Assembly: GCF_001194135.2 (NCBI RefSeq)
Contig: NC_068991.1
Span: 28,319,336 to 28,368,277 of the forward strand
Origin: Octopus bimaculoides
Lineage: Eukaryota
Direction: 5' to 3'
DNA: 48,942 bases
The notes under the pieces: model-generated
Told to the model about the DNA's origin: nothing
The model's input: only the letters and a program-made list of their open reading frames with translations
Databases searched by the model: none
In this document: positions 1-48,942 of the stretch, piece by piece
Layout: every line of letters starts with the position of its first letter
Position numbering within the stretch: position 1 is the first letter of the stretch
Position numbers and translations under genes: made by a program

Positions 1-468
1 TGGACGATGCTGAAAGGAATGAGGGCAGAAACTTTCCCCTTTGGTAAATCCCTCATCGACTTTTTCAAGTTTCACTTGAAAAGGAAAGTGAGGGTGAAGA
101 GGGAGGTGCTGTCCACGAGTGAATTTATCAAAAGGTGGGTGAAAGTTGCAAAAATAGCGAGAGTAGATGGTACCACTCTCAATGTAGACCTTTGAGTCGG
201 AAGAAAGAAGTTGGAGTGGGCTCTCGTCCTTGGTACTCAGGGTTATCTTGGATGATGGAGTTCCTTGATTATCCCAAGAGGTCCTCCTGAATCAGAGGTA
301 TCCCATCACGATCCTTTTCCCCCTCTTCTAGCATCATATACTATGTATACTTCCCTTCTTCTAATGTATACTTTGTATACTTTTTATTCCATTATATGTA
401 AACCCCAACACTTTATGTCTGTCTTTGTACTGTCCCCTCATCCTTCACCCTGATGGCAAATAAAAGAA

Positions 469-519
<51 letters not shown>
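1..519 (+). mobile_element. 3' end of a Tx1/L1-clade LINE (ORF2 C-terminus, 3' UTR, AATAAA, (ATT)n tail)
   Basis: Frame ending at 195 reads ...FFKFHLKRKVRVKREVLSTSEFIKRW..., like Tx1-type ORF2 ends; then a pyrimidine-rich UTR, AATAAA at 459-464 and (ATT)n 469-519. Confidence 0.55.
469..519. repeat. (ATT)n microsatellite
   Basis: Directly visible. Confidence 0.95.
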
Positions 520-521
<2 letters not shown>

Positions 522-525
522 AACG

Positions 526-623
526 GTGGTCGATAAATTAAGTACCAGTTGCATACTGGTGTCAATATAATCGACTGGCCCCCTCCCCCAGAAATTCGGG
601 TCATGCGCCTAGAGTAGAAAAGA
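526..623 (+). mobile_element. SINE, 3' half (family A)
   Basis: GTCGATAAATTAAGTACCAGTTG...TCGACTGGCCCCC matches the central/3' part of the copies at 633 and 3027. Confidence 0.8.
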
Positions 624-632
624 TTATTGTTA

Positions 633-843
633 AAGCGGTGAGCTGGCAGAATCGTTAGCACGCCAGGCGAAATGCTTAGCGGTATTTCGTTTGCGCTACC
701 TTCTGAGTTCAAATTCTGTCGGGGTCGACTTTGCCTTTCGTCCTTTCAGGGTCGATGAAACAAGTACCAGTTACGCACTGAGGTCGATGTAATCAACTTA
801 ACTCCTCCTCCGAAATTTCTGACCTTGTTCCAAAATTTGAAAT
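633..843 (+). mobile_element. tRNA-derived SINE, full length (family A)
   Basis: A-box-like GAGCTGGCAGAATCGTTAG, B-box-like GAGTTCAAATTC, central GTCGACTTTGCCTTTC.TCCTTTC.GGGTCGAT motif; several homologous copies in the window. Confidence 0.85.
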
Positions 844-1919
844 CGATATGAAATTAAAATTTTCCTGCCGCTGAGACACTCACTGATGTCATATTAAAAC
901 ATGATTAAAATACATATTTGGCTCAATACGTGAAATGAAATGGTTCCACAATGACGAAAGTATCTACAAGGACACATAAATTCACAGTTAGCGAAAACTT
1001 TTAAACTTGATTGCATTAATTCACCCGTAGTGCTTTGAAGTAGGTATGCCATTCTCGGGTCTATCCGCAAAAATTAAATCCCACGCAGAGTCAAACATCG
1101 TATGTAGATGTCTTAAAATGAAAAACAAAGTAATTTGTACGTGGTACTCGAATCGAGCTTGTATTTCATTATCACGAAAAGTGGATTTTGGAAATAGTGC
1201 CCACTTCTATATTTAAATAATTGAAGAATAATTTACATATGGGAATTCCAGTAGTGAAAGTTATTCTGAAATTAGACCCAGAAAATATTCACACTCCAGA
1301 CCAAAAGAAACTCACATATATATGGAGTAGGTATGGTTCTACTAGTGTTTATAAATTCATTTGTTTATTCTGCGTTAAATGAATCGATTTTTGCAGTGAA
1401 TAGATCTATTTTTAGGTCGAATGGAAGAGGTTTAAAAAAAATCACATGTTTCATTTTGTATTGAAAAGCATGGTGGAGATAGAAGTGTAATGGAGGGCAA
1501 GAGGGGGAGACGTGATAGCAGGAGGGAGAAACGTTCCAAAATCATGGATTTTCCTGGATTTTAAAACTTTTTTTTAAAAGGCTCCCCCTGTTGTTTTTAA
1601 ATACGTAATGCAAAAAAGAAGATGAAAAATCTGGCTTGAGGTCCAAGGGAGAGAGAGGGAGGTGGGAAAATCATAGAATTTCAAAACTTTTGTTTTTCAT
1701 AAAAAGCATTCTCACCACCAACACCCCACCCAATGTTTTCAAGCTTTTGGTACAAATTCGAAAAATCCCCGTTAAAACAGAGAAAATCCAGCTGATGTGG
1801 GTGAGCTATTCTGAAATTTTGCTTTCTCATTTTCTTTACCATTGGCATAAGCTACAACGATCAACAAACACATCCTTACAGTACCTTTTTCCACCAAACA
1901 CCTCCTCACAGTACCTTTT

Positions 1920-2700
1920 TTCACCTAGTGTACCCAAGAACCAAAGGGGGTATCACAGACTGATTTTCTTGAACTTTCTCTAGTGTGTGCTGATATCATT
2001 TCTCAATGGTTGAAAACGCATATTTCTTACATAAAGACCCGTGGAGGTATATGCACACTTTATCGTGACACCTTTTATATACTCTCTGTGCAAGCATGTC
2101 CCAGGCACTCACGATGTATGTCACACTTTCCAGCTTCTTTCCACATAACCTATACTTATTTGTTTCATCTGGGTTATACACATTCCTTATCGAGTTTGTG
2201 TTTAGTGTCTGATCCTGAACAACTACCAACAAACTTTTTGTCTCTGTCTTAAGATCACTTTTTGTCGAACTATTCCTAGAAAATTTTGTTTTTACTTCCT
2301 TCATTTGTCTTTCAAATTGACCATGTAATTCCCTACTTTCCCATGTACACAGTTTCTCAGGTAGCAGCCTCTGTTTATAACTTTCTTTACTTTCAATAGT
2401 TTCAATGCATAAGCATCTGCGTTTGGCAGCATACCTCAAAAGTTCTTCTCTACTACCAGCAAAATATAAATCTAAAGCTACATAATCTTTCACACCTACA
2501 AGCCCTCATCTTCCTACGTTCTGAAGTGTATATAGCCTAATAACATTTGCCTTTGGGTGCAATACACCATTGTCAACCATTTTCTTTCACGTTAACCAAT
2601 ACAATTTCTTCATCTTTTCTTTGGTCCAGTCCAGAATAGCCGCACTATATCTAATAACTGACATAGGACAGACTTTGACAACACTAATCATATTCTTCCC
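1920..2700 (-). mobile_element. Decayed R4/Dong-clade LINE fragment (post-RT region, CCHC finger, part of REL endonuclease)
   Basis: Minus-strand translation gives IRYSAAILDWTK, LHGQF, KSDLKTETKSLLVVVQDQTL, YRLCGKKLESVTYIVSAW, YKRCHDKVCIYLHGSLCKKY. Confidence 0.8.
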
Positions 2701-2702
2701 AT

Positions 2703-2965
2703 ACTGGTTAGGGTGTTGAACTCACGATCGCGAGATCGTGGTTTCAATTCGGGGTGATGCGTTGTGTTCTTGAGCAAAACACTTCACCTCACGTTGCTCT
2801 GCGATCACTGCGACACCTAACGCGTGATATACTGTGCACCTGTTTAGTCAACGTCCATTCGATGGAGGGAGTGAGCTAATGTAAGGTGCATATATTTGAT
2901 CACTATAAACAACTCATCTGTGCAGGTCGTTCGGGAAAGCTGAAATTTCGTACATTACCTTCGAT
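2703..2965 (+). mobile_element. Degenerate tRNA-derived SINE (family C)
   Basis: TGGTTAGGGTG...GGTTTCAATTC head followed by GTTGTGTTCTTGAGCAAAACACTT core-like motif. Confidence 0.55.
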
Positions 2966-2995
2966 AGGAAAGTCCACAATCATCATTGCTGCAGC

Positions 2996-3026
<31 letters not shown>
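2996..3026. repeat. (GTT)n microsatellite
   Basis: Directly visible. Confidence 0.9.
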
Positions 3027-3264
3027 AAGGTAGCGAGCTGGCAGAAACGTTAGCACGCTGGGCGAAATGCTTAACGGTATTTCGTCTGCCATTACGTTCT
3101 GAGTTCAAATTCTGCCGAGGTCGACTTTGCCTTTCATCCTTTCGGAGTCGATAAATTAAGTACCAGTTGTGTACTGGGGTTGATCTAATCGACTTAATCC
3201 TTTTGTCTGTCCTTGTTTGTCCCCTCTATGTTTAGCCCGTTGTGGGCAATAAAGAAATAAGAAT
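3027..3264 (+). mobile_element. tRNA-derived SINE, full length (family A, alternative 3' tail)
   Basis: Same head and core as 633-843; tail TTTGTCTGTCCTTGTTTGTCCCC...GGGCAATAAAGAAATAAGAA. Confidence 0.85.
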
Positions 3265-3265
3265 T

Positions 3266-3331
3266 GTTAGCACGCCGGGAAAATCGTTTAGCGGCATTTC
3301 ATCCGTCGTTAAGTTCTGAATTCAAATACTG
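3266..3331 (+). mobile_element. SINE 5' fragment (family A) running into a gap
   Basis: GTTAGCACGCCGGG...GTTCTGAATTCAAAT homologous to the family A head. Confidence 0.7.
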
Positions 3332-3430
3332 NNNNNNNNNNNNNNNNNNNNNNNNNNNNNNNNNNNNNNNNNNNNNNNNNNNNNNNNNNNNNNNNNNNNN
3401 NNTATTATTATTATTATTATTATTATTATT

Positions 3431-3933
3431 GAGTGACAGAGCAGTGCATTCCATCAAAGTGACACTGGGGTAAAATATACGAAGCCCAACATACCCATCA
3501 TGACTACCCGTCTGATAAGGGTACACCAGGCACATGTATCACAACCATATGTGCGCCTCATTGTGATCTCATATCAAGATAAACAGTGCATGACCTTGCA
3601 GGTAGGACCCAGTTAGAATTTTCTTCAGGTCGAGTAGCTCATCCCGCTTAAAAGTTCCCTGAATAATGGTTGTTTAAGGATGTTGAACAAAACATGTTTC
3701 CAAAGGTGAACTATCCAAACCCCAAAGAATTCCTTTCAACACATAGCTATGATGCTCTCTCACTACTTCTGCTCATGATCAGATATGCACATATCGTCAG
3801 CTACTAAGGGACATGCTCAACTGGTTAAGGTCAAACAACTGATAAACAAATCTACGAAGACAAAACAATGTACATAGTATTTTCAGTTAGTTAAGATCAG
3901 AAGCCATGAGAGTCACTGCCTGATACTGCATCA
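3431..3933. mobile_element. Unclassified non-coding element bracketed by (TAT)n arrays
   Basis: ~500 bp of higher-complexity sequence with sharp boundaries at (TAT)n 3403-3430 and 3934-3981; no convincing ORF. Confidence 0.45.
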
Positions 3934-4026
<93 letters not shown>

Positions 4027-4047
4027 CAGCAGCAGCAGCAACAGCAG
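3934..4047. repeat. Compound microsatellite (TAT)n-(GTA)n-(GCA)n
   Basis: Directly visible. Confidence 0.95.
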
Positions 4048-4960
4048 TTTACATCAGTTTTTGTTGGAACTCCGGGAGTCTTTGCATGCCTAGCGGGCTT
4101 GCTACATGCAGCCTACGGTACCTTTTTAACTATCGAATACCTTCCTGATGATTCTGGTCGTTCCAAGGAGGCAAACCTTTTGTAACAGTTCTACTGGGCA
4201 CTTTATTCCAATTTCTTTTATATCCTTCTTGATGCCTTCTGATATTGTCCCCAAGAACCCAGCAACAATTGACATTGTCTTCACCGTCTTCATTTTCTAT
4301 AGTCGGACAATCTCGTATTTAAGAGGGATATATATATGTCATCCTTCTTGACTATTCGTAGCTCAAATAGTCACACAACATCTATTATGGAACACATGTG
4401 GTTCACCTTGACCACCACTAGGTCTGGTTTGTTGTGCTCAAGCACCTGGTCTGTTTGTATTGGGAAATCCCACTGGGTTTTGCAGGTCTCCGACTCTGCC
4501 ACCCTCTGTGGTTTGTGCTCGTAACACGTCTTGCCTGTCTCTAGCTCCCACTCTTTAAAAAGTTTCCAATGTAGCACTTTCGCTACCTCATCATGTTGCC
4601 ACAGCTTATATTTTGAGCAAATCAAAGGCATTCGTACACGATGTAGGTTATGGTTTTGTCAACTCTATTACAGACTCGGCACAGTGGAGACACTTGCTCA
4701 TTCCTAAGTGTGACCCTCCAATTTGTGATCAAAGCGTGGTCTTGCGCTGCCAGAATTGTGCTCCTGGTCTCCTTTTTCAATGTTCCCTTCTTCAACCAGA
4801 CCCACCTATGTTTTCCGGCAACTTCAGTTTTGGCTACATGGAACTGACTTTGTAGTCCGTTGTTACATGGTGCGTCTTCATGTCCTTGTTTTGTTCTTTT
4901 CTTTTTCCCTGATTTCAATCCGCCCTCATCTCAACTGCCCCTAGCAAGGTTTCCTCACTT
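4048..4960 (-). mobile_element. 5'-truncated R4/Dong-clade LINE with CCHC finger, REL endonuclease and 3' UTR
   Basis: WLKKGTLKKETRSTILAAQD, PLCRVCNRVDKTITYIV, HDEVAKVLHWKL, WDFPIQTDQVLEHNKPDLVVV...IIDV and terminal LLQKVCLLGTTRIIRKVF*. Confidence 0.85.
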
Positions 4961-4968
4961 TATTATTA

Positions 4969-5033
<65 letters not shown>
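4961..5033. repeat. (ATT)n microsatellite
   Basis: Directly visible. Confidence 0.95.
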
Positions 5034-5216
5034 GCTTCTAAATTCTACATCATCAATAATTCCATCTCAACATCTTTGAATTTGGAGAAATATTTTAACT
5101 TCCACTCCTAATAAACAAATCAGAACAAATTCACCACAGTTTCTATTATGTATTTGCAGTTTGTGTAAACTACTATGATTAGGCACTTCTCAATTTCTCT
5201 ATTTTTCCAATTCCAG

Positions 5217-5261
5217 TAAAATACCGGCGAAATTACAGAAAAACGACAAAGTTAGATAATG
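5217..5261 (+). CDS. Candidate 45-nt juxtamembrane exon of the SEFIR/IL-17R-like gene
   Basis: Polypyrimidine acceptor TTTTTCCAATTCCAG (AG 5215-5216), donor G|GTGAGT at 5262; phase 1/1 exon reads KYRRNYRKTTKLDN(G) and joins in frame to the exon at 10020. Confidence 0.6.
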
Positions 5262-5899
5262 GTGAGTATATTTTGATATTGTTTATCATGGCAAATATAA
5301 AAGTAAGAAAAGTTTAAACTACTTGAGCACAAAATATGACGTGGGGTAAGAGAGGAAATGTGCGGAGGAACAATAGTTAAAGATGAACTCAGACAACTGT
5401 GGGACAAATGGACTCAGACAACCGTGCATGGGCAAGGGTTTGAAATACTGACGACTAGATATAAGGCTGTAATTCATATCTTGTTATTGCTGTTATATTG
5501 TGTCAGGTGCATCTAGCTTTAAATGAATATCTAAATAGGATTGATAGGCTGTGGAAGCACTGTAAAACTAACGAGTGATTCGTATAAACGCTGTACTGAG
5601 CTCATATGAACCTTTAAGAGTTTGAAACTGCGAAACAAACACTATCACTATGGTTCATCACCGCCACCACCATCAACATCATCATCATCGTCGTCGTTAT
5701 CATCATCATCACCGTTTTAATATCAATTTTTCCATACCGGTATGGGTTGGACGGGTCAGTTACAGAGCATGTCTCCAATTATCTAAGTTTTTTCTCATCT
5801 AGTTTAGGAGTCTCAACATCTGGAAAGAACAAAAAAAAAAATGAAATCTTTAATTCCAGTTTGGCTGTCGATGGTACAATCTAAAGAGAGTTAGAAAAG

Positions 5900-6580
5900 G
5901 ATGTCGTCGACGATGACCTGGAAACAATTGGATGTATCGGCCATCAAGGACATCCTAAATAGTCTCCAGAAGCCGTCAACATTCTTCGGCTTACCTAACT
6001 ACGGATGTTTCAAGTTCATTACCAACTGAAGTAGACTGCTGCAGACTGCAGCCGACGAGTGTGGCATGTAGCCATACACTTGTAGCACAGTCTATTCACT
6101 CCCAATGATTTTCTCTTCACAGCCACTTAAAGTATCCTCAATTTCAGCTGCTGAAATTGTCTTTTTGCAGTACTTTGCGTCTTCCATCAGCATTGCAGCA
6201 GACTATCAGATAAGTAATGAAAAGATTATAAGCAACTTCCAAAAGTTCTTGTCTTGTAGTGCTACCAGGGATAGCCATTTCAAGTTTTGTTGTACAAGTG
6301 GTGCTGCAAATCTTTAACCCAGGCCGATATTTGATGCTTGTAGGGTGATGAAACAACTTTCCTTTCGTTCATTCACGGTCCAAACATTTCACATTTGTGG
6401 GATCAGGACGACCACTTTTTAAAGAAAGTAAAACGGATTGTATTGTCTGCCAAGGCCATCGCAAACTACCCGGTCACCTTCCATTGACAAGCAACAGCAA
6501 GCAGCTTTTCTCTAGTAGCTATACCTTAAGCGGTGGTGTTGTAAGTGCTTCAAATGGTACTTTTTCAACTTTCATTTGAA
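5900..6580 (-). pseudogene. Highly decayed remnant, possibly a hAT C-terminal dimerisation domain
   Basis: Minus strand near 6070 reads MPHSSAAVCSSLLQLVMNLK, like the LPHSSAAxER.FS motif; many stops around it. Confidence 0.3.
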
Positions 6581-6865
6581 GAAAAAAGGTCGTTGAAATG
6601 ATGGATGGGGAAGTATTGCCTTGCAGTAAGTTTGCTGACCGGTAGGTGAGAGTGATTGGCGCAATGTAATTAAATGGTTCCAATTTCGATTTGTGTCTGT
6701 AATTTCATAATAGGGGTAGAGAGGAGGCAGCTATTTTAATACTGAAACACATTTGGAACTTTTCTATGTTGTATTCAATGTGAAATTCCTACTATGTATG
6801 TAATATGCAACATTCAACTTTGTTGCAAATAAAGAACCAGTTATCATGATTTCTATAAATTATTG

Positions 6866-7055
6866 GTTTTCAGCAACTTCGTCGAGGAAAGTAAGTCGAT
6901 TATATCGACCCCAGTGCTCAACTGGTACTTATTTTATCGACCCCGAAAGAATGAAAGGCTAAGTCGACCTCGGCGGAACTCAGAACATGTAGACAGACGA
7001 AATGCCGCAGGGCATTTAACCTGGTGTGCTAACAATTCTGCCAGCTTGCCGCTTT
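6866..7055 (-). mobile_element. tRNA-derived SINE (family A)
   Basis: Reverse complement matches the head and core of 633-843. Confidence 0.85.
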
Positions 7056-7457
7056 ATGATTTTTATTAACTTCCAGAAATCATTGGCTGACCTGTGTTAT
7101 GGAGCAGTACCTCCAGTTCAGAATAATCTCTAAAGACATGAAAGTGCCATCATTCGGGTCTCTCCAAAATATGCACAGTGGAATGGACCACTCTGGTCCT
7201 ACTCAGTGACTTCCAAGGTATTGTTGACTCATAGAGTTAAGTCGAACAGTAGTCGGCATGTAGGATATATCCACCTATCAGCTGAGTTCATTATGCCGAA
7301 TGCTTCCGCTTTACTTCTTTAACATGGAAGGTCAAGAAGTCTTCCAGCCAAATGGTTGTGACGAAAGAGATTGTGTGGTAGACGAGGTTAAACTGGCAGA
7401 AGACAGACACTTTCCATTTTGATCAAGCCCTCATCGACTCTTAAATTTTCACTTGGA

Positions 7458-7559
7458 AAGGAAGATGAGAATAGAGAAGGAAGATGAGAATAGAGAAGGA
7501 AGATGAGAATAGAGAAGGAAGATGAGAATAGAGAAGGAAGATGAGAATAGAGAAGGAAG
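7458..7559. repeat. 19-bp minisatellite AAGGAAGATGAGAATAGAG, about 5.4 copies
   Basis: Perfect head-to-tail copies visible. Confidence 0.95.
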
Positions 7560-8336
7560 TTCTCTTTCGTAAATATACCAAAATGTGAATGACTGAGTAA
7601 ATATAGAAAGAGTGAATGGCTTGTAGCGAGGTCTAGAACCAAAACCTTACTGCTTTGATATCTGGATCAAGTCCATAATTGAATCAAGTGACGTGCCCTG
7701 ATGACCGACCAATCAGTTTGTAGGAATATCACTCTATTTCATAGAATGTTCTATGACGTTTCCCGCACTAAAGTAATTATAAAAGCGAAAGCGTGCCAAA
7801 ATCAGTGCAGGGGTTGAGAAAACCCCCGAAGAGCACATATCCTCACCTCTTACTAAAAGTAAACTAGAGAGAGTGGCACACTTCGGAAGCACAAGCAACT
7901 AGCCTTTACTTCGATAAGTTTTCCTTCACCAAAGTTCAGCCCCGAGCTAAAAAGAATTCTTCAATTGTATTGGACAAGCATTACACTCACCTCTAAAATT
8001 AATCTTAATCCCTTGTGATAGAAATTTAACAACCACTTTCGGGAATCGGGTTCTAAAATGGTCAACTTGACGAAGAACGAATACTCATTAGCCAGCGTGA
8101 CAGGCTCTTTTTGCAACATGTATTAGTAAGTCTGAAAATGTCATTTGGTGGAGGACCCGTAATTCTCAAGTATACTAGATATTTGCTTGCAGGGTAGGGT
8201 TGAGAGTGGGATGAGGGCGAAGGATAGAGGTATGGAAGTTGTGTACATGCACGTATATGTATGGGCTTGTATATGGCAAAATCGATCATGATAAATCTTA
8301 TGATTTTTCATACTGCAGTGCAGAGAAGTATCGAGG

Positions 8337-8389
<53 letters not shown>
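8337..8389. repeat. (GA)n microsatellite
   Basis: Directly visible. Confidence 0.95.
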
Positions 8390-8749
8390 CTAACGTTTAT
8401 ATTTAAGGTTCAATCGGCCAGTTTGCAAAGATATATCTGCGCTCATGAAGACGGAGAAAAAAAATAAACTCACTTTTAAAGTTCAGGATGGTGTCTTGAT
8501 GAAAGGGAACCTTCAATACTATTCTTTTCTCAACTAAACAGAACCTCTAACTCCTACAGCTGTAAATAAGAAGTTTGTACTTTTCTAGTATCATCCACTT
8601 GATGTTGTGACGTGCATCTCATTCTTTCAGTGTCCATATACACCTACCTATAGTTATTTCGCCTTTTTGGGGCTATATGTGCTTGTGCGTGTAATAAATA
8701 TAAACTATAATATACAGTGATAAACAAATACACTGATTAAAATAGATAT

Positions 8750-8943
8750 TAGTTAGCTCCCTTCGTGCCATGAGGCATCTTAGGCTGCAACACGATCTCT
8801 CGAACCAGCTCTGTTTTCTGCCACTGTCTGATCTCATTCCAGCTTCTCCACCTTTCTCGTCTCCTTTCTTTGTCAACGGTTTTTTGCTATATGGTTTCAG
8901 GATGCTCTGCTGATCTTTTTCCGCCTCAGACAGTCGCTTTAGT
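8750..8943 (-). mobile_element. RTE-clade LINE 3' end, degraded
   Basis: TAGCTCCCTTCGTGCCATGAGGCAT is the reverse complement of an RTE-type terminus; same orientation as the RT fragment at 9110-9930. Confidence 0.5.
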
Positions 8944-9106
8944 CACGTTTATTCATCTGATGATGATTTGGCAATGACAAATGCTATCGACAGAGCCACA
9001 GAGTACGAGCTTCTTTATGGTAACTGGATTCTCAGACAACATCCTCATTCATTCACCTTATAAAATTTACAATTTACTTTAGACAATTTCCGTTACTCAA
9101 ACACTT
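8944..9106 (+). pseudogene. Partial duplicate of the SEFIR gene 3' end (last 39 codons, stop and 43 nt of UTR)
   Basis: Gapless alignment to 10511-10673 at offset 1567, 12 mismatches in 163 bp counted by eye; reads HVYSSDDDLAMTNAIDRATEYELLYGNWILRQHPHSFTL*. Confidence 0.9.
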
Positions 9107-9109
9107 TTG

Positions 9110-9930
9110 TCACTTTCCACTTTTCACATCCGTAGAGTAATACTGGTTGGGTCAATGTCTTGAACAGCATCAGCTTCGTTTTGCGGCCTGTACCATTGCT
9201 TCCTTATATTTTTGCTAGATTATAGAATGCTCTTTGGGCTTTGAATATTCTGTTCTTTATATCCCTCGTTCCCCATTCTGTCTTTCATAATTGTTGCTCC
9301 GAAGTAAACAAATTATTCGATGATTTTCACCGCGTTGTCGCCGATTCTTCCACGAGCTTGTTGTCTGGCATTATTCCTTAGTGCTTTACCTTTTTCTGGA
9401 TTGAGTTCTGTGCCTGTCTGTATGTCTTGCTCTGGATGTGTTCGTAGGTGGATGATAGCAACGCTAAGTTGTCAGCGAAGTCGAAATCTTCGAGTGTACT
9501 CTCGAGGTTCCACTTAATGTCATTCTTATGCTTTTCTGTTGTTCTTTGCATGACCCAGCCTATTGCCAAGAAAAACAGAAAGCCTGGCATGACACATCCT
9601 TGCTTGACTCCAGTTGTAACCTTAAACCACCCTGTACTGTCTCCGTCGTCCACTACCGTGTACCCGAAGGCGTTGTACAAGGCCTGCACCATCCTAATCA
9701 ACTTGTCAGAAATGCCATATGATCTCTTTATTTTCGTGTTCTTTGTGGTGGACTGAGTGAATGGCTTTTTCAAAGTCAGCGAAGTGAACATACAGTGTTG
9801 CTTTCCACTCTTGGACTTGCTCTAAAATGTTTCTGAGGATAACTATTTGCTCGGTTGTGCTTCTTTTCTTGCGGAATCCCAGCCTTCTCTTTCCCGAGTG
9901 CCTGATCTACTCCTCTCAGTATTCTCTCAA
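9110..9930 (-). mobile_element. RTE-clade LINE RT fragment, frameshifted
   Basis: GVKQGCVMPGFLFFLAI, LEDFDFADNLALLS, LMLFKTLTQPVLLYGCE, FADFEKAIHS on the minus strand. Confidence 0.85.
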
Positions 9931-10019
9931 TATACAATGATAAAATTAACCGTAATTAAACGGTGATTTTAATATAAATATTCGGTGACTATAAACCAAT
10001 TCATTCCTTCATTTTTCAG

Positions 10020-10630
10020 GTTCCCAACCAGAACTAAAAGAAAAGAACAAAATAAAAGTATATGTCATCAACACTTTTGACCACGAGCAGCACCAAAGGG
10101 CATGTGATTCTTTCATGGTGTACCTACATGAACACTGCTTCTGCGAAGTCTTAAACCTAAACGAGAATAACAAAATAACGACTGATTTAGCAGATATCTT
10201 CAAATCAGTTGATTTTATCATTTTAATCCATTCTGAAGGTTATTCTAAACAAGTAACTGCTTGGAAAGAGAAAATATTATATCCAGAACTATGTAAATCT
10301 AACCCGTCTATTTTACTTCAGATTATGAACGACACAGTAACAAACTGTATTGATTGTGCCATGAACTACACGAATCCTAACTATTTGGCACCAAAGAACA
10401 AGAGCAAACAGCTCTTCATCATTCCTGACAACATGACAGAATTGGTCTGTTACATTCACAATATTAAGCTGGACTCTACAGATGAGGAAAACATTCCTTT
10501 GATTGAAGAGCACATTTATTCATCTGATGACGGTTTGGCAATGACAAATGCTATCGACAGAGCCACAGAGTACGAGCTTCTTCATGATGACTGGTTTCTC
10601 AAACTACATCCTCATTCATTCACCATATAA
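10020..10630 (+). CDS. Terminal exon encoding a SEFIR domain (IL-17 receptor / Sef-like cytoplasmic region)
   Basis: Acceptor TTCCTTCATTTTTCAG (AG 10018-10019); open frame from 10022 to TAA 10628-10630: SQPELKEKNKIKVYVINTFDHEQHQRACDSFMVYLHEHCFCEVLNL...FKSVDFIILIHSEGYSKQVTAW...LFIIPDNMTELVCYIHNI. This follows the SEFIR pattern KVFI.YS.D...H...V..FA.FL...CGCEV / FIIVVCS.G / LMD.L..L..HLH. Confidence 0.8.
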
Positions 10631-11770
10631 AATGTACAATTTACTTCAGACAATTTCCGTTACTCAAACACTTCACAATATTTTTAAAATATTGTTTTTG
10701 TCTTTTTTTTCCTGCTTGACATCAGTTCTTCTGTGCTGGCATGGAAGGATGGGATAATGCAAGAATGGTGTATGCATTTCATTTGTTTTAGATTTTTTTT
10801 TATAAGTTAGTAAGATGACGAGAAGAGACAGCACTCATAACCATTGGAGGTTGTTGCTCTCGAGCTGATGTGGTTACTATATTCAATGCCCTACCTGATC
10901 ATCAGTAGGTTATTTCTGAAGGAAAAAACGTTGTTGAGGAGGAGAACAGGGTTTGGTCTGGTCTGTGTGATTGCCATAGTCATCCAAGAACTATGAAGCA
11001 GCGTTAGTATAGTATTCCTAGTCCATAAAAAAATATTTATCAATGACTACCAGAGTTTAGTTTCGCACCAAAACTAGAGAAGTTGCTATTCTGTAAGCAG
11101 AGGAACTTTAATGGAGATACGTATGTTGGAACAACAGGAATAGATGTATTTTGGAACAATGGAGACACATGTGTGTCAGAATAATACTGATAAACAATAG
11201 AGTAAGAAATTTCAGAAATGACTCCTCAGCATATAGAAACAATTGATTGACTAAGAGATCAACACTTGGACATTATCTTTGCATCATGCTATTGTTAGAG
11301 AAGTAATTTTTACTGCTATCTCAGACCACTCAGCTGTAATATCTGAGTGAGTCCTTTGTGCCAGTCAAACACACTGAGATGAGAACCGTTATGCACCGAG
11401 CACAAAGTAACAACGTGACTGTTGTGATGGTTTGAATTCAATAGTCCAAGAACTTTGCTCTTTACAATTGATTATCGATAAATCAAGATTTACAATAAGT
11501 GATACAGCTGTGGTGTTCTCTTTATTTGATACACATAGTGACCAGATGTCTAAATGGACGACATATTAGGTCAGTGGGCATAAAAGTAATGAGTTTAATT
11601 CCAACTGTAGGAAAGAACAAGTAACAAACAGCCTTAGAATGTTTCTTTGGATCAACTGAGGCCTTATCTTGGTAAAGCTTGTCTTTCAACTACTTCCTAC
11701 CATGAAAGCAAGCAGAGAGAAGCAGCAACATTTCAATCGTCAGACAATACTATTGTCTCACATCACAAAT

Positions 11771-11783
11771 CTCTCTATCTCCC

Positions 11784-11831
<48 letters not shown>

Positions 11832-11860
11832 TCTTCTCCACCTCTCTCTCACACACACAT
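11771..11860. repeat. (CT)n/(CA)n microsatellite
   Basis: Directly visible. Confidence 0.9.
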
Positions 11861-12159
11861 ATACGCACACCCAGTGCTAAACAGACTTAATTACTTTCAA
11901 CGTTATGTAGTTACTTGAAATATCTATGTGATCAGTCCACCAGGCATTATCCCAACTGGGTGAACTGAGGTCATGCTGAATAAATTGGTCTGTGCAGAAA
12001 TGCAATGAAATCCCAACACGTGACTTGAAACCGCAGCCTATGTCTTTCAACTAATACATCCAAAACTACCATTTTATTTCTCCATTGTTATTTCACCTTA
12101 ACAAATGTTAAACTGTTGTGCAATATTGTTGTAATGTTTTGTTCTTTCTTGTAACGTCT

Positions 12160-12237
12160 TCATCAACATCATCATCATCGTCGTCGTTATCACCATCATC
12201 CTCACCATCATCTCGTTATGACCATCATCATTATCAA
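12160..12237. repeat. Degenerate (CAT)n microsatellite
   Basis: Directly visible. Confidence 0.8.
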
Positions 12238-12548
12238 CACCAGTTTTTATTATGGGGCAAGTCCAGGTTTTTGCAAATTACCCAGTGAATATATTGTGCA
12301 GCTCTATCATGCCTGTTGAGATACTCTGTAGGCGCAAGCAAACTGCACATGGAGACAACATGATCGATGGTCTCATTTTGTTGTTGGCATATACGACATA
12401 ATGGGGAGCTGCCGTTCTTTAATATGTTGGCCTGGTAGTTCTTTGTAGGTAGGCATTGATCTTGGGCTGCTATGATAAACCCCTCTGTTTCTGATTTCAA
12501 ACCAGAGGCCATTAACCATTGGTGGGTAAGGGTTTTGTCAATATCTGC
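12238..12548 (-). mobile_element. R4/Dong-clade fragment (CCHC finger region), inverted relative to 12991-13297
   Basis: WLMASGLKSETEGFIIAAQDQCL...CRICQQQNETIDHVVSMC...YLNRHDRAAQYIHW. Confidence 0.9.
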
Positions 12549-12964
12549 NNNNNNNNNNNNNNNNNNNNNNNNNNNNNNNNNNNNNNNNNNNNNNNNNNNN
12601 NNNNNNNNNNNNNNNNNNNNNNNNNNNNNNNNNNNNNNNNNNNNNNNNNNNNNNNNNNNNNNNNNNNNNNNNNNNNNNNNNNNNNNNNNNNNNNNNNNNN
12701 NNNNNNNNNNNNNNNNNNNNNNNNNNNNNNNNNNNNNNNNNNNNNNNNNNNNNNNNNNNNNNNNNNNNNNNNNNNNNNNNNNNNNNNNNNNNNNNNNNNN
12801 NNNNNNNNNNNNNNNNNNNNNNNNNNNNNNNNNNNNNNNNNNNNNNNNNNNNNNNNNNNNNNNNNNNNNNNNNNNNNNNNNNNNNNNNNNNNNNNNNNNN
12901 NNNNNNNNNNNNNNNNNNNNNNNNNNNNNNNNNNNNNNNNNNNNNNNNNNNNNNNNNNNNNNNN

Positions 12965-13560
12965 GCAAATACCCAAAGAGAGCGAATAATGCAGATATTG
13001 ACAAAACCCTTACCCACCAATGGTTAATGGCCTCTGGTTTGAAATCAGAAACAGAGGGGTTTATCATAGCAGCCCAAGATCAATGCCTACCTACAAGGAA
13101 CTACCAGGCCAACATATTAAAGAACGGCAGCTCTCCATTATGTCGTATATGCCAACAACAAAATGAGACCATCGATCATGTTGTCTCCATGTGCAGTTTG
13201 CTTGCGCCTACAGAGTATCTCAACAGGCATGATAGAGCTGCACAATATATTCACTGGGTAATTTGCAAAAACCTGGACTTGCCCCATAATAAAAACTAAT
13301 GGGAACACAAACCACCCCCAGTACTTGAAAATGTTCACATCGCACTCCTCTGGAACTTCACCATTCAAACTGACAGAAAGATAGATGCAAATAAGCCAGA
13401 CATCATACTGAAAGACTTCAGATAAAAATCATGCCTCCGCGTTGATATGACTGTCCCAATCGATATAAACGTATCTGTCAAGACCTACCAAAAACCGAGC
13501 AAATATAAAGATCTTGAAATAGAAATTGGCAAAATGTGGAATCTGAAGACGAAAACAATG
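12965..13560 (+). mobile_element. R4/Dong-clade fragment (CCHC finger and REL endonuclease)
   Basis: Same peptide as the 12238 copy, continuing LWNFTIQTDRKIDANKPDIILKD...DMTVP...KYKDLEIEIGKMW; internal stops. Confidence 0.9.
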
Positions 13561-15449
13561 GTTATTCAGAGTAGATCAGAAGAGATTCTATAAAGAAATA
13601 AATGGAGAGTTTACAGATGAAAAGTTGACACCAGATAACAATGGAAGTCAAAAGATTGGAGCAAAGACAAGGAGCACAAGAAGGATGCTGAATGGTTGCA
13701 AGAACTGAAACAAACAGTAGTCTGTACCGAACAGGCAGAACTAGTCATTTCAGTTAGGGAAGTGAAGGAAATCAGCAAAAAGATGAGCAACTGGAAGGCC
13801 CCGGGACCAGATGGAGTTCAAGGCTACTGGATCAAAAGATTTGGTGAATGTCATATACGAATAGCTGCGCAACTCAACACCTTGTTAAATGCCGACCAAG
13901 TAACACCAGACTGGTTGACATTGGGTAGGACATTGCTGTGCCTGAAAAACATCGAAAAAGGCAATACGGTAGACAATTACAGGCTGATATCCTGTTTGCC
14001 ACTTATGTGGAAGTTATTGACTGGGATACTCGCAGAGTCAATGTACGAGCATCTGGAAAAAAATAGAATCCTACCACATGAGCAGAAGGGTTGCAAGTGT
14101 AAGTGCAGAGGTAACAAGGATCAGCTCCCGATAGATAAAACTGTATTTAAATACTGCAAGAGGAGGAAATGTAACTTAGCAATGTCATGGATCGACTATC
14201 GTAAGGCGTACGATTTGATCCCATATTCTTGGTTTATGGAATGTAATGAACCTATTTGGTATTGCATCAAATGTTGAGCGATTGCTCGGAAATAGTATGG
14301 CGAATTGGAGGACGGACCTGACAACATACGGAAGAAGTCTAGGGACAGTAGAAATTAGGAGGGGCATCTTCCAAGGGGACTGCCTGTCCCCACTGCTCTT
14401 TGTACTATGCTTGATACTACTTACACTGATTCTGAAGAAAGCAAAAGCTGGGCATGTATTCAAAAGCCGCCAACAAAAAGTCAACCGTTTGTTATTCATG
14501 GGTGACCTCAAACTTTATGGTAAAGATGAAGCCCAAGTCAGTTCCCTCATTGATACGGTGTATACCTTCAGTGCTGATATCAGAATAGAGCTCGGACTGA
14601 CAAATTGTGGTGTGTTAGTCTTGAAGAGAAGCAAAATCAAATGTATGGAGGTTATGAAGCAGATAGATGAGACGAGCTATAAGTACTTGGGGATATAGGA
14701 AATGGATGAATTCATGGAGAAAAAAATGACAGAAAAATTTAAGGTGGAGTACTTGCGCAGACTGAGACTGATCCTTAAGTCGAAATTAAACGGATGGAAT
14801 AAGATTGGAGCTATCAACACCTGGGCGGTTTAACTGCTTAGATATGGAGCAGGGGTAATCGCATGAACAATAGACGAACTAATCAGCTTAGGCAGAAAGA
14901 CGAGCAAGTTGCTAACTAGATATGGAACACTCCACCCAAAAGGTGACACAGACAGACTGTATGTACCACGAAAAAGAGGGGGAAGAGGACTTATTGGATG
15001 TGAACACAGCATTAGAGCAGAAGAAAACAACATAGCATGGTATGTAAAAAATCCCACAGAACCGCTATTATTAGAGGTAAGAAGGTCAGGCTTGTGTAGG
15101 ATGAAAGATTGCAAAGATAAAGCACTGTACAAGAAATTGAAAACGAATGAAACTGAAAATAGGTGAGTAAAGAAAAGAATGCATGGTCAATTTCATAGGG
15201 ATATTGAAAATAAAACAGACAGAAAAAAAAACATGGCTGTGGATGACTAAAAGTGATTTAAAACCGGAAATGGAGGCTTTAATCTGTGCTGCCTAAGATC
15301 AAGCGCCAAGAACAAACTACATAAAATACAGAGTAGACAACACATCAGAAAACGATCAGTGCAGAATCTGTGGACAAAATGGTGAAACCGTATGGCATAT
15401 TACCAGCCAATGTATGCCACTAGCCCAGAAAGAATATAAGAGACGCCAC
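13561..15449 (+). mobile_element. R4/Dong-clade LINE pseudogene (RT through CCHC finger)
   Basis: KAPGPDGVQGYWIK, NYRLISCLPLMWKLLTG, WIDYRKAYD, GIFQGDCLSPLLF, FMGDLKLY (altered xDD), YKYLG, RLYVPRKRGGRGL, CRICGQNGETVWHI; frameshifts and stops. Confidence 0.92.
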
Positions 15450-15649
15450 GTTTTTTTTTTAGCTCTTCTTTTTCCTGTTTTTCAGCTACTATTTTCAGTC
15501 TTGGCAAGTCTTTACTCGGTATTTTGTTTGTTTTCTTTCTAACTTGTTAAACAGTAAGCAAAATGAAGCACACACTTAAAAGAAAGCTTTATACACGAAA
15601 CGCAAATATTGTTTAGATAATAAATTACGCTTATAAAGCACTAGTTGTT

Positions 15650-16290
15650 GGTACTATTCAAGAAGAGTGGTCCTGGTGCGCGCACTCGCGCATCCGCACT
15701 AGCTAGTCGTGACTAGTCGATCCAACGACTACCTAGCGCGAGTGCGCGTATGCAAATTAATAGATGCGCGCATGTATGAGGGTTTTTTCTAAACAAAGTA
15801 AATAATTTTTTTTACACAAAGTAAATAATTTTTTTAAAACAGAGTAAATAAATTATACACTACCTGTTTTTAGTAAAAAGTCCATTAAAAAGTCTTTTGT
15901 CGATCCTATAACAAATGTTCATACAAATTCGGTTGAACGTGATTGGAAGAACGTAAAACGACGTTTTAAGAGTAAGATGGGGGTACACACAGACATGGTT
16001 GAATCCTATCTAGAAGAATTTTTTTTTGGCGAGAACAATATGGAATAACTGGAAATGAATGTTTTGAAAACATTCTGAAGCATCTTTCAGAATGATTCAC
16101 AATCAAGTAAGTCAAGTCAACTTCAACATTTTATTTTATTGTTTGGTGGAAGATTCAACAAAAAACAAAAATATTTACTATGTGTTTTATTTACTTTGTT
16201 TAAAAAAAATTATTTACCTTGTTTTAAAAAAAACCCTCATACATGTTTTGCGCATGCGCGCGTGATTTTTATCCATTAATTTGCATACGC
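15650..16290 (+). mobile_element. Merlin (IS1016/IS1595-like DDE) internal-deletion derivative with long inverted repeats
   Basis: 15896-16095 reads FVDPITNVHTNSVERDWKNVKRRFKSKMGVHTDMVESYLEEFF(frameshift)WREQYG...; inverted repeats at ~15746-15850 and ~16185-16290 (GCGTATGCAAATTAAT...CATGTATGAGGG...CAAAGTAAATAA). Confidence 0.75.
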
Positions 16291-19200
16291 ATCACAATAA
16301 ATAAATAAAAGCAGTGAGTGAGTTTGTTCTTCAATAGTAGGGTTATAACTTTGGGCAAGCTCTAAAATTATTAGACTTCATCAGTAAATCATAGTATTAA
16401 CTTGTTTCCTATATCTTACCAACTAGGTTTTTTTGTACTCTTTACATGTAGATGTAAATGTTACAAAGCCAAAAATATAAACATTTGAAAATAATGTCTT
16501 TACATTTTCAAAGTATTAAATATAAAATATAATAGATGATAAAGTAACTCAATATGTCACATAGCTTATCTCTGATATTTTGAAGTGAAATTAGTAATAA
16601 GCAAATATTCTTCTCAGCTCTTTGATAGAATGCTAACTGTTGCTAACAAGTAGTCACTTTACTTAGAATTGAAAGATCTTGAAAATTGTGCTGTTGTTGA
16701 ATGAGGTAAGGCTTGATTGAAAAAAAATATGATTAAAAGCTTTCCAACCACAATCATCTTATTTTATTTTCTAGGTACTGTGTACTCAGTAGCACATTTT
16801 CTAAATGATGGTAGAGTTTGATTTGAGGAAGATTTGGTTGCTATTTCTAGGAAGTGAAGCAACTGTTTGGAAGCCCTTTGTTTCAACTATTTTGTTAGCT
16901 TGATTCCCTTATTAGCCATTATCCAATCAAGTCAACTGGAACAAGTAGAATAGTGTACCTTATCCCCAAACAATAGAGTATCAACCATTTAATATGAAAT
17001 ATTGGCAATGAGTGTGCTAAAGATTAAAAAAACAACAAAAAACATCACTTATTAGTCAAATGGTGCATAGTTTCAGTTTTAGGCTATAAAGTGGATGGAG
17101 CATAGAGCTTCTTCAAAGTAAGAAACTAGTAATTTTACAAGTACATTCCTAAATGATTTGAAAGGCCAATATAGAATAAATGTTCTATGTTGAAATGCAA
17201 AAGCATATTTAAATTCAAACCACAATATTTTATAATTTTTTCAGATTGACATGGAAAATTTTTTTTTACTAGAATAAGAATCATACAAAAACATACAGTG
17301 AGGCCATGAAGCCTGGCAAAAAGAAAAGACAAACCCGAAAGAGTTCTGCTTAGTAAAATAATGATCTTCATTCTCTTTAGGTACTGAAAGAAAAAAATGG
17401 AAAAAAAAAGGCATTGGAGCGGGTGATACATGCCCTGTGTGCAGATAAATTTTTTCACAAATTATAGTGTGGCTTACAATGCATTGCTTACCATGCTTTT
17501 TAATTGAACTGAATTATTATTTCTTTTTGTTAAAATATCACCATTATAGTATTTGTATACCGGTGAAATTAAGAAATCAACTCCTAAATAAATAAAACCC
17601 TCAGATCAATCACTGTACGTGCACACACACATGCACACACATATCTATGTTTGTATTTATGTATGTTTGAAGATAATCAAACCAAATTTTCATCATTTCA
17701 AGCTACTCACCCAATGAGTATTTTTGCCAAATTTGGTGAAAATCTGTTCAGCCATTTTCCAGTAATTTTCTAGGTACTATGTACTCAGTATCTCAGTGCT
17801 TTTCAAAGTGTAATATCCTGCATTACAATTGATTTAATCCCTGCTTGAATCTCTCAATGTATCCTCCTTTAAAATTTGTTGCACACCTACATGATTGTTA
17901 TATAATTTCGACCTCTGCCTGAACTCTACGTGTACTTCTATGGAAAGAATGTTACTGTGCTTTTCAAAGTGTAATATTCTGCATTAAAATTGATTTAATT
18001 TTTATCCGTTTGTTTTGTTTTTCCTTTCATTTACATTGTGTGCATGCCTTGTTATGGGTTAAGTTAGGGTTAGAGCTATGGTTTAGAATTAGGGTTAGAT
18101 AGCATGCTAAAGTGTAAATGGCTACGTATACTGTATGTTAAAGTGGCACTAAAGATTAACTGAAACAGATTACCTACCAGAAATTAAGTCATGAAAGGGT
18201 TAGCAGTGTCAACGCACTTTACTTCACATTTCTATGTTTCTGAGGGTAATTAAATAAAATACTAGATAAGTACTGGATCAGTATAGTTGACGAATTGTGT
18301 TCTCCTATAAAATTTCTTGCTTTGTGCCTTTGCTAGAAATTCTTGTTAGTACTATTATATAGTGCAAGCAAGAGAAAAAAATGATGTTCAGAGAACATCT
18401 GCAGGCTTTCCCAAACTGTTAATATGAATATGGATGTTTTTTTTCAATTTCTGTAAATTGAATGAGAAAGTGATTCCGTGTAGAGGTTGCCATTCTGGAA
18501 AGAAATGATCAGATAAAATATTTAGTATAAGGTTTGAGCTGTGAGACATGTTAAAGATGATGATGATGTGGGCTCAGTTTGATATAGTATACAGCTTATT
18601 AATTCACAGGAATAGTAGCAGGTGTTGAGATTTTTTCTTTTGGTTTTTGTTTTCCTGTTTTATTTGAACAATTTGGCTGGATAAAGGGGGCTGTATCCTT
18701 GGCTTTTGCATTCCATCTGAGACAAAAAGCAAGAGTTATGCCTTCAAAATTGGTAAGATTGACACAGTTGATCTTGAATAATATGTTGACGGCTGCAGAA
18801 GAAAAAACATGGGCAAGGGAATTTCATAAGGCTGACAATCTGGTAAGAAAGGATTTGTTTGGTTTGCAGGTGAAATACAACCTACATAAACTTCAAGCCT
18901 CTCTTCACCAGATGCTGTAACGTGGTTTGTATTCAATATAGTAGTACAACCACTATTGGGATAATGGCCTACAATACACAGTAACAGTGTGATACAATAA
19001 GATAATGCAGCAGCAATAAGAGCATAACTATCTCTCACGAACCAACAATAAATATTCCAAATGAACAAACCAACCCACTTTCCAACTTCACTATGAAATA
19101 ACACAAACCATATATACTCTCTCAGTTCAGTGCATTTCTCATCACAACACTGAGAGTGTAAGAGGTGACTTGTGGTTACTAACTTTGTTCTGCCAACATA

Positions 19201-19409
19201 TTTCCATTTATTTATTCTTACGGTTCTGTTACTGCTGGAAACTACTTCTGCCTGCTACTGGCATTTATATGAACAATGTTGACAATAGACAAGTATCAAA
19301 TACCATAATGCATAAATTCTTTGTTTATTAAGATTATCTTCAATTATAGAAGAAGTATCATAATTACCAAATGGTAATCGATTAGCATATCAAGGGCCAC
19401 AATACTGTA

Positions 19410-19935
19410 GACAGGACCATTAGAGCAAAGAAACAGGCCTGGAATGCCTGGAAGAGTTGGGGTAGCAGGAGAATGTATCAAATAGCTAAAAGGGAAGCTA
19501 AGAAACAGGTATATATAGTGAAGAGAGTAGCAGAAAAGAAGATGTTTGTCAATGTTCAGCAACGAGAGGACCAAAGACTTGAGGCATTTCGTGTTGCAAG
19601 ACAGTGTGTGAGAGAGAATCGTGATGTCATAGGAGAGAAATGTGTCTGCATGGATGATGGTGCCCTTGCGGTTAATGACTCTGCAAAGAAACAGGCTTGG
19701 AGAAGTCATTACGAAAGACTGCTAAATGTGGAGAATGAATGGGAGGAGGAGAGTCTACCAAAGGTTGATCCAATTGAGGGACCAGCTATCCAATTCGACA
19801 GTACCCAGGTAGATAAATCTATTAATGATATGAAGACAGGGAAAGCTCCTGGCCCATCAGGAGTCACTGCTGGGATGCTTAAAATATCGGGCGGTGTGGG
19901 TTTTGGTCTTGTCACTCACATAGTAAATCAGGTAA
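19410..19935 (+). mobile_element. RTE-clade LINE fragment (linker to RT start)
   Basis: KQAWRSHYERLLNVENEW, IEGPAIQ, MKTGKAPGPSGVTAGMLK. Confidence 0.85.
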
Positions 19936-20555
19936 ATCCATGGTCATATGGATACCAAAGATTATTTATGGAATTATTTTTCTCTCGATACTATTACTAT
20001 TTTTATAGTCATTATTAATAATATCCTTATTTTTTAATTTTTATTTATTCATTACATACCTGGGCTTGATGACAGCTCAAGGATTCCATAAAGGGATCAC
20101 TGGTCAAAAATGTTTCAGGGACTCCTGACTTAGAGCTTTCAATGAACTGTCTTTGGAGAACACTAGAAAATGATGATCTGCCTTCATTGCCGTGTGGTGT
20201 GGAAAGTTTAAGGTTTTGAACCCTTGCATCTGTTTCTATTTACTCTATTCAATGTCAAAAAAGCTTAAACATTTAGATTTTCTAAGTTTTATCATAATTG
20301 AGCTCACCAGCATGCTATAAATTCTCCATTTAGTTTATTGCTGCCATCAAAGCCACACTTCTTTCCTCTAGCTCAAAACCATATCATTGTGTTACCAAGG
20401 TTTGAACTCATCCCCCTGTGATATGTTAGTCTGTTATTTAATACCATCAACGGCCTCTTAACTAGTTCACTAGTCCGGTCACTGAAATCTTTACGCGCCG
20501 GCAACGACGTGTTCAACTTCCAGTAACCGGGTCCCTGTCTATGAAGCCTATCTCA

Positions 20556-20735
20556 GTCAATTGTACAAATCATGAATTTGTGGTCTGTGTAGTTGACTAC
20601 TTTAAACTGTGGACAACCTATGCTATCCTTATCTGCTACTCTAAAGAATACCCTATCTAGATACAATCTGGATGACCCGATGCAGTTTGACCAGGTCCAC
20701 ATTGGCACATCTGAGAAATCCAGTCGATATCTGTC
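20556..20735 (-). mobile_element. Tx1/L1-type AP-endonuclease fragment
   Basis: PMWTWSNCIGSSRLYLDRVFFR...CPQFKVVNYTDHK matches the APE C-terminal TW..LDR..(S/T)DH motifs. Confidence 0.65.
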
Positions 20736-20980
20736 AGACAGCTGGAAGTTCGAGAAATATGTTAGAGAAATCGGAATTGATATGAGAGCAGAGCATGCCC
20801 AAAACACTGCTCTGCTGGAGACAGCTAGGATTTTGAGATTGGTACTTGGATGTTGAATGTCCTCCACAATAATTAACAACAAAGTATCAAAGCCTATAAT
20901 ATGCGGGAAAAGACCCTGTGAGACCTCTGACTACAGCCTGCTGTCCGCTCACAGAGAATCAACCAGAGGAAACAAGGCTA
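20736..20980 (+). mobile_element. 3' end of an R4/Dong-type LINE with UTR
   Basis: EKYVREIGID...QNTALLETARILRLVLGC*, the typical ALLGTARILR terminus. Confidence 0.75.
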
Positions 20981-21363
20981 GGGTTATCAAAGAGTCAAAA
21001 AACCCCTGTACATCTGCCACATACAAATAAATATTGTACTTTTGAACTGTCGCGTGTCGACACATGGAGACAAGACAAAACATAAACAAAGAATTTCAGA
21101 AGGACCGATGTCTGTAGAAGAAGGATTGAATGTAGTGGTTAGCGCAAAGACGTGGGCACGTCTGGAGAAGAGATAAGTATGAGTGATGAGAAAAGGAGAG
21201 ATGATTGTGTTGGAGCATCTAAGAGCAGCTGACTCCAAGAAGCAAAAGCTACTGCAATAAAGATGAAAAAAACGTAGAGTTGAAAGTGCCAGCTTGAAGG
21301 TGAGAGACCAGAGAATGTTGCTGAGCAACTTTATACCAGTCATTTCAGTAGATACAGTCTAAG

Positions 21364-21425
21364 ATGTGTGTGTGTGTGTGCGCGTGCGTAGCGTGCGTGC
21401 GTGCGTGCGTGCGTGCATGTGTGTA
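21364..21425. repeat. (GT)n/(GCGT)n microsatellite
   Basis: Directly visible. Confidence 0.9.
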
Positions 21426-22010
21426 GCATCAGCAGCACCATACCACTACGTGTTGCTGGTTATAGAAAGACGAAGACAAACAGAATCTAACCAAGAACGG
21501 GCGTGCATTAAAAAAAATAAGTGTAAAGACATAATTTGAAGAGAAATCGGGAAATCATCAAAACGTAGCGATGTTGTTTGAATGATGATGATGATGCAAC
21601 GGAGACTAAAGAACAACTGCCTTCTTTTCATATATCTTTCTGATCTCTGTTCATAAATGTATTCTTTGTTCAATGAGAATAACTTTTTATGTGGAAGGTT
21701 AAAGAGGAGTGAAGGCTTGCACCCTTCTGTATAGGAGTGTTTATTTTTGTTAGAAATATTAAGAAGATGAAGGTCACAGAATGAGGTTGTTCGTAAACAG
21801 TAGCATCTATTAGAATGTTCTCTTTAGAAGTGCTGCACTGAACCTACTTAAATATTTCCTAGAATAAATTAAAATGTGATGAGTAAGTAACGCGATTATT
21901 AAACGTTCAAATATGGTGTGTAAGTATGACTACTGATGAATTAATTCACCAAGTTTCTGGCTATATGAGTGTGTGTATAAAGACAGAAAAATATTGATTT
22001 TACTTTCTGG

Positions 22011-22128
22011 TACAAGACCAGCAATTTCGGGCGGGGGATGGGATAAGTCAATTACATAGACTTCAGTGTTCAACTGGTGCTTATTTTATCGACCTCGGAA
22101 AGATGAAAATCTACCTTAGCGGAATTTC
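22011..22128 (-). mobile_element. SINE 3' fragment (family A), degenerate
   Basis: CAACTGGTGCTTATTTTATCGACCTCGGAAAGATGAAA homologous to 6920-6960. Confidence 0.7.
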
Positions 22129-22135
22129 AAGCATT

Positions 22136-22515
22136 TGTAGTGACGTCTTAAATAGCAGACGACATTTCCGGAAAGCCACGCATACGCAGGGACTGGTTCC
22201 GGAGGGAATACAGGAAGAGTCTCATGCGCATGCGTAGTTTCGATATCCAAGCTTCACGCCCTTATTCATTCTCTTTCTCGCCGGCCGACGAAGGGCCCAG
22301 ACGTACAAGCAGCCTCTCCAACATTCCAACTCTGGAGACAGCTCTTTCCAACATTCCAACTCTGGAGCTAGACAAATAACCACTCAACATCATTGACGGC
22401 ATCTCAGCAACCAAAAGGGCGAAGTGCTGCCTATTTCCTCTGTAAATAAATATTGTTGTGTTGATAGTTCAGAATCTGCGTTCCGTTGTTTCTTCAAGAA
22501 ATTTAATGTACGGAA
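22136..22515 (+). mobile_element. LTR-like segment, right end lost in a gap
   Basis: Starts TGTAGTG, CpG-richer than its flanks, internal tandem duplication of CCAACATTCCAACTCTGGAG, AATAAA at 22445-22450. Confidence 0.4.
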
Positions 22516-22954
22516 NNNNNNNNNNNNNNNNNNNNNNNNNNNNNNNNNNNNNNNNNNNNNNNNNNNNNNNNNNNNNNNNNNNNNNNNNNNNNNNNNNNNN
22601 NNNNNNNNNNNNNNNNNNNNNNNNNNNNNNNNNNNNNNNNNNNNNNNNNNNNNNNNNNNNNNNNNNNNNNNNNNNNNNNNNNNNNNNNNNNNNNNNNNNN
22701 NNNNNNNNNNNNATTATGTGCCTCAAATGCTCTTTGGATACTTCTATATTAGAAAGTGTTTTAATTTTAAAAAAACGTAATTCTATTATTCTGTAAAAGA
22801 ATATTTAATTAGTTTAAATGCACACAAATGCATAAAAATAATTTTTAATTCCATTAGACATTCTAAAATACTATTGAATTTCATTCAATTTTAAAAAAGG
22901 TAAAATCGGACAGAACTTATTGAGATGACCTGATATTTGACGGCAACGATTCGA

Positions 22955-23280
22955 GAGAGGAAGGTATAACTTGGCTACCTCTATGAAGAACTTGTGCAAC
23001 AGACTTTCTTCATGTTGAGAAGTTATAAATAAATATCTTGCAAGATATTGTTGCAGATATTTTGATCGAATTCATGGCTTTTTGATTGATTCACTCTCTC
23101 CAAAGTCTTTCAATGTTTTGTGTGTATTTCCTCTAGGTGCTATCTTCAAAATTGTTAGAGTGAGGCATGTTCGCATCGTTGTTTCAATGTGGGCATATCA
23201 CAGTCTGGCAAATACTCTGCGTGAGCGAAGGAAGTCAACTGTCTTTTGATCGTTGCAATGAATAGTGCTGATGCATTTAT
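22955..23280 (-). pseudogene. Second Merlin-type transposase C-terminal remnant
   Basis: Minus strand: HSNNFEDST*RKYTQNIERLWRE, then shifted frame KYLQQYLARYLFITSQHEESLLHKFFIEVAKLYLP. Confidence 0.7.
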
Positions 23281-23299
23281 AGTAATCAAAATTACAATT

Positions 23300-24740
23300 T
23301 AAAAAGTGCCAGTAGGAGGCCACAGTTATAGGCAGCAACTGGTAGAGGAATGGAGGTCGAAGCTTTGGAGGTGCGTGAAGTAAAAGTTGAACCGAAGAAG
23401 ATGAAAGAATGTGAGAAACTACTGAAAAAGGAGGGAAAGACGTTGAGATTGATGCCGCCTGAGGAGCTCACAAGAGGTGTAACCAAGAGAACAGTAATTT
23501 TTAAGACACTGAAGGTATCAAGCAGGAAGATCGAAATAGCAACGATCGAGGCTATCGAGGAATGCTTGAAGGAAATCAAGAAGCTGACCACGTTTATCAC
23601 AAAAGGAAGAAAGTATGGCACAGTGGAGGTGCGTTTCGCGACGGAGAACAGAGCGATTAAGCACTTCACGGAAGCCATAAGAACAGAAGAATGGATATTT
23701 ATACCGACGTACTGTGGCAAGCGTGTTGCTAGGGTGAGAGCTGGCAAAGTACCCTCAGAGATAAAGGAAACATAGCTGATGGCAGCCATAATGTTTAATA
23801 TGTAGGAGGAGGCCAAAATAATCAAGGCAACGGGAAATAAAAGGGAGAATTATAGGGGGGTATGGCATAGAGATGGCCATACAAGCGAGTTTAGAAAACC
23901 TTAATAGAATTGCAGAAGAAATAGTTCTGCCCGAGGATTTAAGGCTGAGTGTGGTGGTAGAGGGTAGGCCACCCATATGTTACGCATGTGGAGAAAAAGG
24001 CCACATGAAGGCGAGGTACCCCCAGAGAGAACAACAGATGAAACAAACTGAGAAGCAGGAGAGTGCAGACCAAGTAATACACGTCAAGAGAAGTGAAAGA
24101 GTAAGCTCTCTGCCAGAGAGGCAGCAAAAGAAGAAAGAAGTGGTAGAGAAAGAGGCTGTGAAGGAAGGAAAATGAAATGATGTTTGACAAGGAGATCGGA
24201 AAGGAGCTTGAAAAGGATCTCGAAGAGAAGTTGCAGAAGAAGGAGACAGCAGTAGAGACATCGGTTATACCAGTGGAGAAAAAGAATTTAGGAGAACAAC
24301 TGTATGAGGGTGAAATGGGGAGATTATTCAGAGTGGAGGAGGAAAAAGAAAAAGTCCCAGGAGTAGAGCAGAAAGGGGAAAACAAGTAAGAAAAGCGAAA
24401 TAATATCGATGGAATTTAGTGACATATACTAAAAATAAAGAAACTGGACGGAAAATAATGATATTTAAGTCCATTATAAGGGTAAAGCTGCCCACAGATG
24501 TGTATTTGGAGAACATGAAGGTCATTGTGGTCGACAAGAAGATGTACAACAAGCTGAAAGGTATGTGTGGAAGTGGAATTGATTCGCCAGGAGCAACGGT
24601 GGAATTTGATGAATTGCTACCAGTGGTAGAACTGAAAGATCTTGAACCTTTTATGAAATATTAAAAATGAAAAAAGTAAGTAAAATTGTTTTATTTAAAA
24701 AAAAGAAGAAAACGATGATAAGGAAACAAACAAAGGTAAA
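23300..24740 (+). mobile_element. Tx1-like ORF1 (gag-like, zinc knuckle) element with no ORF2, ending in an A-rich tail
   Basis: KYGTVEVRF...PTYCGKRVARVRAGKVP; VVVEGRPPICYACGEKGHM knuckle; E/K-rich C-terminal region; stop at 24664, then A-rich 24665-24740. Confidence 0.6.
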
Positions 24741-25079
24741 ATGAACGATTGTAAACAATGTATTTAAACGTTCAAATAGTACTGCATGGGAGTGGGGCCC
24801 ATGCAGCCATTTCATTTTCATTATTATATAACATCTTCATTTTCATCCGTTTTGTGTTTTTTTGTCCCCACTATGGTGTTCTGTCTGTCCTTGTGTGCCC
24901 TCTGTGTTATGGCCGTAGTGCCAAAATAAAGAAAAAGTATGTAGTAGGCGGTCAGAGAGATAGTCGTGTCTGGTTTTACTAAGTATACTGTATATCGAAG
25001 TGGGCGTTATAACAATCCACCATAATAAGGGTTATAACAAGATGATAAAATTTTCCACTATAACGTTAAAGAAATGACA

Positions 25080-25400
25080 GACGTACTGCAGAAACATTAT
25101 TAATCCCAATGATTTTGACGCAAGGGATCTGAACAAACTCAATTTCCAACATATTATCTCTGACTTAACTTTTACTGCCTCAGACATCATAGTAGCAATA
25201 AATGAAAACACATATTATTCTGCAGCAGGTCCCGATAGCTTCCCCGCTTGTGTCCTGAAAGAATGTAGACACCAACTTACAACCCCTCTAACCAACCTCT
25301 GAAGAAATTCTTTAGACTCAGGCTATATACCGAAACAGTCTATATCCCGGTTATCATAAAAGGAAAGAGGTCTCTTGCAAATTTTGAGTAATTTTAGCCA
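25080..25400 (+). mobile_element. CR1-group LINE fragment (RT N-terminal part)
   Basis: SAAGPDSFPACVLKECRHQLTTPL..SLDSGYIPKQ. Confidence 0.75.
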
Positions 25401-25950
25401 ATCAAAAGCCACAGACATATAGGTGCTTGTTTTCATAGTAACAAACCAAAGTGTTACCAAGCTGCTTACCCACGTGGTCATTTTTCGCTTATTAAATGCG
25501 TGAAACACATGCTTTATGAAGTGGTCATGAGATATGCTAAAAGTAATAGCTAAATAAGCCTTAAATCATGCACTTTTTTCTGAGTTTTTGCATAATTGTA
25601 TGAATTCCTATGTGTAAAATACAAATTCGCAAACATTTTCTGAAAATTCCAAAAAATGAATAAGTTATAAGGGATTATATGGCGTGCGTAAAGCAGAATT
25701 CCGCCAATATTTCATTTGTTTACAGTTGACAACACGTGCTGTCGCACACAAAATGACAGCTTCCAAATCCTGTTTTCTGACTGGGTAAAAATTATCAAAT
25801 TTCAAACCTCTGTAACTTTTTTTTTAATTCAGTTTCTCCTGAGAATTTTTAAGGTGAATTAGCCCCTGAGATTCAGCGTGGAAAATTACATCAATACACT
25901 AAATTTTAAGATTTTAACTAAACTTAAAAATTTCCACAGGTGCAGCCAAA
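25401..25950. other. Unclassified insertion interrupting a CR1-group LINE
   Basis: Non-LINE sequence separates two collinear RT fragments; no clear TIR or TSD identified. Confidence 0.4.
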
Positions 25951-26175
25951 TAGAAAAGATCCCTGGAGGGCCACAACTTCTAAATGCCAACCAGCATGGC
26001 TTTCGCTGCAGCAGGGATTGTCTAATACAGCTCTTACATCACGTCGGCTATGTCCTTAAAGCTTTGAAATCAGGCTCGAACTCTGATGTCATATATCTTC
26101 ACTTCAGCAGAGCGTTCGACAGAGTCGACTACAATATCCTCCTGTCAAAATTATCGAATATTGGATTCCCTGGAA
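25951..26175 (+). mobile_element. CR1-group LINE fragment (RT)
   Basis: NQHGFRCSRDCLIQLL...DVIYLHFSRAFDRVDYNILLSKL. Confidence 0.8.
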
Positions 26176-26435
26176 TGCAAAAAAAAATGGTCAAAACTGG
26201 TCTGGAAGGGTGGTGATGGGGCGAGGGATGAGAGCATGAAAAAACAAAATTTCAAAAAAATTTTTTTCATAAGCGGATACCCTCCATCATTTCCAAGGCC
26301 ATGATGAAAAATAAAACTGGGAAAATGCCCATCAAAATCCAACGTATGCGGGCGTCCTGTTCCGAAACTTCACGGTTAACTCTTTTGGATAGAAGCAGTT
26401 GAAGGTTGCTATAAACATAACAATCTCAACAATAC

Positions 26436-26520
26436 ATATGTATGTATGTACATACATACATACACATATGTATGTATATGCATATGTATGTACATACATA
26501 CATACATACATGCCTGCATG
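26436..26520. repeat. (TACA)n/(TATG)n microsatellite
   Basis: Directly visible. Confidence 0.85.
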
Positions 26521-26769
26521 TGTGTTAGTGAGGCGTGTAAAATTACAGCAATAATCCGGATCATACAGAGTTGTTCCCCTTGTATTAAGACTTACGATGT
26601 CTGTTCGACTTGGATTCCCTGCTAAAAATCTATTTTAAGGAGTGGAAAGGCATCTGCTAAAATGGAGCTTCTTTTTTGCAGAAACCATCCACATAACTGA
26701 ATCCGATTTTGTCAAGTTTTACCACTAAGGATCACCCAAATACATATACTTAGCTACATACATGTTTGT

Positions 26770-26774
26770 GTATG

Positions 26775-26851
<77 letters not shown>
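26770..26851. repeat. (TA)n(TG)n microsatellite
   Basis: Directly visible. Confidence 0.95.
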
Positions 26852-26854
<3 letters not shown>

Positions 26855-28744
26855 TACACTATATTACCCACCTTATGCCTCAAATCATGATGGAAAATTT
26901 GAAGAAATCTTCAGTGCGATAAAAGAAGTACTAACACAATTGGATCAACGTACTGCTATATTCCTGACGGGTGACTTCAACTTCCACAACATCAGGTGGA
27001 CTGAGGGCAACATAACCCCAGGAATGACGCACACAGAGTGAAATCAAGCAGAATCTCTACTTGATCTTACGAAAATGCTATTCATGGAGCAGATCATACT
27101 CTCTCCAACCAGGTACAAAAATATCCTGGACCTTTGTTTTACAAACAGTGTGGGAATTATCCACAACGTAAATATATCACCGACAATATTCTCAGACCAT
27201 AGCATGATAGAATTGACAATGTCTGGCCCGGAATTAACTAAACATAAACTCCGCACAGATGGCACTCAGACCCTATCCAGCTTAAATTTCTATAAAGCTG
27301 ACTGGAAGTCACTTGAAAAACAGATACTCCAGCATGGCTGGCCTAAAAGCCTCTCCAAGACATAGATGTGAAACTCAATAAATTCATGTCAATAATGTGA
27401 GCCATATGCAATGTCCCAGAGAAGAGAGCCAATGCACAAAAAAAAGTCATTCCCCGAGGCAAGAAGAATGTTCATGCAACGGAGAATAAAGATCTCGAAT
27501 CGTTTAAATAAACACCTCAATGACAGTGTGAAATCCCACCTGACAGAGGAACTCTTCGAGATTGAAAATAAACTCAAACTCACCCATGAAAAAGAAAGAG
27601 AAGAAAGAGAAACCTGGGCAGTCGAAAACGTAAAAAGAAATCCTAAAGCCTTCTACACGTTGGCAAAGGAGTCTGCTTCGGTACGCTATAAGATAGGGCC
27701 ACTATTTGGTAAAAATGGCTCACTAACTGCAGACCCGGGGAAGATACGTGAAGCACTAAATAAACAATTCTGAAGCGTTTTCATTTCTCCAATGAAAAAT
27801 ATGCAAATAAACAAGCCTGAGGAGTTTTTCAATGTAATGAATCTATTTGGAAAAGAGGTAGCCATCGCTTACATCAACATAACAGAAGAGGATGTAATAT
27901 CGGCCATTGATGAGATGAGTTCAAACTCAGCTGTTCTCGGCTGTTCTCTTAAAGACGTGTAAAAAGGCTCTTGTAAAGCCACTGCATATAATATTCTTTC
28001 AGAGTTTCCTTGCATATGGTAAACTTCCCAACATGCTAAAAGAGGGTATAAAATACCCTGTCCATAAAGGAGGGAGCAGAGCAGATGCTAAAAACTACAG
28101 GCCCATCTCTCTGGCCTCACATATTGGCAAGACAATGGAACGCATTGTCAGAAAAAGGCTGATCACGTTCCTAGAAGAAAACAACCTTCTCACAAACACG
28201 CAACATGAATTCCGTCCAGGAGGAGCTGCCTAACACAGTTGCTGCAGCACTTTGACTGGGTACTGAAGCAACAGCTAAACTTGTCAGCTGTAGACGTGAT
28301 GTACCTTGACTTTGCCAGGGCCTTCGACAAGGTTGATCATGGCATGATATGTCACAAGCTGTGAAACCTTGGTATTACTGGGAAACTGGGAGAGTGGTTG
28401 CATGATTTTCTGAAGGGCAAGAGTCAGACAGTTGTAGTCAATGGTGCTCACTCTGAAGAGACACCAATTTCAGTGGAGTTTCACAGAAGACTGTACTGGG
28501 GCCATTACTATTTGTAGTGGCCCTCTCAGACATGCCTTCCGCGGTACAGTCAGCGAATCTGACCAGTTATGCTGAAGACACAAAAGTATCGCAGGCAGTT
28601 AGGAACCCAGAGGACATCATAAAACTGTAAAAAGACATGAATGAAATATACAAATGGGCTAACAAAAATAACATGCAGTTCAATGCTATGAAATTTTAGG
28701 CACTCCGCTATAGGCCCAGCACCAGACTAAAATCGGAATACACT
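26852..28744 (+). mobile_element. CR1-group LINE pseudogene (APE and RT), truncated at both ends
   Basis: LYYPP, TGDFN, PTRYKNILDLCFT, FSDH, NYRPISLASHIGKTMERI, YLDFARAFDKVDH, LGPLLF, YAEDTK (altered YADD). Confidence 0.92.
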
Positions 28745-28906
28745 TGTAGTGGAAAAAGGTGTAGCACAAGATGTTGAAATAGCAGATGAAATAGTCATGT
28801 GGACGACTTCAGAGTAAAACAATGGAAAAACATCCGTTTGTAATTTAAATAATTTATTTAAACGACACCTGCATTTACTTGTTGTATACACAAATATTTC
28901 ACTACA
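28745..28906. mobile_element. Short TGTAGTG...CACTACA-bounded LTR-like segment, followed by unclassified sequence to ~29920
   Basis: 7-bp inverted termini exactly where the CR1 LINE stops; no TSD seen. Confidence 0.35.
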
Positions 28907-30775
28907 TCACATCATTACCAACTGCTTCGAGCTAGCGAAGAAATTAACAGGGTACATACTGTGGATATGATAGGGTAGAACCGGACATGTTTTGTGTTTG
29001 TGTGTGCGTTGGTCATTCAGTGGTGTCTGTTTATGTTCTGCAACTGCGATTGTCGTTCATGTTGAATATCGGCTTCCCTGTTGTCAGTTTCACTGGCGCT
29101 CTCCGTCTGTCTCTAACTCTTCTCTCACCGACCGTCTGTCTCTGAATCTGATTTTCTGTCCCTTGGCGAATTGCTATGGCAGCTAGAAGGACAGACATAC
29201 CATAGGAGAAATTCCTACCTTAATAGGCCACCTCCTGTCCACTTGAACCTTAAATGACACGGCTGAGGTTGAGGGTCGAAGGGAAATAATCCATCATCTT
29301 TTGACAGAATAAAGAAATTTCTTTCGTGCCTGTTTGGTCAGAGGTGGATCAGACGAGCGAGAATCTTTAGATTCGGTTTCAAATCTCAGCTCGGAAAAAT
29401 GTAGTGAGAAAGCCACAGAGATCGACCGATACAGATCTGTGTGATATTGAAAATGTGTGATTTTGTGTGTAATGCAGAAAAATGTATACAGTGTAATTTA
29501 CAGACAAATGTATACATGTCAAAAGCATGGGCAGTAAAAGAAGTAAAAATATAAAAATATAAAGCAAATTAACGCTCAGCGTTGGTGTGTGCAATATATG
29601 TTAGGCAATGTGTTTATGCCTAGGCACAAGCATAATGTAATATGCTGGCGCGTTGAAAGAGATATACAACTCTATTGATTGCACAAACCACTAGAGGTCT
29701 AATAGAGGTAAGGTGTCTTTCAGTGGCGCAGGGATCAATTGGTAGCACACATGAGAATATGAGTGTTGCAACTGTGTGTATGTATACAGGTGGAATGTAG
29801 AGAGCAAAACATTTTTAAAAGGAACCAAAACATATGCTCATACAAGGAAATGTAATTTTACAGAAAAATGAAAAATGTTCGTGAGAAAAGTTCGTTTCTG
29901 AAATGTTCAGTCGGTTGAATTAGCAGAACAAAAAAAAAACCAGAGAGACAGAAGAATTAGGAGAGACGAGAAAAAATGCGGCGTACGTACACTTTGGTCT
30001 CTTATATATANNNNNNNNNNNNNNNNNNNNNNNNNNNNNNNNNNNNNNNNNNNNNNNNNNNNNNNNNNNNNNNNNNNNNNNNNNNNNNNNNNNNNNNNNN
30101 NNNNNNNNNNNNNNNNNNNNNNNNNNNNNNNNNNNNNNNNNNNNNNNNNNNNNNNNNNNNNNNNNNNNNNNNNNNNNNNNNNNNNNNNNNNNNNNNNNNN
30201 NNNNNNNNNNNNNNNNNNNNNNNNNNNNNNNNNNNNNNNNNNNNNNNNNNNNNNNNNNNNNNNNNNNNNNNNNNNNNNNNNNNNNNNNNNNNNNNNNNNN
30301 NNNNNNNNNNNNNNNNNNNNNNNNNNNNNNNNNNNNNNNNNNNNNNNNNNNNNNNNNNNNNNNNNNNNNNNNNNNNNNNNNNNNNNNNNNNNNNNNNNNN
30401 NNNNNNNNNNNNNNNNNNNNNNNNNNNNNNNNNNNNNNNNNNNNNNNNNNNNNNNNNNNNNNNNNNNNNNNNNNNNNNNNNNNNNNNNNNNNNNNNNNNN
30501 NNNNNNNNNNNNNNNNNNNNNNNNNNNNNNNNNNNNNNNNNNNNNNNNNNNNNNNNNNNNNNNNNNNNNNNNNNNNNNNNNNNNNNNNNNNNNNNNNNNN
30601 NNNNNNNNNNNNNNNNNNNNNNNNNNNNNNNNNNNNNNNNNNNNNNNNNNNNNNNNNNNNNNNNNNNNNNNNNNNNNNNNNNNNNNNNNNNNNNNNNNNN
30701 NNNNNNNNNNNNNNNNNNNNNNNNNNNNNNNNNNNNNNNNNNNNNNNNNNNNNNNNNNNNNNNNNNNNNNNNNNN

Positions 30776-32249
30776 CAACCTCCTCTACACGATACTGTCG
30801 ACGAATTCATTTTAAAACAAGAACAAATTAGTAAAGATTTAAACACTATGTACTACACTAAAGTCGGTATTCACAAACAAACCGAATAACAGCCAACGCA
30901 CACCAAATGAAACACACCAGGACGCCATACTTACACAAGTCAATTTAACAAAAAGAAAAATAGAGAACATTTGGAATACAAACTTTCATAATAGAAAACT
31001 CGCTTACTGAAACATGATAAAAAATTCCAACAAATCAGATATCTACGAGGGGTGGATGAACTCAACACCAATTATTCTCCCACGCAAATTCCAGATCAAA
31101 ACAGTACCAAATTAACCTGACTGACAGAGGACTATTAGGGAAAGGCTAGCACTATTCCATCTAAAATCAGAGACTGAACTACTAAGACTTAGAGCCTCCA
31201 CTAATGAAGAAAAATATAAAAACATCGACGAAGAGATGCACAGGGAAATAAACAAACAAACCGAGGGACAACCCCTCCAAAATACCATAAATTTTTGGAA
31301 AGAAGTCTGTGAAAAGGAAGAAAGAAACTCGCCTACGCTGGGAAAAAAGCAATGATTTCTTCCAAAGATATGAATCAACTTTTAAAAAAGAACGCCAAAC
31401 AATATCTACTATTTGATTCATGCCACCCAAGACACACCAAATCAAACATCCCTTCAATCTTGCAAGAAGGATATGCACAATAGTGTCAGAACAAAATACC
31501 AGAGACTTTAGACTACAAGAACTCAAAAACACACTAATTGACAGACACTACCCAGTTCAACTCATAGAGGATGGAATCAGACATGCATCACAAATCGACA
31601 TAGAAAGCTTAAGAAAAGTTAAACACAGCAACACACCTTCCCCGAAAATACTGCCGTACATATCCACATGCAACCCCAGAAACAAAGAAGCCTTCACCAT
31701 CATCACCCAAAACATACCAATGCTACATAAGGACCCCAAATTAAAGGAAATCTTACACACACAAAATCATTAAAAGCTACAAACAACCAAAATCACTAAA
31801 AAAAGATCCTCACAAAGGCAAAATTATTTTCCAAAATAACAGATGCAAAAGTGAAAACATGTGGCCGACCAAATTGCTCAACATGCACAAACTTTCTAGA
31901 AGGTTCAGAATTCCTTTTCAAAGAAGGACAAAAATTCAAAATTAAATCTGACTTTACCTGTGCCTCAGAAAACCTTATTTATGTCATAAGATGCTCGGGT
32001 TGCCACGAAAACTACATAGGGTCCACGGGATTATCGTTCAGATGCACTCTGCATCGACAGCAGATTGCATTCCCAGAATACAAAATGATACCCTTTAGTG
32101 AACATATTGAGAAATGCGCAAAACAAATGCTACCACAATTTATAATCTTTCCATTCTATCAATGTGCCATTGGAACACCAACACAAATTAGATTAAATAA
32201 GGAAACCTTCTTCATTGAAAAATATAAGACCAAACTTAACCATTGCTAA
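30776..32249 (+). mobile_element. Penelope-like element: N-terminal region, RT thumb and GIY-YIG endonuclease; RT core apparently deleted
   Basis: QYLLFDSCHPRHTKSNIPFNLARRICTIV; TCGRPNCSTC; FTCASENLIYVIRCSGCHENYIGSTG; RLNKETFFI. Confidence 0.85.
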
Positions 32250-32869
32250 CACTTTTAAATAAGGAAATTCACCTCACTGAGAGTAAAAAATATAGAACAA
32301 AACCTAACATTCTATTCCTTCTAAACCAAATCATGTTAAATTAATCAAAATCTATCATCTCCAACATTTCAATTATCTCCCTTATACCGGAAAAAAATCC
32401 CTGATTACCTCCCCCTATCTAGAACTCCNNNNNNNNNNNNNNNNNNNNNNNNNNNNNNNNNNNNNNNNNNNNNNNNNNNNNNNNNNNNNNNNNNNNNNNN
32501 NNNNNNNNNNNNNNNNNNNNNNNNNNNNNNNNNNNNNNNNNNNNNNNNNNNNNNNNNNNNNNNNNNNNNNNNNNNNNNNNNNNNNNNNNNNNNNNNNNNN
32601 NNNNNNNNNNNNNNNNNNNNNNNNNNNNNNNNNNNNNNNNNNNNNNNNNNNNNNNNNNNNNNNNNNNNNNNNNNNNNNNNNNNNNNNNNNNNNNNNNNNN
32701 NNNNNNNNNNNNNNNNNNNNNNNNNNNNNNNNNNNNNNNNNNNNNNNNNNNNNNNNNNNNNNNNNNNTATATACATACATACATACACACATATATGTAT
32801 GCTTATGTGTATGTAGATATGTATGTGTATAATTACACATTACATAAGAATCATATATTGTTATACATT

Positions 32870-33420
32870 CATCAAACAATCACACATTCATTAATCATTA
32901 TGCAGTGATCATATGTTGATTGATCACTCATTGCTCATGAATCTCATTTTAATAAAACATTTTACACAGTGTTCATTAATTATATATTCATTAGATATTA
33001 CTTATACAGTCATTTCACATTAATCTACATTCATTACACATTAATCATAAACTCATTATACATTAATCAGTCATTGTCTACTCCATCATTACACATGAAT
33101 CATTTATTCATTAACCATTTTTACACATCCATAGTACATCACTCACATATTCATTCATACATTACACATCGATCATACATTCATTTATTTTTCATTTCAC
33201 ATACTATAAGCTGTAATCGGATATTCATCTTACATTATTTACATATTTATTGCATGTTACTCATGCATTCACACTCATGAAGCACCCATTCATTGGACAT
33301 TCATCATATATTAATCACATTGTATTCATGCATTCATTACACATTAATCACCCATTGATTATTCATTACTCAAAAATTCATATATATTAATGACACATTC
33401 ATCATCTTAATCATTTTTAC
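32870..33420. repeat. Degenerate CATT/ATT-rich low-complexity tract
   Basis: Recurrent CATTCA/TTACACATT words, strongly G-depleted on the + strand. Confidence 0.65.
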
Positions 33421-34299
33421 ATCCATTTTTCCAGGTTTTCCTGTGTTAGATGAGTCTTCTCCCACGTGTTGCATTCCCTTATCTCCTTCATAAGGTTCAA
33501 AATATTGTGATCATCTTCCGTTTGTTCCTTTGGGACTTCTTTACCCAATTATTACCCTCCATACACATCACATGATCACACTAATGCAATCCCCTGTTTT
33601 GTACACTTCATCTCATTTCTCTTATGCTCAGTTTTTCTCTCAACTCTTCTGCACACTAACATTACACAACCAGCAAGGCATGTTTGCCTCATTTCTTTCA
33701 AGTTTCTGCACATTTTCCATGTTCAGTTGGCATGGAACATAATACTTCATACACAAAAATCATACAGTCTGCCCTCTGAGGAAAGATTCTATTGTTGCCA
33801 GCAGAGGTAATAACTCCCTAAACTTGTTCCACCTCTTCTTACTCAGGATATTATACATTTGTGGTATCTAGCTCCACTGGTAGTCAGGTTATCATGGAAA
33901 CAGAAGCTGTCAATGACAAGGCTAAGAGATACTACGCCATCCCATAGGAGCATTTTGTACTAAATACATATGTAATAAGTAGATGTAAAAGGAAATGTAA
34001 TCACAGATGTAATAAGGAGAGTTGAGTCCCTGCATTTAATATACAAGAACTCCCTCTTGTGGTGTATAAAATCTTAGAACAACAAACAAGAGATATAACT
34101 CTAATGTTGTCATCCAAGCAGAATGCTTGGAAACTAGAGATAATGTACATAGGATTGATTGTTATTTTTAGTATCAACTGGTAAAGGATTTTCCATCAGA
34201 ACCTATCAATTACTACTATGGAGCTTTCTGAGCATCTGAAAGAATTTATTTCATTGCTGCTTTTATTGTTAACTATTGCCTGTGCATCTGCCACATATA

Positions 34300-35949
34300 C
34301 AGTGCCTTGCAAAAGTCTACACCCCTTTTGAAAATTTATATATTTTGTATAATTTAACAGAGAACAATACATTTTTTCAATTCCGATGATTGTTAAATAA
34401 TAAGCAGATCCATCACACTTGCCTTTGATATAGAAATTACATTTTAAAAATTTCACACTGATTCTTAAAATCATATAACTTAGAGAAATGTCTTTGCAAA
34501 AGTCTACATCCACTTTGGAATGTCTTCAGCTAATACTTTGTGGATGATCCTGCTGCATCAATTACAGCCTGCAGACACCTCAGGTAGCCTTCCACAAGCT
34601 TGCTGCAGTGATCTACAGACAGTTTTCCCCATTCTTCATGGCAGAACTTCTCGGGCTGTGTCAGATTAGATGGGGAACATTGGTGCACAGCCAGCTTTAG
34701 ATCTCGCCATAGATTTTCTATAAGATTGAGGTCTGGAGACTGGCTGGGCCACTCAAAAACTGTAATTTTCTTGCTAGCAAACCAAGCTTTAGTGCTTTTT
34801 GACACATGCTTGGGGTTGTTATCTTGTTGAAACTTGAAATTGCGACCCAAGCGCAAAGCTCTAGCAGTCTACAGCAGGTTTGCCTCCAATATTTCTTGGT
34901 ACTTGTCACTATCCCTCATACCTTGGATGAGCCCCAAAGCATGATCGAGCCACCACCATGCTTTACAGTGGGGATGGTGTAACAAAGTTGGTGAGCAGTG
35001 CCTTTTTCCGCCAAACATAGCATTTCATATTTTTTCCAAATAGCTCGACTTTGGTCTCATCTGACCATGAAATCTTTCACCACATGGTCATGGAATCATT
35101 AATGTGACTTTTGGCAAAGTTTAGCCTATCTTGCTTGTGTATAGGCTTCAGAAGGGGCTTTTTCTAGCTACCCTCCCTTGCAGGCCAGACCGCTGCAAGA
35201 CTCTGGATGCATTGTAGATGCATGGACATCTGTCCCAGTACTGGAAACTGAGGCTTTCAAGTCTTCCAGTGTTGCACTAGGCTGGAGGTTGCCTCCAGGA
35301 CCAGTTTTGACTTTGCTCTTCTGGTAAGTTTGCTCAGTCTCCTAGATCTTGGTAGGGGAGCAGTGGTTTTGTGCACTAACCACTTCTTAACTACAGTTTT
35401 AACAGTGCTTAGGGGCAATTCTAAAGTTTTTGCAATCTTTTTATAGCCATTATTTTCATTGTACTTTTGAATAATAAGGTTTTTAAGTTCCTGAGACAGA
35501 GGCTTGCCCATTTTCTTTCCTGAGTTGGACAACTTGTGTTTACAGTCACAGTCCAAAGACCAACATACCAAAAAACCATGTGGTGAATGATTTTGTAGGC
35601 AGTTAAATCACCTTATATAGCAAAATAATAGACTGGCCAAGTTTGTTTGTTATGGTAGAATGCACATGTCACTTTTAATTGTTTTGGATTGTATACATCA
35701 ATGACAAACTACCTGATAACACAGTATAATATCTGGAGAGTGTAGACTTTGGCAAAGACATTTTTCTAAGTTATATGATTTTAAGAATCAGTGTGAAAGT
35801 TTTAAAATGTAATTTTTATATCAAAGGAAAGTGTGATGGATCTGTTTGTTATTTAACAATCATTGGAATAGAAAAAATGTGTTGTTCCCTGTTAAATTAT
35901 ACAAATTACATAAATTTTCAAAGTGGGTGTAGACTTTTGCAAGGCACTG
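34300..35949 (-). mobile_element. Full-length Tc1 (DD34E) transposon with 209-bp IR/DR-type TIRs and TA duplication
   Basis: TA|CAGTGCCTTGCAAAAGT at 34298 and ACTTTTGCAAGGCACTG|TA at 35949; TIRs 34300-34508 and 35741-35949, each with inner and outer TTGCAAAAGTCTACA-type repeats. Confidence 0.95.
34530..35511 (-). pseudogene. Tc1 transposase, frameshifted
   Basis: MGKPLSQELKNLII..GYKKIAKTLELPLSTVKTVVKKW (paired-like HTH); FQQDNNPKH...WPSQSPDLNLIENLW with 34 residues between D and E. Confidence 0.92.
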
Positions 35950-36607
35950 TAAAGTCTTCCTTCTCTAACAGATTTTCTGTTAACCCACAACACTCCTTGT
36001 GCATCCATTGGATAACCGGTATCAAAGAATGCCATTTCCCAGATGGCAGTAAAATCCTGCTTTCTTCCCAGTTAACTGAAAATTTAGGCTTTGCTAGGTG
36101 TATTTTGAAGCTGTTCAAATTCTGGTTTTGCTTCCACATTTAGAATTTCTTCTTTAAATCTTCAATAGCTTCTGCTATGAAAACAGGGTTATTAGCATGC
36201 AGGAGTTACCATAACCTGAAGAGCTTTAATAAACACATTGATTACACAATCATCAGGTATTCATTAGGCATTAATCCAGAGTCAGCTAAGAGTACCAACA
36301 ACCTGGACAGTCACTCAGAGAACCATGTGCTAGGGGTCATCTTATCTTGTGTTTGGAATCCTAAAATTACAAATTTAAAAGGGAGAAAAAATAAATTAAA
36401 AAGAAAATTTAAAATGTGAAAATTCCTTGAGGGAAATCAAATGTATTTTAAAATGTTGAACTGATAATCTTAACAGATGTAATCTCTTCAATGAACTGAA
36501 TGTTATTAAAGAATTATTTCCTGAAGATATAAAGTTTCTAAAAGAAGTCATTAGACTTAGCATCAGTAATGCCATGTCAAATCTGTGGTTACATAAAGAA
36601 TAATTCT

Positions 36608-36900
36608 TATGGTACCTATAAGTATTATGAAACCAGTTAATTTTATGGTATCTATAGCCAGTATGTCTATAAGTATAATAGTACCTATAGCTGTAATGAA
36701 CTTGTAGCAATTATGGTACCTAAAACTATTGAGGCCAATGATTATTTAGGTACTTATAACTATTATGATACCTATAGTTATTACAGTACATATAAGTATA
36801 TGGACACAATAACTGTTATGATACCTATAAGCATAATGCTACCTATAACTAATAAGTTAGCTATAAGTATATGGTACTTATTAGTACGATGGTACCTCTA
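36608..36900. repeat. Degenerate ~18-bp minisatellite (TATGGTACCTATAA-like unit)
   Basis: Repeated ATG(G/A)TACCTATA words at roughly regular spacing. Confidence 0.7.
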
Positions 36901-37030
36901 ACCATAACCACAGAAGAGAGAGGATTTGATAAACTAAATCTTATTTACAGGCATCCATAACACAAGACATTAAATTGGAGGAAATTTTTATCAAATAAGA
37001 AAACAATATTATGACAAATATAAAGTGTCA

Positions 37031-37191
37031 TACATACAAAAAAGTAATATTTTGAATGCAGTATAGCCATGAAAACAACTGAAAGATTGGGCATTTTACC
37101 CTTATATGTTGAAAATATAAGGGTAAAATAACCAGTCTTTCTGCTGTTTTCATGGCTATACTGCATTTGAAATACTACTTTATTGTATGTA
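37031..37191. repeat. Foldback hairpin with ~77-bp arms and a 7-nt loop (MITE-like)
   Basis: 37041-37107 vs reverse complement of 37115-37181: 59/67 identical; extends 9/10 further to 37031/37191. Confidence 0.85.
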
Positions 37192-37366
37192 CTATATGAT
37201 ACACATTTGACTCTTTCAAAAACAAAAAATGTTTGTTTGCATATGTTGTTGCATAAATAAAGTGGTTTCATAGAAACATTTGCAGATCCAAGTTGAGAAA
37301 AATATGTTTTATCTAGGATAATAAATGCTTATCAGCATCTTTTCTCACATTCATAGTTAACATTAA

Positions 37367-37520
37367 GCATGGCTAAATGATTAAGTTTGCTTTGCAACCA
37401 CTACAACCTGGATTCAGTCCCATTGGGTCACATCTTGAGCCAAGGTCAATATCAGAGCCCTGGATCAACTTAGGCCTGATAAGTGAAATTGAGTGGATGG
37501 AAACTGTATGAAAGTCTGTC
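37367..37520 (+). mobile_element. Degenerate CORE-type SINE 5' part (family B)
   Basis: CATGGCTAAATGATTAAG...GGATTCAGTCCCA...GTGGATGGAAACTG resembles 43621-43780. Confidence 0.45.
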
Positions 37521-37919
37521 AGATAAATTGTATCTGTATTTCATAGATCCAGTCTTGTTGCACACTGTGTCATTCTAATCCTACATTAAGGTTACAAGTC
37601 TCTGTGGACTACACAGGCATTTTTTACTTTAAGTTAGCGATTAGGCCTTTCAGTTAAACTGGATGCTCATATGATGAAATCAGAATCTAAAATGCAAAAT
37701 TAAAACGTTATATAAACTTTACATAAATTTGAAATTTTGAACTCTACATGATATTTTGTACTTACGTAATATGTTTAGTGAATGAGTCATTATTTTCTTG
37801 GTTCTGTTAGAATTATGTAGATTCATCCACACAAACCGGTGACCAGTAAATTCCACCACAGAAAATTCCAACAGGTGACCATAGGTAAATTCTACCATGG
37901 TAAATTTCACCAGAGTTGA

Positions 37920-37926
37920 AATTATC

Positions 37927-37985
<59 letters not shown>
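37920..37985. repeat. (ATT)n microsatellite
   Basis: Directly visible. Confidence 0.95.
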
Positions 37986-37987
<2 letters not shown>

Positions 37988-38230
37988 GGGTTATGATATT
38001 ATGGAAATAATTAAAGAATGCATAAAAAATAATATCAATGTCAATAAATACAAATTTGTTTCGCCATTTAGCATTCAAATTAGTCAATCAAATATAACGC
38101 TTATTTATTCACATTTTTTTAATTTATCATAAGTTTGAGATTTCAATGATGCAATTGCTTATTTTTTTAATGATATTGTAGGGAAAGTGTGAGAGACTTA
38201 ATCTGGTCAGTTTGAACATAAAACAGATAG

Positions 38231-38395
38231 AACAAGAGCACCTAGAGAGTGCAAACCTCTGCCAACGCAACACCAACATCCTCTTAACGATTAACCAGAG
38301 ATGATTTTTAAAATGAGAATATCTGAAATAAACTGGAGTGCTCTCACAAACGAGAATACTAAAAACGAACCCAATCACTCTCAAACGGAAAAGTA
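38231..38395 (+). mobile_element. Possible Helentron-associated (HINE/DINE-1-like) element 5' part
   Basis: Starts AACAAGAG as DINE-1-like elements do; ends at a (TA)n tract and gap. Family call is tentative. Confidence 0.3.
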
Positions 38396-39044
38396 ATCTA
38401 TATATATATATATATANNNNNNNNNNATAGCCATGACTGAGAGGGAGTGAGAGAAAGTAATGACAATGAGAAAGACTAAAGGAGGTGGCAAAGAGAGCGT
38501 CAAATGAATGAGAAAGGAAAGGGTGATAGATGAATAACGAAGGAAGGAGTGAAAAAGCTTCTTATTTGTTGAGCCAGAAGTAAGTTCCCTTTCATAGGGA
38601 TCGATGGTAGATGGGTCAAGACAATTGTAGTGATCAATAAAGATTCTTGTACCTTCCATCTTCCATCTCTCTCATTAATTAAATACTCAACAAACATAAA
38701 ACATACTTTACCGGCAAACTACCAGATGTATACCATACGATATATTAACTAATAACATGTGTGTGTGTGTGATATGTATTTATGCATGTGTATATATATA
38801 TATTATATAGATTCAGGTGAATATGGTACTTAAGTTTAGGCACCAGAATTAAGTATGGTATTATCCATACAGTTTCAAAATAAGGTGATTAAAGTCTATA
38901 TCTTTGTGCAACTGAGGATTGCTCTGCATTTTATATGTGATGTAATGTTCACATTGCTTAATTAAATGGAATCACATGAAACGATTGTACTGCGTTAACT
39001 TTGGATATCCTTGTTGCTTATTTTGGCTATATATATATATATAT

Positions 39045-39193
39045 ATGATGGACTTCTTTCAGTTTCTGTCTGCCAAATCCAATCATAAGGCTTTGTTCAG
39101 TAAAAGACACTATCCCAAGGTGCCACACAATGGGACTGAACCCAGAACCATGTGGTTGGCAAGCAAACATTTTAACCACACAGCCACACCTAT
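39045..39193 (-). mobile_element. CORE-type SINE 5' part (family B)
   Basis: CCCAAGGTGCCAC.CA.TGGGACTGAACCC.GAACCATGTGGTTGG is the reverse complement of the 43621 head. Confidence 0.8.
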
Positions 39194-39721
39194 GAATGAC
39201 GGTGGGGGCATAAAGTTGATCATGAGAGAAAGCAATAAATGTAAGTGTACCACAAATGGTATTCAAGTTTAAGATGGACAATGAGAATATAGGTCGTCCA
39301 TGTGTCAAGGCATTATCACTCCCTTGATAAGCAGTCCTGTGTCAATTGCACTATAAATAAATGACACCATTCACACCCTACACATAAACATACAATTATA
39401 CTATTAATTACACACACTCCTTTCATATACACTGTTATTCTATCAACTATACACACCCATACTCACATATTTACAATTTTAGCTAATCAAATTTATGCAA
39501 TGTTATTTATTGCTTAGTCGTATATTTTTAAGTCCATTTCCCCCACTCTTATGAATTCTGTGAGAGAAGTGTATGAACAACAAAACTTCTAATATTTCTT
39601 CACTAAATATATAAAATATATAATAAATAACAATTATGTATTGCTTTCTAGCCCTGGAACATAGACAGAAATTTTGTGGGAGGAAGTGAGGTACAGGAAT
39701 TTTAAATGCCAATGAAATGAT

Positions 39722-39795
39722 GGTTTAAAATTTCGACACAAAGCCAGAAATTTTAAGAGTAAAGTAAATCGATTTCATTAATCCCAGTTTACTTT
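39722..39795 (-). mobile_element. Degenerate SINE 3' tail (family A)
   Basis: CACAAAGCCAGAAATTTT...TAAATCGATTTCATTAATCCCAG resembles the family A tail. Confidence 0.4.
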
Positions 39796-40789
39796 GAGAG
39801 AATTGGAACCTGGAACACAAAGAGCTGAAAGAAATGCCACTAAGCATTTTGCCTGAATCACTAACAATTCTACCTACTCATCACCTTCATATCAATGAAA
39901 TAATGAAATATAAAGGGTTTCTATCAGAATTTCATTCACATTCAGGATGTTTCATAGAAAGAATATTAATTCTACTGCAGTACTCAATAGTTGTGTATTT
40001 TATCCACCCCAGAAGAGTTAGAAGAACAAGATTCACTTTCCATGATGGAGAGTACTCTCACTGACTGTTGACCATTCATGAGAGAAAATGAACCCAACCC
40101 CCAACTTTTTCCCACACAGCAGCATAGAAAATATATATTTACATTTTTGTTTCACCCACAGAGAGACTTTCCAATATCTAAATTTATTTCAGATCTGATT
40201 CATGCTCTGTTGTGCATGAAATATATATTGTTTAGTTACTGACAAGCCATCAAAAGTACAAAATGCAGATATAGAAGCTGGAGGTTTCCAAGCAATATGT
40301 ATGTATGTATGTATGTATGTATGCATGTATGTGTTCATGCATGTATGCATATATGTCTGTCTGTATGTATATATGCATGTGTGTATGTATGTGTGTATAT
40401 CAGGTCACTCTTGAGCGCTACTGGTACCATGTAATCCAGAACAACCTGTTACATGATCAGGTCATCGGTGACTAAACTGGCAACCCCACCAAGCTTGGTG
40501 AGGAGGGTGATTGTTGGACAACTTGAAGGACAAAAAATAAGACCCGTCAAAGGGCGGAAGAACTATAGTGTAGTCAATGGCCATTCAACAACGTGTGTTT
40601 ATAGGTGTGTGTGTGTGTGCATTGTATATATTGTATTTCAAATTGTATAGGCGTATATTGTATATATTGTGTTTTGAATTGTATATATTGTATCTCAATT
40701 TTCATTTTCATTTTTACTCCATTTTATCTCAATTTTTTAATTTTTATTTCATTTTACCCTTTTTTTTTTTTTGTATGATAAATAGATGA

Positions 40790-42896
40790 GGGGTAGATGG
40801 AGCTTCTTTGTTTACCCAAGCTGTGGCAAAGGCACTCTATCTAAAAGAAGGTAACTCTGAATTTAAATACTTCACTGCTGTCTTGTAGTTAGCCTTTGAT
40901 TGGGCAAGACTAGAAGGACACTGATATAAAATCTGCAACTGAAAATGCACCTAATGATGTCGACTTGCTCTTCTTTTTGGATCATGCTTTGTAGTTTAGA
41001 GAGTGGGAATGGTTTCTGTGCAAAACTCTTCCTCACTTTAAAAAGCTTCAAGCACAGACATTGCAGGAGAAGAAAAAGAAATGAACATTTCGTATGTACA
41101 TGGTAGGCTGAAGCCTAAAAAGGCACAACGAAACAATGAAAGTTGATATTAATACTGAAGTAAATGGCAAAGAGGACTGAAACATTTTGTTCTGTGGTCT
41201 GGCCCAGTAGGTGTCCCAGGGCACCACAGCCTGGATCTGGTCATCATCCTGAAACTGTGAGTAAGCTCAGGTTAAGATGCAAGCCTAGGAATTTAGGATG
41301 TTCGAATGTTCGAACTTTCTTAGACAGTGATTGTCTGAAATCTCGTCCGGAGAGAATATTCGCACTTGTTGCAAAAGAGTTACAGCAATATGATATGGGT
41401 GTTGTAGCATTAACTGAAACAAGAATTCATGGAAAAGGGAATTTTGTAGAGAAATCTGCTGATTATCATTTATATTGGAGCTTTAGCGATGAGACTTATA
41501 AGAGAGAATCAGGAGTGGGATTTGCTATTAAAACCACTATGGTTTCAAAACTTGAGGAACTACCATGTGTTCATTCTGTCCGTTTGATATCTTTAAGACT
41601 TCCGTTAAGAAAAGGTTGATATGCAACATTCATAAATACATATGCTCCAACTATGAATTCATCAGAGGACGATAAACTTGCCTTCTATCTATCACTTACA
41701 GAGATTATACACAGTATCCCTCTTGATGACAAAGTTGTCATTTTAGGTGATTTCAATGCTTGTGTTGGTGCAGATTGGGAGACCTGGGGTGTCTTAGGAA
41801 GGCATGAGTTTGGGAGTTCCAACAATAATGGTTTACTACTATTACAAATGTACGTAGAGATAGATTTATGTGTCATGAACACAATGTTTCAACTAAAAAT
41901 TAAGTATAAAACAGCATTGATGCACCCTGGTTCTAAAAAATGGCATATTATAGATTACATTCCTCATCAGGAAACGAGATACTAGGATCTTTGCTATTGT
42001 ACGAGTGATGCATGGTGCAGAGTGCTAGACTGATCATAGCTTTTGCGTGCCAAGGTGAATTTTGTTATCAAGCCTATGGGTAGAGTAAATAACGGAAAGT
42101 TACCTAAATGGATTGATGTCAATAAACTTAAGATACCGTCAGTACACAATGAGTTTATGAGTGAGATAAATCATTTGTTCTGTGATGGAAGTGTGAAGTC
42201 ATTCAAAGAGAGAGTATATGAGGTTTGTAGTAACATTCTTGGCTTTGCTGAAAAAAGCCCACCAAGATTGGTTTGACGATAATGATGAAGAAATTAGTCT
42301 TATCTTAGAAGAGAAGCGAAAAGTATTTAACATGTTGCAAAATGTTGACATATCAGCGAATAGGACAGTGGCTACACATTTCAAGGCAGTAAAAACAACA
42401 GTACTGAGGAAGCTGGGGACGATGCAGGAAAATTGGTGAAGTGATAAATGCGATAAAATCCAAGAAGCTTCAAATGCTTTTCCAGATTTTTTACTTTTTC
42501 TTAAAAAAAGCTTATGGACCAGCTTCATCAACAATTGCGCCACTTCAAAGCAAGAATGGCACAGAATTATTAACAAATCCTAAAAATATTGTTGAGAGAT
42601 GGAAAGAGCATTTTGATGAGTTGCTCAATAGACCTACTGAAGTTGACCTCTCTTTTCTTGATAATATACCTGAGAGACCAACAAGACATCTTTTAGCAGA
42701 GTTCCAAACATAGCTGGATTAAAAGTGGCAATCAGGAAATTGAACAATGGAAAGGTCCCTGGTATGGATGTACTAGGTACAGAGATATATAAATATGGTG
42801 GTGATCATCTTTGTGCAATGTTGATGGATGTGATTTAGAGGGTTTGGCATAATGAAAAGGTTCTCCCAGATTGGCATGATGCAACTGTGGAGATAC
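40790..42896 (+). mobile_element. RTE (BovB-like) LINE, 5' UTR through APE to RT start; 3' part missing
   Basis: NVRT, VALTETR, ESGVGFAIK, YAPT, ILGDFNACVG, HPGSKKWHIIDYI, ERWKEHFDELLNRP, GKVPGMD; stops and frameshifts. Confidence 0.9.
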
Positions 42897-43259
42897 TGTA
42901 GTGAAACCTCTCTCTTGGGTATTTATTTACAAATGTGAACGTAGCGGATAACATCTAGGATTCGGCCCGCCTTGGACCCTGCTGTGTCCATCACCCTGAT
43001 TGGCTCTTATTTGCACGACATTTGTCTCCAGTTCTGTTTCGTGCCAGGGTGAACATCAACCAATCGTGGCCTTCTGATAAGGTCATGTGAGAGAGTGTTT
43101 TTCTGCTGTTTCTGGAGCCCCTTTTTCTCCATAAACAGCCCTGCTTTATCCACGCCAGTTTGTCGCGATTTTCAGGTCTGGTCGTAGATCACACACAGAA
43201 CACAGCTCCAGCCAGTTTCCAGCAACAACGTCAACACCACCGTTTTACTGTCTACTACA
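42897..43259 (-). mobile_element. Solo-LTR-like segment
   Basis: TGTAGT...ACTACA termini; minus-strand AATAAA ~25 nt from the end; abuts the RTE truncation; no TSD. Confidence 0.5.
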
Positions 43260-43379
43260 GTCTCGTCGCCAGTGCCAACACAACACCGCCAGCGTACACA
43301 CTACCAGCAGCAATTGCGGTTCCTTCTCAACACTGTTTGTGTGGATTGTTTCCACCTCGAAAGAACAGCCAGATCAACC

Positions 43380-45850
43380 TGTGAGAATCTTCTGTATTCA
43401 AGTAACCGGCTCAGCATAGAAGCCTCATCTTCATGACATGTGACTTAGCTCTGCTATTCAGCCACAACCTCTAATGTTCAGACATTCTACCTACTGTGTA
43501 ACTCTTCTATGAACTGGTATTTCTTAAATCTGCTGGAAATCAACTCTGAAGATGTGACATTACATGGTCAATAAATGTGAAGTAGTAATTTATCTTATAG
43601 AACTCTTCAGTTTCTTCATAGGCGTAGGAGTAGTTGTGTGGTAAGTAGCTTGCTTACCAACCACATGGTTCCGGGTTCAGTCCCACTGCGTGGCACCTTG
43701 GGCAAGTGTCTTGTACTATAGCCTTGGGCTGACCAAAGCCTTGTGAGTGGATTTGGTAGACGGACCTGAAAAGAAGCCCATCATATATATGTATATATAT
43801 ATATGTATGTGTGTGTGTGTGTATGTTTGTGTGTCTGTGTTTGTCCCCCCAACATCGCTTGACAACCGATGCTGGTGTGTTTACATCCCCGTAACTTAGT
43901 GGTTCGGCAAAAGAGACTGATAGATTAAGTACTAGGCTTACAAAGAATAAGCCCTGGGGTCGATTTGCTCGACTAAAAGGCGGTGCTCTAGCGTGGCCAC
44001 AGTCAAATGACTGAAACAAGTAAAAGAGTAAAAGAGAGTAAAGAGTTCCTGGCTGGGGCATTGGTTCTATGCATTTGCCTCTTCCCTGCTGATACATGCT
44101 CAGTTTCAGGCTCTTCATCAGTCCCATAATTTTCCTTCAGAAGATGAGTGGCTCTTCAATACAACTGTTTGAAAGTATCATTGTCTTGTTGGGATTTGAG
44201 CACTTCCATCAATCTTTGGCATTCTTCATATGCTTCAAAAAGATTACACTGCTTTGGCTGCAAAGCAACAGAAATTGGTCTGATGTATCCTTGGATATAC
44301 TGGATGATGGCTCCTGTCATTATAAATCCAAATTCACTCATTCTTTTCAAATATGCCTGGTCATCTGACTTTGATTTGCCAGAAGACATTATACTTATTT
44401 CTTCAAGAGCATCTTTAACTTGATCATATTTAACAAGCAAAGTACTAAGTGAGTCAACTCTTGACAACCATCTGGTTTCACAGAGAATTGGTATGCCTTG
44501 TCTTATGCAATAAATAGCTTTTCTTCATGTACCTCAAGATCACTCAACAATCCAATTAGTTCCTTCTGGGTAACTTTGGATTTCAAGATCAATTTTGTTT
44601 GGTGGCAATTGTTGAGAAAAAATCTCATATCCCTGAATGCACTCATGAAATTTCTAATAGCAGGAACATCTTGGCAGGAATTAACCACTACAAGGTTGAG
44701 GCAATGGTTTCTACAGCAGGTGAAGTATTTTACATGTGGAAGAGCATCTTTTGTGAGTTTTGACACACCACTGACATCACCAGCCATTACAGGTGCTCCA
44801 TCAAAGCCTTTTCCTTTCCACTTGCTTAAATCAACATTCCACTTCCTCAGGTTGGTCACCAGTGCCGCAGTGATTGATTGGGAATTTGTCTGTCCAAGCT
44901 GTATAAATCCAAGAAAATCTTCAGCTACCTCTTTGGTTCCCCCATTCTTGATCCTAATACAACATATACAGACTGATAACTGCTCCATTCCGAATGCAGC
45001 ACAAATTTCATCAGCCATGATGCTGAAATAGTCAGCCTTCATGGCTTCATTAATGATTTGCCTCCTGATGACCTTTGCAAGACATTCAATCAGTTGATTC
45101 TGGATAACAGGAGATAAATATGTGGCATTCTTTGGTGCATTTTCCAGAAAGGTTGCAAATTGAGGATTATCTTTTGCTTTCCACTTAATGTTGAAATTAC
45201 TGTCTTCCTCCTTCTTCTCATGGGACCAGCTTCCTCTAAGTGAAATTCCTCTTTTTGCAAGTGATTACATCAAGAATGCATAAAAGAGCTAATCTGTTTT
45301 TCTCAACTCACTGAGCATATGCTTTAGAAAGATGTTCTGTGATTGATTTCTTTTCTTCTTGGCATAGCATCAAAAATTCATCAGCTATTTTCATTGCTCC
45401 TTGGTGGTTTCTGACTTTTCATGATGAGTTAGAGACCCTCTTTCTTGACCACAGGCATTCTTCCAATCCTGGAATGGTCTGGTTACAAATTCAGGATTGC
45501 TCATATCTTGGGCAGCAAAGCAAATACACACTGAACAAAAAACTACATCCACTGACTTAGAATACCTAAGCCATGAAAACTTTTCTTCCCATGCTGAAGA
45601 ATACCTTCTGTTCTGGTGATTCTTTGGGTATGTAAACTGCTTTGGTGGCTTCCACTTCTGCTGAAGAATGGACTTGCGCTCATTATCACCCAAAGATGCT
45701 CAACTGACTAGCCCAATATCAAGTTCAGGTGAATTTTGCATTCCTTGCTCCTGAATTCCAAAGACCCTGCTTTTTAAGATGGTTTGTATTTGTAGTATTG
45801 AGATGCTAGATGTCAGAGATTCATTGCTGGTATTACTAGTTTCAGGTATA
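43380..45850 (-). pseudogene. hAT transposase (TTF-type zinc finger / DUF4371 / Tip100-ZMYM1-like), fragmented and split by a SINE
   Basis: WEEKFSWLRYS...FCSVC...F.DWKNA; FSIMADE..EQLSVC; KGFDGAPVMAG; CRNHCLNL; LCETRWLSR; beyond the SINE, TEEFYKINYYFTFIDHVMSHLQ. Confidence 0.9.
43621..44045 (+). mobile_element. Full-length CORE-type tRNA-derived SINE (family B) with internal (TA)/(TG) tract
   Basis: GGCGTAGGAGTAGTTGTGTGGTAAG head, GGTTCAGTCCC B-box, GGCACCTTGGGCAAGTGTCTT core, (AAAGAGT)n-like tail. Confidence 0.85.
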
Positions 45851-45856
45851 GAAATA

Positions 45857-46321
45857 TTATTTACATATATTTATTTGTTTGCTCGACATGTAGTTAGAGA
45901 TGTAACAATAATTGTAGTGGCAGTGACAAGTTTGCTCGCTGGTTGGTAGTTGATAGTGTTGAAGTTACTGTCTGCCAGTAGAAAGAGAAAGAGTAAGGAA
46001 TGCATGGTGCTGACTAGAAAAGAAGAAAGGATAAAGGTGACATCATCTTTCTTGCAGCCGAAAGCTTCTTTTTTGTGTCAGCTATGACCAAGGAGCATCA
46101 CTTTCCCGTCGCCTTTCGCTCGAGAAGAAAGACAATGCCACCTTTATCTTTTCATCCTTTCTAGTCAGCTCCATGCATTCCTTACTCTTTCCCTCTCTAC
46201 TGGCAGACAGTAACTTCTACACTATCAACTACCAACCAGCGAGCGAACTTGTCACTGCCACTACAGTTACTGCTGTATCTCTAACTACATGTTGGGCAAA
46301 TGAATAAATATATGTAAATAA
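45857..46321. mobile_element. Foldback (MITE-like) element with ~210-bp inverted arms, inserted at TA in the hAT 5' region
   Basis: 45851-46064 pairs with 46113-46327 around a 48-bp spacer; TA at 45855-45856 and 46322-46323; the reconstructed empty site GAAATATTTC is palindromic. Confidence 0.85.
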
Positions 46322-46849
46322 TATTTCTTCTTTTTTGGTGTTGATTCTTCGATGTTTACTGGTTGCTCCAACGCGAGAACCAAAAACAAAATAAAGTGTG
46401 TAATATGCAACACAGGCAGTAAACAAAAATGAAATAGAACAGTGTGGTGACATTTAGTAGAGATGACCCAGAAGTCGTTGTTGTATGATTACTATAGCAA
46501 ACAGCAGTAGCTTTCTTCAGCTGAATACACGTCGTTGATTGATTAAAATTACCCAAATATGACAACTTTAACACGAAATAACTTCTAAAATACGAAATTT
46601 TGTCAAAAATGTTGAAAGTAAACCATGTTCAGTGTGAGAAATTAAACCAGTATACAAAGTTTCAAACTGTTTAGATAAAAAATAATAATAACAAAAAATC
46701 TGTGAGCGAAACTGAAGAGATCCCATCTTTGTAATTTGCCCAGTACAGTAAACCTCTCACTGTCATTTGGCATTTGTCTTGATGATTCTGACTGGGAAAT
46801 ATCATGGAAAACATATAGAAAATGAAAAGTCCTTATGTGTTTTCTATTA

Positions 46850-47215
46850 AATAGATTTTTCTATGAAATAAAAAATGATCCAATTAATAAAATATCAATT
46901 AACTTTGTAGGGGACTACCCAAGGAACACACTAGTAAATTTTTCTGACATTGGGTTCAATAGTTTCAGAGAAGAAGATTGTTAAGTAATTTGTTCAAAGA
47001 ATGGTAAACAATTGCTGAATCAGCACAAGTTAAACAAACTTGATAGAGGACCAAGCCAGGTACTATCATAAAAATCTGGTCCCATTTGGGCCAACAGTTT
47101 GAGAGAAGTCCTTTGTAGAAAAAGTTGATGAACAAACAGACGATGGATGGGTCAGTAATAGATAAGGTCTGCTGACAAAAGGCCATAGAGGAGGAACACA
47201 GTTCAGTCTTTACAG
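46850..47215 (+). mobile_element. Degenerate element with two ~125-bp subrepeats, possibly HINE-like
   Basis: AACTTTGTAGGGACTACCC...AATAGTTTCAGAGAAG and AACTTTGATAGAGGACC...AACAGTTTGAGAGAAG, then an ACAGACGATGG tract. Confidence 0.35.
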
Positions 47216-47759
47216 GAAACAATTTGTTTTACCCTTTTTCAGTATATTAAGGATACTTACATGTTTGATGGTACTCGTTTGAAATAATCGCTTATTTTTG
47301 CATGTTTACAAGAAGGATCCTTCCAAGTATACATCTTGTTAAGTGTGATGTTGAGCAAATGGTTGCAATAAATACACCAGTTGCCAATCCAAAACCTCTC
47401 TTCCTCACCCAACTATGAAGAGTGTGATCTCACAGGCATTCAAAAATAGCTCCACTAAGCAATGGCCGGAATTCCCAGGTAAGCAGACAGTCATGTCTAG
47501 AAATAGCCCACAGCCAGATGGGCAAAATACTTGGGGTCAGGGAGTGTGAGAGAACATTCAATAAGTAGTCACTTTACATGCTTTAACTACCACTGTGAAA
47601 GGTCATTCATTATATTAACCTAAAACTAAATTTACTATCTAAAGTTATTATTATTTATTGTCAACTCCTTGATAAAATCAAAATAACACAAAAACAAATA
47701 TTTTAACATCCCATGATTTTCTATACTAAGCCCACTTTTATCATCGGTTAAGGAAAATT

Positions 47760-47804
47760 AGAGGAGGCAACTGCCTCCTCTGCCTCAGCCTGGCTACGGC
47801 CCTG
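47760..47804 (-). mobile_element. hAT-like terminal repeat end
   Basis: Minus strand begins CAGGGCCGTAGCCAGGCTGAGGCAGAGGAGGCAG, a hAT-type terminus; may be the 5' end of the hAT whose transposase lies at 43380-45850. Confidence 0.5.
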
Positions 47805-48649
47805 ATATGTATATTAAAATGAGGAGAATGAAGAATTTGAACATTCAAACTTTATGTTCATTTTAATATTATTCGTTCTCTTCATTCTTCTCATTTTAAT
47901 ATTGTTCTTTACACTCTAAGTAGCCAAGAAATAAACTGGAACATTGGATAAGAGCTGAAGGTGGATAACCAAAAAACAGACCATCGGAAGGAACCAGCCC
48001 TGGCATTTACTCGGAGAAATTTGATATCTGCCTGGATACCATATCCCGCCTCTTACTATATATATATGTGTGTGTGTATAATTCAAATAGAGGTTATGTT
48101 GGCCTCATCAAGGGATTGTATCATCCAAGAAAATACTGGTTAAATACTTAATATCTTTGGGAGAGGGTTAAATCCATAAAATAATAGGTTTATATATAGA
48201 CCATGGTTTATAATCATGCAAATGAAGAATAAGAAAATGGAGATATATTCTGTATATAATTTCAACAAATTCATAGGAACAAAACTTTACACAATTCTCT
48301 CCTCTCTTATATTACATTAGCTTTAAATAATAATAAATTTTAACCAATTATTCATGATAAAATTCTAACAAACTGTTAGACCTATCCAATTTCACTTGCA
48401 GTGCCATCGGGTTTGAAAAAATATCTAAAACCTCACCAACCAATTGAATTTAACTGATCTAAAGGGATATATATCACATTTTTCTTATGGGAGATGAATA
48501 ATTAATAGTGCAAACATATTTATATGTGTGCATGTGTTTATGTGTATGTGTATGCACATAAATACATATATGTGTGTGTATGTGTATATATATATATGCA
48601 TATATGTATGTATATATATATATATATATAGATATAGATACAGATATTT

Positions 48650-48942
48650 CCATCCCCTATTCCCAATTCCTCCGTCTACGCAGACTTTGTAGCGACAACC
48701 ATGACTTTGAGACTCAGTCTCAACTCATGGCTCACCACTTTAGCCTGCGAGGATATCCACCCACCACCATCCACACCGCCCTTACCAGAGCACGTTCTGT
48801 GGACCGTGCATCTGCCCTCTCCCCCCGAACTCGCTCTGCCGTTTCCCGCCTCCCTTTTCCCCTCACCTACCATCCCACCACCCTACCCCTCCAACGCTCC
48901 ATTCTCCGAGCTTTTCGGCGCCTCCAGTCCGACCCTTCCACC
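48650..48942 (+). mobile_element. Penelope-like RT C-terminal fragment, cut by the window end
   Basis: [22 protein letters not shown]...FSLRGYP...LPFPLTYHP. Confidence 0.88.

Follow-up and report, generated by a model that had tools for sequence, protein, structure and literature searches.

The final two coding exons of LOC106867782 lie on the plus strand at positions 5217-10630 of the window (the whole 48,942-nucleotide stretch of DNA analysed here), and the last of them appears to encode a very diverged SEFIR domain of interleukin-17-receptor type, an assignment supported by transitive and profile homology and by predicted fold, not by the Pfam model. LOC106867782 is a divergent further member of a known IL-17-receptor-like family, and sequence comparison and modelling make it very probable that it represents an octopod-specific, fast-diverging branch of the ILCR1-type receptors of molluscs.

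Gene identity and exon structure

The window matches GCA_001194135.2 CM046611.1 (Octopus bimaculoides) at 100% identity, and splicing of 5217-5261 to 10020-10630 (+) yields residues 104-321 of RefSeq XP_052827614.1 with zero mismatches. This protein is the product of LOC106867782 and is labelled "uncharacterized protein", so the first-pass annotation, which described the gene as hidden, overstated the case; it is an ordinary gene, catalogued and poorly annotated, with neither a name nor an assigned function. Nothing in the results spoke against the first-pass remark that no other host gene could be found. A literature search found no paper that names LOC115217083.

The penultimate coding exon (5217-5261, +, 45 nt) is in phase 1 at both ends, with an AG acceptor at 5215-5216 and a GTGAGT donor at 5262-5267, and runs from ccAG/TA AAA TAC CGG CGA to GAT AAT G/GTGAGT; the start of 5217 that had been proposed for the gene span is therefore a real exon start. 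Its product is a basic juxtamembrane stretch, (I/V)KYRRNYRKTTKLDN(G), which matches the Argonauta mini-exon KYRRRSYNSRSSTVLHE (same phases) and KYRRNCIYRKKTKLDN in O. vulgaris. When the plus strand of 1-10019 was scanned for K[YFW][RK][RK], only this exon combined the motif with flanking splice sites; the second match, KYRK at 7599, has none.

The last coding exon (10020-10630, +) contains the whole cytoplasmic domain, with a phase-1 acceptor (tract cattTTTCAG, AG at 10018-10019), a first full codon at 10022 and a TAA stop at 10628-10630. The reading frame is open from 9995 to this stop, whereas about 0.04 open runs of 211 codons would be expected by chance in the whole window at 37.5% GC. The open reading frame list does start this frame at an internal Met (10115), as had been pointed out, and the 171-aa product from that Met exists as a separate database entry (P0047); extension back to the acceptor at 10019 recovers all of the motifs that had been quoted for the domain, and the 202 codons from 10022 read SQPELKEKNKIKVYVINTFDH...CFCEV...DFIILIHSEGY...IPDNMTELVCYIH...HPHSFTI followed by the stop. 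Conservation of the phase-1 acceptor extends to four octopod sequences, and DNA similarity to Argonauta begins at 10014, that is, at this acceptor.

No ectodomain or transmembrane exon was found inside the window with orthologue protein queries, including a loose tblastn search (E<=200), and a hydropathy scan of 1-5300 (+) gave only microsatellite-encoded poly-Ile/Leu/Val runs. Two candidate exons were discarded: a His/Ile-rich stretch at about 5650-5750, which is a low-complexity repeat, and a weak tblastn match at 6415-6510 (E 0.076), which has no orthologue support.

Sequence evidence for a SEFIR domain

The Pfam check that the first-pass annotation had proposed came out negative, as the window protein matches neither SEFIR nor TIR, nor any other family, even at E<=10. 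The O. vulgaris orthologue likewise has no Pfam SEFIR match at E<=0.1, and the Argonauta orthologue reaches 17.5 bits on the SEFIR model (PF08357), under its cut-off of 23 bits; an Argonauta paralogue (P0003) passes it with 29.5 bits. A single-sequence phmmer search of the PDB returned only a chance ribosomal match. The domain was borne out by transitive homology, by profile comparison and by predicted fold. An exhaustive phmmer search of 1.84 billion representatives found 26 relatives at E<=1e-3, with E values of 1e-10 to 1e-4 to SEFIR-positive proteins, and most of these relatives are mollusc receptors that combine Ig_ILCR1, a transmembrane segment and SEFIR. Among the 26 aligned family members, 22 carry Pfam SEFIR and 14 carry Ig_ILCR1. 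A word-index search gave only the cluster representative P0001 and missed an O. vulgaris protein of 97% identity, which came up only in the exhaustive search and with a second query.

A profile built from octopod sequences only aligned with the mollusc receptors over residues 9-197 (hhalign probability 99.9%, E 4.5e-35). Against the PDB, the family profile matched IL-17RA (4nux, 7.2e-20) and IL-17RB (3vbc, 2.5e-10), and the octopod-only profile matched 9ot1 (4.7e-5) and 4nux (0.046). All eleven invariant or nearly invariant positions of the family are kept in the window protein, and G171 and W191 are nearly invariant across the family.

Predicted fold

AlphaFold modelling with the 26-sequence alignment gave a pLDDT of 86.5 and a pTM of 0.85, values to be read with the caveat that the model leans on an alignment of mostly bona fide SEFIR proteins; prediction without an alignment was poor (pLDDT 38). 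The predicted SEFIR core (10052-10471, +; residues ~11-150 of the 202-aa translation), delimited from AlphaFold, the IL-17RA/RB alignments and hhalign, has modelled strands KVYVIN (11-16), CEVL (41-44), FIILIH (65-70), CIDCAM (109-114) and LFII (131-134). It is followed by a predicted helical C-terminal extension (10472-10612, +; residues ~151-197, IPLIEEHIYSSDDGLAMTNAIDRATEYELLHDDWF), which lines up with the structured portion of the SEFEX of IL-17RA, the profile alignment extending to 4nux residues ~150-211 and including a shared ...DWF motif. The best Foldseek matches were the IL-17RA SEFIR structures 9ot1_D, 4nux and 9ot1_C (E 3e-8 to 9e-8, TM 0.68-0.72), with an alignment covering 202 columns of 4nux; five of the top six were IL-17RA and other 9ot1 (IL-17RA/RB/ACT1) chains, and the sixth was a prokaryotic SEFIR. 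As modelled, exon 10020-10630 encodes a complete SEFIR domain with a flavodoxin/TIR-like sheet, together with an IL-17RA-like helical extension.

Receptor architecture

The orthologues in O. vulgaris and O. sinensis (389 aa each) and in Argonauta (383 aa) share one order, in which Ig_ILCR1 is followed by a 22-residue hydrophobic helix (LPVILSAILFLVVFSIISWFVV / LPIILITCLIFIIFFAIIFWFM), directly before the KYRR exon, and then by the SEFIR domain. Ig_ILCR1 is found in O. vulgaris (6.2e-7) and Argonauta (4.3e-8), and in the O. bimaculoides product according to precomputed annotation. No other domain was detected in the orthologues, and an Act1/CIKS architecture was not seen. The first-pass preference for an IL-17-receptor-like protein over Act1/CIKS thus holds, because Ig_ILCR1 belongs to the same product and three octopod orthologues have a transmembrane helix. 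The expectation that ectodomain and transmembrane exons lie upstream was correct for the ectodomain, whose exons sit at 44807-47920 of the O. bimaculoides locus (L009, in which window position 1 is 57339), 9-12 kb upstream of the window; the transmembrane exon is absent from both the RefSeq model and the assembled sequence. No further 5' exons were found in the octopod loci by tblastn with bivalve and gastropod N-termini.

This absence bears on whether the O. bimaculoides gene instead makes a soluble SEFIR protein, a cytoplasmic adaptor or dominant-negative regulator of Act1/CIKS or decoy type. XP_052827614.1 joins ...SSFSVN straight to IKYRRN in frame, skipping the transmembrane exon; the O. 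vulgaris transmembrane exon has no tblastn match at E<0.1 in the 78-kb O. bimaculoides locus; and no signal peptide is visible in the orthologue models P0002, P0043, P0044 and P0045, which may lack a 5' exon. Against this, the exon is kept in O. vulgaris, O. sinensis and Argonauta, and an extracellular-type Ig_ILCR1 domain makes little sense in the cytoplasm. At the site where the exon is expected, the last aligned base is followed after ~250 bp by a (GTT)n(GGT)n microsatellite and an assembly gap of 233 N (CM046611.1, about 28,310,162-28,310,394), and similarity to O. vulgaris breaks off just before them. That the exon is merely missing from the assembly is the simpler reading because the expected site lies so near the microsatellite and the gap, and a soluble product is improbable. 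A transmembrane exon of O. bimaculoides would lie upstream of the window.

Intron, flanking sequence and selection

The intron between the two exons (5262-10019, +, 4758 nt; ~4.9 kb in O. vulgaris) is packed with repeat debris, in which microsatellites, a LINE fragment on the minus strand and a copy of the tail of the last exon can be recognised. This non-functional copy (8944-9106, +, 163 bp) is 92.6% identical to 10511-10673 and spans the last 117 coding nt of the SEFIR exon, the stop and 46 nt of 3' flank; its orthologue is also present in O. vulgaris (L008 60591-60753). The LINE reverse-transcriptase fragment (9107-9955, -) is decayed, frameshifted and 5'-truncated (RVT_1 matches of 2.7e-5 and 8.7e-4), ends ~65 nt upstream of the last-exon acceptor, is shared with O. 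vulgaris and is partly present in a contig from a third octopus (L001). The 3' flank (10631-11226, +), presumably 3' UTR, is colinear with the same contig at 84.7% identity, no better than the intron (83.7%), and a scan of 10631-12300 for AATAAA/ATTAAA found a single AATAAA, at 11979. Contigs L001-L005 are unspliced and colinear with the genome and were not counted as transcript evidence.

The last exon is under purifying selection: dN/dS is 0.235 in the comparison with the third octopus, 0.23 with O. vulgaris and 0.13 with Argonauta (overall range 0.13-0.27). The frame comprises 202 codons in three Octopus species and remains open over 204 codons in Argonauta, with only the O. vulgaris stop shifted; the Octopus sequences align without indels or frame breaks, and only two single-codon indels appear in the comparison with Argonauta. 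The coding sequence is 90.5% identical, the flanks 84-85%.

These figures weigh against the two exons being the tail of a pseudogene, a receptor gene broken by transposon insertions and now without function. Such a reading could draw on the LINE debris throughout the intron and its surroundings, on the partial exon-tail copy and on the failure to find the transmembrane exon in the O. bimaculoides assembly; it is nevertheless very unlikely given a frame that is intact across octopods under the constraint described, canonical and conserved splice sites (both acceptors and the donor), coding identity above that of the flanks, and retention of all family-invariant residues. Finally, TIR domains share a superfamily with SEFIR, the fold search does list TIR structures further down, and the open reading frame stands close to a LINE fragment found in other species too, but a TIR-domain or transposon-encoded protein is effectively refuted, since Pfam gives zero TIR or transposon-family matches, all significant relatives are receptor-type SEFIR proteins, TIR structures reach a TM of only 0.31-0.40 against 0.68-0.72 for SEFIR chains, the LINE is a decayed, 5'-truncated fragment on the other strand, and the window holds just one full copy of the exon and one 163-bp fragment. 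A best match to a transposable-element protein, which the first-pass annotation had named as evidence that would count against it, was not seen, the relatives being of receptor type.

Comparison with known receptors

The closest architecture is that of the mollusc ILCR1-type receptors, for example Mytilus edulis XP_071176103.1 ('interleukin cytokine receptor-related protein 1-like'), Potamilus streckersoni KAK3576676.1 and Argopecten irradians XP_069101413.1, which have the same domain order as the octopod orthologues (Ig_ILCR1, transmembrane helix, SEFIR) and share with them cytoplasmic homology over residues 9-197, including the invariant D-H..H, C.C.V, S, H, G and W. The two sets are only 20-32% identical, the octopod SEFIR scores too low for detection by Pfam, the octopod ectodomain is ~135 aa (one Ig_ILCR1) as opposed to 350-420 aa, and the octopod proteins lack the 150-250-residue C-terminal tail (ending ...GGxSV) of their bivalve and gastropod relatives.

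The SEFIR plus SEFEX of vertebrate IL-17RA (4NUX, 9OT1) is the best structural match to the predicted model, over ~200 residues, and the profile match to it runs through the extension. Identity to the window protein is 16-17%, the window protein stops ~10 residues past the extension whereas several hundred further residues follow in IL-17RA, and the octopod ectodomain is of Ig_ILCR1 type in place of the IL17R fnIII D1/D2 of IL-17RA. Within the same genus, O. vulgaris CAI9729820.1 (P0014), a 528-aa 'SEFIR domain-containing protein' that shares a chromosome record with the orthologue, is similarly a short-ectodomain receptor with a transmembrane segment and SEFIR; it is only distantly paralogous, matching the window domain at E 2.4e-5, and differs in a signal-peptide-like N-terminus, recognised by eye, and a longer C-terminal tail. 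Act1/CIKS (TRAF3IP2) also bears a SEFIR. These adaptors are cytosolic, combine SEFIR with TRAF-binding and U-box regions, and have no ectodomain, transmembrane helix or IL-17RA-type extension, whereas the octopod orthologues are of membrane-receptor type; the shorter SEFIR chains of 9OT1 (ACT1 or IL-17RB, which were not distinguished) gave a weaker fold match (TM 0.45-0.49).

Proposed role and significance

The IL-17-like ligand set of O. bimaculoides is expanded to 31-36 genes (PMC8353272), and LOC106867782 may encode a single-pass receptor that binds one or several of these ligands through its Ig_ILCR1 ectodomain, with exon 5217-5261 supplying the basic stretch just after the membrane helix. 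In the vertebrate IL-17RA/RB/ACT1 assembly, the IL-17RA SEFIR dimer and SEFEX recruit ACT1 (PMC12828022). By analogy, ligand-driven clustering could allow the octopod SEFIR/extension module to recruit a SEFIR adaptor (an Act1/CIKS homologue) through SEFIR-SEFIR contacts, which might feed TRAF6 / NF-kB-type signalling. A more speculative and rather unlikely extension is a rapidly diverging 'mini' branch confined to the octopod lineage (one Ig_ILCR1, a SEFIR missed by standard models with an IL-17RA-like extension, and no C-terminal tail) that may have co-evolved with the ~30 IL-17-like ligands as a specialised co-receptor or decoy, and in O. bimaculoides even as a transmembrane-less cytosolic SEFIR regulator.

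Mussel receptors have been counted by means of the Pfam SEFIR model, which gives the SEFIR domains of mussel IL-17R proteins scores of 1e-11 to 1e-30 (PMC8353272), compared with no detection of the window protein at E<=10. Receptor surveys of this kind would miss LOC106867782 together with the orthologues in O. vulgaris and O. sinensis, all of which are labelled merely 'uncharacterized' or 'hypothetical', and in O. bimaculoides the receptor side is poorly catalogued in comparison with the well-known ligand expansion. Beyond this gain in annotation there is no departure from known biology; recognition of the domain gives these octopod genes a testable function and shows that the IL-17RA-style SEFIR-plus-extension module also occurs in mollusc receptors.

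Exon structure and sequence conservation

Within the window, which is 100% identical to O. bimaculoides chromosome record CM046611.1 (GCA_001194135.2) and begins at position 57339 of the 78-kb locus on that record (L009), LOC106867782 is represented by two plus-strand exons, which when spliced give residues 104-321 of RefSeq XP_052827614.1 exactly, a protein named 'uncharacterized protein LOC106867782'. The last coding exon (10020-10630) follows a polypyrimidine tract and an AG at 10018-10019, stays open for 202 full codons from 10022, and ends in TAA at 10628-10630; about 0.04 open runs as long as this frame would be expected by chance in the window. The first-pass annotation noted that a mechanical ORF list begins this frame at Met 10115, which is correct and yields the 171-aa product of an older database entry (P0047), and every motif that it quoted is present within the 202 codons. 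Similarly, the 5217 at which its span started is the first base of a genuine 45-nt exon (5217-5261, AG/TA AAA TAC CGG ... GAT AAT G/GTGAGT), which encodes KYRRNYRKTTKLDN and is the only occurrence of K[YFW][RK][RK] with flanking splice sites on the plus strand upstream of 10019. Both the mini-exon and the phase-1 acceptor recur in O. vulgaris and in Argonauta hians (organism of its locus identified via PMC12682272 and PMC13652810), and Argonauta DNA similarity to the window starts at 10014, right at the acceptor, all of which supports the exon structure.

Several measures, all drawn from sequence comparison, point to purifying selection on the window exon. The dN/dS ratio is 0.13 against Argonauta, 0.23 against O. 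vulgaris (7 synonymous and 7 non-synonymous changes), and 0.235 against a third octopus species (contig L001), to which the coding sequence is 90.5% identical vs 84-85% for the flanks. The three Octopus species all have an exon of 202 codons, and Argonauta one of 204. The third species is known from nearly identical 1.44-kb contigs in four Logan runs and a shorter contig of 929 nt in a fifth (SRR11869384-94); these contigs are unspliced, colinear across the acceptor and the adjacent LINE fragment, and differ from O. bimaculoides and from O. vulgaris alike by a dS of ∼0.25-0.28. The TAA stop is common to the window, contig L001, and Argonauta, and in O. vulgaris and O. sinensis its place is taken by TCA (∼62284-62286 of the O. 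vulgaris locus), so that their proteins read through the window's 3' flank and are 19 residues longer at the C-terminus.

Identity of the domain

The SEFIR assignment made in the first-pass annotation is borne out by deeper homology searches and the predicted fold, but not by Pfam, the check that it had proposed. The window protein has no Pfam match at E<=10, the O. vulgaris orthologue (97% identical) has no Pfam SEFIR match at E<=0.1, and the Argonauta orthologue reaches a sub-threshold 17.5 bits; the Pfam SEFIR model gives the IL-17 receptors of mussels scores of 1e-11 to 1e-30 (PMC8353272). An exhaustive phmmer search of 1.84 billion representatives returned 26 proteins at E<=1e-3, the named relatives being from bivalves, gastropods, and octopus, some labelled 'SEFIR domain-containing protein' and one 'interleukin cytokine receptor-related protein 1-like'. 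Of the 26 family members in the alignment, 22 carry Pfam SEFIR, 14 the ILCR1 Ig-like domain, and a few ILCR1_N or IL17R_fnIII_D1; the window domain keeps all 11 of the invariant or nearly invariant family positions. When a profile is made only from the four octopod sequences, it matches one made from 20 of these receptors over residues 9-197 (probability 99.9%, E 4.5e-35). Against solved structures, the family profile finds IL-17RA (4nux, 7.2e-20) and IL-17RB (3vbc, 2.5e-10), and the octopod-only profile finds the IL-17RB/RA chain of 9ot1 (4.7e-5) and 4nux (0.046). These deeper searches settle the question: the window domain is a SEFIR domain.

An AlphaFold model built with the 26-sequence alignment (pLDDT 86.5, pTM 0.85) has the expected alternating strands and helices. 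The top Foldseek matches are IL-17RA SEFIR chains (E 3e-8 to 9e-8, TM 0.68-0.72, ∼200-212 alignment columns), followed by further chains from the 9ot1 IL-17RA/RB/ACT1 assembly and by a prokaryotic SEFIR, with TIR domains ranking lower. Among solved SEFIR domains, that of IL-17RA is the one that the modelled domain resembles most. The last ∼50 residues of the window protein, a helical segment after the core, align with the structured portion of the SEFIR extension in IL-17RA, down to a common DWF motif.

Receptor layout and upstream exons

The orthologues of O. vulgaris and O. sinensis (389 aa) and of Argonauta (383 aa) consist of Ig_ILCR1, a 22-residue hydrophobic helix, KYRR, and the window-type domain, in that order, which bears out the reading of the gene as IL-17-receptor-like. 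The ectodomain exons of O. bimaculoides were expected upstream of the window and are found there, at 44807-47920 of L009, 9.4-12.5 kb before the window start. An upstream transmembrane exon had likewise been predicted, and the three orthologues have one. In O. bimaculoides it is the one uncertain exon: the RefSeq model passes over it without breaking the frame (...SVN/IKYRRN), and tblastn found it nowhere in the 78-kb locus. Similarity to O. vulgaris ends at L009 47990, and ∼90 bp further, near the expected start of the exon, a (GTT)n(GGT)n microsatellite runs into a 233-N gap; the expected neighbourhood (L009 47990-48397, CM046611.1 ∼28,309,987-28,310,394) lies ∼9 kb upstream of the window. 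The simplest reading is that the exon is absent from the assembly rather than from the gene, although a transmembrane-less product, as the RefSeq model has it, is conceivable. An Act1/CIKS-type adaptor fits poorly, since the domain order of the octopod orthologues differs from it and, judged from their sequences, is of the receptor type. No signal peptide is seen in any orthologue model, and the 5' ends of the models may therefore be incomplete.

In addition, Argonauta has a second SEFIR exon (8164-8724 of its locus L006; protein P0003) ∼12 kb upstream of that of the orthologue (20352-20963). P0003 passes Pfam SEFIR and has 33-37% identity to the domains of the window and of the Argonauta orthologue. 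The arrangement points to a tandem paralogue, for which neither the window nor the O. vulgaris locus yielded a counterpart.

Intron and transposon surroundings

The window is AT-rich eukaryotic DNA (37.5% GC), interrupted by N gaps and strewn with decayed retrotransposon reading frames. The intron between the two exons spans 4.76 kb and includes a decayed minus-strand LINE reverse-transcriptase fragment (RVT_1), also common to O. vulgaris, whose end is ∼65 nt short of the acceptor. The intron further carries a 163-bp plus-strand copy of the SEFIR exon tail (8944-9106, 92.6% identical to 10511-10673), made up of its final 39 codons, the stop codon, and 46 nt of 3' flank. The copy lies between minus-strand LINE ORF2 remnants, as though an internal LINE segment had been exchanged for it. 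An orthologous copy in O. vulgaris (L008 60591-60753) makes it older than the split of the two species; it may have arisen by templated repair or be a remnant of a tandem duplication.

The remaining long frames either have no Pfam match or are transposon remnants, which fit the transposon-rich neighbourhood described earlier: two adjoining plus-strand reverse-transcriptase frames (13696-14698, RVT_1 ∼6e-5 each), a weak plus-strand endonuclease/exonuclease/phosphatase match (41164-41619, 0.058), and a minus-strand DUF4371 transposase-like frame (44503-45042, 2.4e-8). Elsewhere in the window, neither additional SEFIR-like sequence nor another exon of LOC106867782 was found. A 307-nt inverted repeat (12242-12548 / 12991-13297), 99% complementary on either side of an N gap, gives LINE-ORF translations that mirror each other on the two strands; it appears to be an artefact of assembly, not a biological feature.

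Possible function and significance

With exons matching an annotated gene and deeper homology to SEFIR, the original observation is confirmed and its interpretation supported: LOC106867782 is a divergent representative of the IL-17-receptor-like SEFIR family and does not amount to a new type of system. If it works as vertebrate IL-17 receptors do, its SEFIR/extension modules would be drawn together when ligand clusters the receptor, and would go on to recruit a SEFIR adaptor and TRAF6; the structure of IL-17RA/RB/ACT1 shows a base, formed by the IL-17RA SEFIR dimer and its extension, from which ACT1 is nucleated (PMC12828022). The octopod branch differs from its relatives in bivalves and gastropods by a much shorter ectodomain and the lack of their long C-terminal tail, and its role might therefore be that of a co-receptor or modulator and not of a full signalling chain. 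The gene was already annotated in RefSeq, unnamed, and the functional reading of it is correct. Its main value is practical, in that censuses of cephalopod IL-17 receptors by SEFIR HMM will miss the octopod branch.
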